Shown here piece by piece: positions 1 to 64,000 of a stretch of DNA of 64,000 bases. This stretch comes from Vitreimonas sp. (GTDB lineage Bacteria > Patescibacteriota > Microgenomatia > UBA1400 > PJMF01). Both the position numbers and the translations under genes were made by a program. The stretch spans positions 1,276,309 to 1,340,308 of the forward strand of contig DASPLQ010000012.1 of the NCBI GenBank assembly GCA_035627515.1, written 5' to 3'. The notes below the pieces were generated by a model that saw only the letters and a list, made by a program, of their open reading frames with translations, made no database searches and was not told the DNA's origin. Positions within the stretch are counted from its first letter, which is position 1. Each line of letters opens with the position of its first letter.

Positions 1-192
1 GTTTTATACGTCAACTCGGGGGTCAGTGGCATCAGTAGCTTGATTGCAGACTGATAAATTTTATTTAAGATAACGGCAGACATGAGTTTTCAGGTATACT
101 ACGTGCAGTAAGTTGTAAAATAAGTGGCAATCAATAATACACCTCGCATATTCTAATATGCTTTTGTAAGAAATTAATAAGAAAACTGTCAT

Positions 193-1281
193 ATGAAACA
201 AGACCAATCCTTACTGACCTTTTTAGCTTACAAGGCTGCGGGCATTGTCGTGGGCTTTTTTACTTGGGTAGCGTGTCTGTTTATACTCCTGATTCTCCTG
301 GGCTCATTAGCTGGCTCGACTGATTCCAGTGACGTTGTCGAAAATGAATTGGCTTACCACAGTGGAGATCGTGATAGCAGCAACAAAATTTTATCCATCC
401 CTATCAATGGCCTCATCCTTGGTGATAAAGACGAACTGGAAGGTCTAGGAGGGTTGTTTTCAGACCTGGGTGTCTCATATGGGTACGAAATTAAAGAACA
501 ACTTTATGAAGCCGCAGAAAATGATGACATCAAAGGTGTGATTTTAGAAATTAATTCTCCCGGAGGCACCATTTATGGCTCTCAAGCTATCAGTGATGGT
601 GTGAAGTATTATCGTGACCAAACTAAAAAACCAGTGATTAGCTTTATTAATGGTCTAGCAGCCTCAGGCGGCTACTGGGCAGCGGCGGCTGGAGACTCGA
701 TTGTGGCAGATTATGGCACCAGTATTGGCAGCATTGGCGTCATTACTGGTCCGTTTAAATATTACAACGGCGTCACCAGTGAAAATGCCGGCATACTCGG
801 TGGGGGAGTAGTCACACAACAAGGTATTGAAACCTTTTACATCACGGCCGGTGAACATAAAGACTTAGGTAATCCGTATCGAAAAATGAGTGAAACTGAA
901 GTCCGCAATTTGCAGCAGGCCGTCAACAATGAATATGAAGGTTTTGTAACTCACGTGGCTTCTCATCGTAAAATAGAAGCCAATCACATCAAAAACACTA
1001 TTAAAGCTTTGATTTATGACCCTAGTTCTGCGCTGCAACTGAAATTAATTGATCAAGTAGCTAACCGTGAAACAGCGTATGAACACGTCGCTAAAGGCGC
1101 TCATTTACCTGAGGGCCGCTATCAAGTTGTCCGCGAAGAGAGTCCAGCAGATTTTGTCGAAACCATCTTAAAATCTCAATTGTTGAGCTTCAGCGCTTCC
1201 CATCAACGTCAGCAAATCTGTAGCGTAAGCTCACAGATTTTGGCGTATCACGGTAACGTTGTTGATCTCTGCTCACCTTAA
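193..1281 (+). CDS. sppA: Signal peptide peptidase SppA (S49 family, ClpP/crotonase fold)
   Basis: The S49 family motifs VILEINSPGGT and FINGLAASGGYWAAAAGD are present, after an N-terminal transmembrane helix. Confidence 0.85.
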   Translation: MKQDQSLLTFLAYKAAGIVVGFFTWVACLFILLILLGSLAGSTDSSDVVENELAYHSGDRDSSNKILSIPINGLILGDKDELEGLGGLFSDLGVSYGYEIKEQLYEAAENDDIKGVILEINSPGGTIYGSQAISDGVKYYRDQTKKPVISFINGLAASGGYWAAAAGDSIVADYGTSIGSIGVITGPFKYYNGVTSENAGILGGGVVTQQGIETFYITAGEHKDLGNPYRKMSETEVRNLQQAVNNEYEGFVTHVASHRKIEANHIKNTIKALIYDPSSALQLKLIDQVANRETAYEHVAKGAHLPEGRYQVVREESPADFVETILKSQLLSFSASHQRQQICSVSSQILAYHGNVVDLCSP

Positions 1282-1375
1282 AAAAGTTAGTTTTACCACG
1301 TAAAACCGGCTTTTTCTTATGGAATTGTGATGAAATCATGATGCTTCTCCGGTAGGGATTTGGGAAACTAATACT

Positions 1376-1744
1376 ATGGAACAACACCTCAAATTTGCTC
1401 GGTCTCTAGCTAAACTGCTTGATAATAGTTTTGAAATTGGCGGTATTAAAATTGGCCTTGATGCCGTGTTAGGCTTTTTTCCTATCGGAGGTGATGTAAT
1501 CGGTGTGATGCTCTCCGCTTATTTTATTTGGATCGCCCAAAAAATGAAGTTGCCCCAGCATGTCATTGGCAAAATGGTCATGAACAGTATGGTTGATTTT
1601 ATGGTCGGGGCAATTCCTTTAGTAGGTGATGTCGGTGATATTTTTTTCAAGTCCAACTTGCGCAACTTAGAACTGCTCGAAAAATACGCCGCCCTTCAAA
1701 AGCATAAGGCACCCACGGTCGTCGATGCTGAAGTGCTAGAATAG
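1376..1744 (+). CDS. DUF4112 family small membrane protein
   Basis: It is 122 aa with two hydrophobic segments and a G-rich loop pattern (FPIGGDVIGV, IPLVGDVGDIFFKSN) that I recall as typical of DUF4112. Confidence 0.45.
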   Translation: MEQHLKFARSLAKLLDNSFEIGGIKIGLDAVLGFFPIGGDVIGVMLSAYFIWIAQKMKLPQHVIGKMVMNSMVDFMVGAIPLVGDVGDIFFKSNLRNLELLEKYAALQKHKAPTVVDAEVLE

Positions 1745-1748
1745 CGGC

Positions 1749-2846
1749 ATGAAGTTTCAGTTTTGGCTAATAGGAATAGCCGGTCTTATCGTTGTTCTGG
1801 GCTTACTTAGTGTGAGCTGGCGCTTTTATGACTCTCAACCTATTCCTTTAGACTTTTCAGCTTTGGCACCAGTTGCTTCTCTAACCCCCATTGTCCCTGA
1901 GACCTTTGCTCCCCAGCCACCTTCATTAGCTCAGTTACTTGATAATGACGTTACTTGGACTACTACCTTAAGCGCTGAGCGGGTCACCACCTTACTCACC
2001 ACTGGTGACGTCCTGACCGCCCGCTCAGTCAACGCCCGTACGGTGCGCGACCAAGACTTTACATGGCCCTTTGTCAAAACGGCTGACAAACTTCAGCAAG
2101 CAGATATCACCTACATCAACCTAGAAACACCACTTGTTTCAGCTTGTCCGGTAACCGTCACTGGGATGATTTTCTGTGGTGATTTTCGTAATATTGAGGG
2201 CTTGTTGTTTGCCGGTGTAGATGTGGTCAACTTAGCTAATAATCATGCTGGCAATCATGATGCAGAAGGCGTGGAGGAAACCGTAGCTGAACTAGAAAAA
2301 AATAATCTATTGGTCAGTGGCGTTCACGGGCCAGTTTATCTTACTAAAGAGGGCCGCACCTTTGCTTTCCTTGGGTATAACGAAGTTGACATTCAACCAG
2401 GTATTAACCTAGCCAAAGATGAGTTGATTCAACAAGAAATCAAAGCCGCACGCCAACAAGCTGACATAGTAATCGTTCAATTCCACTGGGGTATAGAGTA
2501 TACCCATCAACCCAGCTCCAATCAAAAACGGTTGGCACGGCTTGCCATTGATGAGGGTGCTGACATTATCATTGGCAATCATCCACACTGGTTCCAACCA
2601 GTAGAGTTTTATAAAGGTAAACTAATTACCTATAGTCACGGGAACTTTGTGTTTGATCAAATGTGGTCAGAAGAAACACGGACGGGAATTGTCGGTAAGT
2701 ACCACTTTTATGATCACCACTTAATCGACGCTGAGTTTTTGCCAGTTTATATTGAAGAGTATGGTCAGCCACGATGGTTAGAAGGCTCCCATAAAGAAGC
2801 CGTCTTAGATAAATTACGACAGGAAAGTCAGCGGCTTAGCGATTAG
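1749..2846 (+). CDS. CapA family protein (poly-gamma-glutamate synthesis / metallophosphatase-like)
   Basis: It has an N-terminal TM helix, then GDVLTARSVN, NLANNHAGNHD and SHGNFVFDQ, which are characteristic of the PGA_cap/CapA family. Confidence 0.75.
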   Translation: MKFQFWLIGIAGLIVVLGLLSVSWRFYDSQPIPLDFSALAPVASLTPIVPETFAPQPPSLAQLLDNDVTWTTTLSAERVTTLLTTGDVLTARSVNARTVRDQDFTWPFVKTADKLQQADITYINLETPLVSACPVTVTGMIFCGDFRNIEGLLFAGVDVVNLANNHAGNHDAEGVEETVAELEKNNLLVSGVHGPVYLTKEGRTFAFLGYNEVDIQPGINLAKDELIQQEIKAARQQADIVIVQFHWGIEYTHQPSSNQKRLARLAIDEGADIIIGNHPHWFQPVEFYKGKLITYSHGNFVFDQMWSEETRTGIVGKYHFYDHHLIDAEFLPVYIEEYGQPRWLEGSHKEAVLDKLRQESQRLSD

Positions 2847-4662
2847 CAACTTTTAAATCGCGCTTGCGTAAGCGCATGCTCTCGGGCGTAACCTCTAAGA
2901 GCTCATCAGGGGCCAAAAAGGTTAGCATTTGTTCGAGTGACATTTTAACTGGTGGCGTCATCCGGACAGTAGCATCAGCTGAAGCCGCACGCATGTTAGT
3001 TAATTTTTTACCGCGCGTCACATTCATCACTAAATCTTCTTTTTTAGCATTTTGACCTACAATCATACCGGCATACACTTCGGTACCCGGATCAACAAAG
3101 GTCATGCCGCGCTCTTGAGCTTTTTGGAGACCATAGGCTAAAGCTGGGCCCGTTTCGGCTGCAATGATCACTCCTTCGCGTAACCAAGGAATGTCTTCAC
3201 CCTTGGGTTTGTAGCCCAGTGGCAACGAATGGACAATGCCCATGCCTGATGTTTTGGTTTGAAAATCGCTGCGGAAGCCGATTAGGTGACGCGTAGCGAT
3301 TTCATATTCCATACGCGTACCAGTCTTTTGTGGTTTCATCCCTTTAAAGACTGCTTTGCGTTGACCCATCTCGGTGGTCACCACCCCCACATATTGCTCA
3401 GGAACTTCAATCGTAATTAATTCCCAAGGTTCTTGAGTGACACCATCCACGGTTTTGAAAATAACTTCCGGGCGTGACACAGAAAACTCATAGCCTTCAC
3501 GACGCATAGTCTCGATTAAGATGGAGAGATGCAGCTCGCCACGGCCAGATACAATAAACCCATCAGCTGTGGCACCTGGGGCAACGCGCAAACCGACATT
3601 AGTTTCAAGTTCTTTGGTGAGGCGTTCTAAAATTTGACGAGAAGTAGAAAATTGACCCTCGCGACCCACAAAAGGGGAGTTAGAGACCGAAAACTGCATT
3701 TGGACTGTGGGCTCAGAAATTGATAAAGCACCTAAACCCTCTTCCTTACCTAAGGTGGTTAAAGTATCGCCAATATGAGCTTGAAAGCCAGTTAAAGCAA
3801 TAATGTCACCGACACTCGCTTCAGCCACTTCTTCTTTACCTAAACCTTTATAGGTAAACAAGTACTCCACTTTAGATTGACCGACTTTAGCATCATCACG
3901 CACGATCGAGAGTACCTCGCCTTTTTTGACTTTACCACGCCGAATACGACCAATCACGTATTTACCTTTATAGTCATCGGCATCTAAGCTGGTGATTTGC
4001 ATTTGGAAACCACCCTCAATAGCGCCAGCGGGGGCGGGAATCTTATCGATAATGGTCGTAAAAAGCGGCTTCAAAGTCTCACTGTCAGTGATCCGCAACG
4101 CATGATCGGGAGTTGGCTCGGTAGTGAAACCGGCCACACCTTCGCGACCCACGGCATAAATAACCGGGAAATCGAGCTGGGACTCATCGTTGACGACGTC
4201 TAAAAATAAATCATTAATTTCTTCTAATACTTCAGTCACGCGTTGGTCTTTACGATCAACTTTATTAATCACCACAATTGGTTTTAAACCTTGCTCGATA
4301 GCTAGGCGCAACACATAACGTGTTTGAGATAACACACCTTCAGAGGCGTCAACTAAGAGCAAACAACCGTCAGCCATATTCAACACGCGTTCGACCTCAC
4401 CACTAAAATCGGCGTGACCAGGAGTATCCAAAATATTAATTTTGTACTCACCCCAAATCACAGCGGTGTTTTTAGCCAAGATCGTCACGCCACGTTCGCG
4501 CTCTAAATCATTCATGTCCAAAATGGTGGTTTGTTGCATCTCACTTTGATGAGCCGCAAAAACGTTGGCTTGCTTGAGTAGACCATCGACTAAGGTAGTC
4601 TTACCGTGGTCCACGTGAGCAATGATAGCGATATTACGAAGGTTATTTTGAGAAAAAGGCAT
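2836..4662 (-). CDS. typA: Translational GTPase TypA/BipA
   Basis: The G1-G4 GTPase motifs are present (AIIAHVDHGKTT, DTPGH, NKVD) and the protein matches the BipA architecture over its full 608 aa. Confidence 0.95.
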   Translation of the reverse strand: MPFSQNNLRNIAIIAHVDHGKTTLVDGLLKQANVFAAHQSEMQQTTILDMNDLERERGVTILAKNTAVIWGEYKINILDTPGHADFSGEVERVLNMADGCLLLVDASEGVLSQTRYVLRLAIEQGLKPIVVINKVDRKDQRVTEVLEEINDLFLDVVNDESQLDFPVIYAVGREGVAGFTTEPTPDHALRITDSETLKPLFTTIIDKIPAPAGAIEGGFQMQITSLDADDYKGKYVIGRIRRGKVKKGEVLSIVRDDAKVGQSKVEYLFTYKGLGKEEVAEASVGDIIALTGFQAHIGDTLTTLGKEEGLGALSISEPTVQMQFSVSNSPFVGREGQFSTSRQILERLTKELETNVGLRVAPGATADGFIVSGRGELHLSILIETMRREGYEFSVSRPEVIFKTVDGVTQEPWELITIEVPEQYVGVVTTEMGQRKAVFKGMKPQKTGTRMEYEIATRHLIGFRSDFQTKTSGMGIVHSLPLGYKPKGEDIPWLREGVIIAAETGPALAYGLQKAQERGMTFVDPGTEVYAGMIVGQNAKKEDLVMNVTRGKKLTNMRAASADATVRMTPPVKMSLEQMLTFLAPDELLEVTPESMRLRKRDLKVANR

Positions 4663-4725
4663 TCGGTTATTGTACCAGATTTCGGCGCACTACGGTTGAG
4701 TAAAGAATTAAAGAGTAAAGTAACT

Positions 4726-4752
4726 GAGTAATTCAGTAATTAAGTAACTAAG
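4726..4752 (+). repeat. Short intergenic repeat copy A (GAGTAATTCAGTAATTAAGTAACTAAG), upstream of the four-helix-bundle gene
   Basis: It contains the 13-mer AGTAATTAAGTAA at 4735-4747. It is preceded by degenerate AGTAA-type units at 4700-4730. Confidence 0.7.
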
Positions 4753-4761
4753 AAGGAGAAT

Positions 4762-5142
4762 ATGATCAATCATTTTACTAACTTAAGAATTTGGAAAAGC
4801 TCTCATAGTTTAGCTTTAGAAATTTATTATTTATGCGACAAACTGCCTATAAAAGAAAAGTTCACTTTAGAGAGTCAATTAAAAAGAGCTGTTAACTCAG
4901 TCAGTGCTAATATTGCTGAAAGTTTCGGCCGTAAACATACTAAAGACCGTATTAGGTTCTTGTATACATCGAGAGGATCAGCATACGAAGTGCAAAATCA
5001 CCTCCTACTAATTCACAGTCTCAAATATTGCAATGATGGTGAAGTAAAAGACTTAATTCTCAAATATCAAGGCCTGACCAAAGGAATCAACACTTTGATC
5101 AAGAGTCTTCTTAACCAGAATCTTGAATGTAAAGATATTTAA
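4762..5142 (+). CDS. Four-helix-bundle protein (23S rRNA intervening-sequence protein family, TIGR02436-like)
   Basis: At 126 aa its overall pattern (NLRIW..S..LA..IY.L...LP..EKF.L.SQL.RA..SV.ANIAE..GR....D...FL..S.GS..E....L) matches the S23p/IVS four-helix-bundle family. A canonical AAGGAG RBS lies 8 nt upstream. Confidence 0.75.
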   Translation: MINHFTNLRIWKSSHSLALEIYYLCDKLPIKEKFTLESQLKRAVNSVSANIAESFGRKHTKDRIRFLYTSRGSAYEVQNHLLLIHSLKYCNDGEVKDLILKYQGLTKGINTLIKSLLNQNLECKDI

Positions 5143-5151
5143 AATTTATAA

Positions 5152-5166
5152 ATTACTTAATTACTC
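5152..5166 (-). repeat. Short intergenic repeat copy B (inverted relative to copy A), downstream of the four-helix-bundle gene
   Basis: TTACTTAATTACT at 5153-5165 is the exact reverse complement of the 13-mer in copy A. Confidence 0.7.
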
Positions 5167-5171
5167 ATCCT

Positions 5172-5834
5172 ATGAAAATCAGTGATCTACCCACTCATTC
5201 ACGTCCCCGAGAAAAGCTAATCGAAAAAGGCATTACCGGTTTGACCTCGGCTGAAGTCTTCGCGTTAATTCTCCGTACGGGTTACCATGGCAAAAGTGCC
5301 GTCGAAGTCGCTCAACGCATTTTACGGACCTATACGTTGGAACAATTGAGTAAATTAAGCCTCACCGAACTCTCAGAAATTAAGGGGATTGGACCTTCGA
5401 GAGCATCCAACTTAATGGCGGCCTTCGAAATTGGGCGGTTGATTATCAATTATGATCATCAGGTCAGAATCAGTGCTCCTAAAGATATTTATCAGCTCTG
5501 TCAAAACTTACTTGCTAAGAAACAAGAGCATTTGGTGGCTTTTTACTTGGATGCCCGCAGCCAGTTGATTGCTCAAGAGACATTAACTGTCGGTACACTT
5601 ACAAGTGGTATCGTCCACTCCCGTGAAGTGTTTGCACCGGCTTTGCGTCACCGAGCGGCGTGCATTATTTTGGCTCACAATCATCCTTCACAAGACACAG
5701 AGCCGTCTTTAGATGACATTCAAGCCACTGAAAAGCTCATTGATGCCGGTGATTTACTCGACATCCCCATCATTGACCACGTCATCGTCAGTCGCCGCGG
5801 CTGGACCAGCCTCAGAGAGCAAAAGTTGATTTAA
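5172..5834 (+). CDS. radC: RadC-like JAB-domain protein (UPF0758)
   Basis: An N-terminal HhH-like segment is followed by the JAB/MPN motif HNHPS...D. Confidence 0.85.
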   Translation: MKISDLPTHSRPREKLIEKGITGLTSAEVFALILRTGYHGKSAVEVAQRILRTYTLEQLSKLSLTELSEIKGIGPSRASNLMAAFEIGRLIINYDHQVRISAPKDIYQLCQNLLAKKQEHLVAFYLDARSQLIAQETLTVGTLTSGIVHSREVFAPALRHRAACIILAHNHPSQDTEPSLDDIQATEKLIDAGDLLDIPIIDHVIVSRRGWTSLREQKLI

Positions 5835-5954
5835 AGTAGAGCGAGAAGTACACGCTAAGGAGCTCTTATTTAAGATGACCCAAATTGGCACCAAAACAGC
5901 ACCATTTAGTGCTTAAAATGTGCAGTGGGAAGTTTCACCATCCACAGAGATATC

Positions 5955-6419
5955 TTAGCCTGTGTTACGAATTTTCAATACAACATAGTAGTGGTACTGT
6001 AATTCTTCAGGAACCACTAACTCACCTTCATCAGTTACCCAGTCCGTGGTAATTTCTCCAACGATTTCATTACTAAAGGTTATGGCCAATCTTTTAAGCG
6101 AGGCTTTAAGTAACAACAATCTGCTTTCACTCTCTAGATTAAATTCATCTTTGGGACATAGGGCTTGTTTAAGGATGTCTACTTCCAACCCCAGTGATCT
6201 TGATAAGTCTTGCAATTTTTGTTCCATATGGGCATCAATCAGCGTTTCAGCAGCTTGTTCTTCTCTTGCTTGCTGTTGAGCAACAAACGCTCGTTGTTCA
6301 GCCAATTGGCGTTGTAGTTGAACCGGGGTAAGACGTTGGTTCAAATATGCACTGGCCATTCTAGCTTGAATATCTGCTTCAATACTTGGTTCGCTTTCTG
6401 ATCCTATTAATCTACCCAT
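5955..6419 (-). CDS. Hypothetical protein, acidic and coiled-coil rich
   Basis: This is a 154-aa ORF with no recognisable motif and a central Q/E/A-rich helical region. Confidence 0.35.
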   Translation of the reverse strand: MGRLIGSESEPSIEADIQARMASAYLNQRLTPVQLQRQLAEQRAFVAQQQAREEQAAETLIDAHMEQKLQDLSRSLGLEVDILKQALCPKDEFNLESESRLLLLKASLKRLAITFSNEIVGEITTDWVTDEGELVVPEELQYHYYVVLKIRNTG

Positions 6420-6581
6420 ATCCTTTTCCTCCTCCCAAATTTTTAATCCTTTTTTAATATGTCTTCAACAATTGACTTACTCGGGTGAAAGTTCTAGTCT
6501 TAATAAGTTGTCTCCAGTTTGTACCCAAATAAAACACAAATATCTACTTTTCTGCGGCGCCCAAATGACTATAATTGAGAC

Positions 6582-7877
6582 ATGCCCGCACCCACCATCA
6601 TTTGCCCCCACTGTCAAAAACCTATCTCAGTCGATGAAGCACTTAGCCATCAAATTAGCGCTAAACTCGAGGAACAATACCAAGCCCAGTTAGCCAAAAA
6701 AGACGAAGAGCTGACCAAAAGTAAGCAAGCTACTGCTGCTCAGCTCGCTAAAGTCCAAGCTGAAGCCGAAGCCAAGCTCATCACTCAACTCGCCGCTGAA
6801 AAACAAGCCGCCGAGCAAGCCTTCAAAAAGCAACTCGAGACTGAACTCAAAAAAACTCAGGAACAAGCCAAGAGTGAGGCTACTGAATCTGTCTCGAAAG
6901 AATTAACGCTCCTCAAACAGCAACTTGATGATCGCAATAAAAAACTTGATGAAGCTCGCCAACTCGAGCTTGATCTGCGCAAACAAAAGAATCAACTTGA
7001 AGACGACAAAAAAGCCTTCGAACTCGAAAAACAACGCCAACTCGATATGGAACGCGCCAAAATTAAAGAAGAAGCCGAGAAAAAAGCGGTTGAGATTCAA
7101 GAATTAAAGATGTTGGAAATGCAAAAACAACTCAATGACGCCCTTAAAGCCAATGAAGATATGCGCCGTAAACTTCAACAAGGTTCGCAACAAACCCAAG
7201 GTGAAGTCTTAGAGCTGGAGTTGGAAAACTTACTGCGCACCGAGTTTCCGATGGATGAAATTCAACCGGTAGCCAAAGGGGTCCGGGGCGCTGACGTTCT
7301 ACAAATTGTCAAAGACCGGCAGGGTAAAGTCTGCGGTAGTATTTTATGGGAGCTCAAAAATGCTCAGTGGTCAGATAAATGGATTGATAAACTTCGCGAA
7401 GACCAACGCAATAGCAAAGCTGATTTAGCCGTGTTAGTGTCCATTAATGTTCCCCCGGCAATGAAAGATAAATCATTCATTTATCAAAAAGGCATCTGGA
7501 TTGCCACGCGGCCGATTTGTACAGCATTGGCCCAAGCTTTACGTCTGCAGCTTAATCAAGTTCACACTACTAAATTATCTGCAGTGGGCAAAAATGAAAA
7601 AATGGAAGTCTTGTACCAATACTTAACCGGCACAGAGTTCAAGCAACGCGTCGAAGCTATTGTTGATGCCTTCAGTAATATGCAACAAGATTTGGAAAAA
7701 GAAAAACGTTGGTTCCAAACTAAGTGGAAACGCCAAGAGATGAATATTCGCCAAGTCCTTGACAGCACCTTTGGCATGTATGGTGATATGCAAGGCATCA
7801 TGGGCGCTTCATTACCTGAAATCAAACAACTCCAACTCGAAAGTGGGGAAGATAACCAACAACTCAGCTTTACTTAA
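6582..7877 (+). CDS. DUF2130-like protein: N-terminal zinc ribbon, long coiled coil, C-terminal PD-(D/E)xK nuclease-like domain
   Basis: A CPHC-x17 zinc-ribbon-like start is followed by about 200 aa of K/E/Q-rich heptad coiled coil. The C-terminus carries GADVLQIV...ILWELK, consistent with a D...ExK restriction-endonuclease-fold core. Confidence 0.5.
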   Translation: MPAPTIICPHCQKPISVDEALSHQISAKLEEQYQAQLAKKDEELTKSKQATAAQLAKVQAEAEAKLITQLAAEKQAAEQAFKKQLETELKKTQEQAKSEATESVSKELTLLKQQLDDRNKKLDEARQLELDLRKQKNQLEDDKKAFELEKQRQLDMERAKIKEEAEKKAVEIQELKMLEMQKQLNDALKANEDMRRKLQQGSQQTQGEVLELELENLLRTEFPMDEIQPVAKGVRGADVLQIVKDRQGKVCGSILWELKNAQWSDKWIDKLREDQRNSKADLAVLVSINVPPAMKDKSFIYQKGIWIATRPICTALAQALRLQLNQVHTTKLSAVGKNEKMEVLYQYLTGTEFKQRVEAIVDAFSNMQQDLEKEKRWFQTKWKRQEMNIRQVLDSTFGMYGDMQGIMGASLPEIKQLQLESGEDNQQLSFT

Positions 7878-7887
7878 AGCGGCTTGT

Positions 7888-8316
7888 TTAGCGCATCATT
7901 CCAATCACTACTGCCATAGCTAATAGCTGAGCCACCTGGTAACCCGTACTTAAGAAAAACAAACTCCATGATTTGTTTTCGTAAATGACTTGGGTGATTT
8001 GAGTAGGAACGATAAACCCTAACCAAGCTAAGAAGGCAAACATAGCTGTGGGTCGTACGCCGCCCATCAAAAAGGTTTGCGAAAACCAGACTAAAATTAA
8101 GGCTTGTAAAAGAGTAGCGGCAAAACTACTGCCCATAATTCCAGCCATGCCGCGGGCTTTGGCTTTAGCCATATCCTTAGCAGTAACTTTCATTAACTTC
8201 ATCCACATGTTCCCAAACAACACAGGTGAGTACCACACCATGCCAACTGTAAAACTGGCGAGAGCTGCTACAAATGCCATCACTAAACTATATGTTTCAA
8301 ACATACATTCTCCCAT
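7888..8316 (-). CDS. DUF1761-like membrane protein
   Basis: It has four hydrophobic helices. The ORF extends upstream to 8430, where it would overlap epmA by 53 nt, so the internal Met at 8316 or 8304 is the more likely start. Confidence 0.45.
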   Translation of the reverse strand: MGECMFETYSLVMAFVAALASFTVGMVWYSPVLFGNMWMKLMKVTAKDMAKAKARGMAGIMGSSFAATLLQALILVWFSQTFLMGGVRPTAMFAFLAWLGFIVPTQITQVIYENKSWSLFFLSTGYQVAQLLAMAVVIGMMR

Positions 8317-8377
8317 AGTTATATCTGAGTAATTATTTGGTAAATCAAGATTTACTGCAAGATGCGGAAAATATGTA

Positions 8378-9421
8378 TTAAAGTGAGGTGAGTGCGGCGA
8401 GTTGATTCTGAATACTAAATGGCTCGACATCGGATAAATTATTCACTCCAGCCATCATCATCGCAATCCGGTCAATTCCCATCCCTATCCCAGCATATGA
8501 TGTGCCACGCTCACGCATCAAGCGTAAGGCAGTGAGAAAACTTTGATCATAGGGATGTGTAGCTAACCCTTGTTTTTGCCGAGCTTGAGCCTCATTTTCG
8601 AAACTAGTTTGAATAGCTTCTACATCCAAGTTTTCATTGTTACCGTTGGCAATTTCAATACCATTGATAAAAGCCTCGAAACGCTCAGCCAAATAAGGTT
8701 TGGCAGCATTTACTTTGCAGAGGGGAGAGAGACGACGAGGAAAATCTACCAAAAAGAAAGGCTGAGTAGGTAAGTAAGGCTCTACTTCATTTAAGAAAAG
8801 TTGGTCAAAAAGTTGACTCCAGGTGGCATTCTCTACATGATAACCTCGTTGCTGCATTAGCGTTTGGAGCGACTCATCTTCTAAAATACTTTTCATATCA
8901 AGGTGTGCATGTTGAGAAAACAACTGCTCCATAGATAGGACCGGCCATTTTTTTTCGAAATCAATGATGGTTTCTTCCAGTAATAAAGTCAGCTGAGAAT
9001 CATCTTGTATATACTCAGCCACCCGGAGCTTCACAAATCGCAACAACTCTTCCACATCTGCCATGATGTCTGTATACACAGCATCCTCACGGTACCACTC
9101 CAGCATTAAAAACTCGGGATTGTGTCGCGAACCGGCCCCTTCCATATTCCTAAAACACTTACCAATCGCATAACAATTACCACTACCTTGGGCTAACATT
9201 TTTTTGAGGCCGCTTTCCGGTGAGGTTGATAAATAAAATGTTCGCTCTTCACCGAGTGGCTTCCAAGTGGAAGAAAATGAAAAGATATTGGGTTCTAAAG
9301 GAATTGCTACATTGAAAGTGGGCGTAATCACTTCGTGGAACTGTCGTTGATCAAAAAAAGTGCGGATGGCCTTAATGACTACTTCACGAATAAAAACTGG
9401 TTGTAAATTTGGCTTAGACAT
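8378..9421 (-). CDS. epmA: EF-P lysine lysyltransferase EpmA (PoxA/GenX, truncated class II LysRS paralogue)
   Basis: The class II aaRS motifs FRNMEGAGSRHNPEFLMLEWYR and GIGMGIDRIAMMMAG are present, but the N-terminal anticodon-binding domain is missing. At 347 aa it is the EpmA size. Confidence 0.75.
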   Translation of the reverse strand: MSKPNLQPVFIREVVIKAIRTFFDQRQFHEVITPTFNVAIPLEPNIFSFSSTWKPLGEERTFYLSTSPESGLKKMLAQGSGNCYAIGKCFRNMEGAGSRHNPEFLMLEWYREDAVYTDIMADVEELLRFVKLRVAEYIQDDSQLTLLLEETIIDFEKKWPVLSMEQLFSQHAHLDMKSILEDESLQTLMQQRGYHVENATWSQLFDQLFLNEVEPYLPTQPFFLVDFPRRLSPLCKVNAAKPYLAERFEAFINGIEIANGNNENLDVEAIQTSFENEAQARQKQGLATHPYDQSFLTALRLMRERGTSYAGIGMGIDRIAMMMAGVNNLSDVEPFSIQNQLAALTSL

Positions 9422-10330
9422 TTAAGCTTCCAGTAATTGTAAATATTGTTTAATCCCACACATAAATTCTGGTTGACTGCAGCCTAAACAATTTTTAAAG
9501 GTATTAGTTAGGGACCAGGTTTTGACCCGAGCAGTAAGTTTATCGACCAACAACTGCGGATTTTCTTCAATACTGCCCAGTGAGGTGACGCCTTCACAAC
9601 ACCCAAAAACTTTGCCGTCAGACATGACTGCAATTTGATAGCACCCTAACTCTTTGGGAGGAAAAACATTGCGCGTTTTAATCACGTCTACCATTTCATC
9701 AGGGGTTAAAAAATCAAACCCATTTGTTTCACCCACGATATTAGAGACAGGGTGGTGCATTAGATAAGCCGGTGGTTTACGCGGATGGTAGGTGATGGTG
9801 GGTAAAAATCCTAGCTCTTTTTTTAAACTGGCTTCAAAAGCGTCAATGTTGGCTAAACTTTGTTTGGTCAAAATTGAAAAAACTTCTAAGTGAAAACCCA
9901 GCCGGTGGGCTTTTTTCATAAACTCAAGACTTTTGCGGAAATTACCTTCTCCCCGATTCGCATCGTGATAACTCTCTACGCCATCCAAAGAAACAATCAG
10001 GTTAATAAAGTTAGGCTGCCGAAGCTTATCCAGCTGATCAAGAGTCCCATTAGTGATAACTTGGACAAAGATACTTTGATCAACTAAAGTGTTCACAAGC
10101 TCAGGAAAACTGACTAAAGCAAAAACTTCTCCCCCACAAAAAGTGATAGTTTCTACCTTTTCCACTGCTTGATAACGATTCACGAAGTCAAGAATGGTTG
10201 CATTTGGTAAAATAGGGCTAGTTTTACGTGTATAACAGATTTTGCACTTCAGATTACATTTTTCCAGAGGATTAATGTATAAATGATGGAGAACATTTTG
10301 TAGATGGTCAGTAACTCGTTGGTTTAACAT
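9422..10330 (-). CDS. Radical SAM protein with C-terminal Cys-rich (SPASM/twitch-like) region
   Basis: The CNLKCKICY CX3CX2C motif sits near the N-terminus with a GGE motif downstream. The C-terminus reads GCCEG...CLGCSQPEFMCG. Confidence 0.7.
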   Translation of the reverse strand: MLNQRVTDHLQNVLHHLYINPLEKCNLKCKICYTRKTSPILPNATILDFVNRYQAVEKVETITFCGGEVFALVSFPELVNTLVDQSIFVQVITNGTLDQLDKLRQPNFINLIVSLDGVESYHDANRGEGNFRKSLEFMKKAHRLGFHLEVFSILTKQSLANIDAFEASLKKELGFLPTITYHPRKPPAYLMHHPVSNIVGETNGFDFLTPDEMVDVIKTRNVFPPKELGCYQIAVMSDGKVFGCCEGVTSLGSIEENPQLLVDKLTARVKTWSLTNTFKNCLGCSQPEFMCGIKQYLQLLEA

Positions 10331-10385
10331 ACCGAAGAGTTATCCTATCTCATCTTGAGATTTATCTCAAGTCGACAGGCTTATT

Positions 10386-11120
10386 ATGAATAACCAACCC
10401 AAACTTCATGCCTATTTAGCTCATCTTGGACTGGCTTCACGCCGCAAAGCTGAGGAAATGATTGCCCAGGGACGAGTGTGGGTAAACAACCAGCGCGCCA
10501 CGGTGGGGGATCGCGTCACTCCCGGCCAAGACAAAATTGAAGTCGATGGCAAAAACGTCTCTCAACGCCAAACTGAACCGTTGACATACTACCTCGTCAA
10601 CAAACCGATTGGCTATATTTCTACTGCCGATGATGAGCTGGGGCGTAAAACGGTCTTATCTCTTATTCCAGCGAGCAAGGAACGCTTGTACCCCGTGGGC
10701 CGGCTCGATAAAGACAGTGAAGGCCTGATGTTACTCACCAATGATGGTGACTTAGCTTACCGGATGACCCACCCCCGCTTTGAGATTGATAAACTCTATA
10801 AAGTCTTAATTAATGCTGAACCCACCGAAAAAGCCTTGGATTTTATCCGTCGCGGCGTCAAACTCGGTAGTACCTTTACTAAGCCCGCTGAAGTGGAGCT
10901 AGTGAACGTGGTTGATGAAGGCGCCTGGCTGGAAATCAAAATTCATGAAGGTAAACAACACCAGGTCCGCCGCATGCTGGAACGCGCTGGGTATGACACT
11001 GTGCGCTTAATCCGTCTGCAAATGGGCCCGCTGACTCTCAAAGACCTGCATGGCAAACGGTTTCAAAAACTAACCGATGAGCAAGTGATGAGGTTAAAGA
11101 AGGCAATTGGGTTAAACTAA
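10386..11120 (+). CDS. Pseudouridine synthase, RsuA/RluB family (S4 domain + catalytic domain)
   Basis: An S4-like N-terminus (LGLASRRKAEEMIAQGRVWVNN) precedes the catalytic Asp motif (GRLDKDSEGLMLLTNDG). Confidence 0.8.
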   Translation: MNNQPKLHAYLAHLGLASRRKAEEMIAQGRVWVNNQRATVGDRVTPGQDKIEVDGKNVSQRQTEPLTYYLVNKPIGYISTADDELGRKTVLSLIPASKERLYPVGRLDKDSEGLMLLTNDGDLAYRMTHPRFEIDKLYKVLINAEPTEKALDFIRRGVKLGSTFTKPAEVELVNVVDEGAWLEIKIHEGKQHQVRRMLERAGYDTVRLIRLQMGPLTLKDLHGKRFQKLTDEQVMRLKKAIGLN

Positions 11121-11124
11121 TACT

Positions 11125-12189
11125 CTAATGAGAGTGATCATGCTGATGTCCGCTTCGAGCACCCATCAACTTTTTTAACTCTAACTTCTCAGCTGCATAA
11201 GCCGCCAAACCGGTCGCAATTGGCACCGCTAACACTAACCCAATTGAGCCTACCAATGTTCTGACTACTTCTTCAGCAATAATTTCATTATTTAAAGTAA
11301 CCCAAAAAGGGATATCTTTATTAATAGTGAAGAGAATGAATAATGGTAAGTTGGCTCCTGCATAAGCCAAGACTAAAGTATTAACTAGTGAGGCCACATG
11401 ATCTTTGCCAACCGATAAACCCCGCGCATACAGCTCTTCAAATCTCAGCTTACTATTCACGGCTTTAAGTTGAAAAACAGTGGAAATTTGAGCAATACAA
11501 ATATCATCTAAAATACCCAGAGTCCCTAGTAAAATTCCTCCCAGCAATAAACCTTGTAAATTAATCTTGGCTGTATCGCCAAATTGCAAAAAGTAGGCTT
11601 CTTCGCTACCCAGACCGGCAAATTGACCAAACCTAACTGCCACTGCCGACAAAATCGCCACCGAGAGTAAGGTGCTCAGCATTGAAACCAGCGCCAAGTG
11701 CGAGTGCCAATTAAAACCATGAGATAAATAAATGGTAATCGTGGCAATCGCCCCTGCTCCTATTACACTAACTAGAGTTGGATTCACGCCACTTAAAATC
11801 TGTGGCACAATAAATAATGACAAAATGGCTAAACTAATGGCCATACCAATGATCGATAATAAACCCTGCCAACGGGCTACTACGATCACTAACAAGAAAA
11901 AACCCATCCCTAACCAAGCTAAGATGGGTAGGCGAAAGACGTCAGCCACCACGTACTCAGTCTGCCCCTCATCCACACTTTGCTGGGTGACAATAATCTG
12001 CGCACCAGGGGCCAATAATTGCGAAGCATTTAAAGGTTGAAACTCAGATCCAACCGCAATACGCACGCTGGTATCTTTGCCCTCTAATTTAACTTCAATA
12101 ACTTGGGTATAAAAAACCTGGTCGTCACTTGGTAAAGCATTTTGCTCAACAATATTTGTTACGGTGCCACGATGGTAGGGAAGTGCCAT
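11125..12189 (-). CDS. YibE/F-family integral membrane protein
   Basis: An N-terminal soluble segment is followed by 6-8 TM helices in the YibE/F pattern. Confidence 0.55.
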   Translation of the reverse strand: MALPYHRGTVTNIVEQNALPSDDQVFYTQVIEVKLEGKDTSVRIAVGSEFQPLNASQLLAPGAQIIVTQQSVDEGQTEYVVADVFRLPILAWLGMGFFLLVIVVARWQGLLSIIGMAISLAILSLFIVPQILSGVNPTLVSVIGAGAIATITIYLSHGFNWHSHLALVSMLSTLLSVAILSAVAVRFGQFAGLGSEEAYFLQFGDTAKINLQGLLLGGILLGTLGILDDICIAQISTVFQLKAVNSKLRFEELYARGLSVGKDHVASLVNTLVLAYAGANLPLFILFTINKDIPFWVTLNNEIIAEEVVRTLVGSIGLVLAVPIATGLAAYAAEKLELKKLMGARSGHQHDHSH

Positions 12190-12275
12190 AGCTTTATTGT
12201 CTCACGCTGACCAAGCTTCACCAAGTCAGGATCTTTTAATTTTTTTTTAATTTATCCGGATTATAGTGCGTATTT

Positions 12276-12701
12276 ATGACACCTCCTCTAGAAAAACCAC
12301 CTCAAATTTTATTGATCGAAACTAATTTACTGAATGCTGAGTTAATTCAGGTAACTCTCCAGCGCAAGTTTGAGCAGTTAGAACTCATCATTGTCAGTAC
12401 GTTTAATGAAGCCCAGCCGTATTTAAACCCCCAGCTCGATATCATTCTCTGTGAGTGGCAAAGCTCTCTAGAAATGATTGGGATTTTAATTTTGAACGAA
12501 CTCCAACAACAACAGCTAGACATTCCCGTCATTGTCCTCACGGCCTATCACGTGCCAGAAATTCAAGCTGAGTTAAAAACAATTAATAATGACCGCTCAC
12601 AGCCCTTGATCCTCGCCGGTTTATTTACCAAAGCTGAGTTAAGCGAAGCCACTCAATTGATTAAAAATTTACTTACTCCACCTGCTAACTCCCAAACGTA
12701 A
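12276..12701 (+). CDS. Pseudo-receiver (CheY-like) domain protein
   Basis: The alternating beta/alpha receiver pattern is there, but the acidic pocket is ET rather than DD and the phospho-acceptor position reads CEW where Asp is expected. The conserved Thr is retained (VLTAY). Confidence 0.4.
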   Translation: MTPPLEKPPQILLIETNLLNAELIQVTLQRKFEQLELIIVSTFNEAQPYLNPQLDIILCEWQSSLEMIGILILNELQQQQLDIPVIVLTAYHVPEIQAELKTINNDRSQPLILAGLFTKAELSEATQLIKNLLTPPANSQT

Positions 12702-14421
12702 ATGCAAAGGCTTTAATACCAGGACTGAGTACTAACTCGAGGGTAGCATTTTCCAGTAATTCAGGTGATTTAACTAGTTTATATAAGCGGTGCTCAGCTA
12801 CGCTACCTTTTCCATCGGGGCTCACGTCTTCACCCAAAAATTGTAACTGTCCGTTCACCTTCACTAAGAACTCAGTTGGATGATCTGCCCCCATCACTAA
12901 ATAGACTTCTTTACCGGTAAACTGTAGACGCAAGGTAGCAGGAGCTTGGACCGGCTCGGTGTATTCGCGCGTGATGCGCCATTGACCATCAAGGGTCCAG
13001 TAATGCGTATCCAGCGGCACAGCCTGATATCCTTTGACCCCATCTTTTTTTAAATCAAAACTATTCGCAAAAAATTGGTGGCGGACATAGCCTAGATAAG
13101 TCTCTGGTGTTTGATATCTGTGAAATGAAGGCTCGGCACTTTCAGTAAGCGAATTGGAAACTGAGCTTGAACCTGCTTCTTTTAATAGAAACTGAATTGC
13201 TGCCTCAGTCTCATCATAAGCTCCTTCACCGGAGTGAAAGTAACGGATGTTTCCTTGAGCATCAATTAAATACTTAGCTGGCCAAAAGCGGTTTTCATAC
13301 GCCTTCCAAATTTTAAACTCATTATCTTGAACCACGGGGTATTTGAGCTCAAAGTCCGCAATCGCCATCTCCACATTGGTAGTTTTTTTCTCAAACTCAA
13401 ATTCAGGTGTGTGCACACCGATAATCACTAAACCTTGATCGGCATACTTTTCATGCCAACCACGCAAGTAGGGCAGCGTCCGAATACAGTTGATACAAGA
13501 GTATGTCCAAAAATCAATTAAAACGACCTTACCTTTTAACTCAGCTAAACTCAATGGAGCGGAGTTTAACCATGAGCCACCTTCAGTCACATCAGGAGCT
13601 GGTTTTCCTGGCTGGCTCAAACTCTGTGGCAGACGAAAGCCAAATTGATCCCCTGTTTGGTCAGGAGCTTGAGTTCCATCTAAGCGTCGCAGTTGCTCTT
13701 CCACTTGTGGCGTAGCTTCAAAACGAGTTAAACCTACTCCATAGCCAGGAAAAGTACTCAGTACCCAGGTTTGGAACTGTCGATCCCAGTTCATAAAAAG
13801 AGCTACCGCGATCGCAATCATCACCACTCCAAAACCTTTTTGAATTCGCGCCGTATTCCTCAGCAGCCAAGGCACACGTTGTAATAAAGCTCGGCCACCA
13901 TAAGTAATTGCCAACATGGGTAAACCAGTCCCGAGCGCATAGGCTAGAGTAATGATCACTGCTAAGAATGTCACCTCACTCGTCAATGCTAAAGTAATCA
14001 CCGCTGCTAAGATTGGCCCTACACACGGGGCCCACAAAATACCTAAACTGACTCCCACAATCATCCCAGCTATGAAGCCATCTTGTGTATTCTGCCTTGG
14101 GAGCAAAGTGCTTAACCGCGAAAAAAGTTTTTCCATCACTACTTGCACCTGAGGCAATAACAATGCCACCCCAAAGACTGCAATTACCCCTACCGCCAAT
14201 AACCGCAACCAGTCAGGAGAAACACCAGTCGCTTTTACCAAACTAGACAGCGCAAGGGTAAGAAAAGTAAAACTCAGTACAAATCCCGCTACAATTCCGA
14301 GGGGTCGGCGATGCCCATCACCCACTGATCCGGAGAGAATAATTGGTAAAACAGGCAAAATACACGGCGATAAAATAGTGACCACACCAGCTAAAAAAGC
14401 AAATGTTACCAAGATAATCAT
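12685..14421 (-). CDS. Fused cytochrome c biogenesis CcdA/DsbD-like transmembrane domain + thioredoxin-fold (TlpA/ResA-like) + C-terminal domain
   Basis: An N-terminal multi-TM domain contains a conserved Cys pair, followed by WTYSCINC (a CxxC thioredoxin fold). The protein is 578 aa. Confidence 0.75.
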   Translation of the reverse strand: MIILVTFAFLAGVVTILSPCILPVLPIILSGSVGDGHRRPLGIVAGFVLSFTFLTLALSSLVKATGVSPDWLRLLAVGVIAVFGVALLLPQVQVVMEKLFSRLSTLLPRQNTQDGFIAGMIVGVSLGILWAPCVGPILAAVITLALTSEVTFLAVIITLAYALGTGLPMLAITYGGRALLQRVPWLLRNTARIQKGFGVVMIAIAVALFMNWDRQFQTWVLSTFPGYGVGLTRFEATPQVEEQLRRLDGTQAPDQTGDQFGFRLPQSLSQPGKPAPDVTEGGSWLNSAPLSLAELKGKVVLIDFWTYSCINCIRTLPYLRGWHEKYADQGLVIIGVHTPEFEFEKKTTNVEMAIADFELKYPVVQDNEFKIWKAYENRFWPAKYLIDAQGNIRYFHSGEGAYDETEAAIQFLLKEAGSSSVSNSLTESAEPSFHRYQTPETYLGYVRHQFFANSFDLKKDGVKGYQAVPLDTHYWTLDGQWRITREYTEPVQAPATLRLQFTGKEVYLVMGADHPTEFLVKVNGQLQFLGEDVSPDGKGSVAEHRLYKLVKSPELLENATLELVLSPGIKAFAFTFGS

Positions 14422-14472
14422 GCATTTAGTATGGGACAGTGACAGCTAAATCACAAGCTTAAAACTAGGTGA

Positions 14473-14499
14473 TTAGCAGCTATTGACAAAGACTGCTAA
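14473..14499. promoter_or_regulatory. CIRCE-like inverted repeat (TTAGCAG-N13-CTGCTAA) overlapping the hsp20 -35 element
   Basis: A perfect 7-nt inverted repeat lies at 14473-14479 and 14493-14499. Its arms resemble the HrcA CIRCE arms TTAGCACTC/GAGTGCTAA. Confidence 0.4.
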
Positions 14500-14513
14500 C
14501 AATGGTGTATAAT
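14483..14513 (+). promoter_or_regulatory. Sigma70-type promoter upstream of hsp20 (TTGACA -35, TG-adjacent TATAAT -10, 19-nt spacer)
   Basis: TTGACA lies at 14483-14488 and TATAAT at 14508-14513, about 75 nt upstream of the hsp20 ATG. Confidence 0.5.
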
Positions 14514-14587
14514 TCTGGCAGTCGACTAAATAAACTGCTAATTTAAACCTGCTTTAGCCTGGAAAGGCACAGGTAGAAAGGATACAC

Positions 14588-15007
14588 ATGTCACTAGTAC
14601 GCTTAAACCCTTTGGTATCTACGCTTAACCGCTGGCCCAATATTTGGGATGATGATTTCTTTTCTGATCTCAATACTGCCAGTCATAACTTAGACGTCTA
14701 CGAGACTGATGATGAAGTGGTGGTCAAAGCCAATGTCGCCGGCGTTGCTGCGGACAAGGTAGATATCACCTTCGAAAAAGGCGTGTTATGGATCAAAGCA
14801 GAGGCCGAAGAAGAAAAAAGTGATAAACAAAAGAAACACTACAGCAAATCTTCATGGAACTATTCATACAAGATTGCTGTTCCCGGAATGCTTGATTTCA
14901 ATCACGAACCGCAAGCCACCGTCACCGATGGAGTCGTCACCATCACCTTCAAAAAAGCCGAAGCAAGCAAACCACGCAAGTTGCAGGTCAAAGCAACCGC
15001 TAAATAA
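14588..15007 (+). CDS. Hsp20/alpha-crystallin family small heat-shock protein
   Basis: The alpha-crystallin domain pattern (DVYETDDEVVVKANVAGV...VDITFEKGVLWIKAE...YSYKIAVPG) is present. Confidence 0.9.
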   Translation: MSLVRLNPLVSTLNRWPNIWDDDFFSDLNTASHNLDVYETDDEVVVKANVAGVAADKVDITFEKGVLWIKAEAEEEKSDKQKKHYSKSSWNYSYKIAVPGMLDFNHEPQATVTDGVVTITFKKAEASKPRKLQVKATAK

Positions 15008-15045
15008 AGCATCTAAAATTTGACCACAGAGCTGGACAGAAGCTA

Positions 15046-15078
15046 AAACACCTCCCGTTTGGGAGGTGTTTGTGTTAC
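15046..15078. terminator. Bidirectional rho-independent terminator between convergent hsp20 and the CX5R protein gene
   Basis: A 9-bp GC-rich stem (ACACCTCCC / GGGAGGTGT) with loop GTTT is flanked by an A-run upstream and a T-rich tract downstream. Confidence 0.7.
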
Positions 15079-15086
15079 AAAAAAAT

Positions 15087-15686
15087 TTAATCGATCAAAC
15101 TCAGATAGTGCTGACGCAACCCACCAGTGTCACTTTCTGAGCCATCAATTAGCATTACTTTTAAACGAACGCTTTCACCCTTATTTTTTCTTTGTAAACC
15201 CATTAAAGCACTTAATAAAATACTAATATTTTCTAACTCAGATTGATTGCGCTTAGTATTGATGCACATTAACAAAGTTCCCACAGGAGCTTCAATAGTT
15301 GCAGGAATTACTACTCCATCTTTTAAATCTCCTGCTTTAATATGGTCGGCTAAATTCTGCAAATCGTAACCTCTTAAACATAAATTACTGGCAAAATTAA
15401 AACCCAGCTCTTCTAAAAAGTTTGAAATATGTCGAGAGCGATGAATCCCACCAAAACAAACAACAAATAAATCTTTCCACTCAGATTTAAGCAAATCAAT
15501 AACCTTGCCTTGATATGCAGCATATACGAATGCGTACCAATCTTCTGCAGTCACCCATGAGATCTCAACGCCACTTAACTCATTTGCCAATAACTCTTTA
15601 TAGAGTTTGAGTGCCTCAGAATTTTCAGGTAAAGGCTTTAAGTTTAACGGTGGTAATTTGCCTGCCGCTGACTCTGCATTAATCAT
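15087..15686 (-). CDS. Hypothetical protein with a CX5R(S) P-loop (PTP/dual-specificity phosphatase-like signature)
   Basis: The sequence VVCFGGIHRS fits the phosphatase signature (V)HCxxGxxR(S/T). I found no other match. Confidence 0.35.
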   Translation of the reverse strand: MINAESAAGKLPPLNLKPLPENSEALKLYKELLANELSGVEISWVTAEDWYAFVYAAYQGKVIDLLKSEWKDLFVVCFGGIHRSRHISNFLEELGFNFASNLCLRGYDLQNLADHIKAGDLKDGVVIPATIEAPVGTLLMCINTKRNQSELENISILLSALMGLQRKNKGESVRLKVMLIDGSESDTGGLRQHYLSLID

Positions 15687-15723
15687 AATTATTCTATTTC
15701 CTTGTGTTACTCAGAATAGCATA

Positions 15724-16371
15724 CTATTCAAAATAACGCCCCTTAAATGTATATACCACCATCCACGCCACTACAGCGGCGCTGGCAAAAATTATCCAAG
15801 AGTTAAAAGAAATGGCAGCACCTAAAAAATAAAAGACTGGTAACGTAGTCACCAAATGCGACAAAAAGTAACCGGTGATAAAGGGCATATACTTAAAACC
15901 AATTAAACTGGCTCCCCATGCCAACCCGTCTGACAACATGCCTCCCAAAGCAAATCTTAAAAAGATTGAGGCTTCGACTTGGTTGCGATCCTTTAGTTTA
16001 ATTGACCGAACTTTATCCGCCACAGCTTCACCAATTATTTTTTTGATCAGCGTATACCCGTATTTTCTACCTAAGAAAAAGACAATACTGACTCCGATGG
16101 TACCTCCCACAATGTCTAAGGCGTAGGCAGTTTTCCAACCTAAAAAAGGGAGCGCCGCCAAAGTAAATGCCGACCCCGGAAGAGGTGCATAAATAATGCT
16201 AAAAATCTTCAAGCTTAAAATGGCCAAAATATAGAGTGGCCAATAGGATTGGACTGAAGCTTGTAAACTCAAAACCCAAGGAGACTGAGCGGCTACTTGT
16301 AAGAGGAGAGCCGGGAAAATGAGAGCTGTGACTAATATGATTTTTGTTACTACATCGAGAATTTTTGTCAT
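15724..16371 (-). CDS. DedA/VTT (TVP38/TMEM64) family membrane protein
   Basis: The segment LPGSAF...G...G...GR.YG matches the VTT domain, and the protein is multi-TM. Confidence 0.6.
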   Translation of the reverse strand: MTKILDVVTKIILVTALIFPALLLQVAAQSPWVLSLQASVQSYWPLYILAILSLKIFSIIYAPLPGSAFTLAALPFLGWKTAYALDIVGGTIGVSIVFFLGRKYGYTLIKKIIGEAVADKVRSIKLKDRNQVEASIFLRFALGGMLSDGLAWGASLIGFKYMPFITGYFLSHLVTTLPVFYFLGAAISFNSWIIFASAAVVAWMVVYTFKGRYFE

Positions 16372-17044
16372 GGCTCATAGCTCGGTAGTTTATAATAGTT
16401 GTATGCAAAAAGAAGTAGTTATAAATACAGCAAAAACTAAACTTTTAGAAAAACCTTTTGATATTGCTCACGATATCTTTCATCATTATAAAGTATGGGA
16501 AAACATTTTGATAATCATGCTACAAGAAGGTCTAAACCTAGATGTGGATAAACTAGAGATAGCTTGCTGGTGGCACGATTATGAGCGTGGATCTACTGAA
16601 CATAAAATTCTTACCTCCACCATGGTCGGAGCTGGTTACCCTGAAGACTATATTGAGGCAGTTAAACAGTTGATAAATACTCATTCTTTTCATGATCAGC
16701 ACTCTGATGATGATGAAGCCAAAGTACTTTTTGACGCTGACAAGCTGGAGTATGTGAACATGGGTAGGCTAATGTGGATGGGTGAGGGAATCCTTAAAGG
16801 TGATTTAGATACCAATCAAGGCAGAAAATACGGACACGCTTTAAATGAGAGAATTTACCAAGTCGTGCAGCTTCTCCACTATCCTACTACTCGCTTAATG
16901 ATGGCCAACAATATCACTAACTTATTGGTTGCTTTACCCACATGTCAGGAAAAATATAAAGACTTCATGAGAGATGTAACGGCAGATGAACTACTCAAAG
17001 CCCACCAGTATCTTCAGTCTTATTCCGCTAACTCTAAACTATAA
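16319..17044 (+). CDS. HD-domain phosphohydrolase
   Basis: The H..HD motifs (FHHY, WWHDYERG) and a downstream D are present. The start is probably the internal Met MQKEV at about 16403, which would avoid the overlap with the upstream gene. Confidence 0.6.
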   Translation: MRAVTNMIFVTTSRIFVMAHSSVVYNSCMQKEVVINTAKTKLLEKPFDIAHDIFHHYKVWENILIIMLQEGLNLDVDKLEIACWWHDYERGSTEHKILTSTMVGAGYPEDYIEAVKQLINTHSFHDQHSDDDEAKVLFDADKLEYVNMGRLMWMGEGILKGDLDTNQGRKYGHALNERIYQVVQLLHYPTTRLMMANNITNLLVALPTCQEKYKDFMRDVTADELLKAHQYLQSYSANSKL

Positions 17045-17487
17045 ATATCTAAGACAGCTGCCGGACCAAAATCACCGTAGCAACTATCTTGAATACACTG
17101 CTGTCGTCTATACGTAAATTTCCCACGGATATTTTTGACCTTTTTACCGTTGATTGGTTCTAAATCTACCTGACTTTTACCCACAGTGATGCGAAAAAAA
17201 CCTCTTTTATCCCTATCTTCATCCATGAGTACACCGGTTCCCTTATACTCCACACAAAAGCCATAATCGTTGAAACTACTCGGCACATCCATACCTTGCA
17301 GACTCGGACAAGACTGAGTAATTCGATATTCGGCTTGAGAATTATTTAACGGGAAAAAAGTGGGAGGACCTTCAGTTATATAAGCAAAAATAAACCAAGC
17401 AATAACTCCCAAGATAATAAGCGGCGGAATCGCTAATGCCAGTTGTAATTTGGTTAATCGTGACTGAAAGCGAACGCGGTGGAGCAT
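17020..17487 (-). CDS. Hypothetical membrane-anchored protein
   Basis: It has a single N-terminal TM helix and a Cys-containing extracytoplasmic domain, with no recognisable family. Confidence 0.35.
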   Translation of the reverse strand: MLHRVRFQSRLTKLQLALAIPPLIILGVIAWFIFAYITEGPPTFFPLNNSQAEYRITQSCPSLQGMDVPSSFNDYGFCVEYKGTGVLMDEDRDKRGFFRITVGKSQVDLEPINGKKVKNIRGKFTYRRQQCIQDSCYGDFGPAAVLDIYSLELAE

Positions 17488-17502
17488 TACAGGTAGTATA
17501 GC

Positions 17503-18141
17503 CTATATAACATCACCTAATATGGACCGACGTGTAATAATCCCTTGTTGAAAGGCCAAAACACCAATCACCGCATGCGAAAGGGAAACGAGTGGTAGGT
17601 TGGGAATGAAAAAGTATATCACGCTCCAAATTAATCCCATAAAAAATGTCCCTTGCATCAAATTGAGATCATCAAATACTAAGTGGGCAATCCAAAACAA
17701 GGCCGTAGAAACTCCCACCATAGAAATAAAACTTAAAGCCTGACTCTCAGCTAAAGAATAATATACAAAACTTCTAAATAAAAATTCTTGGGCAGGAGCA
17801 GAAATAATCGCGTAAAAAACGATCAGCGCTTGCCCTCCGATAAAAATATTGGCAGGTTTGCCATGATAAAAATGTTTATTTAAGTACAGTATCACCAAGC
17901 CACAGATAACTGTCATCAGCATATAGATACCTATCTCTGTGAGAGAAGGCATCATCATGCCTAGTTCACGCCAGGTTGGTTGTGAATACCAAGTCAAAGC
18001 CGCTGATAAAATCACCAAAAATATGAGACAAGTGTAGCTAAACTTAAGAGGAAGAAATTTAAACTTTATCGCCAGCAAAGTAGACACACTTACAATGGTA
18101 AAAGCCTCAAATAAAAATGTGTACAGTTCAGTGGTCATCAT
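17503..18141 (-). CDS. CPBP-family (CAAX-type) intramembrane metalloprotease
   Basis: It is multi-TM and carries QEFLFR (an EExxxR-like motif), FWIAH (FxxxH) and a C-terminal HAVIG motif. Confidence 0.55.
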   Translation of the reverse strand: MMTTELYTFLFEAFTIVSVSTLLAIKFKFLPLKFSYTCLIFLVILSAALTWYSQPTWRELGMMMPSLTEIGIYMLMTVICGLVILYLNKHFYHGKPANIFIGGQALIVFYAIISAPAQEFLFRSFVYYSLAESQALSFISMVGVSTALFWIAHLVFDDLNLMQGTFFMGLIWSVIYFFIPNLPLVSLSHAVIGVLAFQQGIITRRSILGDVI

Positions 18142-18147
18142 GACAAA

Positions 18148-18693
18148 TTATAATTTAGTAGCATCAGAGCGTTTGACTCTTACTAACTCAGTCATAAGAT
18201 TGGTGCTTACATACGCTAAAACATCACTATCAGGGTTATAGAGTTCTATCATATCCAAATCTGTCCGATCAAAAACACGAGCCCCACTCATCTTTTTTCC
18301 CTTTGATAATTCATCTTTAAGGTGCTTATATTCTTCAGGCTCTAAGTAAAAATCTACATCACCCACGTGGTGACGATAAGGGTCAGGTTTGCGAATATAC
18401 AAATAGGTATAGCTTGTCTCTGGCATATCTCCCTCGGCTGGAATGATGATTGGCTGGTGTAAACGGAAATACTTTTGATTGAAGTTATCAGATGCCACAG
18501 TGAGCTCTTTTCTTAATTGAATTAATGTTTCATATTCCTCATCATAATGACAAAACACGCCTATATTGCCTGCATTAGGCAAGTAATAACCAAATGATTG
18601 CTGACAAAGTTTGTAGCATTCCACATGAATGTGCTTAATAGCAGCCATTAATTGTGAGTGATTGCTAATAGGGCTAAAGCGATAGAGTTTCAT
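18148..18693 (-). CDS. Hypothetical protein
   Basis: This is a 181-aa soluble ORF with no recognisable motif. Confidence 0.4.
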   Translation of the reverse strand: MKLYRFSPISNHSQLMAAIKHIHVECYKLCQQSFGYYLPNAGNIGVFCHYDEEYETLIQLRKELTVASDNFNQKYFRLHQPIIIPAEGDMPETSYTYLYIRKPDPYRHHVGDVDFYLEPEEYKHLKDELSKGKKMSGARVFDRTDLDMIELYNPDSDVLAYVSTNLMTELVRVKRSDATKL

Positions 18694-18701
18694 AATAAAA
18701 T

Positions 18702-19559
18702 TTAGATATTACTAGTTCCAAATGTCACAGCATAACCTCCCACTCTTACTTCATTATCAATCTCAACGTAAATCTTTCCCGGCTTGTTCATTATATAACC
18801 TTGCTCAATCACAAATGTATTCTTATTAGAAAGGTGGTGATGCACAGCATAGGCACCAAGCGCTCCGCCGGCAACCCCAGTAATGGGATCTTCATTAATA
18901 CCGGCTAAAGGATTGAACTGCCGCGCATGAAAGTCAGAATCATGATCGATAGGATCAGTAGTAAAAGGATAGAAACCCTTGACGCCATGTTGTTTGCAGT
19001 ATTCAGCAATCTCTTTAAGCTGAGGTTGGATAGCAAACAATTGCTCACGTGATTTAATGGGAATCATCAATTTGGGGCTACCCGTGGAAACCGCTTGAGT
19101 AGGATATGCCAAGTCTAGGTCTTCAGATTTTAGTGCCAGTAAAGAAGCCACTTTGTCATTATCATCTATAATTTGAAAGAATTCCGGCTGTGGCTGAGTC
19201 ATTACAATCAACCCATCTTTATAAACAGTGACTGATAACAATCCCGCTTTTGACTCTTGGATAATAGTCACACTGTCCTTACCATCTACATCAATTACAT
19301 TAGCTTCCACCAAAGCATGAAACGTCGCAATCGTAGCATGGCCACACAAATCAACTTCCTGAGTGGGTGTAAAAAAACGGACTTTAAAGTCTGCCTGATC
19401 TGATTTCTGAACAAAGGCTGACTCCGAAAAACCCAACTGAGCAGAAATCTCAAGCATCTGCTCATCTGTCAAACTATTTGCATCTAAAACCACGCCTGCG
19501 GGATTACCCTCAGCTTGATTACGAGTGAAGGCTTTGACAAGTTTTACTGTTAGGGACAT
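18702..19559 (-). CDS. PhzF-family isomerase (DAP-epimerase fold)
   Basis: The N-terminus reads VKAFT...GNPAGVV and the length is 285 aa, typical of the PhzF family. Confidence 0.8.
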   Translation of the reverse strand: MSLTVKLVKAFTRNQAEGNPAGVVLDANSLTDEQMLEISAQLGFSESAFVQKSDQADFKVRFFTPTQEVDLCGHATIATFHALVEANVIDVDGKDSVTIIQESKAGLLSVTVYKDGLIVMTQPQPEFFQIIDDNDKVASLLALKSEDLDLAYPTQAVSTGSPKLMIPIKSREQLFAIQPQLKEIAEYCKQHGVKGFYPFTTDPIDHDSDFHARQFNPLAGINEDPITGVAGGALGAYAVHHHLSNKNTFVIEQGYIMNKPGKIYVEIDNEVRVGGYAVTFGTSNI

Positions 19560-19607
19560 GTTTTTATTATACCGGTTTCAACTCAAAAGAATTGGATTTA
19601 AACTTCT

Positions 19608-20402
19608 TTAGTTAAATCGCGAAATAAGAAACTTAAATATTAAGTAACCTGTAATCATCGATATGATTGTTGATATAAAAGTACCTAAGAATATTCCCAC
19701 AGGTATATACGTCAACCTTACTGAAACTGAATAAACAATAATACTGATAGAAGCTAACATGGCACTTTTTGCCAAGCTTTTACAAAATTCAGCTCCATGA
19801 GACAGATAAGCGATAGTCAAAGTACTTGTAAACATCACCGGGAAGAGAGCCATTACACCTCCTAGCACTGGTCCCCCAACTTTTCCTAAAACAATTGATA
19901 AAACAATAATTAAACCACTCAGTAAACCTCGTGAAGCTACAGCCAAAGCGGAATACGTTAACCTTTTCCCCTCCACGACTTTAACCTCAACAATATATTC
20001 CATGTAAAAAAATGACAGTGAAGTTAAAAGAAAATAACTGAAAAAACTTAAAAAATAGTTGTGAAAGGACCCAGACAATGCAATAAAGGTCAGTATTGCC
20101 CAACTTAGTATTGAAATACACAAAGCTCGTATAAGTCCCAAAGGTAAAGATGCTACAAAAATGGCTAGAAATAAGCTTCCAATGCCGCCAATTAAAGGAA
20201 TAATCGAGGTAGCGGCGATCGCTGCCTGAGGAGATTGCGTCCAACCAATAAAAAATAACCCAAACAAAAGTGTCGAAGGCAAGCCAGTAACAAGGCCACC
20301 TATCTTAGGACCTAGTTTATCTGCTAAATATGTGGCCAGTATTACCCAGGACCCACCAATAAGAAAAGCCAACACTAATTTTATTAGAAAAAGAGTATCC
20401 AT
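19608..20402 (-). CDS. Polytopic membrane protein, unknown family
   Basis: The 264-aa protein has 7-8 hydrophobic helices. Confidence 0.45.
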   Translation of the reverse strand: MDTLFLIKLVLAFLIGGSWVILATYLADKLGPKIGGLVTGLPSTLLFGLFFIGWTQSPQAAIAATSIIPLIGGIGSLFLAIFVASLPLGLIRALCISILSWAILTFIALSGSFHNYFLSFFSYFLLTSLSFFYMEYIVEVKVVEGKRLTYSALAVASRGLLSGLIIVLSIVLGKVGGPVLGGVMALFPVMFTSTLTIAYLSHGAEFCKSLAKSAMLASISIIVYSVSVRLTYIPVGIFLGTFISTIISMITGYLIFKFLISRFN

Positions 20403-20440
20403 TATCTAGATTTTTAGGATGGTGACAGTGCTTTAGCTCT

Positions 20441-20512
20441 GAGCGGGTGAAGGGAGTCGAACCCTCGTCACCAGTTTGGAAAACTGGAGCTCTGACCGTT
20501 GAGCTACACCCG
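20441..20512 (-). tRNA. tRNA-Gly (anticodon TCC)
   Basis: I hand-folded a cloverleaf on the minus strand: acceptor GCGGGTG/CACCCGC, U8, D-stem GCTC/GAGC, anticodon loop TT-TCC-AA and T-loop TTCGACT. Confidence 0.85.
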
Positions 20513-20573
20513 CAAGAGTTGTATTGTACCTAGTTTCATGCGGAAACTCTAGTATCTGTGATTACTTATATAC

Positions 20574-21602
20574 CTACTTCTGCCGCCTGATAAACTCAAG
20601 CGTCGCAAACTCAATTGGTTTAAGGTGGTGAGCTGACCGTGGCTGGGTAGGGTAGTCGTGTAAATATTCTTGGAGAGCAGTGATTAATTTGCCGGCTAGG
20701 TAAGATTCCGGAACTAGGGGATGGACGTAATACTTGCGGCAAGTTGCCGGACGATTACCTAAGCGTTCAGCCACCACTTTAATTGTTTGAACTATATTTC
20801 TTTTCAATTGAGCTTCTTCCTCACATGGCTCACATGCTTGGAATTGTTCCGTGGCCAGCGTCGTGCCACCCCACGTCCGGAAGTCTTTAGCGGTGATGTC
20901 AGCATTCGTTAGAGACTGCAGGTAGTCATTGACGTCACCTGAGTGAATGGCGTGGTGCTGACCATTTTCATCTAGATATTGAAACAATTGATAACCAGGA
21001 ATTTCTTGGCTGGCTTTCACAATTTTCACTAAGCGTGGATTATCAACAGTGATGACGTGATCAACACCACTTTTACCGCGGAAATCGAAGACTATTTCGG
21101 TGGATTTTATCTTGGCATGTTTATCTCGCAGCGTCGTGAGGCCATATGACTTATTTTGTTGGGCATATTCTTCGTTACCAATTCGAATTAATGTCGTTTC
21201 CATCAACGCCACAATTGCGGCAATCACCTTTTGCTTACTCAAGCCCGAATCGCGCAAATGACCAGCTACGGTTTCCCGAATATTGGGTAACTGTTCACCA
21301 AAAAACACCATCTTATCGAATTTGTGTTGTTGTTGATGTTGTGACCACTCAGGATGATAACGATATTGTTTACGGCCTTTGCTATCGTAACCAGTAGCTT
21401 GTAAATGAGTACGCGGATCGGGCGAAATCCAGACATTTTGCCAAGCGGGAGGAATGACTAAGCTTTTGATACGCTCCAAGGAAACAGGGTCTATAATGCG
21501 CTGTTGGGATTCATCTAAATAAATGAAGTGCTGACCCTTTTTTTGCCGTTGGAAACCGGAGGGTCTTTCTGAGAGATACGTAATTGTAAAATTTGACATC
21601 AA
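20574..21602 (-). CDS. Type IB DNA topoisomerase (poxvirus/bacterial TopIB family)
   Basis: DSKGRKQYRY matches the poxvirus DSKGRRQYFY motif, KDFRTWGGT matches KDLRTYG, and the catalytic Tyr context is RKYYVHP (S/RKxxY). At 342 aa it is close to the Deinococcus TopIB size. Confidence 0.85.
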   Translation of the reverse strand: MMSNFTITYLSERPSGFQRQKKGQHFIYLDESQQRIIDPVSLERIKSLVIPPAWQNVWISPDPRTHLQATGYDSKGRKQYRYHPEWSQHQQQHKFDKMVFFGEQLPNIRETVAGHLRDSGLSKQKVIAAIVALMETTLIRIGNEEYAQQNKSYGLTTLRDKHAKIKSTEIVFDFRGKSGVDHVITVDNPRLVKIVKASQEIPGYQLFQYLDENGQHHAIHSGDVNDYLQSLTNADITAKDFRTWGGTTLATEQFQACEPCEEEAQLKRNIVQTIKVVAERLGNRPATCRKYYVHPLVPESYLAGKLITALQEYLHDYPTQPRSAHHLKPIEFATLEFIRRQK

Positions 21603-21619
21603 TACTATCCTCTATAACG

Positions 21620-22567
21620 TTATTTCATAAAAATGGCTCGTAACTGTCGTCGTAACGCACTCGTAAAAGCTTCATCAAATTTATTTTTGGCTATATATTT
21701 TTCTATGCCGGCACGCCGACGCTGAACCCGTGGCTGGTCATCCGAATCTGCTGAGGTCAACGATCTCGACTGGCGAAGCTCGTTTCTAGCCTTATTAAAG
21801 TAATCATAATGCTCGAGCTGGTTCTCAATAATTGGAATATATTTAGTTGCATTAAACACGGAAAAGCCTGGGAATTGCTGATGAAGAAACCTTAAGGTAT
21901 TCAAAGTTACTGCATTAGCATTTCGTTCTTTATTTGATTTTGTGAAAATATTCTGAGCTTTCTCATACTCACTAATGGCCGCATGGCCATTTTCATGTAG
22001 GTTTTTAAAGATAGTTTCCCAGCTCTCTCCCACTTTAACAGAGTTTAATACTTTCCGACCATAGATATCATGCTCCGAACTAATATCAGCAAACGTGAGT
22101 AAGTTTTCTCGGGGTTCTCCCAAACGAAAACGTAGTAAATCTATGCTGTTTTCTTCCAAATCATCAGCAACTAATAAATGTTCTAAATGAAAGGCGAGTG
22201 GTTGCCCATGATAAATTCCTGATGAACCAATTAATCCTGGTTTTACAATTGCCTTCAAATGTGAGCCTAACTCTAAAATAAAAAAAAGCTCTCCTTGTTT
22301 TCTTAATGCTCCCAGACAAGGCAGTGGTTCAACAGTGGTTCTGTCCATCACCGTCAAAGTGTCACTATGTTCAGTCTCTTGATAGCGGGAGATCAATTGA
22401 TATTGTTGATCAAACTCTGTTACCTCACCCTGAACATTACCTAATGATTCAGGTTCAAAACCGAGGGTATTTACTACCTGCTCAAAACTACCCCTCAGCA
22501 ACTCCGGACTAGCCAGTTTAGCTGGGGAAGTCTCAAAAATACTTATTTCTGAAGATGCCGTAAACAT
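21620..22567 (-). CDS. Hypothetical protein, co-oriented between the Y-family polymerase and TopIB
   Basis: The 315-aa protein has no Walker A motif, so it is not RecA/ImuA-like, and I recognise no domain in it. Confidence 0.45.
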   Translation of the reverse strand: MFTASSEISIFETSPAKLASPELLRGSFEQVVNTLGFEPESLGNVQGEVTEFDQQYQLISRYQETEHSDTLTVMDRTTVEPLPCLGALRKQGELFFILELGSHLKAIVKPGLIGSSGIYHGQPLAFHLEHLLVADDLEENSIDLLRFRLGEPRENLLTFADISSEHDIYGRKVLNSVKVGESWETIFKNLHENGHAAISEYEKAQNIFTKSNKERNANAVTLNTLRFLHQQFPGFSVFNATKYIPIIENQLEHYDYFNKARNELRQSRSLTSADSDDQPRVQRRRAGIEKYIAKNKFDEAFTSALRRQLRAIFMK

Positions 22568-22588
22568 ACTAGCCTTAGAGTACCATTT

Positions 22589-23917
22589 TTAGCCGAGCCG
22601 ACTCAATTGATAATCTTTATCTCCCAAGAAACCCGTCACTTCCGGTTTGATGATGCTGTCATAATCTATCAATAAAGCTGAGCGAATCGCAAACAACCCA
22701 TGTTTAAAAATAATTTTATCTAAAGCTGCGGAGAGTTTTTCACGCTGATGCCATTCTGGCCACAGTACTTGCGGCATTTCCCCCCAAGGGTGTAAGCCTG
22801 TGAGACGGACGCTGCACTTCACAATCGGAAACGTGCGCTGCCAGGGTTGGTACAACTGGTAATAAATTAAATCAAACATTTCCTGAGTATGCCGTACAGG
22901 GTGTGGAGTTTTCATTTCTCGCCCCCAGCGTTGGCCATTGTGACCGCGTAGAGAAATTCCTACCCGCCAGCCTGCTAAGTTGAGCTTGCGGACCTTATAA
23001 ATGACTTCATCAATCAAGTTATAGAGAATGCGCTTAATCGTATCTTCATCGTTCCACAATTTGTAACAGGTCAGTGATCGACCCACCATTTGCATATGAG
23101 CCACCCGGCGCGGTTGGTTGAAAAAATGAGGTTCTTCACCCTGACCGATCTTACGCAACTGCACTGACCAAAACGGTCCAAACTCCCGTTCTAGTTCAGT
23201 ATCAGGAATAAAATTAATTTGAAAAGGAGTGGTGACTCCAAATCGCTGTAACCGCTCAGCTAAACGAAACCCTACTCCACACACATCTTCAAAACCCACC
23301 CGAGCTAATAACGCGTCTTTATTATCTGGAGTAACCTCGGTAATGCTGCCTTTTGGTGACACCTCACTGGTCATTTTTGCCAGCAAACGGTTGTGACTGA
23401 TACCGACATTACACGTTACCCATTCACCGAGCGTGTCTTTGATTTTGGCTTGTAACAAGCGCGCAAAATCCCAGGCATCAGGGTATAACGTGCGTGAATA
23501 CGTCAGATTGATAAATGCTTCATCGAGGGAAAAAATGTCAACATCGGGACTTAAAGAATCAAAGAGTTTTTTTAAGCGTGTGGTAGCAGAGAGATAAAGA
23601 TCAAAATTGGCTGGTACAGTCATAAGGTCAGGTGCTAAACGTAAGGCTTCGGTTAAGTAACAACCCGTTTTGACACCAAGTTTTTTAGCTTCCTTAGATG
23701 AAGCAATTACACACGTACGACCTAAATCCTTCACCACTCCAATCGGCTTACCTCTCAGAGCGGGATTTTCTTGTTGCAAGAGCGTGGCAAAGTAAGAGTT
23801 GATATCGACGTGCACCCAACGGGCAGGAGGACCCTGAGCGTCTGGTTCAATAAGGGAAAGTGGCTTTACAAAACTCATCACACTCCTTCCTCTACCCATA
23901 CTTCTTCTAACATCCAA
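22589..23917 (-). CDS. Y-family DNA polymerase (DinB/ImuB-like)
   Basis: WVHVDINSYFA aligns to the DinB VDMDCFFA motif and SLDEAFINLT to SIDEAYLDVT, so the catalytic D and DE residues are retained. A GKPIGVV/ASSKEAKKLGVKTG block is also present. Confidence 0.8.
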   Translation of the reverse strand: MDVRRSMGRGRSVMSFVKPLSLIEPDAQGPPARWVHVDINSYFATLLQQENPALRGKPIGVVKDLGRTCVIASSKEAKKLGVKTGCYLTEALRLAPDLMTVPANFDLYLSATTRLKKLFDSLSPDVDIFSLDEAFINLTYSRTLYPDAWDFARLLQAKIKDTLGEWVTCNVGISHNRLLAKMTSEVSPKGSITEVTPDNKDALLARVGFEDVCGVGFRLAERLQRFGVTTPFQINFIPDTELEREFGPFWSVQLRKIGQGEEPHFFNQPRRVAHMQMVGRSLTCYKLWNDEDTIKRILYNLIDEVIYKVRKLNLAGWRVGISLRGHNGQRWGREMKTPHPVRHTQEMFDLIYYQLYQPWQRTFPIVKCSVRLTGLHPWGEMPQVLWPEWHQREKLSAALDKIIFKHGLFAIRSALLIDYDSIIKPEVTGFLGDKDYQLSRLG

Positions 23918-24132
23918 AACTCCCCATCACGGTGGAACAAAAGTCGATACAGATTTCCTTTGACTAAAACTGAGTAAAGACGGCGCTTAACTCCCCCATC
24001 TTTAATATCAGCAATCGAAGTAATTTTTTCTACTTTCAAGACTCGATCTCGCCATTGGAATTTAACAGGTTTAAAGGTAGAGTGAGAGTAGACCCCAATC
24101 ACGTCAATCTTTTCGTGAATTGTTTGGTACAT
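23878..24132 (-). CDS. Small hypothetical protein leading the polymerase cassette
   Basis: This 84-aa ORF overlaps the polymerase start by 40 nt in the same orientation. Confidence 0.35.
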   Translation of the reverse strand: MYQTIHEKIDVIGVYSHSTFKPVKFQWRDRVLKVEKITSIADIKDGGVKRRLYSVLVKGNLYRLLFHRDGEFWMLEEVWVEEGV

Positions 24133-25368
24133 AGTCCTATGGTAACACGAAGAATCCCCGAATCGTCAACCTGGCAGTTAGTGCTACTTTACTTATCTAA
24201 ACCGCTCATAGTAGGTCTCATTAACTTAGCGTTAGTACTAATAATTGGGGCAGTTCTGCAGCGTCTCCAGGTAGTGACAATGCTCACCGGCGGTCAGCCT
24301 TTACCTGACTTCGATGCCTACTATGAAATAGTCCGCCAAGTATGGCTGGGAAACCATCCCTATCGCATCTCCACAATGCAGACTTTAGGCCCACCCCTAG
24401 TGATTGTGCCCTTTTTGCCATTTGGCTTGATATCTATTGAACTGGGGCGAAGTTTCCTGACTTTACTCAGTTTGGGCTCAGTGGGAGCAACAGGATGGAG
24501 GTTGGCAGGAACATGGACTAAAAACCATCGTTCTCGCCTCACAGGAAGCTTGGTGTTAGTAGTGATACTACTGACTTCATTTCCGGCTCGGTTTACGTTG
24601 AGCATGGGTCAACCCAATTTAATTATCGCGTGGTTGGTGACCTTGTTTTTAACGACGGATAACCAGTTTAAAAGGGGAGCTAGCTTAGCTTTAGCAGCGA
24701 TTATTAAAACGTTTTATGGATTCCCAGCCTTGAGCCTGCTGCGATTTGATGGAAAGAGTTGGGTGAGTTTTTGCTTGGTTTTTGGATCAGTGTTGTTACT
24801 CAGTTTGCCATGGATTAGGCCGCATTATTATCTGGATTTTGCTACTCAGAACTTTGTAAGTCTGGTAACTAGTACTCAACCTGCAGTTGATATGGATTAC
24901 TATAATCAATCACTAAAAAGTACTTTTGGTCGATTTAACGCAATTGATTTTTACCAGCCAGCCATGGTGGGGTTCTTGAGTGTCAGTAGTCTGTATTTAT
25001 TAATGCGCAAAAATTACCCAGCTGCCATTGTCCTGTCGCTGATTTTGTCACCAGTGATTTGGATTCATTATTTTGTGGTCTTATTTCCGGTGATAGTGGG
25101 GTTAGGGGCGATCGTTAAAGAAGGGTATTACCCACTGCGACCAAAACTATTTTTAAGTTTAGTCCTGTTTGTAGCGAGCTACCTGTGGTGGACAGAGTTT
25201 CCCTGGATACACCAGGCCTCAAAAAATATCTTTACTGCTTTATTAGCCAGTCATTATTTGATCAGCGCCGGGTTGGTTTTAGGATTATGCGTGGGAATGG
25301 AGCATACTCTTCCTCACGGTCTCAATTTCCTAGTGACACAAAATGGTACTAAAAAAGACACTCATTAG
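24055..25368 (+). CDS. Polytopic membrane protein, possibly a GT-C-like (DUF2029-type) glycosyltransferase
   Basis: It has about 10 TM helices. The true start is probably an internal Met, because the first roughly 25 codons overlap the opposite-strand ORF. The family assignment is weak. Confidence 0.35.
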   Translation: MEFNRFKGRVRVDPNHVNLFVNCLVHSPMVTRRIPESSTWQLVLLYLSKPLIVGLINLALVLIIGAVLQRLQVVTMLTGGQPLPDFDAYYEIVRQVWLGNHPYRISTMQTLGPPLVIVPFLPFGLISIELGRSFLTLLSLGSVGATGWRLAGTWTKNHRSRLTGSLVLVVILLTSFPARFTLSMGQPNLIIAWLVTLFLTTDNQFKRGASLALAAIIKTFYGFPALSLLRFDGKSWVSFCLVFGSVLLLSLPWIRPHYYLDFATQNFVSLVTSTQPAVDMDYYNQSLKSTFGRFNAIDFYQPAMVGFLSVSSLYLLMRKNYPAAIVLSLILSPVIWIHYFVVLFPVIVGLGAIVKEGYYPLRPKLFLSLVLFVASYLWWTEFPWIHQASKNIFTALLASHYLISAGLVLGLCVGMEHTLPHGLNFLVTQNGTKKDTH

Positions 25369-25392
25369 AGCGGCCTCACTACCAGATTTCCC

Positions 25393-25422
25393 TTTTAACC
25401 TTGTTAAAAAATAGTATATAAT
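25393..25422 (+). promoter_or_regulatory. Putative promoter of the tRNA-Leu/tRNA-Pro pair (TTGTTA-N18-TATAAT)
   Basis: The -10 TATAAT lies at 25417-25422, 13 nt upstream of the tRNA-Leu 5' end. Confidence 0.4.
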
Positions 25423-25434
25423 CCGTGAGTGTTA

Positions 25435-25518
25435 GCCTCGATGGCGGAACTGGTAGACGCGCGAGACTTAAAATCTCGTTCCCGCAAGGGAGTGTGGGTT
25501 CGATTCCCTCTCGAGGCA
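25435..25518 (+). tRNA. tRNA-Leu (anticodon TAA), type II with long variable arm
   Basis: The acceptor stem is GCCTCGA/TCGAGGC, the D-arm reads TGGCGGAACTGGTAGACGCG as in bacterial tRNA-Leu, the anticodon loop is CT-TAA-AA and the T-loop is GGTTCGATTCC. The gene is 84 nt. Confidence 0.9.
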
Positions 25519-25559
25519 CAAGGCTAACTACACTTTAACATCCTAATCATTTTTCCACT

Positions 25560-25634
25560 CGGGGAGTAGCTCAGATGGCTTAGAGCGCGCGCTTTGGGAG
25601 CGTGAGGTCGCAGGTTCGAGCCCTGTCTCCCCGA
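25560..25634 (+). tRNA. tRNA-Pro (anticodon TGG)
   Basis: The acceptor stem is CGGGGAG/CTCCCCG with U8, the anticodon stem CGCGC/GCGTG, the loop TT-TGG-GA and the T-loop TTCGAGC. Confidence 0.88.
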
Positions 25635-25750
25635 CACAGTAGGGTTGTTTTTGAAATTTAAAGAATTCTTCATCGACCTGTAACTTGTTCTCGTCGTCAC
25701 ATGTATCTTGTAAGAATGAATTTTCAGTAAGTGCTTATAATTAATTTTAT

Positions 25751-26176
25751 ATGACACAATTTTTAAATATTATTTTAGGCATATGGTCTGCTATCGCAAC
25801 CATAATATCAATTTGGCAATTACTAGACGCAAGAAAGCATGCCGAAAGAAACAAAGCTCAAGTTAAGATTTGGCTGTATTGGGCACAAGCTTTACAAATA
25901 TCTCTATATAGAATAGTGCAAGATAATCTTGATAAGAGATATTCTTCAACTTCTGATATTGCGAACGCTGTTTGGTCACTTGAAACTATTGCTAATGGTC
26001 TAAGACAATCACTTTTTGATGAAAGAATTTATACAGAAAGTGAATATAAGAAAGAACAAAAGGAAATAATGGAGATGGTAAAGAAAAATAAAGAAGCTGA
26101 ACATAAAGTAAACCTAGAGCCTTTAAAGTTTCATGAAAAAAAATCAGGCGTTAGTCCTCATAAAAGAAAAAAATGA
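25751..26176 (+). CDS. Hypothetical protein with N-terminal TM helix, in an AT-rich islet
   Basis: The 141-aa ORF has a local GC content clearly below the window average. Confidence 0.4.
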   Translation: MTQFLNIILGIWSAIATIISIWQLLDARKHAERNKAQVKIWLYWAQALQISLYRIVQDNLDKRYSSTSDIANAVWSLETIANGLRQSLFDERIYTESEYKKEQKEIMEMVKKNKEAEHKVNLEPLKFHEKKSGVSPHKRKK

Positions 26177-26341
26177 TTTGTAATAAACAGTTTGTATAAT
26201 TAGTAACTAATCATTAATATACAAGCTGAGATACTAGTCATTATTCAGGATGAAAACAATTTGCTTCTTAAGATAGTATCTAACACTTTAATACAAACTA
26301 GCTAACAGCAAGTGAAATAGTGTTAAAATGTCACCCATCCT

Positions 26342-27310
26342 ATGCATAAAGAACAGTTGAGTGTTCCCGAGATCCTGATTCATCCTCATCGGAAGAAAAC
26401 TTTAAATCAACAAATTACTGAAACACTGCAACAAGGCATGCGACGCATTTACTTGGAAGGGGAATTTTGTGCACCTGAGCCGCAATTTAGTTTCTTGAGT
26501 CTTAACTCACCAGACCTTATAGAAATCATCGGCAATGGCCACACAGTAATTAATGGAGAAGGACAAACTGCACACTTAGTCTTTGTGGGGGATCAGACTA
26601 AACTTAAGCTATCCGGAATTCACTTTACTGGAGGAAATACCCAAGACTTAAACACGTTGCAATCATTAACCAATCATCCTCAGCAGCGCTTAAATATCTT
26701 TCGGTACTTGGATGGAGCGGCTATCACCATGGGCATGGGTTCACAATTGAGTCTAGAAAACTGTGTCTTTAGTCAGAACTCATCAGCCATTTGCGGGGGA
26801 GCTATCTCCAACCTTGGAGGGCATTTACACGCTTACAACTGCCGATTTGAGTCCAATACTGCTGGGGACACAGGAGCAGCTATTGATAACTTAGCTGCAG
26901 GTTCTTTGAGCATTATTGATAATTGTCATTTCATTCATAACGAAGCCAACCAACTTGGAGAAGGTAACTCAGGTGCCATTACTGCTTTTCCTGACACATA
27001 TCTCATCGTCAAAGACTGCGACTTCTTTCAAAGTTGCTCACCTGCAGTTGATTATCGACCTAACGCTGCAGGGCGCATTTTCACCTTCGTTCACCGGAGT
27101 ACTACTCTCAATAAAGACCCTCGCTTAGGCGTGATTAAAAATCCGGTTTCCAATGCCAGTGTTAAAAAAGAAATTCTGAGAAGATATCTCCAGCTGTTAA
27201 CTACACACCCAACCTTGGTTAAACTGCAGGCAATTCCCAAAGCTTCGAAAAATCTTGCCGCTCAACACTGGCGAGAGTATCAGCAACTTATCGATGAATT
27301 AACAGTTTAA
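26342..27310 (+). CDS. Right-handed beta-helix protein with Pmp-type (polymorphic membrane protein) repeats
   Basis: GGAI and FxxN repeat units recur (CGGAISNLGG, FESNTAGDTGAAIDN, FIHNEAN, VFSQNSSAICGGAI). No N-terminal signal peptide is evident. Confidence 0.55.
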   Translation: MHKEQLSVPEILIHPHRKKTLNQQITETLQQGMRRIYLEGEFCAPEPQFSFLSLNSPDLIEIIGNGHTVINGEGQTAHLVFVGDQTKLKLSGIHFTGGNTQDLNTLQSLTNHPQQRLNIFRYLDGAAITMGMGSQLSLENCVFSQNSSAICGGAISNLGGHLHAYNCRFESNTAGDTGAAIDNLAAGSLSIIDNCHFIHNEANQLGEGNSGAITAFPDTYLIVKDCDFFQSCSPAVDYRPNAAGRIFTFVHRSTTLNKDPRLGVIKNPVSNASVKKEILRRYLQLLTTHPTLVKLQAIPKASKNLAAQHWREYQQLIDELTV

Positions 27311-27326
27311 ATGCTACAATCTCCCT

Positions 27327-27731
27327 ATGAAATCATCTCTCTATCACCTTCAACTTAATATCGATTTTGCACACTTGAGCTTTTACAAAGAGCTGATGAC
27401 GCTGCTGGGTTGGCAACCGATTTTTGAAAATGAGTACGTAAGTGGTTTTACGAGTGGGGCGAATGGGGATCTGTGGTTTGCCAATGGCGAAAAGAAGGTG
27501 GTCAATGATTATGATAACTTAGGCCTGAATCACATAGGTATTAAAGTAGATAGACTCCATGACGTCGATGAAGTGGTTAGTTTCATCGAGCAGCATAATC
27601 TGACTCCGTTATTTGAAACACCTCGCCACCGCCCTGAATTTAGTGCAGGTGACGACCAAACGTATTATCAAGTGATGTTTAAAACAGCGGATAATATTTT
27701 ATTTGAAGTGGTGTACGTAGGTAAAAAATAA
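27327..27731 (+). CDS. VOC (glyoxalase/bleomycin-resistance fold) family protein, tentative
   Basis: The beta-alpha-beta-beta-beta module pattern is present, with an N-terminal YHLQLNIDF and a central NHIGIKVD. Confidence 0.4.
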   Translation: MKSSLYHLQLNIDFAHLSFYKELMTLLGWQPIFENEYVSGFTSGANGDLWFANGEKKVVNDYDNLGLNHIGIKVDRLHDVDEVVSFIEQHNLTPLFETPRHRPEFSAGDDQTYYQVMFKTADNILFEVVYVGKK

Positions 27732-27732
27732 T

Positions 27733-28263
27733 TTAGTTTAAATTACGCTTAATTCTCTTGACTAAATCAACCTGACTTTGATAATCTGAACACCCCCGGA
27801 CTGCATCCCGGATATCTCCCTGATCATCAGCAAACTCAATGCGATGGGAAAAAGTGGCAGGTTGAGATGCCCATTCCTCTGGATCTCGACCAATGTGAAA
27901 GTGGGTTTCCACACCCTTAGCTTCAGGGAAGAAGATCTCAAATAAATATAAATACTTCATCACCACTGCCAAGGCCGGAATTGCAGATGGTTCACCATGC
28001 GCCTCTAAGTAAGCTCGATAAAAACCAGTCACGTACTTATCTTCATTTAGTCTACATTTACGAATTGATTGCACTAAGCAAACTAACAACTCTAAACCAT
28101 GCCTGCCAAACTCATGATCAACAGTTGCGGTTTTCATGAAGGTGTTTTCTAGCTCTTGATTATCAGGCCGAGCGGACGCTAAATAAGCCGAGTGTTCATC
28201 ACCAAAGGGTAACAGTTCCGGATCAAGTTGAAGTGGAGGCAAAACAAATTTTTTTCGTTCCAT
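27733..28263 (-). CDS. Hypothetical protein
   Basis: This is a 176-aa soluble ORF that I cannot place in a family. Confidence 0.4.
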   Translation of the reverse strand: MERKKFVLPPLQLDPELLPFGDEHSAYLASARPDNQELENTFMKTATVDHEFGRHGLELLVCLVQSIRKCRLNEDKYVTGFYRAYLEAHGEPSAIPALAVVMKYLYLFEIFFPEAKGVETHFHIGRDPEEWASQPATFSHRIEFADDQGDIRDAVRGCSDYQSQVDLVKRIKRNLN

Positions 28264-28329
28264 ATAGTATCCATTCTGGAGTGTATGCTAAAGCAGTAGC
28301 CTCGTGTGTAAGGCTTGTGTATGAAGTTA

Positions 28330-29253
28330 TTAAGAAGTCCGCTGCCACCGCGCCCAAATACCGGTCGAAAGTGAGCGCTGCGATTGGGCTTCTTGCAGTG
28401 CCAGCTCACCCACCTGGACTTCGCCAGGGTGTTGAGACATCATCTCGCTCATCACATTTCCTAAGGTCACGGCTGAAGTACTGACAGCATAGGCATTCAT
28501 GACGATAAAGAGCGGTTTGTCACTTAAAATTTGGCTGCATAAATCTAGTAAAAGCGGTAAAGACTCTTTGAACTCCCACGTCTCACCATTGGGGCCATGA
28601 CCATACACAGGTGGATCGAGAATGATGCCATCATACTTGACCTCACGCCGCACTTCGCGGCTCACAAACTTGACTACGTCATCTAAAATCCACCGCACTG
28701 AGCGTTCATCCAAACCACTGGCGAGCTGATTCTGTTTAGCCCACCCAATAGCCGCTCTCGAGGCATCGACGTGGGTGACTTTGGCTCCCGCTTTGGCACA
28801 GACCATGCTAGCCATACCGGTATACGCAAATAAATTTAAAACTTGGAGGGGAGTTGCCGTCTCAGCAGTTTTAGCCTCAGCCAGTCGTTGTCGTAGCCAC
28901 TGCCACTGAGCACCTTGTTCGGGAAAAACACCGGTATGTTTGAAAGGGGAGAGCTTGACCACCGTCGCCATATCTTCCCAATGCATCAGCCATTCTTGTG
29001 GCATTTTAGTTTTAAATTTCCAGACACCTTTATCACCCTGAGTGCGTTCAAAAGCAGCGTCAGCCCGTTGCCACTCCGCCACCGGCAAAGTTTTCGACCA
29101 AATGATTTGGGGATCAGGGCGGCGCAACACAAACTCGCCAAAGCGCTCCAGTTTTTCGCCATCGCCACTATCAAGCAATTGATAATCACTCCAACCAGTA
29201 GGATACTCAAGTTTAATAGTCATAAATATGATCTGGAGGTTATTATAAAGCAA
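28330..29253 (-). CDS. Class I SAM-dependent RNA methyltransferase (PF10672, RlmI/YwbD-like)
   Basis: LDSGDGEKLERFG sits in the N-terminal domain, and LNLFAYTGMASMVCAKAGAKVTHVDASRAA...ILDPP is the SAM-binding core typical of PF10672. Confidence 0.7.
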   Translation of the reverse strand: MLYNNLQIIFMTIKLEYPTGWSDYQLLDSGDGEKLERFGEFVLRRPDPQIIWSKTLPVAEWQRADAAFERTQGDKGVWKFKTKMPQEWLMHWEDMATVVKLSPFKHTGVFPEQGAQWQWLRQRLAEAKTAETATPLQVLNLFAYTGMASMVCAKAGAKVTHVDASRAAIGWAKQNQLASGLDERSVRWILDDVVKFVSREVRREVKYDGIILDPPVYGHGPNGETWEFKESLPLLLDLCSQILSDKPLFIVMNAYAVSTSAVTLGNVMSEMMSQHPGEVQVGELALQEAQSQRSLSTGIWARWQRTS

Positions 29254-29281
29254 CCAGCTTATATAATTAAGGTAAGAATCT

Positions 29282-30112
29282 ATGTCCGAAAAATTACCAC
29301 TTCACTTTATTCCCCGGTTCCAAGCCTATATCTATCATTTTTTTGATAATTATGGTCGGCACGATTTGCCGTGGCGCCAAAATTATGATCCTTATCGAAT
29401 TATGGTGTCAGAAATCATGCTCCAACAAACTCAGGTGGAGCGCGTGATTCCTAAATACCTAGCTTTTTTAGAAAAATTTCCGACGGTGGCTGCCTTAGCC
29501 ACCGCCCCTCAAAGCCAAGTCATTCAAGCCTGGCAAGGGTTGGGATATAACCGCCGCGGACTAAACTTGCAACGAGCAGCTCAAAGTATAGTTGCTGACC
29601 ATAATGGTCACTTTCCAGATACTGAAGCCGGTTTGTTAGCACTGCCGGGCATTGGCCCCTACACCGCCGCGGCTATTCGGGCCTTTGCTTTTAACCAGCC
29701 CAGCATCGTTATCGAAACTAACATTCGGACTTTATTTATTTTTCACTTTTTTCCCGAAGCTTATAATGTGGAGGATTTGCAGCTGTTACCGTTGATTGAA
29801 GCCACCTTAGACCACAAAAATCCTCGTCGCTGGTACTCAGCTTTAATGGATTATGGGTCTTACTTAAAAAAAGTCATCGAGAACCCCACCCGGCGCAGCA
29901 AAACCTATAGTAAACAAGCCCCCTTGGCTGGCTCGAATCGTGAAGCTCGCGGTCTGATTTTGAAAGTCTTAGCCACTCACCCCGTCTTAAGTTACCCGCA
30001 ACTCGAGCAGCACACCTTGTTAATAGCAGATCGGCTCCAACCCGCTCTTGATCAATTACTGCGCGAAGGCTTCTTGAAACAGATAGGCGACAACTACAGC
30101 CTGGCAGATTAG
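29282..30112 (+). CDS. MutY-like HhH-GPD adenine DNA glycosylase lacking the 4Fe-4S loop and the NUDIX-like C-terminal domain
   Basis: DLPWRQNYDPYRIMVSEIMLQQTQV and the HhH-GPD segment LPGIGPYTAAAIRAFAF are present. No Cys cluster follows, and the protein is only 276 aa. Confidence 0.75.
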   Translation: MSEKLPLHFIPRFQAYIYHFFDNYGRHDLPWRQNYDPYRIMVSEIMLQQTQVERVIPKYLAFLEKFPTVAALATAPQSQVIQAWQGLGYNRRGLNLQRAAQSIVADHNGHFPDTEAGLLALPGIGPYTAAAIRAFAFNQPSIVIETNIRTLFIFHFFPEAYNVEDLQLLPLIEATLDHKNPRRWYSALMDYGSYLKKVIENPTRRSKTYSKQAPLAGSNREARGLILKVLATHPVLSYPQLEQHTLLIADRLQPALDQLLREGFLKQIGDNYSLAD

Positions 30113-30123
30113 AATAAGGCTTC

Positions 30124-31098
30124 ATGAACTCACGTATTTATAAAACCATTGGCCTGGGAGGCACCTTTGACCACTTCCATGCTGGTCACGAAGCATTTAT
30201 TACTTTTGCCAGCCAACTCGCCAGTGAACTTTTGATTGGTTTAACTCACCCTAAGTTGACCATGTCCAAACCGTATGCTCACTTGATTGAGCCTTACGAT
30301 GTCCGTCGGCGCCAAGTCCAACTCTTTTGCCAACGCCATGGCATCAAGCACAGAATCACTGAATTAACTGACCCCATTGGCCCGACTTTAGAAAAAACTG
30401 CGGTCAGAGCCTTAGCCGTCACCAATGAAACTGAAGCTGGTGCCATTCAGATTAATACTTTGCGCCAAAAATTGGGTCTGAGACCATTGCCGGTTCATGT
30501 CACTCCTCTCATCAAAGATGAGACTGGCCAAGACATTCACTCAGTTCGTATCCGCGCGGGTGAAATTACTCGGGAAGGTGAGGTTTATAAGGCTCTTTTT
30601 GACCAAGATCTAGAATTAGGTCCTGATCAACGCCAATTCTTTGCTCAGCCCCAAGGCAAGTTGATTGATTTGACTCGCTTTACCTCACAACCTAAGAAAC
30701 AAACGTTAGTAGCGGTGGTAGGAGATTCTAGTCTGGAAACCTTTTTAAATGAGAAATGGACTCACACGCTGGGCATCTTTGATAAAAAACGAGCTCGTGA
30801 AAAATTTGAGTCAGCAGTGATTGATCAGTTAGTCAGTAGTACTGTGGCTAACCCAGCTGGCATCATCACAGTTCAATTGATTGAATCCTTACAAAACGCA
30901 CTCACTCAAAAAAAGTCCTACCTGTTTGTAGAGGGCGAAGAAGATTTGGCCGCAGTGGCTTTGGTGTTGCTAGCTCCCCTTGAGAGCTTAGTTTATTATG
31001 GCCAACCCAACCAAGGCATTGTGGAACTCAGAGTCACTGAAGAGCTCAAAAAAACGTTTTACCACGCTCTTAAAAATACGAACCTTTCCCAAAAATAA
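30124..31098 (+). CDS. Archaeal/eukaryote-type phosphopantetheine adenylyltransferase (COG1019) fused to a C-terminal domain of unknown function, possibly a DUF359-type dephospho-CoA kinase
   Basis: The N-terminal roughly 150 aa read IGLGGTFDHFHAGH...IGLT...GLRPLPVHVTPLI...IHSVRIRAG, which parallels Pyrococcus PPAT (VVVGGTFDRLHLGH...IGLT...GLKPLEIIVIPII...ISSSLIRAG). The C-terminal roughly 160 aa contain FVEGEEDLAAVALVLLAP. Confidence 0.65.
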   Translation: MNSRIYKTIGLGGTFDHFHAGHEAFITFASQLASELLIGLTHPKLTMSKPYAHLIEPYDVRRRQVQLFCQRHGIKHRITELTDPIGPTLEKTAVRALAVTNETEAGAIQINTLRQKLGLRPLPVHVTPLIKDETGQDIHSVRIRAGEITREGEVYKALFDQDLELGPDQRQFFAQPQGKLIDLTRFTSQPKKQTLVAVVGDSSLETFLNEKWTHTLGIFDKKRAREKFESAVIDQLVSSTVANPAGIITVQLIESLQNALTQKKSYLFVEGEEDLAAVALVLLAPLESLVYYGQPNQGIVELRVTEELKKTFYHALKNTNLSQK

Positions 31099-31119
31099 AC
31101 CCTGTGCTAAGCTAAAGAC

Positions 31120-32307
31120 ATGAAACCTTTAGCTGCCCAGCTTCGGCCGACCACCCTCGATGAGTTCATGGGTCAAAGCCACCTCGTGGGACCTAATCAG
31201 CCACTCCGGATTGCCATTGAACAAGATAAATTATTCTCGATGATCTTGTGGGGACCACCGGGCGTCGGCAAAACCACCCTGGCCCAAATCATGGCTCACC
31301 AAACTCAACGTAATTTTTATGAGCTCTCGGCAGTGTCCGCCGGCAAAAGTGACGTCCGGGAAATTATCGACCAAGCTCAAACTCACTTGCAACTGAAAGC
31401 ACCAGTATTATTTATTGATGAAATCCATCGCTTCAATAAAGCTCAGCAGGACTTTTTATTGCCCTATGTAGAAAACGGCACCGTGATCTTAATTGGTGCC
31501 ACCACTGAAAATCCTAGTTTTGAAGTCATTTCAGCTTTGCTGTCACGAAGCCGAGTCTTTGTTCTCAAATCACTGAATGAAACTGAACTTAAAGAGATCA
31601 TTGAGCGAGCGCTGCCCGCCTTACAAAGTAGCTACAACCATGAGTTTGTGATTGATGACGAAACTCAGGATTGGTTAGTTACCTATGCCAATGGTGATGC
31701 TCGTAAGTTATTGACCATGTTGGACAATACAGCCCAACTATATGAAGATTTAACAATCGAGACGTTTAAAGCTGCCCTGCAATCCAACCAGCTTCGTTAT
31801 GACAAAGGGGGAGAGGAGCACTATGACACGATTAGTGCTTTCATTAAATCAATGCGAGCCAGCAACACTGATGCTGCCCTGTATTACTTAGCTCGGATGG
31901 TTGACGCCGGGGAGGACCCCAAATTTATTGCTCGTAGAATGGTGATTTTTGCGAGCGAAGATATTGGCCTGGCTGTGCCCACCGCACTCGTCGTCGCTAA
32001 TGCAGTTTTCGAAGCTGTCACCAAAATTGGTTATCCTGAAGCCCAAATTAATTTAGCTCACGGCGTAGCATATTTATGCCAGTGTACTAAAGACCGCTCA
32101 GCTTATGACGCTTACTTTGCAGCCTTAGCCGACGTCAAAGCCCTAGGTAACCTGGCTATCCCTTTGGAACTACGCAATGCGCCCACTAAACTCATGAAAA
32201 ACTTGGACTACGGCAAAGGTTACGAAATGTATCCTGATAAAAACAAAAGCCTGTTGCCAGATAAATTGAAACGCAAAACCTACTTTAAGAAACCGCAATC
32301 AAAATAA
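31120..32307 (+). CDS. rarA: Replication-associated recombination protein A (AAA+ ATPase RarA/MgsA)
   Basis: The Walker A motif (GPPGVGKTT) and Walker B motif (LFIDEIHRFNK) are present, with the MgsA C-terminal domain. Confidence 0.9.
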   Translation: MKPLAAQLRPTTLDEFMGQSHLVGPNQPLRIAIEQDKLFSMILWGPPGVGKTTLAQIMAHQTQRNFYELSAVSAGKSDVREIIDQAQTHLQLKAPVLFIDEIHRFNKAQQDFLLPYVENGTVILIGATTENPSFEVISALLSRSRVFVLKSLNETELKEIIERALPALQSSYNHEFVIDDETQDWLVTYANGDARKLLTMLDNTAQLYEDLTIETFKAALQSNQLRYDKGGEEHYDTISAFIKSMRASNTDAALYYLARMVDAGEDPKFIARRMVIFASEDIGLAVPTALVVANAVFEAVTKIGYPEAQINLAHGVAYLCQCTKDRSAYDAYFAALADVKALGNLAIPLELRNAPTKLMKNLDYGKGYEMYPDKNKSLLPDKLKRKTYFKKPQSK

Positions 32308-33145
32308 CGCCCGCCACCATCATACAGATCGGGACTAAACGGTGCTTAATGTTTTCTTGAAAAAAATACCACCCCATCACTGATGAAAAAATAATACTGG
32401 TTCGTTTGACTGAGATGAGTAACACCGCCACCGACAAACTCTGACCCACCATTTGGCTTAACACAGATAAACCATCTAAAATACCCACCGGCAGGAGCTG
32501 CTTCATGTAACGTGACGTCAGTGATTGCTTAAATTGCTGACGATCCGCCCCAAACGCTAAAGGTGTAAACACCGCTGCCAACACCACTGCGCCCAAACCA
32601 GTGTAAAAATACGGATTTGAATGAGCAATAGCTAATTTGTGGAGGCTGCCGGTAATACCCCACAACACTGCCGCACCAAACATGCAAAATGTACCGGTAT
32701 CACGCGTCATACATAATAAGGGTTGCCACAGTGGCTCCTGGCGTTTGAAGTGTAAGATGTACATTCCCAGTACGATTAATATCACCCCGGCTAAACCGAG
32801 CTGTGAAGGAAATTCTTGATTGATTATCAATCCTGAGACCAATAACACCAAAGGCGTAAAAGAAAGCATTGGCAAAGTCAGTGATAAATCAGAACGTCGC
32901 AGAGCTTCTACATAAAGCAACAGCGAAATAAAATCTAATACAATCCGAGCGCTAAAAGCTAACCAAAAAACCGCATCTAACTGTGGGATACCATGCACAA
33001 ACATCACCGGCACTAAAATAATTAAGGAGTAAAAGACCCAGGCCCACGTCACAACTAAAGAGTTAAATGACTTAGTATTATGCTTAGCTAAAACATTCCG
33101 GCTGGCATCAAAAAAAGCAGAAAATAAACCCAATACGAACCACAT
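32285..33145 (-). CDS. EamA/DMT-superfamily transporter
   Basis: It has ten TM helices arranged as two EamA-like repeats. Confidence 0.6.
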   Translation of the reverse strand: MWFVLGLFSAFFDASRNVLAKHNTKSFNSLVVTWAWVFYSLIILVPVMFVHGIPQLDAVFWLAFSARIVLDFISLLLYVEALRRSDLSLTLPMLSFTPLVLLVSGLIINQEFPSQLGLAGVILIVLGMYILHFKRQEPLWQPLLCMTRDTGTFCMFGAAVLWGITGSLHKLAIAHSNPYFYTGLGAVVLAAVFTPLAFGADRQQFKQSLTSRYMKQLLPVGILDGLSVLSQMVGQSLSVAVLLISVKRTSIIFSSVMGWYFFQENIKHRLVPICMMVAGVILIAVS

Positions 33146-33181
33146 TTTTTGATTATAGCGCGTTTATGATAGGATGAATCA

Positions 33182-33568
33182 ATGAAACTAAACCCGCTGA
33201 CACCTGAAGAAAAGCGCGTGATTATTGATAAAGGCACCGAGGCTCCTTTCACCGGTGAGTATGACGAACATTTTGTGGAAGGGATTTATCTCTGTCGTCA
33301 ATGTGAGACACCTTTATATACTTCCACTGCTAAATTTCATTCCGGTTGTGGCTGGCCTAGTTTTGACCAGGAAATTCCGGACGCCGCCACTCACATTCCT
33401 GATCCTCGCTGGTATGGTAAGTACGATGAATTGATGTGTGCTCAATGTGGGGCTCATCTCGGTCATCTTTTCGAGGGTGAAGGGTTTACCGATAAAAACA
33501 CTCGCCACTGCGTCAACTCCATTTCCTTAAAATTTGTACCCCAAAAAGCGGAGGCACAAAATGTGTAA
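33182..33568 (+). CDS. msrB: Peptide-methionine (R)-S-oxide reductase MsrB
   Basis: Two CxxC pairs ([18 protein letters not shown]) and the catalytic region RHCVNS are present. Confidence 0.9.
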
Positions 33569-34097
33569 CTTAGAAACTGCAGTTTTTGGTGGCGGTTGTT
33601 TTTGGTGTACTGAGGCGGTCTTTCAACGATTAAAAGGTGTAGAACGCGTCGTTCCCGGTTATGCAGGGGGACGCTCACTAAATCCCAATTACTTTCGAGT
33701 CAGCGAAGGTATTACCGGTCATGCAGAAGTCATCAAGCTAGAGTTTAATCCTCAGATCATTAGCTACGAACAACTCCTTGATGTCTTTTGGCACGTCCAT
33801 GATCCTACCACTTTAAATAAACAAGGTGCGGATGTCGGAACGCAATATCGCTCGATTATTCTCTATACCAGTGATCAACAACGTATTACGGCTGAAAAAG
33901 CTCTTGCTGACCTAGAAAAATCAGCTGAATTTACCTCCCCCATCGTGACCGAGCTACAACCTCTAGACACCTTTTATGACGCTGAAGAGTACCACCGTAA
34001 TTATTTTGACCGCAATCAAACAGAACCGTATTGCGAGCTGGTCATTTCTCCTAAAATTGAGAAGCTGATTAAGCGTTATAATGACCTTCTAAAGTAA
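33561..34097 (+). CDS. msrA: Peptide-methionine (S)-S-oxide reductase MsrA
   Basis: The GGGCFWC active-site motif is present. The ORF opens at 33534, but the Met at 33561 immediately precedes the conserved core. Confidence 0.9.
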
Positions 34098-34099
34098 TT

Positions 34100-35020
34100 A
34101 TGCACTCTGTTTTAGAAGTCACTAACTTAACTAAGCGCTATGGCGAGTACACCGCTGTAGACCAAATCTCCTTCGATATTAAAGAGGGGGAAATTTTAGG
34201 ATTACTGGGGGCTAATGGCGCGGGAAAGTCTACGACCATCCAAATGTTGCTAGGCTTGACCGAACCCAATGGCGGCGAAATTAAGTATTTTGGTAAAAAT
34301 TTTGCTGATCATCGGGAAAGTTGTTTGTCACGCTTAAACTTTGCCTCCGCCTATTCAGAGCTCCAAGGTCGGATGAGCATTTATCAAAACCTCAAAGTGT
34401 ATGCAGCCTTATATCAAGTGCCTAAACCTGAAGAACGTATTGCTGAGTTATTAAGAATTCTAGAAATTGAAGCCGTGCGAGACGTGAATTTTTGGAAAGT
34501 GTCATCGGGACAAAAAACTCGTGCCATTTTAGCTAAAGCACTGCTCAATAATCCTAAAATGTTATTGATGGATGAGCCCACAGCCAGTCTTGATCCCGAC
34601 ATTATTAATAAGATTATCGATTTGATCAAAGAACTCCAAGTTACTCAAAAAATGAGCATTCTTTTTACTAGTCATAACATGGATGAAGTCACACGGCTGT
34701 GTGATCGAGTAGCATTTTTAGTCAAAGGTAAGATTGTAGCCCTGGATACGCCGCTTCAATTAACCAAACTAGTGGGTAAAACTAAATTGGTGATTACGTA
34801 CGAGGGTAAAAAGACCCAGATGACACAGTATTTAGAAACACAATCTTTGGCCCACCACCATGTCCGGAATGACGTGGTAGAAATTTCTGTAGCAGAATCA
34901 GAAATACCAGGTGTATTATTTGGTCTCAAAGGCGAAGAAATCTGGGTCACAAATATTAGTATCGAACAACCTTCATTAGAAGACGTTTTCTTGATGATGG
35001 CGAGAAAGAACGCTGTATGA
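34100..35020 (+). CDS. ABC transporter ATP-binding protein
   Basis: The Walker A motif GANGAGKST, the signature SSGQKTR and the Walker B motif LLMDEP are present. Confidence 0.85.
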   Translation: MHSVLEVTNLTKRYGEYTAVDQISFDIKEGEILGLLGANGAGKSTTIQMLLGLTEPNGGEIKYFGKNFADHRESCLSRLNFASAYSELQGRMSIYQNLKVYAALYQVPKPEERIAELLRILEIEAVRDVNFWKVSSGQKTRAILAKALLNNPKMLLMDEPTASLDPDIINKIIDLIKELQVTQKMSILFTSHNMDEVTRLCDRVAFLVKGKIVALDTPLQLTKLVGKTKLVITYEGKKTQMTQYLETQSLAHHHVRNDVVEISVAESEIPGVLFGLKGEEIWVTNISIEQPSLEDVFLMMARKNAV

Positions 35021-35799
35021 GCTGGGCCCGTATCAAAGCTATTTTATTGCATTCCTACTACCACACTAGTCATAGTGTGGAAACCTGGGTGGATTTAGGC
35101 TGGTTTACGTTCATTCAGCTAGGAGTATTTGGCTTTTTAGCTTCATTTTTTGCTCAAGGGAATCCTGAAATGGGTCGCGCTCTTTTATTGGGCTTCTTGT
35201 TTTGGGAAGTAGTCCGCATTGGACAATATTGTGTCTCAATTACCTTGATGTGGGAAGTCTGGTCGCACAGTTTGAGCACCATGTTTATCTCACCCTTAAC
35301 TATGGAAGAGTTTTTCACCAGCCAAATGATTTCAGGAGCAATTAAAACCTTAGGGCTGGTAGTACTGCTTAGTTTAACTAGCAAATTCATGTTTGGCTTT
35401 TGGATTTTTGAACTAGGTTTGATGTCTATTATCTATATCAGTCTGCTGTTATTGTTTTCATACGCCATGGGAATTTTTATTGCTGGTCTAATCGTTCGGT
35501 ATGGGACTGATATTCAGTCACTAGCGTGGGGATTAATCTTCATTTTTCAACCATTGTCGGCTGTTTATTATCCAGTGTCAGCGCTGCCACCTGCCCTTCA
35601 GTATGTGGCCATGATTTCTCCGATCACCTATGTAATGGAATCAGCTCGAATGCAACTCAGTGGCTTTTCACCACACTGGAACTACTTATTGATCTCAACT
35701 TTTTTGGGTTTGGCTTACTTTGCAGGCTCGCTGTGGTTCTTAAAAGCGATGTATTTACAAGCTCGACGGAATGGTTCGTTTGCCCGTCTTGGACATTAA
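35017..35799 (+). CDS. ABC-2 type transporter permease
   Basis: The protein has six TM helices, and its start overlaps the upstream ATPase stop by 4 nt. Confidence 0.65.
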   Translation: MSWARIKAILLHSYYHTSHSVETWVDLGWFTFIQLGVFGFLASFFAQGNPEMGRALLLGFLFWEVVRIGQYCVSITLMWEVWSHSLSTMFISPLTMEEFFTSQMISGAIKTLGLVVLLSLTSKFMFGFWIFELGLMSIIYISLLLLFSYAMGIFIAGLIVRYGTDIQSLAWGLIFIFQPLSAVYYPVSALPPALQYVAMISPITYVMESARMQLSGFSPHWNYLLISTFLGLAYFAGSLWFLKAMYLQARRNGSFARLGH

Positions 35800-35878
35800 T
35801 AGACCTATAATTATTTAGTTGTTTTTCACGGATATTTCACGAATTTTCACCAGATAATATTCGTGAAAATTAACATAC

Positions 35879-36460
35879 ATGCCGATCATCTATTTTATCA
35901 CCCATCCTGAAGTACTCATTAATCCTGAGCAAGACATTCAAGCGTGGTCACTTTCCGAAAAAGGCCAACAACGAACCCATAACTCTCTCGCCCAACCGTG
36001 GTGGCACGACATCGCCGCACTTTATTCAAGCACGGAAAGAAAAGCTATCGAAACAACCGAGATAATCGCTCACCAGCTTTCGCTCAAATACACACAGATA
36101 GCAACGCTCGGTGAAATGGACCGCTCCAGTACCGGCTATTTACCACGGGCAGAGTTCGAACTGACCGCCGACCACTTCTTTTCTCAACCCACAGTCAGTG
36201 TCAGAGGGTGGGAAAAAGCCGTTGATGCTCAGACACGTATTGTCACGGCTATTGATGACATCAGTAAACAGCATACTCATCAAAAAGTTACCATTATTTC
36301 TCATGGTGGGGTAGGGGCGTTATTACTCGCTCATCTTCACCACGCATCCATCTCTCGGCAGTTTGACCAACCTGGAAACGGTGGCGGCAATTACTTTGTC
36401 TTTGACACCCACACTCAGCAGGTTTTGACCACTTGGAAACCATTTGACGTAGTAGAATAA
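35879..36460 (+). CDS. Histidine-phosphatase superfamily (PGAM-like) protein, variant N-terminal motif
   Basis: IYFITHPE stands in place of the RHGE motif, so His is kept and Arg is replaced. The C-terminus reads VTIISHGGVGALL. Confidence 0.5.
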   Translation: MPIIYFITHPEVLINPEQDIQAWSLSEKGQQRTHNSLAQPWWHDIAALYSSTERKAIETTEIIAHQLSLKYTQIATLGEMDRSSTGYLPRAEFELTADHFFSQPTVSVRGWEKAVDAQTRIVTAIDDISKQHTHQKVTIISHGGVGALLLAHLHHASISRQFDQPGNGGGNYFVFDTHTQQVLTTWKPFDVVE

Positions 36461-36463
36461 GCT

Positions 36464-36976
36464 ATGCCTCTCGATAACCAATCAGAACGCTTCATTTGGG
36501 TTGATGAACACGACCAAGTGCTTGGTTCCATTTCCCGCCGCGAAGCCCATGATGGCACGCACAAGATTCATCGTGCTATGTACGTCATTTTACTCAATAC
36601 TCAAGGGGAGATTCTGATGCAGCAGCGCAGCGCGCATAAAGATTTATGGCCCCACTGGTGGAGTCTGTCAGTAGCAGGCCATGTCAGCGAGGGCGAAAGT
36701 TACGAAGATGCCGCCAAACGTGAAAGTCTGGAAGAAATTGGCCTTGAGCTCAAGTTTGAGTTCAAAGGTACTTATTTCAATCGCAATGATAAAGAAAGTG
36801 AGTACATTGCTGTTTTCACTGCTGTCTCTGATCTCACTGCTGATCAAATTAAGTTTGATGTGGATGAAGTTGAACAAGTCAGATGGTTGCCCCAGTCAGA
36901 ACTCAAAAGTTTTCTTGAAACTCATCAAATTGTGCCTCACGTCCCTCAGGCACTTAAAGTCGCTGGGTTGGGTTAA
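36464..36976 (+). CDS. NUDIX hydrolase
   Basis: The Nudix box GHVSEGESYEDAAKRESLEEIGL is present. Confidence 0.8.
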   Translation: MPLDNQSERFIWVDEHDQVLGSISRREAHDGTHKIHRAMYVILLNTQGEILMQQRSAHKDLWPHWWSLSVAGHVSEGESYEDAAKRESLEEIGLELKFEFKGTYFNRNDKESEYIAVFTAVSDLTADQIKFDVDEVEQVRWLPQSELKSFLETHQIVPHVPQALKVAGLG

Positions 36977-37029
36977 CAACTTTATACCACGCTACACTTC
37001 CTGCAAGCTTGAGTTGGTAAACTGCCCGC

Positions 37030-38481
37030 ATGTCACCTCACCAAGTCCTTAAACAGTACTTTGGCTATGACGAGTTCAGGCCTGGGCAGTTGGAGATTAT
37101 TGAAACCATCATTAGTGGTCAAGATACCTTAGCACTGATGCCGACTGGCGGCGGGAAATCGCTGTGTTTTCAGGTACCGGGGTTGGTATTAGGAGGCACC
37201 ACCATCGTGGTCTCACCATTGATTTCATTGATGAAGGATCAGGTAGATACGCTGAATCGCAAAGGTGCCCGAGCTACTTATCTAAATAGCTCTTTGTCTG
37301 CTCCCGAAAATCAGCAACGGTTGGCAACATTTATTAATCAAGGTTATGACTTTGTGTATGTCGCTCCCGAAAGATTACTTAATCAAAAATTTATTGCCGC
37401 TTCACAGCAGGTCAAGATCAACTTAATTGCCATTGATGAAGCCCATTGCATCAGTCAGTGGGGTCATGATTTTAGGCCCGAGTACTACCAAATTCATGAG
37501 TACGTAAAAAAGTTGGTTCGGCGACCAGTCCTGGCGGCCTTTACTGCCACTGCTACTAAAGCCGTACAGGATGACATTGTTCACTCTTTGCAATTATCTA
37601 TACCTCGCATTTTTAGCCAGAGTTTTAGGAGAACGAACTTAAAATTAACCGTGGTGAAATGTCAAAATATGTTAGCCAAAGAGTTGTATTTGTTGTTTTT
37701 GCTGACCAAGTTTAAAGGCCAAACCGGCGTAATTTATGCTTCCACGCGCAAAAGTACCTTAGCAGTCAGTACATTCATCAATCAATTTTTTCCGGGTTCG
37801 GCGGTGGCATATCATGGGGGTCTAGATAGCGAAACTCGAGCGAGTATCCAAGAAGCTTTCTTGAATAATGACTATCAACTGATTGTGGCTACCAACGCCT
37901 TTGGCATGGGCGTGGATAAAGGTGATGTTAGATTTGTGATTCACTATCAAGTTCCCGGCAACTTGGAAAATTATTACCAAGAAGCGGGGAGAGGCGGCAG
38001 AGATGGCGAACGTGCTGAGTGTTATCTATTAATACATCCCAGTGACGCAAACATTCATCAGCAGTTTATCGGCGCTCTGCCACACCATCCTAAACACCTT
38101 CAGCTCTTACATCACAAATTAAAATCAATGCTCATGTTCACCCAGCTTGACGTTTGTCGAACTCAATTTTTACTTACTTATTTTGGGGAAAACACTCAGC
38201 TTAGTAATTGTGGCGCTTGTGATATCTGTCTTGGAGAAACGCTGCGCATCACCGTTGATCAACAACAATACTGGCAATTGTTACTCGCCTTCCGCTTGCA
38301 CTATAGCAAGATGATGGAGATTACTCCTACCGAAGTGATGCCTGAAACGGTGATGTATTATCTGACGTTACTTCAACCCACCACTCAGCAAGCATATGCC
38401 AAGATCCCCGGCATTGGGCAAGGATGGCTGGAAAAATGGTACTCGCCGTTAACAGATTTTCTTAACAATCACCCGCTTTAA
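37030..38481 (+). CDS. recQ: RecQ-family ATP-dependent DNA helicase (helicase core + RQC-like zinc region, no HRDC)
   Basis: Motif I TGGGKSL, motif II DEAHCISQWGHDFR, HYQVPGNLENYYQEAGRGGRDG, and the Cys-containing region CGACDIC are present. Confidence 0.9.
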   Translation: MSPHQVLKQYFGYDEFRPGQLEIIETIISGQDTLALMPTGGGKSLCFQVPGLVLGGTTIVVSPLISLMKDQVDTLNRKGARATYLNSSLSAPENQQRLATFINQGYDFVYVAPERLLNQKFIAASQQVKINLIAIDEAHCISQWGHDFRPEYYQIHEYVKKLVRRPVLAAFTATATKAVQDDIVHSLQLSIPRIFSQSFRRTNLKLTVVKCQNMLAKELYLLFLLTKFKGQTGVIYASTRKSTLAVSTFINQFFPGSAVAYHGGLDSETRASIQEAFLNNDYQLIVATNAFGMGVDKGDVRFVIHYQVPGNLENYYQEAGRGGRDGERAECYLLIHPSDANIHQQFIGALPHHPKHLQLLHHKLKSMLMFTQLDVCRTQFLLTYFGENTQLSNCGACDICLGETLRITVDQQQYWQLLLAFRLHYSKMMEITPTEVMPETVMYYLTLLQPTTQQAYAKIPGIGQGWLEKWYSPLTDFLNNHPL

Positions 38482-39277
38482 ACCATCCACTTTGCGTGGC
38501 TTCGACTTCACTGCAGAACCAACGTTCTCCTTTATTCTCATCTATTTTGACTAAATTATATTGAGGACATTGAGGCAAATGATACAGCTGTCCACGATCG
38601 GAAACATTGCCTTTGATGACACAACCATCGCTCAACTCGGCGGCATTGGAAGGCAGGGTTAAGCGTTCATCAGCTTGGTTAATTACGGTATTAATTTCTT
38701 CTAAATTGCGTGTCTCACAGCTGCCCCATAGTCCCATTGCGGCTTTTTGTGCGGTATCTTGAGCAGCTTTCAACTCGGGTTGGCGGCTGACATCTGGAGG
38801 ATAGCTACTGGCATAGGCATATCCCTGTTCTACTAAAGTTTTATTAATTAAAGTGCCCTCAAGCCACACATATCGCAATAATCGACCATACCGATCACTT
38901 TCACTGACGTCTTTTTCTAGTTGAATGACTTTACCAGCCACTAGTTCCTTATTTTTAGCACTGGCTTCTTTCCCGAAGCACTCTACACCTTTGGCTGGGT
39001 GACGAGTTTCCGGAGTATCAATGCCAATGTAACGGACTTTGCGCCCATCATTTAACTCGATGGTGTCACCATCAATGACCGTTTTTACCTGCACCGTTTC
39101 AAAACCTTGTTCGTCTTTTACACCCAGAACAGTTCGAGATGGAGAAAAGGTGGGGAGGACCAATGGCAGTGTGGAGCTTTCTTTCCAGGCAACAACAATG
39201 GTACCTAAGATCAAACCTACACCGATGCAAAAAACCATCCATGACTTGAGGCGACGTGAAAACAAAAAGCGAATCAT
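38462..39277 (-). CDS. Membrane-anchored thermonuclease (SNase-like) with C-terminal Cys-containing domain
   Basis: An N-terminal TM helix precedes the SNase motif VIDGDTIELNDGRKVRYIGIDTPE. The C-terminal domain has several Cys residues. Confidence 0.7.
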   Translation of the reverse strand: MIRFLFSRRLKSWMVFCIGVGLILGTIVVAWKESSTLPLVLPTFSPSRTVLGVKDEQGFETVQVKTVIDGDTIELNDGRKVRYIGIDTPETRHPAKGVECFGKEASAKNKELVAGKVIQLEKDVSESDRYGRLLRYVWLEGTLINKTLVEQGYAYASSYPPDVSRQPELKAAQDTAQKAAMGLWGSCETRNLEEINTVINQADERLTLPSNAAELSDGCVIKGNVSDRGQLYHLPQCPQYNLVKIDENKGERWFCSEVEATQSGWFKAGDC

Positions 39278-39309
39278 CCTACCAAGGTAGCGAAGTTTGA
39301 CCGAAAATA

Positions 39310-41202
39310 CTAGCCCAGCTCACAATTTTGATATAGTTTGCCATCTTTAAAACCACGTTTGCGATAGTACTCACGGGTACCAATGGCAGAAATGACAGCT
39401 AATTCTGGGAAATAAGCTTGGTGTGCTAACTCTTTAGCTCGCTCAATTAATCGTGTGCCTAAGCCTAAATGTTGAGCCCGACCCTGCGCTTTATCACCGA
39501 CGTCTACCGCTTGGCCATAAACATGGACTTCACGGATGATCGCAGCTTGTTTTAATTCTTCCACAAACGAGGGCTGCTTGGGCAAACTCAGGCGCAAAAA
39601 AGCCGCAATCTGATGTGTCTCTTTTATCACATACTGCAGAAAGATTTCGGTACTGACGGCGGTGTCATACTTGATTTCATCCAGCTCTAAATCTTCAAAC
39701 ACAAACTGAGTATTCTTGATCTCACGAGCCCGGATATCCTGCGATCGTTCGCCGGCAGTAGCTAATTTCTGTTCAGCGATTTGGCGAAAATTGGTTAATT
39801 TATTACCGACTACAATGTCAGTGGAAGGAATATCTCGGATGACGCGAGTTAACCGACAATACTGCGGCGTTTGTTGCAAACAAAAGGTCAGGACATCTAA
39901 TAATTCTTCGTACGTATACGGTTGCCATTTGCCTGCTTGGTAGTACTGCATTAACTCAGCACTTTCAATCAATGAACAGGGATAAATTTTTAATTCATCG
40001 GGTTTAAAATCAGGGTCGCTAAAGAGAGTCAGATAATCTTGTTTATCAAGCTCTACTGAGGAACCGTAGAGATTAGCCATCCAGTGAGCATGAATTTTAA
40101 AGCCAGCTTGACGCAATAAATTGACAGCACGGCGAGTAGCAGCCACATCGTGACCACGCTTATTCTTTGTCAGGACCTCATCACTTAAACTTTGAAAACC
40201 AATCTGGGTTTTGGTGCACCCCAAACGACGCACCCGCAACACCTCAGCCTCAGAAATATTATCGGGGCGCGTCTCGATCACCAAACCCACCGAACGGCTA
40301 GCAGCGGTCTCATTAATTTTTTGTTCGCTCTCTAACTCTTCCCAGGTAGCTGATTGATACTTATCAAATCCGGCCAAACGCTCCGGAGCTACATACAACT
40401 CAGAGATAGCTTGGTTATAGGTTTTATGAAAGTGTTCACCTTGGATTTGTTGTGAGGCTAATTGTTGTTTATTCTGTGCTGGATTATTGGAAGGCGCATG
40501 ACGCTGCATATTTTGGAACGTACTCGACATTTGTTGATAGCGCTCTTCAATAGCGATTCGATCATCTTTAATCCCAAACTCATTCAAGGCTCGCAGACAC
40601 TCTTTGATAAACCAAATTTGGTAGCTTTCAGGATAATATGACCAGGTTCCACCTAAAACAATTAGCTCAACCTTATCTACCGAGTGACCAATATTTTGAA
40701 AAGCTTGGAGACGATTATAGGTTTGGAGGTAGGGATCGAAGTAGTTACGCTCGGCTCGCTGCGCGCCGGGTTCATCTGATAAATAGCTCTTAGGCATGCG
40801 GATATCGTTGGGACAAAAAATACACGTCCCTGGACAAGGGAAAGGCTTAGTCAGGACAGTGACTGGCGTCACACCAGACATAGTCCGAATTGGTTTCATA
40901 GTCAAGTAATGAAGGATTTTTTCTTGAGTGGGTTGCAAACCTTGAGTACCAGCCAGCTCTCGATAAGCTTTCAATAACTCATCTTTGGAAAAAACCGCTT
41001 TGTCAGGTTTGGGATATTTTTTGGTAATCTTCCGGACGCTGGCTTCAGTGAATTTATCCAGCTTTTCCAACTCGCTTAAAAGGGGAAGTAGCTGATCAAG
41101 ATGGAGCTGATACTCAAAGTGATAAGATGTCATGAAAGGTGTATTATAGCCTGGAACCATATGACCCAGCAAACTATCCGCACCTTGAACGCACTTAATC
41201 AA
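39310..41202 (-). CDS. Elp3 homologue (radical SAM + GNAT acetyltransferase; tRNA U34 carboxymethyl-type modification enzyme)
   Basis: The radical SAM cluster reads KPFPCPGTCIFCPND...SYLSDEPGAQRA...DPYLQ, matching the Elp3 pattern KP..CP..G.C.YCPGG...SY...EP...RA...DPY.Q. The C-terminal GNAT fold (HLGLGTRLIERAKELA, YRKRGF) is present. The 630-aa length leaves an N-terminal extension of about 100 aa. Confidence 0.8.
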   Translation of the reverse strand: MIKCVQGADSLLGHMVPGYNTPFMTSYHFEYQLHLDQLLPLLSELEKLDKFTEASVRKITKKYPKPDKAVFSKDELLKAYRELAGTQGLQPTQEKILHYLTMKPIRTMSGVTPVTVLTKPFPCPGTCIFCPNDIRMPKSYLSDEPGAQRAERNYFDPYLQTYNRLQAFQNIGHSVDKVELIVLGGTWSYYPESYQIWFIKECLRALNEFGIKDDRIAIEERYQQMSSTFQNMQRHAPSNNPAQNKQQLASQQIQGEHFHKTYNQAISELYVAPERLAGFDKYQSATWEELESEQKINETAASRSVGLVIETRPDNISEAEVLRVRRLGCTKTQIGFQSLSDEVLTKNKRGHDVAATRRAVNLLRQAGFKIHAHWMANLYGSSVELDKQDYLTLFSDPDFKPDELKIYPCSLIESAELMQYYQAGKWQPYTYEELLDVLTFCLQQTPQYCRLTRVIRDIPSTDIVVGNKLTNFRQIAEQKLATAGERSQDIRAREIKNTQFVFEDLELDEIKYDTAVSTEIFLQYVIKETHQIAAFLRLSLPKQPSFVEELKQAAIIREVHVYGQAVDVGDKAQGRAQHLGLGTRLIERAKELAHQAYFPELAVISAIGTREYYRKRGFKDGKLYQNCELG

Positions 41203-41907
41203 CAGTTTTACCTCACCGTGGCCGATGATTTTGCTGATTCACGGCAGTACTTTTGGGAAGGCTGGGAGCAGACGTTACCACATTTGGGCAGTGAGCCCTT
41301 GCGTGTCATTGACCTGGGGTGTGGCACCGGTCGATTTGGTGTTTTTCTAGCTGAAAAAAAAGCCTCCTCGTTTCATTATGTAGGGATTGATAATAACCAG
41401 ACTCTGCTCGATAAAGCTCAGACTGCGTTACAAGCTTCATCTCTGTCGTATGAGTTACACTTTTTAGACCTGGTGGAAAATCTTCTTACCGGCACCCTTA
41501 ATTCAGTTTTAAATTCAGTCCAACCAACTACCATTGTGGCCTTTGGAGTCCTTCATCACATACCCAGCTTTGCACTCAGACAACAGTTTCTCCGTGAGTG
41601 TGCTCAGGCTTTACCAGCAGGGGGGGAACTTATCGTGGCAGCCTGGCAGTTTCTAGACAGCCCTCGCTTAACACAACGGATAGTAAAACCTGAAACACTC
41701 GGCATTGCCACCTCAGACCTAGAAGAGAATGATTACATTTTAGACTGGCAGCGGGGACCAAGGGCTTATCGCTACTGCCATCAAGTGACTCCTGATGAGA
41801 TGCAAGCATTACTGGCTGAGCTGCCGCTGCGTGTTGGTCACCACTTTCGCGCCGACGGCCAACCCACCCCGCTCAACCATTACTGGTTACTCGAGTCTGT
41901 AATCTAA
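41161..41907 (+). CDS. Class I SAM-dependent methyltransferase, Trm9-like N-terminal region (tentative)
   Basis: FYLTVADDFADSRQYFWEGW...VIDLGCGTGRF parallels the Trm9 N-terminus (YVHKVYDEIAPHFSQTRYKPWP...GIDVGCGNGKY). The ORF opens at 41101, and the Met at 41161 is the likely start. Confidence 0.55.
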   Translation: MTQQTIRTLNALNQQFYLTVADDFADSRQYFWEGWEQTLPHLGSEPLRVIDLGCGTGRFGVFLAEKKASSFHYVGIDNNQTLLDKAQTALQASSLSYELHFLDLVENLLTGTLNSVLNSVQPTTIVAFGVLHHIPSFALRQQFLRECAQALPAGGELIVAAWQFLDSPRLTQRIVKPETLGIATSDLEENDYILDWQRGPRAYRYCHQVTPDEMQALLAELPLRVGHHFRADGQPTPLNHYWLLESVI

Positions 41908-41949
41908 ATTATTCTCTTTGAAGGAAAAAGGAGTAGAATCACTACTGGC

Positions 41950-42408
41950 ATGAAAGTCTTTCTCTCGTTAGCTTTGATTGTTTTCTCAATAGTAGGCCTG
42001 GCTGATTCGAGTTATATCACCTACGAAGAACTCAGTGGCCATATTCCGGTCTGTGGGGCAGGGTTTGACTGTGGGCAGGTATTAAATAGCCCATGGGCGT
42101 GGATTGGGCCAATGCCATTGTCAGCGCTGGGCATGGTTTATTACGCCACGGTATTATGTTTAGCGATCGCTTATTTTTTGGAATGGGATTGGGGACAGCT
42201 GGTTGCCAACCGCACCGGGTGGCTTATTCCTAGTGAACGGTGGCTACTGCTATTAACCAGCACTGGTTTTTTGTTCTCACTCTTTTTGATCGGGTTAATG
42301 GCCTGGGTAATTGAAGCCTGGTGCCTCTTTTGTTTATTCTCAGCTGCTTCATCGACAGCGTTATTTATCGTTAGTATTGGTTTACAACGTTATGCAACCC
42401 GCTCTTAG
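41950..42408 (+). CDS. VKOR-family (vitamin K epoxide reductase-like) membrane thiol oxidoreductase
   Basis: A loop Cys pair (CGAGFDC) and a membrane-embedded CLFC CxxC motif in the last helix are present. The protein is 152 aa with 4 TM helices. Confidence 0.6.
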   Translation: MKVFLSLALIVFSIVGLADSSYITYEELSGHIPVCGAGFDCGQVLNSPWAWIGPMPLSALGMVYYATVLCLAIAYFLEWDWGQLVANRTGWLIPSERWLLLLTSTGFLFSLFLIGLMAWVIEAWCLFCLFSAASSTALFIVSIGLQRYATRS

Positions 42409-43480
42409 CTCCACTACTGCCTTTTTATATCAGCGTTTATTTAAGCCGGTGGTATTTTTAATGGATCCTGAGTTTATTCACAATCAACATGCGCTTTTTG
42501 GAGTTCAGTTAGGTAAGGTGGGACCAGCTAAAAACATGCTGTCGTGGTTATGGTCGTATCAAAACCCTAAACTTCAGCGAACTTTAGATGGGATTATGTT
42601 TCCTAATCCGGTAGGGTTGGCAGCTGGCTTTGATTACAATGGCGATTTAACAGGCATTTTACCGGCAGTCGGTTTTGGCTTTCACAGCATTGGCACAGTC
42701 ACCTTAAACGCCTATGAGGGCAATCCTGCACCTCGACTCGGTCGCTTTCCAGGCTCGAAAGCACTGCTCGTAAATAAAGGTCTCAAAAACCTAGGCGCCG
42801 AAAAAATTATTGATAAGCTCTCTCATCTCCCTCAACCCGCATTTAGTATTCCTACGGGAATTAGTATTGCCAGCACCAACCGAGCGTATAAGAATGATAC
42901 GGAACAAATTAAAGAAATTATCAAATGTTTTCAGTTGTTTGAAGCTTCGTCACTTTCTCATGCTTACTACGAGCTCAACATCAGTTGTCCTAATACTTTT
43001 GGCGGCGAACCTTTCACCACGTGTCCACGACTAGAGGAACTTTTGCAAGCCATGGATAAATTAAACTTACGCAAGCCGCTGTATGTAAAAATGCCGATTG
43101 ATCAGGAGGAAGAAGAATCATTTCAATTATTAAAAGTGATTGCTAAACATAATACTCAGGGTTTAATCTTGGGAAACCTAACGAAAGATAAAAATAATCC
43201 TGCCCTTACCAAAGCAGATCTTAAAAAATGGCGACAGTCAGCTGGAAATGTCAGTGGCAAACCTACCTGGAATCGATCCAACCGTTTAATTAAGTTAGCC
43301 CGAAGCAAATATAAAAATCGTTTTACTTTAATTGGCACCGGGGGAGTGTTCAGTGGCAAAGACGCTCAGCATAAACTCAATCTAGGTGCTGATTTAGTAC
43401 AATTGATTACGGGAATGATTTTCCAAGGCCCTCAACTCATTGGGCAGATTAACCAGTATTTAGCAAAAAATGTGCGCTAA
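42392..43480 (+). CDS. pyrD: Dihydroorotate dehydrogenase (quinone), class 2
   Basis: FPNPVGLAAGFDYNGD and NISCPNT are present, and the N-terminal amphipathic segment is typical of class 2. The ORF opens at 42311, and the Met at 42392 matches the PyrD N-terminus (LDPE.IH). Confidence 0.75.
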   Translation: MQPALSSTTAFLYQRLFKPVVFLMDPEFIHNQHALFGVQLGKVGPAKNMLSWLWSYQNPKLQRTLDGIMFPNPVGLAAGFDYNGDLTGILPAVGFGFHSIGTVTLNAYEGNPAPRLGRFPGSKALLVNKGLKNLGAEKIIDKLSHLPQPAFSIPTGISIASTNRAYKNDTEQIKEIIKCFQLFEASSLSHAYYELNISCPNTFGGEPFTTCPRLEELLQAMDKLNLRKPLYVKMPIDQEEEESFQLLKVIAKHNTQGLILGNLTKDKNNPALTKADLKKWRQSAGNVSGKPTWNRSNRLIKLARSKYKNRFTLIGTGGVFSGKDAQHKLNLGADLVQLITGMIFQGPQLIGQINQYLAKNVR

Positions 43481-43486
43481 CTCAGC

Positions 43487-44014
43487 CTAGACAATCTGAT
43501 CGATGGTGGCCCCAATCACATACGCTACCAAAGCTGCCAACGCGCCAATTCCTAATACTTCAAGACCATTTTTCCACCAGGTGCCCTTAGTAAAAATGGT
43601 TCGTAACGAACCGACCAAAAATAGTGCAAAAGCTGTGGCTACGATTGAAGCAAATAATTGATGACGCGTAGCTAAATCCCACCCAAACCACTGCAGCACA
43701 TAAGGAACCAAGGGTAATGAGCCGGCAATCACAAAGGAAATAAAAGTAATCAATCCTGTTAACCACACAGCCCGTGCCAACGGCAAGCCCGTTGTTTGAG
43801 CTGTTAGCCGAGCTTCTGAGCGTTCACCTAAGTAATCACCAATTCCCATACTAAAACCATCAGCGATTAAGTTGGCTACGCCTAGAATTAGTACAATTCG
43901 CGGTTCCAAGCCTGCTCCAGCCACACCAGCCACCACCGCGAAAGTGGTGATAATGCCATCATTAGCGCCATAAACTGCAGCCTTCAATAAACCAGGCGTG
44001 TGAGAATTATTCAT
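43487..44014 (-). CDS. VIT1/CCC1-family (nodulin-like) metal transporter, short form
   Basis: The N-terminus reads [23 protein letters not shown], typical of the VIT family, and there are 3-4 TM helices. Confidence 0.6.
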
Positions 44015-44019
44015 AAGCT

Positions 44020-45255
44020 TTACCTTTCACCGAGTATAACCCGAGCCGCTAGAGTTGAGCTAGCCTCAGGTAAAAACATAGCCTTAAATCGCTTGGCAGC
44101 TTCTACATACTGTTCACGAGAATGTAGTACTTTTTCTACCGTAGTGATAACCTGTTCCACATCAATTTGCTCACCTAAGTTCTGGAACCCCGCCCAATCA
44201 CCAGTAATAAGTGTCCTGAAAAGTGACCATTTAAAACTCAAACATGATTTCACCATACCCAATTCTTGAAAACGGAATGAATGTAAAACTTGATCAGGAT
44301 TAAAGGGAATGGCGATGGCAGGGGTGAGGTTTTCAATCGCTTGCATCATCGTGCCATAACCACCGTGACAAACGACTGCATCCATCCGGCGAGCGACTTC
44401 GTCGCCGGGCAAGTAGGGAAATACAAATAAGTTGGGTAGGTGTTCAAAGTCAGTAGGTTGAGCAATATTACTGGAACTAACTACGACCTGATAGCCCTTT
44501 TTAGCCAGGGTATTACTCAATAAAATTAATTTTCGAGGATCAAAACCAGTGCCCCCAAAAGAAATGTAAATTGTCTGGCCAGTACGACGAAGATCTTTGA
44601 GTTCTGGTGGCAGGGGAGTATTAAAGCCTTGCCAACTCAATGAACCAACATAATTTAGAGCCAAATCTTTACGCTCAGCCGGCAAATAGCTGGGAATTTC
44701 TGGAATGATGTAGGTTACCTTCAAAAACAACTCATTTAAATTTACTGCCAGCTGTAACTCATCAGCCGCCGCTTGAATCGAGTTTAAGTACGGTTGCTTT
44801 AATTTCCAAATGATTTTTTTGAGCATAGAGGTAGTTAGAACATGAAGAGGCTGGGGCAAACCAGGATTGGGAAGGTAACAACCTTCAGGTAATCCACCGC
44901 TACCAGTAATCACAAAAAGTCGTTTTTTTAGAGCCGCAGCAGCTATTAATGCGGACAATCTAAAGTCCACCACCACAACATCTGGCTGCACTTTTTCAAT
45001 GAGCGCCATCTCGGCTTGAATCATTCTTTTTAACAGCGGAACATCTAAGAATGCTTCCACCACTTGAGCATCATTTTTTTCGGTATAAGCAGGAATATCT
45101 ACTAACTCGACGGGGGAGTTGCTGATAAGACGGTGTTTAAAAGCAGGCACAGCCATGATCGCTTCATGACCTTGAAAATTAATCGCTTCAGCTACAGCCA
45201 ACGACCGAGTCACATGGGCCAAACCAACTTCGGTGGGAAAGAAAAGGACTTTCAT
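44020..45255 (-). CDS. GT1-family glycosyltransferase (MGT/UGT-like, GT-B fold)
   Basis: The N-terminus reads G.AHV, and the C-terminal nucleotide-sugar-binding motif is [12 protein letters not shown]. Confidence 0.7.
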
Positions 45256-45328
45256 AAAGTGTGAACGTCATTTAAAGATGACACTTTTGCGAAGAAATGT
45301 AAACTTTAAATGACGAACCTTTACAGTA

Positions 45329-45598
45329 TTAGCGCTTCACCCACCACCTTTTAACTACCGGCCAACTCAATGTCGACAAAGTAAACCCAACTGAGGGAAT
45401 GACAGCATTGAGCAAGAAATCAGTGACACCAATTGCCCACATATAGGAGCCCAAAATTAAATAAGTAGAAACTAAAATTAACAAAAAGCGGGTCCAACTG
45501 CCCTCCCAAGCTTTATCGAGCTCAACCCGTCGATTGCGAACCTCAATACTGGCTATTCGTTTTTCTAGTCTTTGGAGTTGTTCAGATGTGTTCATCAC
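45329..45598 (-). CDS. Small hypothetical membrane protein
   Basis: The 89-aa ORF has an N-terminal charged helix and two TM segments. It is antisense to the extended 5' end of the next ORF, so it is marginal. Confidence 0.3.
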   Translation of the reverse strand: MMNTSEQLQRLEKRIASIEVRNRRVELDKAWEGSWTRFLLILVSTYLILGSYMWAIGVTDFLLNAVIPSVGFTLSTLSWPVVKRWWVKR

Positions 45599-45623
45599 TC
45601 AATTATACGGTATACTATTCACC

Positions 45624-46577
45624 ATGCGTTCTGTGATTGAAGTCGAAAATTTAGTCAAAAAATACAAAACCTCTGACAAAGCGGCTGTTAACGATGTGTC
45701 GTTTAACGTGCAGGAAGGTGAGTTCTTTACCTTTTTGGGACCTAACGGAGCTGGTAAAACTACCACTATCTCAATTTTGAACACTACCTTAGCTAAAAGC
45801 AGTGGGCGTGTGATGATCGCGGGCCATGATATAGATAAACATCCCCTCAAAGTTCGCCAGAACATTGGCGTCATTTTCCAAACACCTAGTTTGGATAGCA
45901 ACCTCACTGCCGAAGAAAATATTCGTTTTCATGCGACTTTATATGGGGTGTTTCCCTTTTCACCATTATATTCATTAATGCCACAGTCATATAAAAAAAA
46001 GGTCGATGAATTAGCCTCCATTCTCGGCATTCAAGATACGTTACACCAACCCATCAAAACTTTTTCCGGCGGCATGAAACGAAAACTAGAGATCATCAGA
46101 GGCTTAATTCATAGTCCTAAAGTTTTATTCTTAGATGAGCCTACCACCGGACTTGATCCCGAAAGTCGTAAAAACTTGTGGGAGTACTTAAAAACGGTTC
46201 GCAAAAACACCCAAACGACCATCTTTTTAACAACTCATTATTTAGAAGAAGCAGAAAATTCGGATCGCGTTTGTATTATTACTAATGGCCAAATTGCTTC
46301 ACTCTCTACACCCGAAAAACTCAAACGCAGTTTAGTGACTGAAAAACTGATTGTCGATGCCGACGATCGTCCAGCTCTCTTGGCCCAACTCAAAAAATTA
46401 AAACTGGCACCAGTAGGCGATGGACCATTTACCCTCAATTTACGTAATGAAAGCGTGCAAGAAATTATTGCTCAACTGAGCAAAGCCAAAATTAAATTAA
46501 GTGTTTTACGGACTCAAACGCCAACTTTAGAAGAAGCTTATTTAGCCGTGGTGGAAAAAAATCATGCCCATTCTTAA
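45624..46577 (+). CDS. ABC transporter ATP-binding protein
   Basis: The Walker A motif GPNGAGKTT, the signature SGGMKRKLE and the Walker B motif LFLDEPT are present. The ORF opens at 45534, and the Met at 45624 immediately precedes the conserved core. Confidence 0.85.
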   Translation: MRSVIEVENLVKKYKTSDKAAVNDVSFNVQEGEFFTFLGPNGAGKTTTISILNTTLAKSSGRVMIAGHDIDKHPLKVRQNIGVIFQTPSLDSNLTAEENIRFHATLYGVFPFSPLYSLMPQSYKKKVDELASILGIQDTLHQPIKTFSGGMKRKLEIIRGLIHSPKVLFLDEPTTGLDPESRKNLWEYLKTVRKNTQTTIFLTTHYLEEAENSDRVCIITNGQIASLSTPEKLKRSLVTEKLIVDADDRPALLAQLKKLKLAPVGDGPFTLNLRNESVQEIIAQLSKAKIKLSVLRTQTPTLEEAYLAVVEKNHAHS

Positions 46578-47343
46578 TGCTTTAATTACTATTGCCGCTC
46601 GTGATGTCTTGAAATTACTTAAAGACCGCTCACGGTTGATTGCTTCCTTTATTTTTCCACTTATTTTTATTGGCGCGCTTGGTGGCAGCTTAGATGCTAA
46701 CTTATCGAATAGTGCAGGTTATGATTTCTTATTGTTTGTCTTTACTGGTGTGATTGGTCAAAGTATGTTTCAATCCACAGCATCAGGGATCATTTCCTTG
46801 ATTGAAGACAAACAAACAGACTTTGCCCAAGAGCTATTTGTAGCTCCCATCCCACGGTGGGTAATAGTGCTAGGAAAAATTATTGGTGAGTCAATTGTCT
46901 CACTCCTTCAATTAATTAGTATCATTTTAGTTGGTATGTTGATGGGTATTTTTATTGCCCCACAAACTTGGTTGATTTTAATTCCTGTGGCTGCCATCTG
47001 TTGTTTGATGGGAGGCGCTTTTGGTACCTTTGTGATGGCCAACATGAGTGACCAACGCAAGGCTAACCAATTATTTCCTTTTTTAATTTTTCCTCAGTTC
47101 TTCTTAGCTGGTGTTTTTTCACCAATTAAAGAATTGCCGTGGTACTTATGGATCTTATCCCGCATTGCTCCCATGACGTATGCTGTCGATCTATTTCGTT
47201 CGGTTTATTACTGGGGCAGACCTGAATACGATAAAGTAGTACTCTTTGATCCCTGGGTTAATTTGCTGGTCGCCGCAGTCATGTTTGTGGTGATGATGGG
47301 TGTGGGCACCTACTTTTTTGTCAAAAACGAACGTGAACGATAA
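46564..47343 (+). CDS. ABC-2 type transporter permease
   Basis: It has six TM helices and overlaps the upstream ATPase. Confidence 0.65.
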   Translation: MPILNALITIAARDVLKLLKDRSRLIASFIFPLIFIGALGGSLDANLSNSAGYDFLLFVFTGVIGQSMFQSTASGIISLIEDKQTDFAQELFVAPIPRWVIVLGKIIGESIVSLLQLISIILVGMLMGIFIAPQTWLILIPVAAICCLMGGAFGTFVMANMSDQRKANQLFPFLIFPQFFLAGVFSPIKELPWYLWILSRIAPMTYAVDLFRSVYYWGRPEYDKVVLFDPWVNLLVAAVMFVVMMGVGTYFFVKNERER

Positions 47344-48072
47344 ATGAAACTTCCCTTCCGGAAAATCATCCTTGGCTTGGTGATGAGTGGTATCACCCTC
47401 ATGCTTATATTAGTAGGCATTTATTACCTCAGTCGCTCACGAACCTGGCAACCATTTGGCAGACTAGTTCATCATGTCAATACCACCCAGAAGGTTGTGG
47501 CCTTAACTTTTGATGACGGCCCACGGCCAGAACATATCGACGAGATTCTTAAAGTTTTAGCAGACCATCAAGTTAAAGCTAGCTTCTATGTAATTGGTGA
47601 AGAAGTAGAAAGTAATCCCCAAGAAACAAAAGCTCTCGTGGCAGCTGGTCATGAGCTGGGCAATCACTCGTATTCTCACCAACGGATGATGTTTAAATCA
47701 TGGAATTTTATCCAAACTGAAATTGAAAAAACTGATGACCTGATTAAACAAGCTGGCTATCAAGATCGGATTGATTTTCGTCCACCTTACAGCAAAAAGT
47801 TGTTTTTATTGCCATACTATTTAGCTAAACATGATCGAAACACGATTATGGTTGATGTAGAACCTGAGTCTTATCCTGACATCGCTAATGATCCTCAAAA
47901 AATAACTCAACATGTACTGGATAACGTCCAACCTGGCTCAATTATTTTATTGCACCCTTGGTACACCAACCAAGCCAGCCGTGATGCAATTCCTGACATC
48001 ATTACTCAGCTTAAACAACAAGGTTATGAGTTTAAAACAGTCTCCGAGTTGATGACTTACGAGGGGAAGTAA
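47344..48072 (+). CDS. Polysaccharide deacetylase (NodB homology domain)
   Basis: An N-terminal TM helix precedes VALTFDDGP and HELGNHSYSH. Confidence 0.85.
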   Translation: MKLPFRKIILGLVMSGITLMLILVGIYYLSRSRTWQPFGRLVHHVNTTQKVVALTFDDGPRPEHIDEILKVLADHQVKASFYVIGEEVESNPQETKALVAAGHELGNHSYSHQRMMFKSWNFIQTEIEKTDDLIKQAGYQDRIDFRPPYSKKLFLLPYYLAKHDRNTIMVDVEPESYPDIANDPQKITQHVLDNVQPGSIILLHPWYTNQASRDAIPDIITQLKQQGYEFKTVSELMTYEGK

Positions 48073-48087
48073 CGCGAAACTTCACAG

Positions 48088-48780
48088 TTACTCAGTGATC
48101 TCAATAATCACATTGGGTTCCCAAAACATATTCATGTAAAACAAATCTCGCTGCAAAGCTGCAGGCAGTTCGGGAAACGCCGGGATTCGTGGTTTGCCTC
48201 GTTGATAGGTTTTAAGGTAAAAATGTACGAGTGATAACTTTTGAAAAGAATAAAGTGGTCGTTGAGGATAATGGCGTAACAGCTCTTGAATTAGTGCTGA
48301 ACCTAACCCTTGACCGCGAAATTCTTGCTTAGTAATAATGCTGACAATTTCCCAGCTGCCTTCAACCGGTAAGACTCTACCAGCCACGATAATGTGTCCA
48401 TGGCGTTTACCAATCAAAATATTTTCTAGTTGAGACGCTTGCAGTTGCTCAAGTGGGGAACTGTCTTCAATACTTTTTAAGTTAAAAGGATCTCTAACTA
48501 ATTGTCCAGCCGGTAGAATGGGTTGGTAATTTAAAATGCCTGTAGCTTGAATCTTAATATCATTTAAAATCTGAGGTGAAAATTGATGCGAGCTAGTGGC
48601 GGTATCTACAGCCCTCTGCCAATGGTTCTTAACACGTGCTTCACCTAAAGATGGAAACGCTTCATCAGCTGTAAGTTGTAGTCTGCGGACATCTAGTGAC
48701 TCAGCGTTAAGGAGGGTTAGTAATTGGGGAAGATCAGACAAGCTGGGGTGAGTAAAATGGAGGTCAGGAGTTAAGTTCAT
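48088..48780 (-). CDS. GNAT-family N-acetyltransferase domain protein
   Basis: The C-terminal acetyl-CoA motif reads EFRGQGLGSALIQELL. Confidence 0.55.
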   Translation of the reverse strand: MNLTPDLHFTHPSLSDLPQLLTLLNAESLDVRRLQLTADEAFPSLGEARVKNHWQRAVDTATSSHQFSPQILNDIKIQATGILNYQPILPAGQLVRDPFNLKSIEDSSPLEQLQASQLENILIGKRHGHIIVAGRVLPVEGSWEIVSIITKQEFRGQGLGSALIQELLRHYPQRPLYSFQKLSLVHFYLKTYQRGKPRIPAFPELPAALQRDLFYMNMFWEPNVIIEITE

Positions 48781-49424
48781 AAAGCCTTTTCGATTTCTTC
48801 TGCTTCATCAGAGTACCAATCATAAAAACCAGTGATATACGCCCAGGTTAAAATTGATTCCCGGAAAAACCGGCTGGTGCGAACTTTGAGAATCTGCCAT
48901 TGTGAATCACCTCGCACTGCTAATAAATCTAGATTATTAATGTTTAGCCCTGTTACGGCACTAATTTGGTTTTGGCACATTTTCAGCGCCCGGGGTAAAT
49001 GAAACTTTTGAGTGATTAAAATCACATCATCTAAAGCAGCGTCATGTAAGTGCCGGCAAGTGTCATTAGTATCAATTGTGACAGCCTTCTCCGGTACACC
49101 TCGGTCCATAATATATTTGGCAATCACTTCTGCTTCGGTATTGTGCCGATTATCACCTGAGACAAACAGCTGTTCGACTTTATGATTTTTAAACAGCATC
49201 ACTGCCGCCTCAGCTCTTTCCCGCGACACGTCACTTAACTGTTTATCATCGCTAACCTTGGCCCCAAACACCACGCCATGTCGCGCAGATGGCAATGAAT
49301 TGATATCATCAAAAATCTGCGGATGAGAACTCAAGATCAGTACCAATTGAGGTAAAGTCACTAGGAAAAGAATCACTGCTAATAAAAGTAGCCACCAAAC
49401 TAACCATTTTAGTAAAACACGCAT
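48777..49424 (-). CDS. DUF218 (YdcF/SanA/ElyC) family protein
   Basis: An N-terminal TM helix precedes GVVFGAKV...RAEAAVMLFKNHKVEQLFVSGDN. Confidence 0.65.
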   Translation of the reverse strand: MRVLLKWLVWWLLLLAVILFLVTLPQLVLILSSHPQIFDDINSLPSARHGVVFGAKVSDDKQLSDVSRERAEAAVMLFKNHKVEQLFVSGDNRHNTEAEVIAKYIMDRGVPEKAVTIDTNDTCRHLHDAALDDVILITQKFHLPRALKMCQNQISAVTGLNINNLDLLAVRGDSQWQILKVRTSRFFRESILTWAYITGFYDWYSDEAEEIEKAL

Positions 49425-49442
49425 TAAGGTCAGTATAACAGC

Positions 49443-49859
49443 TTACTTCAAGCGATTCAAAATACCGTGAACAAAACTAGGAAGATAACTGTTGATTTTG
49501 TCGATGTTATCTTCACGTCGTTTTTTATTTTCGTACTTTTTGATATCTTCGGAAATTGTCTCTGAAAGAGATAGGCTGAGTCGGGCTACAAAGTCATATT
49601 GCTGTGCATTCGGACGGAAAGTCACTGCTCTCATATCACTAATTTGAAACAATAATTGAAGTTGAAAGCGGTAAATACTTTCAGGCTGTCTCATATGTTT
49701 GTTAGCTAACTCAAGCCACTGTTTGTATTTCTGTTGTAAAACATCAATTGAAGGTTCAGCATCATACTGATAACGATGAATTAACTTTGGCAACTCTTGT
49801 TGCAAAGCGTACATTTCCTGGACTTCTTTTTGTTCTTGTGACTCGTGGCCGTACATCAT
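49443..49859 (-). CDS. Hypothetical protein
   Basis: This is a 138-aa helical ORF with no recognisable motif. Confidence 0.4.
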   Translation of the reverse strand: MMYGHESQEQKEVQEMYALQQELPKLIHRYQYDAEPSIDVLQQKYKQWLELANKHMRQPESIYRFQLQLLFQISDMRAVTFRPNAQQYDFVARLSLSLSETISEDIKKYENKKRREDNIDKINSYLPSFVHGILNRLK

Positions 49860-49912
49860 ACTTCTCCTACATAATAAGTAAGTAGGTCAAATTATATCAT
49901 TTAAGGAGGATT

Positions 49913-50500
49913 TTAATGTAATTGAATGTTAAAGGCCTGCCAATCATCCTGCATTTGTTGCCACCATGCTTCGCCCAGCTGGCGGCTAATCTCAAAATTT
50001 AATTTATGATACTTATCGATTTTACGTTGAATAGCCCAGTCTAAATTATTGTCTTTGGCCCAGTTGATAAACAGCATATATAAACGTTTATCTTTAAAAA
50101 AAGCAAGAGCGTCAGCATCTTTAATGATCTTCATCTCCACTGCTTCCGACTCAAAAAGAATTAAGGATTTAATCTGATCTAACTCTTCTGGCGATAAATC
50201 TAAATTTTTTAAGAATTCTTCACTGACTTGCCAATTAAATGACTCATGTTCAGTATGAAGAGTATCGTGATCAGCTGGGTACGTTTTACCGATATCATGA
50301 AGCAATGCAGAGATAGCTAACACTTTCTTGTTACACTCCAAGGTTTCAGCTATTTCCAAAGCCAAGTCTTTGACCGTACCACTATGTTCCGCCATCACCC
50401 TCCAATCATTAAAACTGAAATCTGGATGCTGCTTAAAAGCCTCATCAACGAAGCGCTGGGTTTGCAGTATGAGGGAATTAAAGTCTGACTTCATAATCAA
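49913..50500 (-). CDS. HD-domain phosphohydrolase
   Basis: The motif ALLHDIGK is present, with downstream H and D residues. Confidence 0.6.
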   Translation of the reverse strand: MIMKSDFNSLILQTQRFVDEAFKQHPDFSFNDWRVMAEHSGTVKDLALEIAETLECNKKVLAISALLHDIGKTYPADHDTLHTEHESFNWQVSEEFLKNLDLSPEELDQIKSLILFESEAVEMKIIKDADALAFFKDKRLYMLFINWAKDNNLDWAIQRKIDKYHKLNFEISRQLGEAWWQQMQDDWQAFNIQLH

Positions 50501-51100
50501 CTACTCCACGATTAATTGTAACAACTCAGGAAATTTTTCTGTCTTCATGTCATCCAAAATAAAGTGCCCATACCCAGGGAATTCTTGATAACCAATACCT
50601 TCAATACCGTTTCGCAAAATTGTCACTGTTTCTAAGACACTGGACTCGTCGTTGTCAGAGCCAAATATAGTGATACCAGCTGTGCGGGATACTAAGTGAG
50701 CATCAATCTCAAAATCATCAAAAAAATCCTGTGTTTGCGTTCTATCAGGATCTAACCAAGGGGCTACGAGTACTACTTTATCCACCTTCAATTCTGGATG
50801 AATACTCAAATACTTCACCCAAAAACCTGCACCGGTACTATGGCCAACTAAAATAGTGTCCTGGCCAATTTCCCATCGTTCGACTTCCTTTTTCCACACC
50901 GACCAATTACGATCATATGCCAACGGAATTTCAGGGGTGGCAGCTGCAATGTCATTTTTAAGCAACTGAGCCTGCAACCAAGGTAACCAATGTGCATTAC
51001 TCATACTAGGTGCCGCTGGATCATAATACTCTTCTCGAAATGGGCCACCGTGCAAAATAAGTGCGTTTTTCATAGGTGCAGTATACCAGGAGCTAATCAA
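50501..51100 (-). CDS. Alpha/beta-fold serine hydrolase (YdeN/RBBP9-like)
   Basis: The nucleophile elbow reads LVGHSTGAG, and the 199-aa length is typical of the family. Confidence 0.55.
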   Translation of the reverse strand: MISSWYTAPMKNALILHGGPFREEYYDPAAPSMSNAHWLPWLQAQLLKNDIAAATPEIPLAYDRNWSVWKKEVERWEIGQDTILVGHSTGAGFWVKYLSIHPELKVDKVVLVAPWLDPDRTQTQDFFDDFEIDAHLVSRTAGITIFGSDNDESSVLETVTILRNGIEGIGYQEFPGYGHFILDDMKTEKFPELLQLIVE

Positions 51101-51857
51101 TAAAACGAAAGCTGGAAAGCATCTTATCTACTTCCTGATCAACCTTCTGACGCTGATCAGCAGGAATATTTCCATCATTAATGCTAATAAACCAAATCTT
51201 TGAATCTTTTAATAAAAAATAAATTGAAGTTTGACTAAAGTGATTATCAAAACTTCGTCTGATGTTAAAACCTTTGACTGTATATTTACCCACTTTTTTT
51301 TCAGTATCAATAAACTCACTATTGCGTTTATCAAAACCGAACTTCCATTTCTTTATACATTCCAACTCCGTTTTACATTCCAGCGGACCAAATTTATTGC
51401 TAGGATTAATTTTAATACTGATAGCTACCCAAGAATTTTTGGGTTGCCGCTCAAAGCGCTCAATACAGATTTCATCCTGCCGTGCCAAGTCCAACTCTTC
51501 ACTACACCGACGAGGCTGGTATGTATTGAGATAACGAAGTTGGTAATTATGCTTAATATTGGTATAGGTTAGAAAATCACTAGGCAAAACAAACACATCA
51601 CTTAAATTTAAGATGACTCTGACTCCTAAATTAATGACATCGGGAGCAATCCCTTGTTCGGCCTTTTTCTTCCAAATAAAACCATCGGTATAAAAACGTT
51701 CAACAACTCCCATTAAAAGAGCTTGTTGCTTAAATTGGAGTATTTCATTTGTTGATGGCGATTGAGCTTGAAGCTGAGTGAGAGGGAGAAGCGTAAAACT
51801 AAAAATAAGTATATTAACTATTATAATTTGAAATACTTTTTTTAAATGTGATCCCAT
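51093..51857 (-). CDS. Secreted hypothetical protein
   Basis: There is an N-terminal signal peptide with a QAQS cleavage context. The ORF is AT-rich. Confidence 0.4.
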   Translation of the reverse strand: MGSHLKKVFQIIIVNILIFSFTLLPLTQLQAQSPSTNEILQFKQQALLMGVVERFYTDGFIWKKKAEQGIAPDVINLGVRVILNLSDVFVLPSDFLTYTNIKHNYQLRYLNTYQPRRCSEELDLARQDEICIERFERQPKNSWVAISIKINPSNKFGPLECKTELECIKKWKFGFDKRNSEFIDTEKKVGKYTVKGFNIRRSFDNHFSQTSIYFLLKDSKIWFISINDGNIPADQRQKVDQEVDKMLSSFRFID

Positions 51858-51859
51858 AT

Positions 51860-52342
51860 TTAGTGAGTTGCTTCTCGTACCATATCTAAAATCGGCTGAT
51901 GAAGAAACTTCAATGTCAAACCATTGTCGAAGTTGAACTTTAAATGTGGGAAATCTGCACGATTCATGGAGCTGGTATCCCAGTTAAGGTGCGGGTATTT
52001 TTCTATCAGGATTTGAAAGTCTTGAGGCCAAATAAACTCTGCATGTTGAAACATAGAGTCACAGGTTTGGTCAGGACGAGGCTCGACGAGCTCTATCGCA
52101 TTAATTGTATAGTTTTTATATTTTAGGGGCTGATGAAGTTCAAAAATTCCCACCCGTCTACCGCCTACCATTTCTTCACTCACTTCTTTACCTTGTTTCA
52201 TAAAACTCGGCTTTAAAGCGTCATAATCTTGGGCCGAAGCTGCTTGATAAGCAATATGATCCAACGTTAGCTGAGAAATATCTATGCCGAGATGAGAAAT
52301 TTGTTCAAAAAAAGAATCTAAAAACGCTTGGGAACCCTGCAT
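51860..52342 (-). CDS. Hypothetical protein, possibly VOC/YecM-like
   Basis: The 160-aa protein has a DHIAY motif. The family assignment is weak. Confidence 0.3.
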   Translation of the reverse strand: MQGSQAFLDSFFEQISHLGIDISQLTLDHIAYQAASAQDYDALKPSFMKQGKEVSEEMVGGRRVGIFELHQPLKYKNYTINAIELVEPRPDQTCDSMFQHAEFIWPQDFQILIEKYPHLNWDTSSMNRADFPHLKFNFDNGLTLKFLHQPILDMVREATH

Positions 52343-52384
52343 AGCTTCGATTATACCTTGGGAATAGCTATTGAGAAGACTTTT

Positions 52385-53572
52385 TTAAAACGCAGATTCT
52401 TTGTTAACCCCTGGGCGTAAAACGCGAAATGAGAGCAAGAAACAAATAAGAACTAAGCAACTGCCCACTAAAAAAGGTAACGGCACAAAATAGGTGGCGA
52501 CAGTACCTCCTAAAATCGGGCCAATAATCATGCCAATACTTTGATACGAAGCGTTCAAACCCATAATCGTGCCTTGTGATTTAGCGTCAGTTTCTTGCGA
52601 CAGGATAGTGGGGATGAGGGTCTGGACCACACTATTAAAGAGTGCCAAGATAATAGAAGCTACTACAAAGACTGGTAAAGTCCGCGACACAAACATGATG
52701 GCAAATGAGAGGGCGGTAAACAGCATGCCGCTATTAAAGGCTTTCTTCATCCCAAACATCTTGGAGATTCGTCCTACCACAAAGGTCTGAGATAAAAAGC
52801 CCACCAGACCAAACATGGTGAATAGCATCGAATTTTGTTCTTCAGAAATCTTCAAGACATTCATTGTGAAAGGTTGGAAACCATACATAATCGCACAGGA
52901 AAAAGCCAAGAAATATACTAGTGAGATTAAAAAGGTGGTACCCACATTAGGGTCAAACAAGGTATGCCACATTTTGGCAAAATCAAACAATTTACCCTTT
53001 TTAACTTCACCCAAATGAGTATTGGTTTCCGGTAAATATAAAGCAGTCAGTACAGTAGCCAACATCGTAATAGCCGCAGCAATGATAAAAGGCACTTCAG
53101 CACCATATTGAATGGTCATAGCCGAAATTGCTGGTCCAAAAATGAAACCAAAACTAAAGGCTGCTCCAATTAAGCCAAAAGCTTTAGCCCGCTCTTTGAT
53201 ATCTGCAGTGTCAGAAACGACCGCAAAAATCACTGGCACATTGCCAGCAGTCAAGCCATCCAAACCTCGGGCAATAAATAAGAAAATGGCGTGGGGAGCA
53301 AAGGCCATCATCAAAAACGAAATCGCTGTTCCCGTAATCGAACCTAACAACAGAGGCCGGCGACCATACTTATCAGATAACCGACCAATAATGGGTGTGG
53401 CAATAAACTGACACACAGAAAAAATAGCGAATAGTAAACCGTTTTGAAAATCACTCAAACCAAACTTATGAGAATACGAGTAGAGAATAGGGATCACGAT
53501 CCCATACCCTAGCATATTCACCATAGCGATCAACGAGACGATTAAAACAGTGCGATTATTGCCTTTGAGCAT
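52385..53572 (-). CDS. MFS transporter
   Basis: It has twelve TM helices and the MFS motif A GRLSDKYGRRP after TM2. Confidence 0.85.
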   Translation of the reverse strand: MLKGNNRTVLIVSLIAMVNMLGYGIVIPILYSYSHKFGLSDFQNGLLFAIFSVCQFIATPIIGRLSDKYGRRPLLLGSITGTAISFLMMAFAPHAIFLFIARGLDGLTAGNVPVIFAVVSDTADIKERAKAFGLIGAAFSFGFIFGPAISAMTIQYGAEVPFIIAAAITMLATVLTALYLPETNTHLGEVKKGKLFDFAKMWHTLFDPNVGTTFLISLVYFLAFSCAIMYGFQPFTMNVLKISEEQNSMLFTMFGLVGFLSQTFVVGRISKMFGMKKAFNSGMLFTALSFAIMFVSRTLPVFVVASIILALFNSVVQTLIPTILSQETDAKSQGTIMGLNASYQSIGMIIGPILGGTVATYFVPLPFLVGSCLVLICFLLSFRVLRPGVNKESAF

Positions 53573-53627
53573 AAGGGTTTATTGTAGCATTATCTGAGTA
53601 AAATTGTTTAGATAGCCTAGTTATTAT

Positions 53628-54491
53628 TTAAAACTGCTGATAATACAGTGGATCAATCCACACTAAGCTGCCATCAGGTTTTTGAATAAAGTTTTTGAGT
53701 CTGATAATGTTCTCCTCAGCATGAAGAACATCAGGGGTTATTTTTTTCCACAATGGGTTGTTATCGCGTTGCTGAGAAGCAATATAATTTGCCACCACAT
53801 CATGTAGCTCGAACGCTCTTCCAGCTCGTTGTTGAAATGCTTCAGCCTCAGTCATGGGGGAATTAACAAAACAATCTAAAATAGGATGTTTTCCTTCAAT
53901 ATATTCTACACAGAGTACTTGTCCGGTAGAAAAATAATACGTAGGAAAGCTAATACCTAACCGTTTAAAATCTTCAGCCAAATCAGCTTGTAAAGCCGAT
54001 ACTTGCAACATTTCATTAATCAATGGTTGGTTGCCATCAAAGTCAAATTCATGAAGTTCATTCGGCAGGTTTCGCTTGATGATTAACGTTCTATCGGGCA
54101 AAACCAGTTGGTAAACCATTGAGAAACCACCACACCCTAAATATCTCATGCGACGATTATTACCCAGCTTAAGGGATTTTAGTGTTCGCCCATCTGGCAT
54201 TTCCTCTACTTCATATTCATGAGTAGATCTGAAGAATCTTATCAAATCAACCAAACCATACTCAATATCTTGGAGTAAATGAGAGTTATTTTTGAGGAGT
54301 GCTTCACCCGCTGGAGAAACTAACAACCCCGCTTTAACCATGTCCTCTTCTTTGTCCACATAAGCCAGTTCTGGAGAAGTAAACAATCGATTACCATGAC
54401 GATCACGTAAGTTAGTTTCCCTCACAAAGTGCTTTACTTGTGACTCAGACTCTTTAAATAATTGGGAAGCAAAAGTGGATTCTCTAGACAT
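53628..54491 (-). CDS. Atypical protein-kinase-like fold protein (Kdo-kinase/RIO/Bud32-like)
   Basis: The Gly-rich loop reads LGCGGFSMVYQ, the VAIK Lys is LIIKRN, the hinge reads CVEYIEG, the catalytic-loop-like segment reads LHDVVANYI and a DFG-like WIDP follows. An N-terminal extension of about 110 aa precedes the kinase-like region. Confidence 0.45.
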   Translation of the reverse strand: MSRESTFASQLFKESESQVKHFVRETNLRDRHGNRLFTSPELAYVDKEEDMVKAGLLVSPAGEALLKNNSHLLQDIEYGLVDLIRFFRSTHEYEVEEMPDGRTLKSLKLGNNRRMRYLGCGGFSMVYQLVLPDRTLIIKRNLPNELHEFDFDGNQPLINEMLQVSALQADLAEDFKRLGISFPTYYFSTGQVLCVEYIEGKHPILDCFVNSPMTEAEAFQQRAGRAFELHDVVANYIASQQRDNNPLWKKITPDVLHAEENIIRLKNFIQKPDGSLVWIDPLYYQQF

Positions 54492-54537
54492 AAAGCGTTT
54501 GAGTACAGAAGGATATTATACAACTTGAGAAAAATGT

Positions 54538-55503
54538 CTAGCTTTTCTGTGCCCAAATACAAATAGTTTCACCTTTACCAATCGCTGCACCGACCATGGC
54601 CAAGCCACCTGCCATACCTTTGAAAAGGAGTTTAGCAATTTCTTTTGTCATAGAAGGAGAGTGTGAGAGTGAGACTTGGCTGGCTTTTTCCACTCGCCCT
54701 CCGCTCGGTTTTTTTTCAAATTTGGGTGATAACTTCATCCGAAAACTCTCAAATAAAGCTGCGTAGTTATGGACCCAGTATTTATGACTAATGCCACCAA
54801 CCCTAAAACCCTGCTGCTCTAACATTTTACTCAACGTGATAGGTGAAAAATGATAAAGGTGGCGTGGTGGCTGCAAAGCGTACCAGTCTTTACCAAAAAG
54901 TGTGAAACCTAGACTTTCGATATTGGGTACCGTCACGACTACTAACCCACCTTTTTTGAGGACCTTGTAGACAGCCCGCAACGTTTTAGCTGGATCATAG
55001 AGGTGCTCTAACGCATTATTGAGGGTGACCACATCCACTGAGCGAGCGGGAAACATAAAATCTAAAAAATCACCTTGGTGCATCTTAATTTTAAACATAC
55101 GCTGGCCAAACTTGACGGCATCTTTAGAAAGTTCGATGCCCTCTGCTTGCCAACCCAGTTCTTTAAACTTTGATAAAAATATTCCCGTCCCAGCTCCAAT
55201 GTCTACAATTCGACCGCCACTTTTTTTGGATAAAACCACTCGGTAAAGAAAATCATAGGCATCCTCACGCTCTCGCTGCAGCTGTGACAACATATCTTTT
55301 GTTTTCATGTCTCTACCCCAATACGATTGAGTAGGGTAGTACTGACCAATTTGAGTGCGAGTAGGACGTGGGTTCAAGTACACCAGCTGGCAACGCTGGC
55401 ACTTTACCACAGTAAAGCTCCCTTCATGTTCCCAGGAAGTGACATTTTTTAAAAAGGGTCGTGCTGATTTTGAGTGACAGTAATTGCAGGCGATTGATTC
55501 CAT
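54538..55503 (-). CDS. Class I SAM-dependent methyltransferase with N-terminal zinc ribbon
   Basis: The zinc ribbon reads CNYC...CQRC, and the SAM-binding motif reads IVDIGAGTGIF. Confidence 0.7.
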   Translation of the reverse strand: MESIACNYCHSKSARPFLKNVTSWEHEGSFTVVKCQRCQLVYLNPRPTRTQIGQYYPTQSYWGRDMKTKDMLSQLQREREDAYDFLYRVVLSKKSGGRIVDIGAGTGIFLSKFKELGWQAEGIELSKDAVKFGQRMFKIKMHQGDFLDFMFPARSVDVVTLNNALEHLYDPAKTLRAVYKVLKKGGLVVVTVPNIESLGFTLFGKDWYALQPPRHLYHFSPITLSKMLEQQGFRVGGISHKYWVHNYAALFESFRMKLSPKFEKKPSGGRVEKASQVSLSHSPSMTKEIAKLLFKGMAGGLAMVGAAIGKGETICIWAQKS

Positions 55504-55524
55504 ACCCAGAATTATACAATCACT

Positions 55525-56655
55525 GTGTTAAAAGCTAGAGTTATAATGCCACTCATGACCGAAAAAGACCGGCACGTAGATCCACAGATCATTAGCTCTA
55601 AATATACACTTCCTTCTAATGCTTCGTATGAATCATTAATCGCTACCTATGGTGGTAAAGCTGCTGGCTTACTATGGGTAAAAAAACATTTACCAGAAAT
55701 TCCGATGGCGAAGATGCTCGCACTTCCCGCCGGTGTTTCGCTGAATCAAACACTCAATGCTATTTTCGCTCAGGGTTTAAACTTTCCCATCTTAGTTCGG
55801 TCCAGCTCACCTTTAGATAATTTGCCTGGTTACGAGGGAGTTTTTCCTACATTGCCCGCAGATACTGAGTTAGAACTATCATCAGCCATTCATCACATCA
55901 AAAGCAGTTATCCTGATCAAGAAGGGCCAGTTATCATCGCTGAAAAATCACCTGGAAAGTTAGTAGGAACATTAGTAGCTCACCCCAACCAGGATAATTA
56001 CTTCATTGCCATTGTTAAAGACCCCTATGACACTTATGCCTTATTTTTTGTAAAAGGTGGGCAAGTGCATCGATCTATTGGCTACTCAATGATTAGTAGT
56101 AAAAATGTTATTCCTCCACAAACAACCGAAATCATTCAGCAAGTAGTTGAGCTATATAGCAAAATTATTTCCTTACCAAGCTTCTCGCAAAGTATGACAT
56201 ACCAAATAGAGTTTGGTGTTGATCCCTTTCTTTTCTTCCAAGTGCGAGACTTCTTGCCTGTACAGAAAGCTGGTTTCGAGATCCCTGATGAGGAAGCCGA
56301 AGCTTATCTAGATTATGACTCACCTAATATTGTCTTTGGCCTTACTCCTGAGGCTGGCTTAACTGCCCGAGTTAATCAGCAAACTCGAGATGGTGAGCTA
56401 GGAGCGTTTATGGGCGAAGTCGGTGATGTCAGATTTTTGAAGAGTACTTTTGCGTTATACCTCATAAAAAATGCCGGCACTATTCTAGGACACGAGGAGA
56501 TTCGAGCTATCAGACAATCACAACTCACAGTCTACGATAGTAGGCTTGTGTGGATCGATCCAGATACCAGCACAGAAACAAACATTAAAACCAATGATAG
56601 GGTGAGAGTAATAAGTGATGGCATGCGAGCAAAGGTGGAAAAAATTAACCCTTAA
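55525..56655 (+). CDS. PEP-utilising-enzyme N-terminal (PPDK_N, ATP-grasp-like) domain protein
   Basis: YGGKAAGLLWV resembles the GGKGANLGEM motif of PEP synthase and PPDK N-termini. At 376 aa it is a stand-alone domain. Confidence 0.5.
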   Translation: MLKARVIMPLMTEKDRHVDPQIISSKYTLPSNASYESLIATYGGKAAGLLWVKKHLPEIPMAKMLALPAGVSLNQTLNAIFAQGLNFPILVRSSSPLDNLPGYEGVFPTLPADTELELSSAIHHIKSSYPDQEGPVIIAEKSPGKLVGTLVAHPNQDNYFIAIVKDPYDTYALFFVKGGQVHRSIGYSMISSKNVIPPQTTEIIQQVVELYSKIISLPSFSQSMTYQIEFGVDPFLFFQVRDFLPVQKAGFEIPDEEAEAYLDYDSPNIVFGLTPEAGLTARVNQQTRDGELGAFMGEVGDVRFLKSTFALYLIKNAGTILGHEEIRAIRQSQLTVYDSRLVWIDPDTSTETNIKTNDRVRVISDGMRAKVEKINP

Positions 56656-56703
56656 CAGTCCATATCACGAATAACGATAATAATATATTGACATTCGATA
56701 AAT

Positions 56704-57201
56704 TTGTACCTACAATACAAATATATGAAACGTGGCTCTACGTCCTTCCTCAAAGTTGTCATTTTACTTATCGCACTGGTGGCTCTGGCGGTCATGATTC
56801 GGTTTCCACAGACCGAAGGGCGAGCCGCTAATCTAGATCTCATCAGTATTTATAAAGATCCGTTCATCATCTACATGTATGTCGCCTCAATGCCCTTTTT
56901 TGTAGCACTTTTTCAAGCCTTCAAGCTATTAGGGTATGTTGATAAAAACAACATTTTTTCACAATTAGCAGTACAAGCAGTTCGCAATATAAAATACTGT
57001 GCGTTAGCTAGCATGGGTTTTTTAGTGGGAGCTATTCTTTATATTCAGATGATGGCCCAAGGTGAGGATCCCGCTGGTCCCACTATGGTAGCGTTGATCA
57101 CCATTTTCACTTTAGTAGTGATCGCCACTGCAGCAGCTGTATTTCAAAAGCTTCTCCAAAATGCAGTAGACATCAAATCCGAAAATGACTTAACAGTGTA
57201 G
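56704..57201 (+). CDS. DUF2975-like membrane protein
   Basis: It has four TM helices and lies immediately upstream of a small XRE HTH regulator, a known pairing. Confidence 0.5.
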   Translation: MYLQYKYMKRGSTSFLKVVILLIALVALAVMIRFPQTEGRAANLDLISIYKDPFIIYMYVASMPFFVALFQAFKLLGYVDKNNIFSQLAVQAVRNIKYCALASMGFLVGAILYIQMMAQGEDPAGPTMVALITIFTLVVIATAAAVFQKLLQNAVDIKSENDLTV

Positions 57202-57210
57202 GGAACAGTT

Positions 57211-57420
57211 ATGGCAATAATAATCACTATTGACGTTATGTTGGCAAAGCGAAAAATGAGCGTCACTGAACTCTCAGAAAAAGTAGGGATTACTCTCGCT
57301 AATCTTTCTATTCTCAAAACCGGCAAAGCCAAAGCCATTCGCTTATCTACTTTAGAAGCAATTTGCAAAGCGTTAGATTGCCAACCGGGAGATGTTTTGG
57401 AGTATAGAGGTGAGAACTAA
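57211..57420 (+). CDS. XRE-family (Cro/C1-type) HTH transcriptional regulator, YozG-like
   Basis: The 69-aa protein contains the helix-turn-helix segment MSVTELSEKVGITLANLSILKTGKAKAIRLSTLEAICKALDCQPGD. Confidence 0.8.
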   Translation: MAIIITIDVMLAKRKMSVTELSEKVGITLANLSILKTGKAKAIRLSTLEAICKALDCQPGDVLEYRGEN

Positions 57421-58106
57421 TCTTGAATTTTAACTCTATGTAGGTAGGGATAGACACAAAAACTCAACATCCCGGAAAAGAAGTAGAAAAAACAATCTTC
57501 AAGTGGAATACCTAAAAAATAAATACCTATTAACTTTTCCGTCATCCAGGTTCTTTCTATAAATTGAGGAGTAACTGCTATCATTGCCAGAAAGATTGGC
57601 ACAACCAAGGCGACAGATAAGAATCCATTTATAATCGCAGGAATAACCAACGATTTGTCTTTACTTAATAGAATGACGCTAGAAAAAGATAAAGAAATAA
57701 TTGTTGCAATAAAAGAACCAACCTTCATTTGAAACAGTAAAGTAAATAAAGCTAAATTAAGTGCAATGATAATTAGTAAGCTTAGTACTCTACTATTTAA
57801 AACTTGATTTCCCTTAAAAGAAGTAAAGCGTTTTTTAAAAATAAACAGATAGAGAGATGCGAGTACTCCAGAACTGGCAAAACCTAAAATAATATCTTCT
57901 AAACCAATAGTCGTGCTGGTAATAGTAATAGGTTGCCACCAATCCTGTGTCCACCAAAAGTACTCACCAATTAAACCAAGTGGAGTAAAAATAAGTCCTA
58001 ATTGAATGAGTAAATTGCGCAGGTCTTTTCTAATTAAAAAAATAATAGCCCAAGGAATTATGAATAAACTTGAGCCTAATAAATAAGTATACTGAATAGG
58101 TAGCAT
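57417..58106 (-). CDS. Polytopic membrane protein, unknown family
   Basis: It has 6-7 TM helices and is AT-rich. Confidence 0.4.
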   Translation of the reverse strand: MLPIQYTYLLGSSLFIIPWAIIFLIRKDLRNLLIQLGLIFTPLGLIGEYFWWTQDWWQPITITSTTIGLEDIILGFASSGVLASLYLFIFKKRFTSFKGNQVLNSRVLSLLIIIALNLALFTLLFQMKVGSFIATIISLSFSSVILLSKDKSLVIPAIINGFLSVALVVPIFLAMIAVTPQFIERTWMTEKLIGIYFLGIPLEDCFFYFFSGMLSFCVYPYLHRVKIQD

Positions 58107-58168
58107 TATTCAAATTGTAGCATTTTTGCAATGGAGTACGGCACTTTTGTACTATGTGAGAAACTGTT

Positions 58169-58894
58169 TTACTCTTTCCAGTCCTGACAATATAGATACC
58201 AGCAAATGTAAATTAATACATAATAACGTTCAGAATTTCCCAACTTATCTTTTAGGTTTAATAAGTAAGCCAGCTTCATTGCTGACTCTTGTTTGAGTTT
58301 TATCAAATTTTCTCGATTAGCAGGTAAAGCTATGACTTCATCATGTATGTCTTCTAAAGTAGTGTTGCGAAATGATATCAACGTCATTACGTTAGCCTCA
58401 CGTTGCAAACTTGGTTTTTCTATTTGCTCATTAAAATGATTTATTTGAGCTTCTAATTTTTTTAGTACTTTATCAACTTTTCCTTCGCTGTCCTCAAACA
58501 TAAACTCATCGTGTTGAGAAATTAAATAATTTATTAAAGCGAAATAACGCAAATCTCTTTTTAAGAATTCTCTTATCAATAGCCAGTCTTTCAAATTATG
58601 AGAACTCTCAATCATTAGTTTTCTCATCAACACATCATCTAGTACTTCTCCTTCAAACACTTTTTTGATGAGACCATTAAAGAAGCAGAACTCTGTTATA
58701 GCTCTAGCTTCTTGAACATATGAGGGTTCAGCTATAGATAGATCAGAAACTTGAGGATTTAACCTTCCCTTTGTAACTAAATCCATTAAGGCATTGGAGA
58801 AACTAGGTTGGAGAACGTCCCATTTGGGATCGTTTGAACTTATTTCTATTAAGACTTGAGTTAAAAGTTCTTTAGCTGAACTGGGTTGTTGCAT
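58169..58894 (-). CDS. Hypothetical protein
   Basis: This is a 241-aa helical ORF that is AT-rich and has no motif I recognise. Confidence 0.4.
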   Translation of the reverse strand: MQQPSSAKELLTQVLIEISSNDPKWDVLQPSFSNALMDLVTKGRLNPQVSDLSIAEPSYVQEARAITEFCFFNGLIKKVFEGEVLDDVLMRKLMIESSHNLKDWLLIREFLKRDLRYFALINYLISQHDEFMFEDSEGKVDKVLKKLEAQINHFNEQIEKPSLQREANVMTLISFRNTTLEDIHDEVIALPANRENLIKLKQESAMKLAYLLNLKDKLGNSERYYVLIYICWYLYCQDWKE

Positions 58895-58900
58895 TTACTG

Positions 58901-58971
58901 ATGCCCGACTAGGATTCGAACCTAGATAAACAGCTTCAAAGGCTGCTGTCCTGCCATTAGACGATCGGGCA
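58901..58971 (-). tRNA. tRNA-Gln (anticodon TTG)
   Basis: I hand-folded the minus-strand cloverleaf: acceptor TGCCCGA/TCGGGCA with U1-A72 as in bacterial tRNA-Gln, anticodon stem GCAGC/GCTGT, loop CT-TTG-AA and T-loop TTCGAAT. Confidence 0.85.
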
Positions 58972-59108
58972 ATGAAATCTGAACTTGTTAACCGAGCCTA
59001 CAACAGGCGGGAAGTAGATTGTACCAAATAACTTTAGAAAACTCGAGAGTTCGTTAGAAAAACAAAAACCTCGAAATTAATCGGGTTTTTTCCGCTATAA
59101 TCAAACCC

Positions 59109-59975
59109 ATGCCGCAAGATAAATTTTCAGCCGTTTGGGTCTCACACAGCTCAATTTGTGATTTCCTCAAGTGCCCTCGCTTGTATTATCTAAAAAACGT
59201 CTATAAAGATCCTGAAACTCGCCACAAAATCAGCATCATGAGCCCGCCATTAGCTTTAGGTCAGTCAGTACATGAAATCATTGAGTCTTTATCAGTGATT
59301 AAGACCCAAGACCGGTTTAAAGAATCATTAATCAGTAAATTTGATCGAGCCTGGAAAAAAGTCAGTGGTAAAAAAGGGGGGTTTAGCTCCGATGAACAAG
59401 AACAAAAATATAAACAGCGTGGAGAAGCTATGCTGCGCCGAGTCATGGACCATCCCGGACCACTCAAAAATTTAGCCGTTAAAATTAATATGGATCTACC
59501 TCATTACTGGCTCTCAGAAGAAGAGGGGATTATCTTGTGTGGTAAAGTAGACTGGCTTGAGTACCATCCCGATACAGATGAAGTCACGATTATTGACTTT
59601 AAAACTGGCAAAGGTGAGGAAGACATCGATTCATTGCAGTTACCTATTTATCACTTGCTGGTAGCCAATACTCAAAAACGCCGCGCTAAAAAGGCCTGCT
59701 ATTGGTATCTCGATCGCGATGACGAAGTCTGTGAGCAAAAACTACCCGATTTAGAAGAATCACATCAAAAAGTCTTAGAAATCGCCAAAAAAATGAAGTT
59801 AGCTCGCAAGCTTGAGATCTTCAAGTGTCCACAGGAAACTGGCTGTTATGCGTGTAAACCTTTTGAAGCAGTGTTACGTGGCGAAGGTGAGTTAATTGGT
59901 GTCAATGAGTATAACGTCGATGTCTATATTTTAAATAGTGCTCAAGCTGGTGGGGAAGATAGTATTATTTTGTAG
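59109..59975 (+). CDS. PD-(D/E)xK nuclease, Cas4/RecB-like (DUF83-type) with Cys cluster
   Basis: An N-terminal Cys (CDFLKCP) and a C-terminal triad (FKCPQETGCYACKP) suggest an Fe-S cluster arrangement. The core reads GKVDWLEY...IIDFKTGK, and the QxxxY motif is QLPIYHL. Confidence 0.6.
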   Translation: MPQDKFSAVWVSHSSICDFLKCPRLYYLKNVYKDPETRHKISIMSPPLALGQSVHEIIESLSVIKTQDRFKESLISKFDRAWKKVSGKKGGFSSDEQEQKYKQRGEAMLRRVMDHPGPLKNLAVKINMDLPHYWLSEEEGIILCGKVDWLEYHPDTDEVTIIDFKTGKGEEDIDSLQLPIYHLLVANTQKRRAKKACYWYLDRDDEVCEQKLPDLEESHQKVLEIAKKMKLARKLEIFKCPQETGCYACKPFEAVLRGEGELIGVNEYNVDVYILNSAQAGGEDSIIL

Positions 59976-59983
59976 GAAAAAAA

Positions 59984-60844
59984 ATGAGTTGGATTGTACC
60001 TGCGTTAGGCATGTTTGCGTGTTCAGCGCTGATGTATACCATTATCAGAAAAACGCAGTTATTAGGCGTTCCGAGTGCCATTAATAATTTGGCCATGTTT
60101 TTGATCCCACTACCTTTCAATGTGGTGTATGTATGGTGGAGCGGTGAATCGCTGACTGTCTCTATTTATCAATTAGCCCTGATGGTTTTTACTGCCTTGT
60201 TTCTGTCTTGGCTGGGAAATATTGCTTCCCTCAAAGCCATCGCACTAGCACCTAATCCCGGGTATAGCCTCATCATTTCCAAAAGTTACGTAGTCCTCAC
60301 TGCCATCGCTTCGATTTGGCTGTTTGCTGCACCGTTACCACTCAAAAGTGTGTTGGCAATTGCTATGATCGTGGCTTTCTCTGGATTAATTATTATTAAT
60401 AAAGATGTTACTGCTCACAAAACCGAGTCATCAAGCTGGGTGGGGTATAGTTTGTTAGCCTTCGTCTGCTGGGCAGGTTTAGCGTTAATGTCTAAGTATT
60501 TACTTAACCTGGGCGTCAGTGTCTCAGCCCGATTATTATATGTTTTTGTGATTGTGGCGGCAATTTGTTTAATTGAAGTGAAAAGACAAGGTCTAAGTTT
60601 GCGACTTTCCTATCCAGTGTGGAGGTGGCTGCTCTTGAATGGCCTCTTCCAATTCTTATTCAATTTATTTATGCAGATTGGCTACCAATTAAGTCCCAAT
60701 CCTGGGTATATCAACGCGGTCAATGCCGCTTCAATTGTGTTGTTAACTCTGCTCTCAGCCTGGTTATTTAAAGATGAATTGACACAGCGCAAGTTGATCG
60801 GCGTAGTAGGTGTAACACTGGGCTTAATTGTGTTATTTTTGTAA
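59984..60844 (+). CDS. EamA/DMT-superfamily transporter
   Basis: It has ten TM helices. Confidence 0.6.
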   Translation: MSWIVPALGMFACSALMYTIIRKTQLLGVPSAINNLAMFLIPLPFNVVYVWWSGESLTVSIYQLALMVFTALFLSWLGNIASLKAIALAPNPGYSLIISKSYVVLTAIASIWLFAAPLPLKSVLAIAMIVAFSGLIIINKDVTAHKTESSSWVGYSLLAFVCWAGLALMSKYLLNLGVSVSARLLYVFVIVAAICLIEVKRQGLSLRLSYPVWRWLLLNGLFQFLFNLFMQIGYQLSPNPGYINAVNAASIVLLTLLSAWLFKDELTQRKLIGVVGVTLGLIVLFL

Positions 60845-62017
60845 CGGCACTAAACGATAAATCTTGTCATCACCTGCTTGCACATCACCTCGTCCATCGC
60901 GATTACTCGTTGAAAAATAAATTAAACCGTCAGGTCCTTCAGTTATTTCCCTGACTCGGCCTACTTCCACACCAGCTACTTTTTCTTTAAAAACTACTTT
61001 GGCTGGATCATGCTCATCAAAAACTACTCGGTAAATACCTTCACCACGCAAACCTCCAAATAAAAAGCTGTGCTTTAATTGAGTAAAGACTTTACCTGAG
61101 TAAAACATCCCCGAAGCTGGTGCTACTGCCGGTGTATACAAAACCAGTGGGGAGATCAAACCTTTTTGATTCTTCTCATGAGAGACCAGTGGCCATCCAT
61201 AGTTCTGACCAGCTTTAATGAGATTCACTTCATCGCCACCAGCTGGACCATCGAACAATGATGGGCCGTGCTCTGTAGAGTAGAGGGCTTTTGTCTCCGG
61301 ATGCCAATCAATTCCTTGCGAATTACGATGTCCCCAACTATAAATGGGCGAGTTGGGAAACGGATTATCAGCCGGAACGCTGCCGTCAGCATTGAGTCGC
61401 AATAACTTACCAGCTAAAGAATTTTTATCTTGAGCTAAGGTTCTATCAGTCGCATCACCTGTAGTGATATAGAGTTTATTGTCAGGCCCAAAGCGCAAGC
61501 GAGAACCAGCGTGATTAGGAGCTGCGGGAATATCATCAATTAACGTGCCAGCAATTTTCAGAGTTTGGTTCTCTTCTAGCAACTTAACTACTTTCACTAC
61601 CAATTGACTGTTTTTACTATAGGCATATGAAGTATAAAGAAGATGATTATTAGCAAAGTCGGGATCTAACACTAAACCCATTAAACCTTCCTCGGAGCGA
61701 GTAGAAACTTCAGGAAAAGTGATGAGAGGCTCAGCTTGTAATTCACCATTTATAACCTGACGAATTGCGCCACTCCGCTCAGTAAAAAGCAATCTATTAT
61801 CAGGCGTAAAAGCGATGCTCCAAGGGACAAAAAGGTTATCGGCTACTACTTCAAGTTGATACGGGACTACCTGACCATGATTAGCCACTTCTGAGGAAGG
61901 TGATGACCAGTCATTTAATATAGCTTTTAATGCTGCAGTGATACCAAGATAATTGAGAACAAGCCATCCACTTATTATTACTACTAGCATCACTAGCAAT
62001 ATGAGACTTTTCTTCAT
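60833..62017 (-). CDS. PQQ-dependent sugar dehydrogenase-like beta-propeller (YliI/sorbosone dehydrogenase family)
   Basis: An N-terminal TM anchor precedes the GQNYGWP motif and propeller repeat signatures. Confidence 0.75.
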   Translation of the reverse strand: MKKSLILLVMLVVIISGWLVLNYLGITAALKAILNDWSSPSSEVANHGQVVPYQLEVVADNLFVPWSIAFTPDNRLLFTERSGAIRQVINGELQAEPLITFPEVSTRSEEGLMGLVLDPDFANNHLLYTSYAYSKNSQLVVKVVKLLEENQTLKIAGTLIDDIPAAPNHAGSRLRFGPDNKLYITTGDATDRTLAQDKNSLAGKLLRLNADGSVPADNPFPNSPIYSWGHRNSQGIDWHPETKALYSTEHGPSLFDGPAGGDEVNLIKAGQNYGWPLVSHEKNQKGLISPLVLYTPAVAPASGMFYSGKVFTQLKHSFLFGGLRGEGIYRVVFDEHDPAKVVFKEKVAGVEVGRVREITEGPDGLIYFSTSNRDGRGDVQAGDDKIYRLVPLQK

Positions 62018-62041
62018 ACCGGCAGCATAACGAATTACGAC

Positions 62042-63010
62042 CTAGGGAACAAGGAGTGTTGAGTGTGTTTTTCGCAATTTAGCCACAAAAAAGCCTTCCA
62101 TGTGAGGAGAGGGTAATATACGACGTGTCAAAGTGAGTTGTTCATGAAATTGTTTGTGCTTCCATCCTGTCATCGCGGGTGCCAACTCCAAACCGGCAAT
62201 GGAAATTTCCTCCACTACCACTCGGCCGCCTTCTTTTTTAAGTAACCAATCTATTACCATCTCATTTTCCTCAGGCGACAAGGTACAAGTAGAGTACACG
62301 ATCACGCCACCGGGTTTAGTGGCACTAACGGCTGAGCGTAATAAGGCCCGTTGACGAATGCCGAGTTCTTTGACTTTTTTTGGTGACCAGTTTTCCCAAG
62401 TTTTAGGATCATCACACTGGAAGCGACCTTCCATACTACAAGGCACATCCACCAAGGCTCGGTCAAAAGACTCAGGCCAGTGCTGCCAAACTTCTTCACC
62501 CCGACCTCGACGAGTGTTGACTATCTCCACTCCCTGCATTTTCAAGTTAGCTTGTAACTTGTAGAGCCGAATCGTGCTTAAATCATTAGCTAGTATTTCA
62601 CCTTGATTGTTCATCATCATTGCCATTTGTGTGGTTTTACTGCCCGGAGCGGCGGCTAAATCAAGAATGCGCTCACCCGGTTGGGGATCAAGCACCAAGG
62701 GTGGAATCATACTCGATAAACTTTGGACGTAGAGTGCCCCCTGGGTATACAGAGGATGTTCAGTCAGCGCTTTTAGAGATTGGTTTTTTAATATAAAAGC
62801 TGACTCGTACCAGCTGACTGGCTCAAGCTCAAAACCATCTACCTGGAGCTGGGAGAGCAGTTCAGACGGTGAAATCTTTAAAGTATTGGCACGGAGCGTG
62901 GTAGGCCGTTTCACACAAAAACTGTTAGCAACCGCTGGGAAAGCCGCTTCACCTACCACATGGGGTAATCGTTCTAAAAAAGCTGGAGGTAATTGCTGCC
63001 AACCTGACAT
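62042..63010 (-). CDS. NOL1/NOP2/Sun family RNA m5C methyltransferase (RsmB/RsmF-like)
   Basis: The SAM-binding motif DLAAAPGSKT is present, with catalytic Cys residues in DVPCSMEG (motif IV) and YSTCTLSPEENE (motif VI). Confidence 0.8.
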   Translation of the reverse strand: MSGWQQLPPAFLERLPHVVGEAAFPAVANSFCVKRPTTLRANTLKISPSELLSQLQVDGFELEPVSWYESAFILKNQSLKALTEHPLYTQGALYVQSLSSMIPPLVLDPQPGERILDLAAAPGSKTTQMAMMMNNQGEILANDLSTIRLYKLQANLKMQGVEIVNTRRGRGEEVWQHWPESFDRALVDVPCSMEGRFQCDDPKTWENWSPKKVKELGIRQRALLRSAVSATKPGGVIVYSTCTLSPEENEMVIDWLLKKEGGRVVVEEISIAGLELAPAMTGWKHKQFHEQLTLTRRILPSPHMEGFFVAKLRKTHSTLLVP

Positions 63011-63043
63011 GCCAATGATTGTAACAGATGATACAATGAGGGT

Positions 63044-63484
63044 ATGTCCATCAAAACTCTCTTTTCCAGTTTGTGCTTAGCGTTAATGCTCAGTTTGTCC
63101 TTGCCAGCTGTGTCCCTTTTGACACCTCCCGTGCAAGCCCAAGTCGCTGGCCCCCGCGCCTCCATTACCTACGCCAGTAAAGGCAGTTCATTTTTGGTGG
63201 TCATGTCTGGTGTCCAAAGTGTGAACTATACCATCGAGTACACTCGAGCCGTTGGCAATGGTGAGATGCTCGAAGGCATCCAGTCAGCCGGCAAAGGTAA
63301 AAAAGGCGCCTATGCCAAGCGGCATTACGCTGGCACTCAGTCATCGAAATACTTCATCCCTCACAAAGTCAAAAGTGGGACTCTGATGGTCAAAGGCAAA
63401 GATCTCAAAGGCAAAGCTTTTTCCAAAACCATTAAGTTCACTGTTAGCTCTAAAGGTGTGTTAAAAGTCATCTCTAGTACATAA
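63044..63484 (+). CDS. Secreted hypothetical protein
   Basis: There is a signal peptide with a VQAQV cleavage context, and the protein is K/G/S rich. Confidence 0.45.
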   Translation: MSIKTLFSSLCLALMLSLSLPAVSLLTPPVQAQVAGPRASITYASKGSSFLVVMSGVQSVNYTIEYTRAVGNGEMLEGIQSAGKGKKGAYAKRHYAGTQSSKYFIPHKVKSGTLMVKGKDLKGKAFSKTIKFTVSSKGVLKVISST

Positions 63485-63526
63485 TGAGCACCGGTGGTAT
63501 TAACAGTAACTTGTTGATATTGCCCC

Positions 63527-63557
63527 AATTACTCAATTACTTAGTTACTTAATTACT
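63527..63557 (-). repeat. Short intergenic repeat copy C, immediately upstream of the GT4 gene
   Basis: CTTAGTTACTTAATTACT at 63540-63557 is the exact reverse complement of the 18-mer AGTAATTAAGTAACTAAG in copy A at 4735-4752. An AATTACTC half-unit lies in tandem in front of it. Confidence 0.7.
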
Positions 63558-63560
63558 CGT

Positions 63561-64000
63561 ATGCCCTTATCAATAGCGATGCTGTCTTTTCATACTTGTC
63601 CGTTAGCTGCGGAAGAGGGCAAAGAGACAGGGGGCATGAATGTTTATGTTTTAGAGTTATCCACTCAATTAGCCAAACTTGGGCATACTATCGATGTTTT
63701 TACTCGCAGCCAAGATCTAGACAACCCCAAAATTGTCCAGGTTCATGACCACCTCCGCGTCATTCATATTCCCGCTGGTCCTGAACAACCTGTCCCTAAA
63801 AAAGAACTTCGTCAGTATCTACCAGAGTTTGTAAAAAATGTTCATGGCTTCATTGCTAAAGAAAAACTTAACTATGATGTGCTTCATAGTCACTATTATT
63901 TATCCGGCTTAGCCGGTATAGAAATTAATCAACACCTTTCTCAACCTCTCCCACATTTACTCACCTTCCATACATTAGCCCTGATGAAAAACTTAGTCGC
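63561..64000 (+). CDS. GT4-family glycosyltransferase, MshA-like N-terminal domain (partial, runs off window end)
   Basis: An ATG at 63561 opens a frame that stays open to the window end. IAMLSFHTCPLAAEEGKETGGMNVYVLELSTQLAKLGH resembles the MshA/GT4 N-terminus. Confidence 0.7.
   Translation, partial: MPLSIAMLSFHTCPLAAEEGKETGGMNVYVLELSTQLAKLGHTIDVFTRSQDLDNPKIVQVHDHLRVIHIPAGPEQPVPKKELRQYLPEFVKNVHGFIAKEKLNYDVLHSHYYLSGLAGIEINQHLSQPLPHLLTFHTLALMKNLV

Follow-up and report, generated by a model that had tools for sequence, protein, structure and literature searches.

In the 64,000-nt stretch of DNA analysed here (the window), a gene for a basic four-helix-bundle (4HB) protein lies between typA and radC, on the strand of radC and divergent from typA, and short tandem repeat arrays in inverted orientation abut both of its ends. 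The features are as follows:

2836-4662, minus strand: typA, left neighbour of the 4HB gene
4663-4705, no strand assigned: typA-proximal host spacer, 43 nt, outside the insert and collinear with the related locus L001 up to GGTTGAGTAAAG
4698-4761, plus strand: upstream purine-rich array of 8-nt units in direct reading, extending to the ATG; TRF core at 4718-4752
4706-5171, plus strand: whole inserted segment, 466 nt, compared with about 23 nt in L001
4735-4747, plus strand: left copy of a 13-nt inverted repeat, AGTAATTAAGTAA, made of two array units
4762-5142, plus strand: 4HB gene, 126 amino acids, pI 9.4, NCBI protein HYD35729.1
5143-5166, plus strand: downstream pyrimidine-rich array in inverted orientation, AATTTATA AATTACTT AATTACTC
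5153-5165, minus strand: right copy of the 13-nt inverted repeat, exact reverse complement of the left copy
5172-5834, plus strand: radC, right neighbour of the 4HB gene
63526-63558, plus strand: array without a 4HB gene, TTACT orientation, four copies of CAATTACT, same AGTAAYTN unit as above

An earlier note, made from the sequence alone, had assigned the open reading frame to the family of proteins encoded in 23S rRNA intervening sequences (IVS). Profile searches agreed with this assignment, both PF05635 (23S_rRNA_IVP; E 1.9e-31, 108.8 bits, cut-off 33.8) and TIGR02436 (108.9 bits, cut-off 24) being matched well above their cut-offs, and the protein was also similar by sequence to PDB 2GSC (XCC0516; E 3.9e-11). 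Residues R42, S46, N50 and E53 of the motif RxxxSxxxNxxE were present and invariant in the alignment; the leading G of the conserved motif reported as GxxRxxxSxxxNxxE (PMC3936711) is missing. PF05635 was the sole profile matched by the window protein, where one paralogue (L126:221-580) also touched PF22296 (bAvd), a weak match below the cut-off (E 7e-4) that was limited to this single paralogue. The 4HB proteins of the surveyed loci are likewise basic (median pI 9.1). Searches with phmmer and HMMs detected no further 4HB gene in the window or in 66 CPR typA loci. The cassette region and its protein had no match in PADLOC, in PHROGs or by tblastn against phage genomes, Rfam gave none on the region at E values up to 1, and a scan for promoters and terminators revealed nothing above shuffled sequence.

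Repeat arrays around the window gene

Both copies of the 13-nt inverted repeat described in the earlier note were found in place, as were the degenerate AGTAA units upstream of it, which TRF resolved as an array with a period of 8 nt and 4.4 copies (4718-4752). The repeat is thus perfect and present, but it is not a unique arm, as it is formed by two neighbouring 8-nt units of a tandem array. The units of the upstream array are, in order, GAGTAAAG AATTAAAG AGTAAAGT AACTGAGT AATTCAGT AATTAAGT AACTAAGA AGGAGAAT, with a Shine-Dalgarno sequence, AAGAAGGAG (4750-4758), contained within the last of them. The downstream array stops 5 nt short of the radC ATG. The consensus unit of the window arrays is the octamer AGTAAYTN, inverted in the downstream arm, and the purine fraction is 0.72 in the upstream arm and 0.42 in the downstream arm. 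The outer ends of the 13-nt repeat bound a span of 431 nt. Given that the 13-mer comprises two adjacent tandem units, the arms can pair in several registers (17 nt at 94%, 20 nt at 85% or 23 nt at 78%). The same unit forms the array at 63526-63558, which is separated by 2 nt from the ATG (63561) of a gene for a family-4 glycosyltransferase and has a lone inverted unit, AGTAACTT, nearby (63505-63512); the 13-mer itself recurs there, at 63545-63557, at a site without a 4HB gene.

A chance origin is adequate for the bare 13-mer and fails for the array architecture. In second-order Markov simulations of the window, perfect 13-nt inverted pairs at a spacing of 100-700 nt occurred with a mean of 1.02 per 64 kb, 56% of the simulations contained at least one, and the window itself has a second pair, within coding DNA (23967/24461). 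Allowing up to two mismatches, the 13-mer had 11 matches in the window compared to 3.0 expected, a number reached by none of 100 shuffles. The earlier note had held that its idea would fail if the 13-mer were abundant at random places; in the 64-kb window every close match fell within one of the three arrays. The feature is non-random, because it consists of tandem arrays, because these abut the gene on both sides, and because the arrangement recurs across the gene family.

A low-GC insertion between typA and radC

The typA-radC spacer was compared in related genomes, as the earlier note had proposed. The same divergent arrangement of the two genes was found in four syntenic relatives (L001, L002, L003 and L005), in which typA and radC are separated by 60-113 nt and both the 4HB gene and the arrays are absent. 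Given this short spacer without a 4HB gene in the relatives, the low-GC stretch, about 466 nt long, is an insertion. Its GC content is 31-35%, compared to 42-48% in the flanks. The host spacer on the typA side has the same length as in L001, with about 31 of 43 bases identical, and contains a conserved extended -10 element of typA (TGGTACAAT, minus strand, 4677-4669); similarity is lost at 4705/4706. At this left junction, in the window as in L001, the host site shows microhomology to the array unit (GAGTAAAG). The right-hand boundary of the insertion is imprecise, since the nearest relatives share just 71-78% TypA identity. Inverted arms are present at the window insert and a clear target-site duplication is not. 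Of the earlier idea of a mobile, IVS-like cassette living outside rRNA, the discrete nature of the cassette and its presence or absence between genomes stand; mobility we infer from the insertion polymorphism, and not from a mechanism seen at work.

Filled and empty sites were matched exactly in Nostoc plasmids. Here a cassette replaces a 3-nt spacer between two genes (TAG GTT ATG), the site being empty in four plasmids and filled in five. Orthologous Nostoc cassettes gain and lose whole units, such that array length varies in steps of one unit. The left junction again shows microhomology between host site and unit (TTCAGGTTC), and a candidate duplication, TTCTA(A/G), is inseparable from a degenerate unit. 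Aulosira and Trichormus also carry cassettes of the Nostoc type, there at different sites. Culturable carriers include Nostoc punctiforme (NPUN_RS33770 on pNPUN01, NPUN_RS35280 on pNPUN02) and Riemerella anatipestifer (K6T44_RS09915). Derivatives occur as well: array hairpins lacking the gene, some of them in frame within an epimerase gene, and one type in which a truncated 4HB gene lies between the arrays. For genome annotation this means that the arrays may encode the C-terminus of the 4HB protein, sit in frame in enzymes, or pass for other classes of repeats.

Inverted arrays across the gene family

The family sample comprised 80 metagenome loci, four Logan/NCBI loci and six plasmid loci. 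An inverted-repeat score of at least 12 was obtained for 49/77 4HB genes and for 2/117 other ORFs (Fisher p = 2e-23), and the three top-scoring "control" ORFs were themselves identified as additional PF05635 paralogues, with different units. Among 68 non-redundant homologues, 57 were flanked on either side by short tandem arrays with 6-9 nt units, compared with 6 of 106 control ORFs. A unit common to both sides and inverted was present in 37/68 homologues and 0/106 controls; the shared unit was in direct orientation only at 10 of the 68 loci, and at a further 10 the array was one-sided. The units differ between 4HB paralogues. They included AGGTTN, GAGATC, TTAGTTG, GTAGCTY, GTGGTTA and 9-mers, as well as CAGGAGT (Nostoc, Aulosira and Trichormus), AAGGGAA (Geminocystis) and AAGGTTYA (Riemerella). 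PDDEXK_3 genes adjoining two of the homologues were without the 4HB arrays.

The 4HB genes are strongly co-oriented with the host genes around them, lying on the strand of the upstream neighbour in 56/59 loci, of the downstream neighbour in 47/52 and of both in 37/40. The arms also have a polarity, with G>C upstream and C>G downstream in 39/69 loci and the opposite in 6. We define an array-bracketed 4HB cassette as a gene abutted at both ends by tandem arrays with a 6-9 nt unit in common, inverted with respect to each other and purine-rich on the 5' side. The window has this structure; its gene does not lie on the strand of both neighbours, and its arrangement (divergent left neighbour, same-strand right neighbour) was seen in 1/40 family loci. 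A search for conserved rRNA motifs (grep) placed none of more than 80 loci within 23S rRNA, and Rfam found four tRNAs and no rRNA in the whole window. A gene between inverted arrays is thus an architecture that recurs in the 4HB family across phyla, and the window cassette is one divergent example of it. Arrays bracket 4HB genes outside rRNA in CPR bacteria, Cyanobacteria, Bacteroidota and many uncultured lineages, and literature searches with repeat strings, family names and STRR returned no paper on arrays around 4HB genes.

Candidate explanations and comparison with known systems

The alternative put forward in the earlier note, a transcript-level stem enclosing the whole mRNA, fared less well. 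The best duplex between the window arms is modest (-16.3 kcal/mol) and the region folded no better than shuffled sequence (z = -0.42); a long-range closing stem, short and AU-rich, appeared in both the MFE and the centroid fold. Arm duplexes across the loci were no more stable in the sense than in the antisense orientation (41 vs 32, Wilcoxon p = 0.94), mismatches within the family arms showed no excess of G:U (23 G:U vs 38 A:C), and the order of unit variants gave no signal of mirroring between arms (42 vs 39.6 expected). As unit order is not mirrored, complementarity stems from the shared consensus unit and not from maintained base pairs. With a weak stem and fold, no G:U or sense-strand signal and an unmirrored unit order, selection at the RNA level for pairing of the arms is not demonstrated. 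An RNase III motif or rnc gene was not found in the window.

Our best reading, which we consider reasonably probable, is that of an IVS-type cassette outside rRNA whose arms would pair as a stem of the RNase III type. At this locus, positions 4706-5171 are a cassette of upstream array, basic 4HB gene and inverted array, inserted in the short typA/radC spacer of a member of the Patescibacteria (CPR). The cassette would be transcribed together with the host gene string, here radC, and the two arrays would pair, in any of several registers, to give an imperfect long-range stem. As in rRNA IVS, this stem may be a substrate of RNase III. Cleavage would then excise or insulate the 4HB message and leave the host RNA on either side functional. 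A host could thereby tolerate the element within rRNA helices, in the spacers of operons and even in frame within genes. The arrays would move together with the gene and delimit the element, and the basic, Avd-like product is probably a binding protein for its own arrays or for the putative stem.

An alternative reading is at the level of DNA only: the cassette would be a transposon- or MITE-like element, its terminal inverted arrays would serve the 4HB protein or a trans-acting factor as recognition sites for excision and insertion, and any RNA stem would be incidental. Exact filled and empty sites in Nostoc and the occurrence of one cassette at several sites are in line with this account, and so are the gene-less derivatives and the truncated gene between arrays, which resemble non-autonomous elements, the in-frame insertions inside coding sequence, and the microhomology at the left junctions (GAGTAAAG in the window and L001, TTCAGGTTC in Nostoc). 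Moreover, a strand-specific wobble signal is absent, duplex energies are symmetric, and the unmirrored unit order fits repeated binding sites over a stem. However, the four-helix bundle is no known transposase or recombinase fold, an unambiguous target-site duplication is missing (the Nostoc TTCTA(A/G) resembles a degenerate unit), and strong co-orientation with host genes is unexpected for a transposon acting purely on DNA; the homologous rRNA IVS, furthermore, are processed as RNA (PMC4990558). We regard the DNA-only account as possible, if rather unlikely. The probability is low that the TTACT/AGTAA arrays are instead regulatory or translation words of the host which serve typA and radC, with the 4HB gene there by chance. 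In favour of this account, TTACT points towards a gene in each of the three arrays (typA, radC and the glycosyltransferase gene). An ATG without a Shine-Dalgarno sequence follows two of them after 2-5 nt, and the gene-less array at 63526-63558 lies directly before another start codon. TAACTGA repeats are likewise reported to lie mostly a few nt before start codons (PMC4679880), and chance alone would yield about one perfect 13-nt inverted repeat per window. Yet such arrays are absent from the typA/radC spacer of the relatives and coincide with the low-GC insert, only three in 64 kb do not make a general promoter word, and in unrelated genomes quite different units bracket 4HB genes and not other ORFs.

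Lower still we place a retroelement remnant or satellite, in which an Avd-like protein would cooperate with a reverse transcriptase encoded elsewhere, insertion would proceed via RNA, and the arrays would arise by recopying of a short template. The 4HB fold family includes Avd, the obligatory partner of the reverse transcriptase of diversity-generating retroelements (DGRs); host co-orientation and the fixed purine-to-pyrimidine polarity of the arms would follow from an RNA intermediate, and array length does vary by whole units, a change that replication slippage explains equally well. Against this, a Y[AVMILC]DD or DGR reverse-transcriptase motif was found in no ORF of the window, related loci had no reverse-transcriptase motif either (the motif matches were sugar epimerases), and a template/variable repeat pair is absent. 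We rejected a DGR remnant in the window. Least credible of all is an invertible, phase-variable switch, with a recombinase flipping the 4HB gene via the inverted repeats. A whole gene bracketed by inverted repeats would suit such a switch, but mixed orientations would be expected, where 37/40 loci have the 4HB gene on the strand of both neighbours; no recombinase gene adjoins it in the window, and arms made of tandem arrays that vary in length do not form a defined crossover site. We therefore rejected an inverton on the uniform orientation and the missing adjacent recombinase gene.

The IVS-type cassette, our preferred reading, has partial counterparts among known elements. In REP/RAYT systems (REPtrons), a lone gene is flanked by inverted copies of a short repeat, of which further copies without the gene are present elsewhere in the genome, and gene-less hairpin copies of REP/RAYT and of Rickettsia palindromic elements may sit in frame in coding genes. 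Unlike in REP/RAYT, the arms of the 4HB cassettes are tandem arrays of a 6-9 nt unit instead of a single palindrome, and the protein is no Y1 (HUH) transposase. Cyanobacterial STRR (short tandemly repeated repetitive) heptamers and TAACTGA repeats are similar in being tandem units of about 7 nt in operon spacers, some of them hairpin-forming, and have also been found inside the gene for RNase P RNA, a structured RNA (PMC2670836, PMC4046671 reference list, PMC4679880). TAACTGA repeats are known from Beggiatoaceae, Cyanobacteria and Bacteroidetes, where most reportedly precede a start codon by no more than a few nt (PMC4679880). The gene-less array at 63526-63558 resembles these repeats; in contrast to the window cassette, which has an octamer unit and belongs to a CPR bacterium, they were described without an associated gene.

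A further parallel is with Avd of the DGRs, a positively charged pentamer; DGR RNA requires a duplex of flanking segments and Avd-binding stem-loops (10.1101/2023.10.23.563531). Window protein and Avd share the fold family of the basic four-helix bundle, which is pentameric in solved members (PDB 2GSC, 4DWL), and the RNA that Avd acts on has a functional core closed by a duplex of upstream and downstream segments. Unlike in DGRs, neither a reverse transcriptase nor template/variable repeats lie near the window 4HB gene. Arrays across phyla, paralogue-specific units and filled and empty sites link three separate literatures. We tentatively suggest, as an idea more likely wrong than right, that PF05635 genes with inverted arrays might be unrecognised autonomous hairpin elements across phyla, each protein recognising its own unit, with STRR, TAACTGA repeats and ORF-less IVS as gene-less derivatives and with rRNA IVS and perhaps Avd as special cases. 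If so, such hairpin elements would settle in the spacers of operons, in frame within coding sequences, and in the helices of structural RNAs.

Intervening sequences in rRNA have been known since about 1990, and 4HB genes inside 16S or 23S rRNA are listed in PMC11270868 (Table S4). The arrays bear on the function and origin of these IVS and of their conserved ORF, and on those of the cyanobacterial STRR. The window cassette differs from 23S rRNA IVS in its position between two protein genes, typA and radC, where IVS replace the loop of helix 9, 25 or 45. Its putative stem is also much weaker than the terminal 28-bp stem of the Coxiella IVS (PMC4990558): it reaches -16.3 kcal/mol and has 13 perfect base pairs, or 17 if one mismatch is allowed. 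The window unit has 8 nt instead of 7. In the Coxiella IVS, two to three tandem GACAGAT heptamers directly precede the ORF, their copy number varies between strains, and RNase III cuts at the first repeat (PMC4990558). The Coxiella IVS resembles the window cassette in several ways: a protein of the same family is encoded in the loop, as in Coxiella and Leptospira (S23p ORF); the 431 nt between repeat ends compare with 428-444 nt; the GC content is below that of the host (36% vs 42.5% in Coxiella) and presence is sporadic; and complementary termini combine with short tandem repeats before the ORF, by the description of this one paper (PMC4990558). Complementary termini that enclose the gene, sporadic presence, foreign composition and a size in the range of about 0.4-0.8 kb are the characteristics that the window cassette shares with an IVS.

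The gene between typA and radC and its repeats

The 126-aa ORF between typA and radC belongs, as the earlier note had claimed, to the 23S rRNA intervening sequence (IVS)-protein family, here called 4HB for four-helix bundle (PF05635, 23S_rRNA_IVP, E 1.9e-31; TIGR02436 "four helix bundle protein" match), and its bracketing by a perfect 13-nt inverted repeat was confirmed.

2836-4662, minus: typA
4698-4761: upstream array by direct reading, eight units reaching the ATG, the last units forming the Shine-Dalgarno
4718-4752: upstream array by TRF, period 8, 4.4 copies
4735-4747, plus: left copy of the 13-nt inverted repeat, AGTAATTAAGTAA
4762-5142, plus: 4HB ORF, 126 aa
5143-5166: downstream array, three units in opposite orientation, stopping 5 nt before the radC ATG
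5153-5165: exact reverse complement of the left 13-nt copy
5172-5834, plus: radC
63526-63558: third array, four units in TTACT orientation, without a 4HB gene, ending 2 nt before a glycosyltransferase ATG

The bare 13-mer was rejected as a feature beyond chance, since second-order Markov simulations gave a mean of 1.02 perfect 13-nt inverted pairs (100-700 nt spacing) per window. The structure behind it, in contrast, is non-random. AGTAATTAAGTAA spans two units of a tandem repeat with an 8-nt period (AGTAAYTN), the upstream and downstream arrays can pair in several registers, and with up to two mismatches the 13-mer had 11 matches in the window versus 3.0 expected. Within these 64 kb, close matches were confined to the two cassette arrays and 63526-63558. 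The gene following the third array, a family-4 glycosyltransferase, lacks a Shine-Dalgarno, and one inverted unit (AGTAACTT) precedes the array by 14 nt; the site as a whole (63505-63560) looks like an empty or decayed form of the cassette arms. Another perfect 13-nt inverted pair (AAACTGAGTAAAG; 23967-23979 and 24461-24473) falls in coding DNA, its copies lying within ORFs for 84 aa and for a membrane protein of 437 aa. It has CTGAGTAAAG in common with the array unit and probably represents the single pair expected by chance in the window.

Comparison with related genomes bore out the presence or absence of the cassette envisaged in the earlier note. In the four related loci L001, L002, L003 and L005 (71-78% TypA identity), typA and radC are adjacent, divergent and 60-113 nt apart, with no 4HB gene between them. 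The 43 nt adjoining typA are collinear with L001 through GGTTGAGTAAAG (4694-4705), where similarity stops, and the insert is therefore 4706-5171. It measures about 466 nt, compared to about 23 nt for the corresponding stretch of L001, and has a GC content of 31-35% versus 42-48% on either flank. At the left junction host sequence and unit share microhomology, both here and at the Nostoc site described below; no clear target duplication was found at the window or Nostoc junctions.

A search of 5.8 billion proteins revealed no close relatives of the 4HB protein, the closest match being only 47% identical, and XCC0516 (PDB 2GSC) is the sole solved structure related to it by sequence. Its pI is 9.4, in a family that is basic overall (median pI 9.1). 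By TypA, whose best matches are 78% identical, the window belongs to Patescibacteria (CPR). The 4HB protein, HYD35729.1 (4762-5142), carries the NCBI label "Vitreimonas sp.", an alphaproteobacterium; given that all TypA relatives are Patescibacteria/CPR, this label looks wrong.

Two promoter-like sequences were also seen. An extended -10 element on the minus strand (TGGTACAAT, window 4660-4680), conserved in L001 and L005 (plus-strand reading ATTGTACCAGAT), stops 6 nt short of the typA ATG, which hints that the typA mRNA is leaderless. A sigma-70-like pair (TTGAAT, 5123-5128; 18 nt spacer; TATAAA, 5147-5152) lies across the 4HB gene's 3' end and the first unit of the downstream array, and could serve radC as a promoter of its own, with roughly 12 nt of leader; it was not among the calls of the promoter scan.

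Inverted arrays around the family elsewhere

P0002 and P0003, the two nearest homologues, belong to polysaccharide gene clusters in other organisms, where a 6-nt unit forms inverted arrays on either side of them (AGGTTN upstream, NAACCT downstream). Scanning metagenomes with a seven-homologue alignment yielded 80 further loci. For each gene, the 160 nt upstream were compared with the 130 nt downstream and the best ungapped inverted match was scored, with other ORFs in the same contigs as controls. A score of at least 12 was reached by 49/77 4HB genes and 2/117 other ORFs (Fisher p = 2e-23). In the non-redundant set, arrays occurred on both sides of 57/68 4HB genes and 6/106 other ORFs, and a unit common to both sides in inverted orientation at 37/68 and 0/106, respectively. 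The three top-scoring "controls" were additional PF05635 paralogues with different units (7-mers, 9-mers).

The unit varies with the protein. AGGTTN is found in most loci; others are GAGATC (L076), TTAGTTG (L147), GTAGCTY (L101), GTGGTTA (L104), CAGGAGT heptamers (Nostoc punctiforme, Aulosira, Trichormus), AAGGGAA (Geminocystis) and AAGGTTYA (Riemerella anatipestifer). None of the homologue loci examined lies within 23S rRNA. Two or three consecutive 4HB paralogues, each with its own unit, occur in L107 (690-1830) and L109 (1-1830), the units being AGTTCAA, CGTTAATAG, AACGCAATA x14, AACATAG x10, CAAACCCAA x9 and AACCTC. A PDDEXK_3 gene next to the 4HB cassette of L067 is followed downstream, at 1040-1210, by three direct repeats of roughly 52 nt each (containing cggtggttaatcttacttcatatttgaaaaca), which have no relation to the hexamer arrays.

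Ribosomal RNA IVSs carrying a 4HB ORF, TAACTGA repeats immediately upstream of start codons (PMC4679880) and 23S_rRNA_IVP genes within cas operons are already in the literature. No paper on inverted short tandem arrays as a general bracket of non-rRNA 4HB genes was found, in a search outside which most subscription journals lay; such bracketing seems new, by absence from the searchable literature rather than by proof.

Filled, empty and gene-less sites

Nostoc conjugative plasmids about 90% identical provided a filled/empty comparison. In four of them the stop codon of gene A is followed by GTT and the ATG of gene B; in five, array, 4HB gene and array replace the GTT, the upstream array having 5-8 units. 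Aulosira and Trichormus carry the same cassette type at different sites. In the Nostoc sp. N6 plasmid pNPM1 (L162, 867-1430), about 130 nt containing ACTCCTG-type units and a GC-rich hairpin have been inserted into the orthologous 4HB gene and interrupt it.

Both neighbours lie on the cassette's strand in 37/40 cases, which speaks for a dependence on host transcription rather than for an invertible switch. The window cassette, co-oriented with radC but divergent from typA, is a rare arrangement. The polarity of the arms is fixed, with G>C 5' of the gene and C>G 3' of it in 39/69, and the reverse in 6.

Gene-less array pairs are present elsewhere in contigs bearing 4HB loci. Two AGGTTN/AACCTN hairpin arrays (L128, 3480-3560, 81 nt; L137, 2962-3033, 72 nt) lie in frame within one loop of a GDP-fucose-synthase-like epimerase (...EAKE / ...VWGTG...) and translate as VK/EV...QP/LN dipeptide repeats; proteins of L091, L093, L095, L115 and L145 have array-derived loops at the matching position. 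A 67-aa 4HB stump between AGGTTG x10 and AACCTT x22 arrays (L131, 2387-2865) apparently represents a stage between elements with the gene and those lacking it.

Proposed RNA stem, possible DNA-level role and known systems

The IVS-like cassette outside rRNA proposed in the earlier note is supported in its anatomy and insertion, whereas its RNA-stem function and mobility mechanism are what we infer. By analogy with the Coxiella IVS, the cassette would be co-transcribed with radC and its arrays would pair into an imperfect stem, which may be processed or insulate the insert. The long-range stem anticipated in the earlier note closes the region in both MFE and centroid folds (best arm duplex -16.3 kcal/mol), but overall stability did not exceed that of shuffles (z = -0.42). 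Family-wide, the sense-strand duplex had no advantage, antisense being equally good, and G:U mismatches were not preferred (23 G:U vs 38 A:C); mirrored unit variants between the arms were not found. Sequence support for the RNA-stem model is thus limited. Complementarity accordingly follows from the shared unit and not from maintained pairs, and the arrays could act at the DNA level, as putative element ends or repeated binding sites for the Avd-like 4HB protein.

Avd, the accessory 4HB-fold protein of diversity-generating retroelements, binds stem-loops and works on an RNA whose flanking segments form a duplex that closes it (10.1101/2023.10.23.563531). No reverse transcriptase was found in the window or in the related loci. 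The closest precedent for the IVS-type cassette is the Coxiella IVS, of 428-444 nt and 36% GC (vs 42.5%), whose 28-bp terminal stem is cut by RNase III; two to three tandem GACAGAT heptamers, strain-variable in number, lie directly 5' of its ORF, and the 5' cut falls at the first of them (PMC4990558).

Follow-up and report, generated by a model that had tools for sequence, protein, structure and literature searches.

The tRNA-bounded interval and its genes

A Y-family DNA polymerase gene and a topoisomerase IB (TopIB) gene lie in one tightly packed run of four genes between tRNA genes, and the question raised by this locus is whether the run is a single acquired DNA-damage-tolerance cassette or a smaller functional unit with unrelated neighbors. 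In the 64-kb stretch of DNA analyzed here (the window), tRNA-Gly(tcc) occupies positions 20441–20513 on the minus strand, and tRNA-Leu(taa) (25435–25519) and tRNA-Pro(tgg) (25560–25635) lie on the plus strand; an earlier sequence-only reading had placed all three correctly. Between them the minus strand carries four co-oriented ORFs of 84, 442, 315, and 342 aa, as that reading described, namely a small gene (23878–24132), the polymerase gene (22589–23878), a gene for a 315-aa protein (21620–22567), and the TopIB gene (20574–21599; 341 aa from the ATG at 21599). However, the interval also holds a fifth protein gene, a divergent GT87-like membrane glycosyltransferase on the plus strand (about 24139–25368; Pfam GT87, 8.9e-17), so the tRNAs delimit more than the four-gene run. 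This gene lies outside the module formed by the small gene and the polymerase, and no homolog of it was found near the polymerase in relatives' loci.

The gaps within the four-gene run are −1, 21, and 20 nt, so the tight packing noted earlier is real, but it carries no weight as evidence for a functional operon because such packing is the rule in this window: same-strand gaps have a median of 18 nt and are 25 nt or less in 27 of 45 cases, and coding sequence takes up about 94% of the window. A minus-strand scan of the run detected no terminator-like site between the polymerase, 315-aa, and TopIB genes, so the run could be co-transcribed, and in so compact a genome read-through of the last two genes from a promoter of the first two is probable. 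Co-transcription, and hence some functional coupling, may therefore exist in this one genome.

The earlier reading took the run to be horizontally acquired and the tRNAs to be integration targets at its borders. All four genes proved ordinary in the comparison with their surroundings that it had proposed, with GC, GC3, and codon usage within about 1.2 standard deviations of the window mean; no att-like repeats are present, and a family scan of the interval's five protein genes found no recombinase. Thus nothing in the composition, codon usage, or repeats points to an island. In the two closest relatives (loci L004 and L005) the order is small gene, polymerase, MFS transporter gene, and tRNA-Gly(tcc), with the tRNA on the polymerase's strand, and in L004, which has no TopIB gene here, tRNA-Leu(taa) and tRNA-Pro(tgg) lie about 6–7 kb upstream of the small gene and polymerase. 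The tRNAs are ancestral neighbors of this gene pair and not island borders.

A conserved pair: the small gene and the Y-family polymerase

Of the four genes, just two belong together, the small gene and the polymerase. The small gene is directly upstream of the polymerase in all 21 close loci (tblastn) and also adjoins it in a distant Saccharibacteria locus, so that all 22 Patescibacteria genome loci have the two side by side, as do four further contigs that were retrieved independently through the small protein. The two ORFs overlap by 1–13 nt in most loci. The 10-kb surroundings of the polymerase in these 22 loci and four contigs contain no TopIB relative and none of the 315-aa protein's relatives. 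The gene downstream of the polymerase varies among the 20 loci in which it was compared (MFS in two, LemA in two), and an MFS gene follows the polymerase on one further (JGI) contig as well. Thus, of the two partner proteins that had been postulated, the 84-aa protein stands as one and the 315-aa protein, which never occurs near the polymerase in relatives, does not.

These observations bear directly on the idea that all four genes are one horizontally acquired damage-tolerance or DNA-processing cassette in which TopIB and the 315-aa protein assist the polymerase. Its attractions are the common orientation, the short gaps, the lack of minus-strand terminator-like sites within the run, and the tRNAs on both sides, and the absence of the 315-aa and TopIB genes from the relatives' slot is compatible with acquisition of those two. 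Set against this are the normality of such spacing in this genome, the unremarkable composition, the lack of att-like repeats and recombinase, the unrelated fifth gene within the tRNA bounds, the same tRNAs around the pair in L004, and a gene order that, across 22 polymerase and 30 TopIB loci, only this genome shows. The sequence-only reading had held that its four-gene claim would fall if the order were confined to this genome, and by that standard the claim, including the linkage of TopIB to the polymerase, fails; we regard it as extremely unlikely.

The polymerase has Pfam IMS and IMS_C domains, NCBIfam places it closest to the PRK03103 Pol IV subfamily (below cut-off), and among PDB sequences it matches the Dpo4/Dbh chimeric pol IV (4f4w) at 4e-28 with the D and DE residues aligned. 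Its D25, D119, and E120 (429-aa numbering) correspond in the alignment to Dpo4-type D7, D105, and E106 and do not vary in any of 21 relatives; by these residues the enzyme is catalytically intact, as the earlier reading had recognized. Although the ORF is open back to a TTG at 23917, translation most likely starts at the ATG at 23878 (429 aa), which shares 1 nt with the stop codon of the small ORF (TGATG) and is preceded by GGAAGGAG; a Shine-Dalgarno sequence is present upstream of this start, inside the small gene.

Beyond the catalytic domains, a C-terminal extension of the polymerase includes a stretch, WHQREKLSAALDKIIFKHGL (22694–22753, minus strand), that is conserved across 20 relatives and that hhalign aligned to residues 5–24 of E. 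coli RecA at P = 0.0013 and a probability of 19%. The resemblance is suggestive and makes this a candidate RecA-NT-like motif; among PDB sequences, a profile of the polymerase tail failed to pick up RecA. Weak DUF4113 matches were obtained for three of 20 polymerase tails (E 0.067). The extreme C-terminus (22604–22648, minus strand) is strongly conserved, with the consensus xPEVTGFLGDKxYQL among 20 relatives; E, V, G, and G show no variation, and P, T, and D almost none. The window's version is IKPEVTGFLGDKDYQ. By analogy with published systems (PMC6511836), this tail might serve to dock the small subunit or the clamp.

We identify the 84-aa protein as a standalone beta-barrel of the ImuB-C type (Pfam DUF6504) and a putative small accessory subunit of the polymerase. 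Pfam PF20114 is matched by 23 of the 26 members of its family (best E 6e-6), the window's own protein falling below the Pfam cut-off at E 0.011, and the same Pfam family spans, above cut-off, the C-terminal ~80 residues of bona fide ImuB; NCBI names one homolog a "DUF6504 family protein." An hhalign comparison of the family with ImuB C-termini gave P = 4e-4, over the N-terminal 29 columns only. The AF2 model is a seven-stranded all-beta domain (pLDDT 92.6) for which no PDB neighbor was found, and the family has a conserved C-terminal Trp and basic residues. ImuB-C has been described as an all-beta barrel with no PDB relatives, a conserved C-terminal Trp, and basic residues (PMC3765255; PMC12926913), and this agreement in fold and conserved residues further argues for the ImuB-C identity.

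Upstream of the small gene lies a promoter-like region (24139–24169, minus strand) with a −35-like TTGACG (24169–24164), a −10-like TACCAT (24144–24139), and between them a TTCG-N7-TTCG direct repeat (24162–24148), all on the minus strand. The −35/−10 assignment is our own reading of the sequence, and a generic sigma-70 scan called no promoter in this region. In 16 of 21 loci the repeat precedes the start codon by 28–32 nt, and a position weight matrix built from the relatives only ranks 24147–24162 (minus strand) first among the ~128,000 window positions; exact copies of the element elsewhere in the relatives' loci occur at chance level. Since TACCAT ends 6 nt before the ATG of the small gene, a leaderless or nearly leaderless mRNA is predicted. 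The earlier suggestion of a LexA box in this leader was not borne out, as no canonical LexA box is present; neither lexA nor recA lies near any locus of the pair, so any SOS-type control is hypothetical.

The best explanation, with a probability of about three in four, is that Patescibacteria have a conserved translesion-synthesis module of two genes, and that the two genes behind it here are only local neighbors. The small gene and polymerase would be translationally coupled through the shared stop/start base and the internal Shine-Dalgarno sequence, and the pair would be transcribed from its own conserved promoter, in whose spacer the TTCG-N7-TTCG repeat could be the operator for a regulator; regulation of the pair might be damage-inducible. 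The small protein would be a subunit without catalytic function that regulates or recruits within a small, lesion-bypassing mutasome, presumably in a physical complex with the polymerase, and the module may bind RecA. The stretch between the polymerase and tRNA-Gly(tcc) would be a variable slot, taken up here by the 315-aa and TopIB genes and in the nearest relatives by MFS.

The 315-aa protein and topoisomerase IB

Searches of the 315-aa protein against Pfam, NCBIfam, PADLOC, and PHROG gave no match, and it lacks a Walker A motif, as had been noted earlier, but it is not featureless. An exhaustive phmmer search recovered six relatives of similar length (E 6e-10 to 4e-4); a seventh match, to a repetitive protein (P0015), is spurious. 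Within this family H191, E192, H195, E214, and N218 are invariant (21914–21997, minus strand), forming an HExxH motif (HENGH, residues 191–195) with a Glu 19 residues past its second His. Both elements of this signature fall in predicted helices (single-sequence model of low confidence, pLDDT 40), and a conserved hydrophobic stretch before HExxH is consistent with a beta-strand. The invariant HExxH...E...N pattern thus makes the protein a putative, zincin-like metallopeptidase. The seven family members matched no Pfam peptidase family at E up to 10 (SprT-like, WLM, and DUF955 included), three Pfam matches to single members were spurious, and the family has no PDB match. Its relatives adjoin NusA/IF-2/DnaJ or glycosyltransferase/UbiA genes, and searching the polymerase and TopIB loci with an HMM of the family gave no match; partnership of this protein with the polymerase is not conserved.

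TopIB matches Pfam Topoisom_I and Top1B_N_bact and Deinococcus radiodurans TopIB (2F4Q) at 1.5e-60, with which it shares the two-domain architecture and the complete R-K-R-N-Y catalytic set (R139, K176, R241, N282, and Y291); the enzyme is of the poxvirus type, and the peptides DSKGRKQYRY, KDFRTWG, and RKYY reported earlier are present. It is 45–51% identical to annotated TopIB proteins of Nostoc, Granulicella, Azospirillum, and sphingomonads. The relatives recovered (43–53% identity) are on contigs of 51–72% GC, including plasmids or chromids of Nostoc, Granulicella, and Azospirillum, and none comes from 42% GC Patescibacteria loci. No Y-family polymerase, small protein, or 315-aa protein was found in 30 loci of TopIB relatives. 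This is an ordinary bacterial TopIB and not a conserved polymerase neighbor; in comparison with the D. radiodurans enzyme its only unusual point is its place downstream of the polymerase, in this genome alone.

In eukaryotes, proteases of the Wss1/SPRTN kind act on Top1 covalent complexes and have links to translesion synthesis. The genes here could likewise form a DNA-protein-crosslink repair unit peculiar to this lineage, in which a SprT/Wss1/SPRTN-like HExxH protease degrades DNA-trapped TopIB and the polymerase with ImuB-C bypasses the peptide remnant, all three activities having come to share a promoter. The position of an invariant HExxH...E protein between polymerase and TopIB, the probable co-transcription, and the occasional linkage of ImuB-C/DinB genes to zincin-like metallopeptidases of the DUF955 type (PMC3765255) fit this scheme. 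Nevertheless, we consider it very unlikely, given the lack of any Pfam peptidase or PDB match for the family, the 315-aa relatives that adjoin neither TopIB nor polymerase, the TopIB relatives that lack such a neighbor, and an arrangement seen in a single genome, one in which close packing of unrelated genes is routine. Nothing in the analysis indicates that the 315-aa protein and TopIB work jointly with the polymerase.

It is possible, if doubtful, that these two genes are a separately acquired or retained unit, unrelated to the polymerase, that replaced MFS beside tRNA-Gly(tcc). The MFS genes in the same slot in L004, L005, and the JGI contig and the high-GC, plasmid or chromid setting of the recovered TopIB relatives point in this direction; against it, no evidence was found that the two travel together elsewhere, and the locus shows no compositional anomaly, mobility genes, or repeats, so any transfer must be old. 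This reading is compatible with the two-gene module and is really a refinement of it.

Relationship to known translesion operons

The pairing of ImuB-C with an error-prone Y-family repair polymerase has been described in other bacteria, and the present loci extend it throughout Patescibacteria, a group with tiny cells. Operons of a standalone ImuB-C and an active PolY have been published, including lexA-imuB-C-polY of Geobacter sulfurreducens ("GeoPolY-like"), as have PolY-[ImuB-C]-RecA complexes (PMC3765255; PMC6511836; PMC12926913); the word "Patescibacteria" is absent from the text of PMC12926913, and "candidat" occurs only once in PMC6511836. Both arrangements have a small all-beta ImuB-C/DUF6504 gene directly upstream of an active polymerase, a polymerase C-terminal extension with a RecA-NT-like stretch, an ImuB-C fold without PDB relatives, and neither ImuA nor DnaE2. 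The Patescibacteria pair differs in lineage, in having the conserved TTCG-N7-TTCG in the promoter spacer instead of a lexA gene or canonical LexA box, in its divergent small protein (near or below the Pfam cut-off), and in the apparently leaderless small gene.

The ImuA-ImuB-DnaE2 cassettes compared (Sinorhizobium meliloti pSymA and plasmids of A. pasteurianus and S. morindae) share the ImuB-C/DUF6504 domain, the Y-family fold, and the presumed role in damage-induced mutagenesis, but there the ImuB domain is fused to a catalytically dead polymerase, whereas here it is a separate protein beside an active one. ImuA is lacking here, and the 64-kb window has no DnaE2-sized ORF (the longest is 630 aa). 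In comparison with UmuD'2C (Pol V) and YolD/YqjX-UvrX/YqjW, the small protein here has no S24 peptidase or YolD match, and ImuB-C is reportedly unlike the SH3-like barrel of UmuD' and YolD (PMC12926913). The logic is shared, with a small accessory gene upstream of and overlapping a Y-family polymerase gene, and we count the PRK03103 affinity of the polymerase as a further likeness. Its N-terminal D-I-N-S-Y-F-A also resembles the DVNAFYA motif of UmuC.

Conserved neighbors of the polymerase gene

Four minus-strand ORFs lie between a tRNA-Gly(tcc) gene (20441–20513, minus strand) and the plus-strand genes for tRNA-Leu(taa) (25435–25519) and tRNA-Pro(tgg) (25560–25635; all three by ARAGORN). They encode an 84-aa protein (23878–24132), a Y-family polymerase (442-aa ORF, 22589–23917), a 315-aa protein (21620–22567), and a type IB topoisomerase, TopIB (342-aa ORF, 20574–21602). 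The sequence-only reading took them to be one horizontally acquired module framed by tRNAs. All four are present on the minus strand as described, but they are not all that the tRNAs enclose, since a fifth ORF on the plus strand, encoding a GT87-like membrane glycosyltransferase (Pfam, 8.9e-17), shares the interval. The most likely polymerase start, judged from sequence, is the ATG at 23878; GGAAGGAG lies just upstream of it, and the 84-aa ORF ends in ...GAAGGAGTGTGATGAGT, so that its TGA and this ATG have one A in common. The gaps inside the four-gene run are −1, 21, and 20 nt. Such tight packing is the rule in the window, which is 42% GC with a coding density of about 94%; same-strand intergenic gaps have a median of 18 nt, and 27 of the 45 do not exceed 25 nt. 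The spacing of the run is thus typical of this genome and is little guide to function.

A scan from the polymerase side, with one genome per species, gave 20 loci, one in a Lactobacillus and 19 in Patescibacteria; the latter comprise 18 close loci (polymerases 41–61% identical) and a distant one from Saccharibacteria. Look-ups with the small protein added three more, for a total of 21 close loci, and in every one of these the small gene lies directly upstream of the polymerase gene (tblastn). It is also beside the polymerase gene in the distant Saccharibacteria locus (found by HMM), and so adjoins it in 22/22 Patescibacteria genome loci and in four contigs; in most loci the two ORFs overlap by 1–13 nt. 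No TopIB gene, relative of the 315-aa protein, or GT87 gene was found within 10 kb in these polymerase loci. The gene that follows the polymerase varies from locus to locus; it may encode an MFS transporter, LemA, or something else, with no recurrent third partner. In one relative (locus L002, 6960–7964), a PolX-like gene with HHH_8 and DNA_pol_B_thumb domains lies directly upstream of the pair.

The view from the other two genes agrees with this. In 30 loci with TopIBs 43–53% identical to ours (51–72% GC), the other three proteins are all absent, and relatives of the 315-aa gene either have nusA-infB on one side and dnaJ on the other or follow glycosyltransferase and UbiA genes (two further contigs are too short to inform). 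Among these loci the order of the four genes is unique to this genome, and the supposed partners are scattered elsewhere in relatives; this is the outcome that the sequence-only reading had named as fatal to the cassette idea, which therefore fails for TopIB and the 315-aa protein. A literature search found no paper tying TopIB to Y-family polymerases by gene neighborhood, and the surprising linkage of these two enzymes has no conserved neighborhood to support it. The real feature here is a two-gene translesion module, consisting of a standalone ImuB-C protein and a Y-family polymerase (PolY), that is found widely in Patescibacteria and comes with a conserved control element of its own. The TopIB and 315-aa genes are probably passengers on its transcript, in a genome that is compact.

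Nor is the region a tRNA-associated island, as had been proposed. None of the five protein genes between the tRNAs encodes a recombinase (Pfam family scan), and neither tRNA-derived repeats, such as copies of a tRNA 3′-end, nor other meaningful ones were found flanking the region. Composition, which had been suggested as a check, is ordinary: none of the four genes departs from the window mean by more than about 1.2 sd in GC, GC3, or codon usage, except that the small gene, which is very short, deviates in codon usage. Nothing points to a recent transfer of the four genes. L004 and L005, the loci of the two closest relatives (polymerases 60–61% identical), also have tRNA-Gly(tcc) downstream of the polymerase gene on the same strand, with an MFS transporter gene between them, and in L004 tRNA-Leu(taa) and tRNA-Pro(tgg) lie 6–7 kb upstream of the small gene. 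The tRNAs are therefore old neighbors of a resident small gene and polymerase gene. Only the 315-aa and TopIB genes are missing from the same site in L004 and L005, where the MFS gene is found; these two fill a variable slot beside tRNA-Gly. The tRNA that resembles an integration hot spot is tRNA-Pro. Next to it in L004 are a large serine recombinase gene and about 5 kb of ORFans (4045–9775), and in the window the adjoining ORF (25751–26176, plus strand) is, among the 74 genes, the one lowest in GC (0.312, z = −2.75) and most deviant in codon usage.

The close relatives of the polymerase and small protein are all from Patescibacteria. The proteins are recorded from a 1.41-Mb contig of an NCBI MAG labeled "Vitreimonas sp."; Vitreimonas is an alphaproteobacterial genus, and the label is probably a taxonomic error.

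The small protein and its polymerase

The 84-aa protein alone has a single Pfam match, to DUF6504, that is below the cut-off (E = 0.011). Its family is more readily placed; a profile search gave 203 relatives, one of which is named "DUF6504 family protein" by NCBI, and 23 of 26 aligned members match PF20114 (DUF6504; best E = 6e-6). When applied to real ImuB proteins, PF20114 falls on the last ∼80 residues with scores of 32.9 and 29.9 bits (Pfam cut-off 24.2); the match to Sinorhizobium meliloti ImuB is weaker (E = 0.0065). These matches show directly that, at the level of sequence profiles, Pfam DUF6504 is the ImuB-C domain. In an hhalign comparison of the small-protein profile with three ImuB C-termini, the pattern E-x-I-x-V...P-x-x-F-x-W-R is aligned (P = 4e-4). 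The ImuB-C domain has been described as a β-rich barrel without PDB relatives that carries a conserved C-terminal tryptophan and basic residues (PMC3765255, PMC12926913). The small protein has the same traits: its AlphaFold2 (AF2) model, built from 58 sequences, is all-β with seven strands (pLDDT 92.6), Foldseek found no PDB neighbor of this model at E ≤ 0.001, and R51, R63, R68, and W73 are among the invariant residues of the family alignment. Because its family matches DUF6504, because PF20114 matches ImuB C-termini, and because the two can be aligned by hhalign, the 84-aa protein is a standalone ImuB-C. A small subunit of the UmuD or YolD kind was also considered, and none of the 26 small proteins has a Peptidase_S24 or YolD match in Pfam. 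Standalone ImuB-C with PolY is already known as a kind, and the Patescibacteria module is a further member; the analysis leaves a useful annotation of DUF6504 as ImuB-C, the module in a new lineage, its candidate operator, and a small uncharacterized HExxH family to which the 315-aa protein belongs. In the literature library searched, no paper names DUF6504 or PF20114.

The same domain name appears in other settings. In two plasmid loci with imuA-imuB-dnaE2 cassettes (L058, 2591–4027; L059, 2501–4057), PGAP gives full-length ImuB the name "DUF6504 family protein," which obscures its identity; the small protein itself has no tblastn match on plasmids. A 100-aa uncharacterized Siphoviridae protein (BFVD A0A8S5PG70) has the same fold as the small protein (TM 0.71, E = 1.5e-3), and from this model comparison it may be a phage-borne ImuB-C.

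The polymerase has Pfam IMS (3e-36) and IMS_C domains. Its nearest NCBIfam model is the PRK03103 Pol IV subfamily, with a score under the model cut-off, and its matches to Dpo4/Dbh-type structures have E-values of about 1e-27 to 1e-28. The sequence-only reading called it catalytically intact, and this is borne out; the Asp of VDINSYFA and the Asp-Glu of SLDEAF align with D7, D105, and E106 of the Dpo4 type, and all three are invariant in 21/21 relatives. The intact active site, together with the lack of a Walker A motif in the 315-aa protein and of any window ORF longer than 630 aa, speaks against an ImuA-ImuB-DnaE2 cassette. The last ∼60 residues of the polymerase are strongly conserved, with the pattern ...E-K/R-hydrophobic-x-x-A-L-D-x-I-x-x-K-Y-G-L-F-T-V-R... 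followed by R-P-E-V-T-G-F-L-G-D-K-x-Y-Q-L. The first of these stretches aligns by hhalign with residues 5–24 of Escherichia coli RecA (P = 0.0013, with a probability of only 19%), and three of 20 polymerase tails have weak matches to DUF4113, a Pfam family tied to the RecA-NT-like region of UmuC-type polymerases (PMC6511836). A profile search with the tail did not recover RecA from the PDB sequences. By analogy, RecA binding by the polymerase is plausible.

TopIB and the HExxH protein

The TopIB has Topoisom_I (PF01028, 8.1e-38) and Top1B_N_bact (PF21338, 8.2e-22) domains and matches the Deinococcus TopIB structure 2F4Q at E = 1.5e-60. Its R139, K176, R241, N282, and Y291 align with the catalytic Arg-Lys-Arg-Asn-Tyr set of 2F4Q, which we take to be R137, K174, R239, N280, and Y289. 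It is 45–51% identical to annotated TopIBs of Nostoc, Granulicella, Azospirillum, and sphingomonads, and no close relatives were found in viral contigs. These comparisons mark it as an ordinary bacterial TopIB.

The 315-aa protein has no match in Pfam, NCBIfam, PADLOC, or PHROGs, and since PADLOC gave no matches a role in a defense system is unsupported. The earlier description of it as lacking both a recognizable domain and a Walker A motif stands for Pfam and NCBIfam domains and for the motif, but the protein is not featureless. A word-index search found only the protein itself; exhaustive phmmer found six relatives close to it in length (E = 6e-10 to 4e-4), and a seventh match, a repetitive 3209-aa protein, is a repeat-inflated artifact. 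In all seven aligned sequences H191, E192, and H195 (HExxH), E214, and N218 are invariant, and a conserved hydrophobic stretch precedes them. Both motifs are in helices in a single-sequence AF2 model whose confidence is so low (pLDDT 40) that it is unusable. The simplest reading of the motifs is a putative zincin or gluzincin-type metallopeptidase, although the family has no Pfam or PDB sequence match that would place it in a described peptidase family. Its profile matches only Dps among PDB sequences (E = 0.08–0.5, taken as chance), and since these insignificant matches are the only ones, a non-proteolytic, perhaps ferritin-like metal site may be an alternative to a peptidase.

Genes for ImuB-C and DinB proteins are sometimes linked to DUF955 metallopeptidases (PMC3765255), and because of this reported linkage a functional tie between the 315-aa protein and the polymerase is imaginable. 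Pfam gives it no DUF955, SprT-like, or WLM match, and none of its relatives adjoins a polymerase gene. One could suppose that, in this one lineage, an uncharacterized HExxH protease and TopIB came under the ImuB-C/PolY promoter and make up a bacterial equivalent of the Top1-crosslink pathway of eukaryotes, in which the protease would remove trapped TopIB and the translesion polymerase would bypass the remnant. The sole support for such a repair unit is adjacency in one genome. A crosslink protease of the SprT/Wss1/SPRTN type does not fit, given that SprT-like and WLM matches are absent and the relatives are in unrelated contexts, and we regard the whole scheme as very improbable.

The region upstream of the small gene

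A TTCG-N7-TTCG direct repeat is conserved upstream of the small gene and begins 28–32 nt before its start codon in 16 of the 21 close loci. On one side of it is a −35-like TTGACx/TTGAAA and on the other a −10-like hexamer, the end of which is only 5–6 nt from the ATG. When a PWM was built from the relatives only, the window site (24147–24162, minus strand) ranked first among about 128,000 positions, and over about 330 kb of the relatives' loci, exact copies at other positions are at chance level. We infer from this placement that the repeat is a putative operator in the promoter spacer and that the mRNA would be leaderless or nearly so. SOS control by LexA is frequent, although not universal, for standalone ImuB-C plus PolY modules. 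A look for SOS-type boxes in this leader had been proposed as a check; no canonical LexA box of the E. coli, Gram-positive, alphaproteobacterial, cyanobacterial, or Geobacter type lies upstream in the 21 loci, the Deinococcus RDRM is absent upstream of the small gene, and the polymerase loci contain neither lexA nor recA. The repeat presumably resembles the GTTC-N7-GTTC LexA box of Alphaproteobacteria.

A Patescibacteria-wide, dedicated, and apparently leaderless ImuB-C/PolY operon under a previously undescribed candidate TTCG-N7-TTCG operator is better supported by these comparisons than a TopIB-crosslink repair unit. Patescibacteria combine very small genomes with a short list of repair pathways. 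A widely conserved, dedicated, and presumably two-subunit translesion polymerase with a conserved control element of its own would mean that a regulated system for mutagenic bypass is retained in them; with an 84-aa subunit and an active polymerase of roughly 430 aa, it is a compact one for experimental study of ImuB-C.

A regulon for the repeat cannot be claimed, since the total count of copies is at chance (3 vs. 1.43 expected). One exact copy (39291–39305, minus strand) lies 28 nt upstream of a staphylococcal-nuclease-like (SNase) gene (38462–39277), the same distance as in the small gene-polymerase pair, and another, in a relative (L013, 19662–19676, minus strand), lies ∼45 nt upstream of a RarA/MgsA homolog; by count, neither is above chance. 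Two of the five best PWM sites in the window (24112–24127, plus strand; 44030–44045, minus strand) are 27 and 31 nt before the GT87 and VIT1 start codons, respectively, and in this genome all or part of the upstream element may belong to promoters more generally. The GT87 ATG (24139–24141, plus strand) overlaps the −10-like hexamer of the small gene-polymerase promoter (24139–24144). Because the divergent start codons are only 6 nt apart, each promoter must sit inside the other gene.

The window also has a loose concentration of DNA-metabolism genes between 29282 and 39277, with an HhH-GPD glycosylase (29282–30112), RarA/MgsA (31120–32307), and a RecQ-type helicase (37030–38481) in addition to the SNase. 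Immediately upstream of the SNase gene is one for a 630-aa radical SAM protein (39310–41202, minus strand) with a C-terminal GNAT-like region, an ELP3-like architecture.

Follow-up and report, generated by a model that had tools for sequence, protein, structure and literature searches.

The question raised by this locus is whether an Elp3 protein and a methyltransferase encoded head to head in a bacterial genome form a tRNA wobble-uridine modification module of the kind found in archaea and eukaryotes. Based on the analysis of the window (the whole 64,000-nucleotide stretch of DNA), we consider such a two-gene module of the archaeal/eukaryotic type likely. The carrier is a bacterium with a small genome (the contig measures 1.41 Mb) and most likely belongs to the Patescibacteria. 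In the proposed pathway, Elp3 would install cm5 on U34 of a tRNA held by the N-terminal helical region and the central cleft, and the Trm9-like methyltransferase would then methyl-esterify the cm5U34 carboxylate with SAM, yielding mcm5U34. What the two enzymes catalyse, on which tRNAs, and what product they make in vivo are all predicted from sequence. An Elp3 plus Trm9 wobble module had been suggested in an earlier note on this DNA; its core, the two-step route from U34 to cm5U and on to mcm5U, is backed computationally, while three side claims did not stand, as described below.

Both open reading frames (ORFs) reported in the 39310–41907 region are real and lie at the positions originally given, and a translation check recovered all of the motifs that had been quoted from them, namely CPGTCIFC, QHLGLG and YLTVADDFADSRQYFW...DLGCGT. 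The longest ORF on the Elp3 side (39310–41202, minus strand) has 630 codons and a TTG start, and that on the methyltransferase side (41101–41907, plus strand) has 268. The starts of the database proteins are, however, at 41133 and 41161, respectively (Table 1). The TTG start at 41202 was rejected, because the Elp3 homologues begin at the position of their N-terminal consensus, MxxYxFDY, and because a conserved TATAAT box falls inside the would-be extra codons. With starts at 41133 and 41161, the two genes are transcribed away from each other across a 27-bp gap (41134–41160), without any overlap. Thus, the shared, overlapping start region described previously is an artefact of longest-ORF calling, and the true genes encode 607 and 248 amino acids.

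Table 1. Coordinates of the features of the Elp3–methyltransferase locus (window positions)
Feature	Position	Strand	Remarks
Elp3 gene	39310..41133	-	607 aa + stop; GenBank HYD35771.1, annotated Elp3
KAT/GNAT domain	39313..39696	-	acetyl-CoA motif QHLGLG (39457-39474), C-terminal YY
~86-aa insertion in radical SAM domain, aa 183-268	40330..40587	-	lineage-specific
Radical SAM cluster motif CPGTCIFC	40813..40836	-	C100, C104, C107; CX3CX2C
Elp3 N-terminal region, aa 1-78	40900..41133	-	counterpart of tRNA-binding N-terminus of archaeal/eukaryotic Elp3
Divergent spacer	41134..41160	.	27 bp; holds bidirectional -10-like box TATTATA (41142-41148)
Trm9-like class I SAM methyltransferase gene	41161..41907	+	248 aa + stop; HYD35772.1
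N-terminal putative substrate-binding motif Y17-x10-R28-x3-W32	41209..41256	+	= ScTrm9 Y18...R29...W33
H132-H133	41554..41559	+	= ScTrm9 H115/H116
C-terminal hairpin W196...R204-Y205-C206-H207	41746..41781	+	= ScTrm9 W168...R241-Y242-Y243-H244

The short spacer carries a box that reads TATAAT in the Elp3 direction, 9 nt from the Elp3 ATG. Among 59 unique spacers taken from related loci, 55 contain a TATAAT-like hexamer in this direction (17 on average and at most 26 after shuffling) and 42 the exact TATAAT (2.4 on average after shuffling), with the 3' end of the box mostly located 6–11 nt from the Elp3 ATG. On the plus strand, GTGATA-17-TATTAT at 41119–41147 represents a candidate site for the methyltransferase direction. 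The single AT-rich box of the spacer can be read as a -10 element on either strand; the two genes are therefore probably co-regulated, and the Elp3 mRNA probably has no leader or almost none.

The large ORF encodes a true Elp3, as opposed to just any protein that combines radical SAM and GNAT domains. It matches the TIGR01211 (ELP3) profile with a score of 466.5 bits (cutoff, 350), over residues 92–624 of the 630-aa ORF and positions 47–517 of the 522 in the profile. A sequence search of the PDB returned Elp3 proteins only (1e-98 to 3e-70), the best match being MinElp3 (6iad, 1.1e-98). The same picture emerged when the AF2 model of the protein (pLDDT 82.5) was compared with the PDB using Foldseek: the best 11 matches are all Elp3 (TMt 0.82–0.89, E 2e-35 to 2e-29), and the first non-Elp3 match after these is HemN, at 1.8e-5. 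Both Radical_SAM and Radical_SAM_C of Pfam match the protein. The three cysteines of the cluster motif are invariant across 49 Elp3 homologues, and CPGTCIFC aligns with CPGKCIYC of DmcElp3. Pfam matches to the GNAT region (Acetyltransf_10/7) are weak and below the cutoff; the C-terminal domain aligns with the KAT domain of MinElp3, and Q554, H555, G557, G559, Y589 and Y590, as well as the REYY motif, are invariant in the 49 homologues. The original description of a radical SAM protein with a C-terminal GNAT domain thus holds, with TIGR01211 above its cutoff and the Elp3-specific two-domain fold recovered. Stand-alone archaeal and bacterial Elp3 bind tRNA and hydrolyse acetyl-CoA upon tRNA induction without the other Elongator subunits (PMC6367351). 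Formation of cm5U34 by the protein described here is predicted from its family membership. Older database names of its homologues read 'histone acetyltransferase, ELP3 family'.

An N-terminal extension of about 100 residues without a counterpart had been attributed to this Elp3. In fact, it consists of the 23-residue over-extension of the ORF and a normal Elp3 tRNA-binding N-terminus. The tRNA-binding region spans residues 1–75 in MinElp3, 1–95 in the yeast protein and 1–78 in the human one (PMC6367351), and its role has been set out in PMC6367351 and PMC11096365. In our alignments, query residue 67 corresponds to human residue 65, residue 48 to yeast residue 54, and residue 71 to residue 44 of MinElp3. 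The region is modelled as four helices with pLDDT of about 86–93, and the best TMq of the whole model (0.75) is to tRNA-bound human ELP3 (8ptx_C), which, at 538 residues, is also the largest of the targets and gives the longest alignment (631 columns). An unusual feature of this Elp3, absent from the earlier note, is the insertion of about 86 residues in the radical SAM domain. All nine PDB Elp3 matches (9/9) are split in two stretches around it. Most bacterial relatives have 60–90 residues at the insertion site and a few have 22–31. The insertion is predicted to be helical (pLDDT 62–81), and its invariant residues include Y199, P218, N221, Y239, N240, Y247 and W264.

Among the characterised proteins, MinElp3 from Methanocaldococcus infernus (6ia8, 6iad) is the closest in both sequence and fold (E 2e-35, TMt 0.88 for the latter). 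The two share the radical SAM plus KAT architecture, the N-terminal tRNA-binding region and the absence of other Elongator subunits (PMC6367351). By contrast, the cysteine motif is CX3CX2C in the window Elp3 and CX4CX2C in MinElp3, the helical insertion is absent from every solved Elp3, and the N-terminus of the window protein is predicted to be helical and ordered and shows no marked excess of basic residues (12 K/R versus 11 D/E). The characterised bacterial homologue, DmcElp3 from Dehalococcoides mccartyi (5l7j), has the same CPGxCI[FY]C motif and two-domain fold, but lacks both the N-terminal extension (PMC6367351) and the insertion, being 459 residues long versus 607. The window Elp3 scores 294 bits against DmcElp3 and 335 bits against the archaeal protein. 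One characterised bacterial Elp3 has been termed 'a rare example' (PMC6367351), and rarity in bacteria was also assumed in the first description of this locus. However, Elp3 is common in this lineage, with more than 8000 clusters at 90% identity for the form of about 600 residues.

The second protein has a class I SAM methyltransferase fold, in which both motif I and the acidic residue in strand 2 are present. Single-sequence searches against Pfam and NCBIfam identified generic families alone (Methyltransf_12/31/25/11), and a single-sequence PDB search gave no match to Trm9; these matches, all being generic, cannot decide whether the protein is related to Trm9. When the family profile was compared with the PDB, the top match was Yarrowia Trm9 (5cm2_Z), leading the generic methyltransferases by 0.2 bits only; its alignment covers profile positions 27–229 and is the sole one of the three listed that passes the Rossmann core. 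With hhalign, the family aligns end to end with 27 fungal Trm9 sequences (99.6% probability, E 1.2e-24, 209 columns). As this comparison covered Trm9 only, the evidence for specificity comes from the segments beyond the SAM core. The N-terminal segment alone matches the N-terminus of Trm9 with an E-value of 1.5e-7 (0.24 for the reversed control), and the C-terminal segment alone gives a weak match (E 1.8e-4). An HMM of fungal Trm9 scores 18.8 bits on the window methyltransferase and up to 29 bits on unrelated methyltransferases of the loci. Fold searches neither single out Trm9 nor rank it first, and pairwise identity to Trm9 is low (~20%). The family comprises about 2200 clusters at 50% identity, and the JGI pipeline independently names more than 14 of the homologues 'tRNA (uracil-5-)-methyltransferase TRM9'.

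Eight residues are required for ScTrm9 activity: R29, D72, H116, W145, W168, R241, Y243 and N271 (PMC4678810). Seven of the eight are kept in the family, the exception being Y243 and the match to W168 being alignment-dependent. The equivalents, which are invariant or nearly so in the family, are R28 (R29), D77 (D72), H133 (H116), W162 (W145), W196 (W168), R204 (R241) and N239 (N271; 49 of 55 members); in addition, Y18 corresponds to Y17 and H115 to H132. Substitution R29A lowers the activity of Trm9 to about 5%, and H116 is essential, the H116A mutant being inactive (PMC4678810). The cm5U carboxylate and uracil ring have been proposed to be held by R29, H115/H116, W145, R241, N271 and Y18 (PMC4678810), and the equivalents of these residues are the most conserved positions of the methyltransferase family. 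Y17 is present in 55/55 members and R28 in 54/55, the H132–H133 pair is invariant (55/55) and aligned by both HMMER and hhalign, and W196 and R204 are likewise invariant (55/55). Equivalence of W196 and W168 is found in the HMMER alignment alone, as hhalign shifts the hairpin segment. A cysteine, C206, takes the place of Y243 in 48 of the 55 members. Compared with the characterised Trm9/ALKBH8 proteins (Yarrowia 5cm2, ScTrm9, HvoTrm9), the window protein shares the class I fold, the N-terminal Y...R...W, HH after strand 4, W after strand 5, the W...RY.H hairpin and the C-terminal N (PMC4678810). It differs in the Cys for Y243, in an extra helical segment of about 12 residues after strand 3 (aa 104–118) and in having no detected Trm112 partner nearby. 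The parallel with Trm9 drawn in the earlier note is supported: single-sequence searches gave generic answers, whereas specific affinity emerges at the profile level and nearly all Trm9 catalytic residues are kept. Conversion of cm5U34 to mcm5U34 by this enzyme is predicted from the profile similarity, the conserved catalytic residues and the gene linkage.

The same residues bear on an alternative that we judge unlikely, namely, that the methyltransferase acts on the tRNAs of Elp3 in a reaction different from that of Trm9, so that the end product would not be mcm5U. The methyl group could then go to a nearby base, to the ribose or to a different atom of the xm5U side chain; alternatively, the product could be an intermediate that is converted further. 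Replacement of Tyr243 by Cys in 48/55 members is consistent with such a reaction, as are the lack of a Trm9 preference in fold searches and the only moderate similarity to the fungal Trm9 HMM. Moreover, in Haloferax and yeast lacking Trm9, cm5U is diverted to other products (PMC6144793), implying that the downstream chemistry of the pathway differs among lineages. Nevertheless, R29, H115/H116, W145, R241, N271 and Y18 of Trm9 all have equivalents in the family, and the similarity extends beyond the SAM fold to the substrate-binding N-terminus, both of which argue against this alternative.

Genomic context provides another line of evidence, and the divergent pairing of the two genes is far above chance. 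In metagenomic loci seeded with Elp3, the methyltransferase gene is immediately upstream and divergent in 64 of 74 informative cases. In genomic loci seeded with the methyltransferase, a divergent adjacent Elp3 gene is present in 37 of 73 informative cases and lies within 2.5 kb in six more, while 29 of the 73 have no Elp3 within 6 kb. Adjacency in related genomes, which the earlier note had singled out as a check, is thus conserved in several phyla; the labels of the genome records with paired loci are Patescibacteria, Chloroflexota, Myxococcota/Deltaproteobacteria and Acidobacteriota (at least four phyla). De novo ORF clustering across 160 loci revealed no third conserved partner gene. RecQ, a MazG-like protein, RarA and VKOR-DHODH were considered as partners and rejected as lineage synteny in Patescibacteria. 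Pairwise identities of Elp3 and the methyltransferase correlate (r = 0.70, Mantel p <= 0.001), which is a nonspecific result, since shared phylogeny would produce the same correlation. Linkage of this kind has a precedent in Sulfolobus solfataricus, where the Elp3 and Trm9 genes are clustered, and Trm9–Trm112 of Haloferax produces mcm5U (PMC6144793). If the methyltransferase were instead a generic UbiE/Methyltransf_11 enzyme acting on a small molecule or a protein, its adjacency to Elp3 would be inherited synteny devoid of functional meaning. This is very unlikely, given that the same head-to-head arrangement recurs in at least four labelled phyla while all other neighbours vary, that nearly all invariants of the family coincide with catalytic residues of Trm9, and that the N-terminus alone matches Trm9. 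Finally, the GNAT domain and the older homologue names could suggest that Elp3 mainly acetylates proteins (on lysine) or serves some other purpose unrelated to tRNA, and that the methyltransferase shares its non-tRNA target, but this is highly improbable because Elp3 acetyl-CoA hydrolysis is induced by tRNA and not by histone or tubulin peptides or other nucleic acids (PMC6367351), and because this Elp3 retains both the cysteines of the radical SAM motif and the tRNA-binding N-terminus.

For the wobble-uridine module favoured here, the accessory requirements of the second step are also of interest. Eukaryotic and archaeal Trm9 need Trm112. No Trm112-like ORF was detected in the window or in the 160 loci, a weak negative obtained with one E. 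coli YcaR seed and zinc-knuckle patterns; a single match with E = 0.03, overlapping the start region in one locus, is unconvincing. Among the 20 window ORFs scanned, none encodes MnmE/MnmG or CmoA/CmoB/CmoM. These enzymes, responsible for cmnm5U/mnm5U and cmo5U/mcmo5U, respectively, share with the Elp3 pair the C5 position of U34 as the target, and CmoM is likewise a class I methyltransferase that esterifies a carboxyl group (8joz is a weak match, 4.9e-4, covering the SAM motif only). However, their routes depend on GTPase/FAD/folate or carboxy-SAM chemistry, as opposed to the radical SAM/acetyl-CoA chemistry of the Elp3 pair, and the enzymes are unrelated.

A broader scenario, which seems to us possible if rather doubtful, is that a self-sufficient Elp3/Trm9-like pair generates mcm5U-type U34 in Patescibacteria and in several lineages of Chloroflexota, Myxococcota and Acidobacteriota, needing neither Trm112 nor the accessory subunits of Elongator, and possibly in place of MnmE/MnmG. 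The roles of the missing partners might then have been taken over by the 86-residue insertion and the ordered N-terminus of Elp3 and, in the methyltransferase, by the additional helices that follow strand 3.

Our literature search found no report of a bacterial Trm9, of mcm5U in bacteria or of Elp3 in Patescibacteria/CPR. As wobble modifications, mcm5U and the nucleosides derived from it are considered archaeal and eukaryotic, and the gene pair predicts their presence in bacteria. Because some Chloroflexota relatives have been cultured (PMC8941918), the module should be directly testable. If the prediction is correct, the pair would provide a simple two-protein system for Elp3 chemistry and for Trm9 activation without Elongator, and possibly without Trm112. 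With about 2200 methyltransferase clusters and more than 8000 Elp3 clusters, the conserved pair would make the mcm5U pathway a routine component of translation in a large proportion of the uncultivated bacteria. It also bears on the question of origin, that is, whether the module descended vertically from an ancient ancestor or was transferred between domains as a unit.

The large protein of the divergent pair is an Elp3. It scores 466.5 bits against the NCBIfam model TIGR01211 (ELP3; cutoff 350) and its sequence matches in the PDB are to Elp3 only, the best being the archaeal MinElp3 of Methanocaldococcus infernus (1.1e-98), followed by DmcElp3 of Dehalococcoides mccartyi (3e-86) and by mammalian and yeast Elp3 (about 1e-76 to 3e-70). 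The top 11 structure matches of its AlphaFold2 model (pLDDT 82.5) are all solved Elp3 structures (TMt 0.82-0.89), with HemN next at 1.8e-5. Family members invariably keep the CX3CX2C cysteines of CPGTCIFC, the QHLGLG motif for acetyl-CoA and the C-terminal YY. Score, PDB matches, fold and motifs thus rule out a protein that is merely radical SAM plus GNAT and confirm the assignment of the earlier note. Bacterial Elp3 is already known, and the window gene carries the Elp3 annotation in GenBank.

The two divergent ORFs described previously are present as longest-ORF calls (see the table). The shared, overlapping start region proposed for them is not: the shorter deposited starts leave the genes head-to-head, separated by a spacer. 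The N-terminal consensus of 49 Elp3 homologues is MxxYxFDY, corresponding to MTSYHFEY in the window, and a conserved promoter-like box between the two shorter starts lies inside the codons added by the longer Elp3 ORF, which argues against gene overlap. Among 59 unique spacers of related loci (L001-L160; median about 35 nt), 55 contain a TATAAT-like hexamer directed toward Elp3 (shuffles: mean 17, maximum 26) and 42 an exact TATAAT (shuffle mean 2.4). In most cases, 6-11 nt separate the hexamer's 3' end from the Elp3 ATG. The opposite-strand reading of the window box is TATTAT, with GTGATA ahead at 17 nt. These sequence patterns suggest that the spacer is a shared bidirectional promoter core and that the Elp3 mRNA may be leaderless or near-leaderless.

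Features of the window, with positions and strands
Feature	Position	Strand	Remarks
EpmA/GenX-like protein (EF-P lysine aminoacylase family)	8378-9421	-	258.7 bits, just under 286.9-bit cutoff
tRNA-Gly(UCC)	20441-20513
tRNA-Leu(UAA)	25435-25519
tRNA-Pro(UGG)	25560-25635
RecQ-family helicase	37030-38481	+	truncated; TIGR01389 profile positions 2-400 of 591 matched
Thermonuclease (NucI-like)	38462-39277	-	same strand as Elp3, directly 3', 32-bp gap
Elp3, longest ORF	39310-41202	-	630 aa, TTG start
Insertion in Elp3 radical SAM domain	40330-40587	-	~86 aa, residues 183-268 (607-aa numbering)
Elp3, deposited HYD35771.1	start 41133	-	607 aa
Spacer	41134-41160		27 bp
Box TATTATA	41142-41148	both	9 nt from Elp3 ATG
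Methyltransferase, longest ORF	41101-41907	+	268 aa
Methyltransferase, deposited HYD35772.1	start 41161	+	248 aa
Methyltransferase segment after strand 3	about 41470-41514		aa 104-118
VKOR-family ORF	41950-42408	+
Quinone-dependent dihydroorotate dehydrogenase (DHODH)	42311-43480	+	~100 nt overlap with VKOR ORF, different frames
tRNA-Gln(UUG)	58900-58971

Once the start is corrected, ~78 aa precede the conserved Elp3 core, instead of the ~100 aa said earlier to lack a known counterpart. This region aligns with other Elp3 N-termini (residue 67 with human 65, 48 with yeast 54, 71 with MinElp3 44) and is therefore a known feature without novelty; residues 1-75 of MinElp3, 1-95 of the yeast protein and 1-78 of the human one make up the corresponding tRNA-binding N-terminus (PMC6367351). 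In human ELP3 it contacts the anticodon stem-loop (PMC11096365). The tRNA-bound human structure 8ptx_C gives the highest query-normalised TM-score for our model (0.75) and, among the Elp3 structure matches, is both the largest target (538 residues) and the one aligned over the most columns (631). We read this as a probable match to the human N-terminus, a reading of score and lengths rather than something displayed in the search output. Four confident helices are predicted for the region in the model, and it is not markedly basic (K/R 12 versus D/E 11).

What does set this Elp3 apart is an insertion within the radical SAM domain, overlooked by the earlier note. All PDB Elp3 matches break in two around query residues 209-289 (630-aa numbering), and the insertion is missing from each solved Elp3 (archaeal, Dehalococcoides, yeast, mouse and human). 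The segment spans 60-90 residues in most pair-carrying bacterial relatives and 22-31 in a few, contains invariant residues in the homologue alignment, and is predicted to be helical with moderate confidence in the AlphaFold2 model. A role in tRNA binding or as a partner replacement is speculation.

The relationship of the methyltransferase to Trm9 emerges at the level of the family. As a single sequence it is generic: its Pfam matches are to Methyltransf_12/31/25/11, no NCBIfam model exceeds its cutoff, and a phmmer search of the PDB returned no Trm9 and only a weak match to CmoM, confined to the SAM motif. The family is large (2197 representatives at E <= 1e-30, 50%-identity clusters). When a 55-sequence family alignment was used as a profile against the PDB, Yarrowia Trm9 (5cm2_Z) came first (2.7e-11), leading generic methyltransferases by 0.2 bits only; of the three alignments inspected, it alone continues outside the Rossmann core, as far as profile position 229. 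Aligned by hhalign with 27 fungal Trm9 sequences as the one reference family, the profile matches over 209 columns, nearly end to end in both families (probability 99.6%, E 1.2e-24). Since the SAM core is common to any two class I methyltransferase families, non-core segments were aligned separately: the N-terminal segment alone matches Trm9 at E 1.5e-7 (reversed control 0.24) and the C-terminal one at 1.8e-4 (control 5.9e-3), the core giving 3.6e-19. The fungal Trm9 HMM gives the window methyltransferase only 18.8 bits (family median 36.6) and other methyltransferases in the loci up to 29 bits. This low score and the use of Trm9 as sole reference family in hhalign count against a strong Trm9 claim. 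In an independent assignment, the JGI annotation pipeline gives many homologues the name TRM9.

Mutagenesis of yeast Trm9 (ScTrm9) identified R29, D72, H116, W145, W168, R241, Y243 and N271 as required, and H115 and Y18 were placed in the modelled cm5U pocket (PMC4678810). Counted over the 55 family members, Y18 (window Y17), H115 and H116 (H132 and H133), W145 (W162), W168 (W196, in the HMMER alignment; hhalign shifts this segment) and R241 (R204) have equivalents in 55/55 each, R29 (R28) and D72 (D77) in 54/55, and N271 (N239) in 49/55. Invariant family positions thus coincide almost entirely with those of the Trm9 active site. The clear exception is Y243, which is not conserved, being C206 in the window and Cys in 48/55. 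The enzyme further differs from Trm9 in an extra helical segment of ~12 residues after strand 3, whose two short helices fall in a gap of fungal Trm9 and have no counterpart there. Strand 3 is the edge paired by Trm112 in Trm112-methyltransferase complexes, so the segment could be related to Trm112 independence.

Adjacency of the two genes is conserved in related genomes carrying several phylum labels. With the methyltransferase family as seed and one genome per species (80 loci, 73 informative), Elp3 is immediately upstream and divergent in 37/73 (estimated gap -2 to 299 bp), divergent at 0.6-2.5 kb in six, in the flank but not divergent upstream in one (L019), and absent within 6 kb in 29, mostly Anaerolineae and Phototrophicaceae. 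The unlinked methyltransferases have the same catalytic residues and interleave with linked ones by nearest neighbour, and thus belong to the same family with linkage lost. With Elp3 as seed in metagenomes (80 loci, 57-72% identity, 74 informative), the methyltransferase is immediately upstream and divergent in 64/74, divergent at 619 bp in one, matched elsewhere in the flank in one (L154) and absent from the flank in eight. Clustering of ORFs over the 160 loci leaves Elp3 and the methyltransferase as the sole genes common across the set. Their pairwise identities correlate (r = 0.70, Mantel p <= 0.001, 89 pairs), consistent with joint inheritance; shared phylogeny predicts the same.

Adjacent-pair records are labelled Patescibacteria (Pacebacteria and others), Chloroflexota, Deltaproteobacteria/Myxococcota and 'Marinacidobacterales' (Acidobacteriota), and several TPA records bear implausible labels, such as the 'uncultured Pseudomonadales' found on many related TPA MAGs. 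Vitreimonas is an alphaproteobacterium. GenBank labels HYD35769-HYD35772 'Vitreimonas sp.', whereas the nearest homologues are from Pacebacteria, Woesebacteria, Dojkabacteria and 'Patescibacteria group'; these homologues, the contig size of 1.41 Mb and ~42% GC point to a patescibacterial host instead. RecQ, a MazG-like protein, RarA and VKOR/DHODH near the pair are Patescibacteria synteny. The RecQ-family helicase is a conserved neighbour of the pair in 81 loci, apparently as such synteny and not as a functional partner. The sequence of the NucI-like protein, judged by eye, suggests a hydrophobic segment at the N-terminus and a C-terminal extension containing Cys. In some related loci, among them L149 (625-2190), one stop-to-stop ORF, 522 codons long, matches the VKOR/DHODH cluster; it may be a VKOR-DHODH fusion, or the window may carry a frameshift.

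Eukaryotes and archaea are known to have an Elp3-to-Trm9 pathway. In the window, Elp3 would use the established radical SAM/acetyl-CoA chemistry to form cm5U34, which the Trm9-like enzyme would methyl-esterify to mcm5U34. In the absence of other Elongator subunits, stand-alone Elp3 proteins of archaea and bacteria bind tRNA, which induces them to hydrolyse acetyl-CoA (PMC6367351). Archaeal Trm9-Trm112 makes mcm5U and needs cm5U; in Sulfolobus, the Elp3 and Trm9 genes are clustered (PMC6144793). The window pair differs from these systems in its bacterial host and in the Elp3 insertion. No Trm112 was detected near the pair in the window and 160 loci (a weak test, with one seed sequence and a motif scan), and the 20 window ORFs scanned, from a 1.41-Mb contig, include no MnmE/MnmG, 2-thiolation enzyme or Trm112-like protein. 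All four window tRNA genes have U at position 34, so that a wobble-uridine pathway could act on their products. In Haloferax, tRNA-Gly(UCC) is one of the tRNAs whose U34 modification is uncharacterised (PMC6144793). Our literature search found no paper on bacterial Trm9, a bacterial Elp3/Trm9 pair, or Elp3 in Patescibacteria/CPR. That mcm5U-type wobble modification would be widespread in several bacterial phyla is a well-supported prediction from these sequences, open to test in cultured Chloroflexota.
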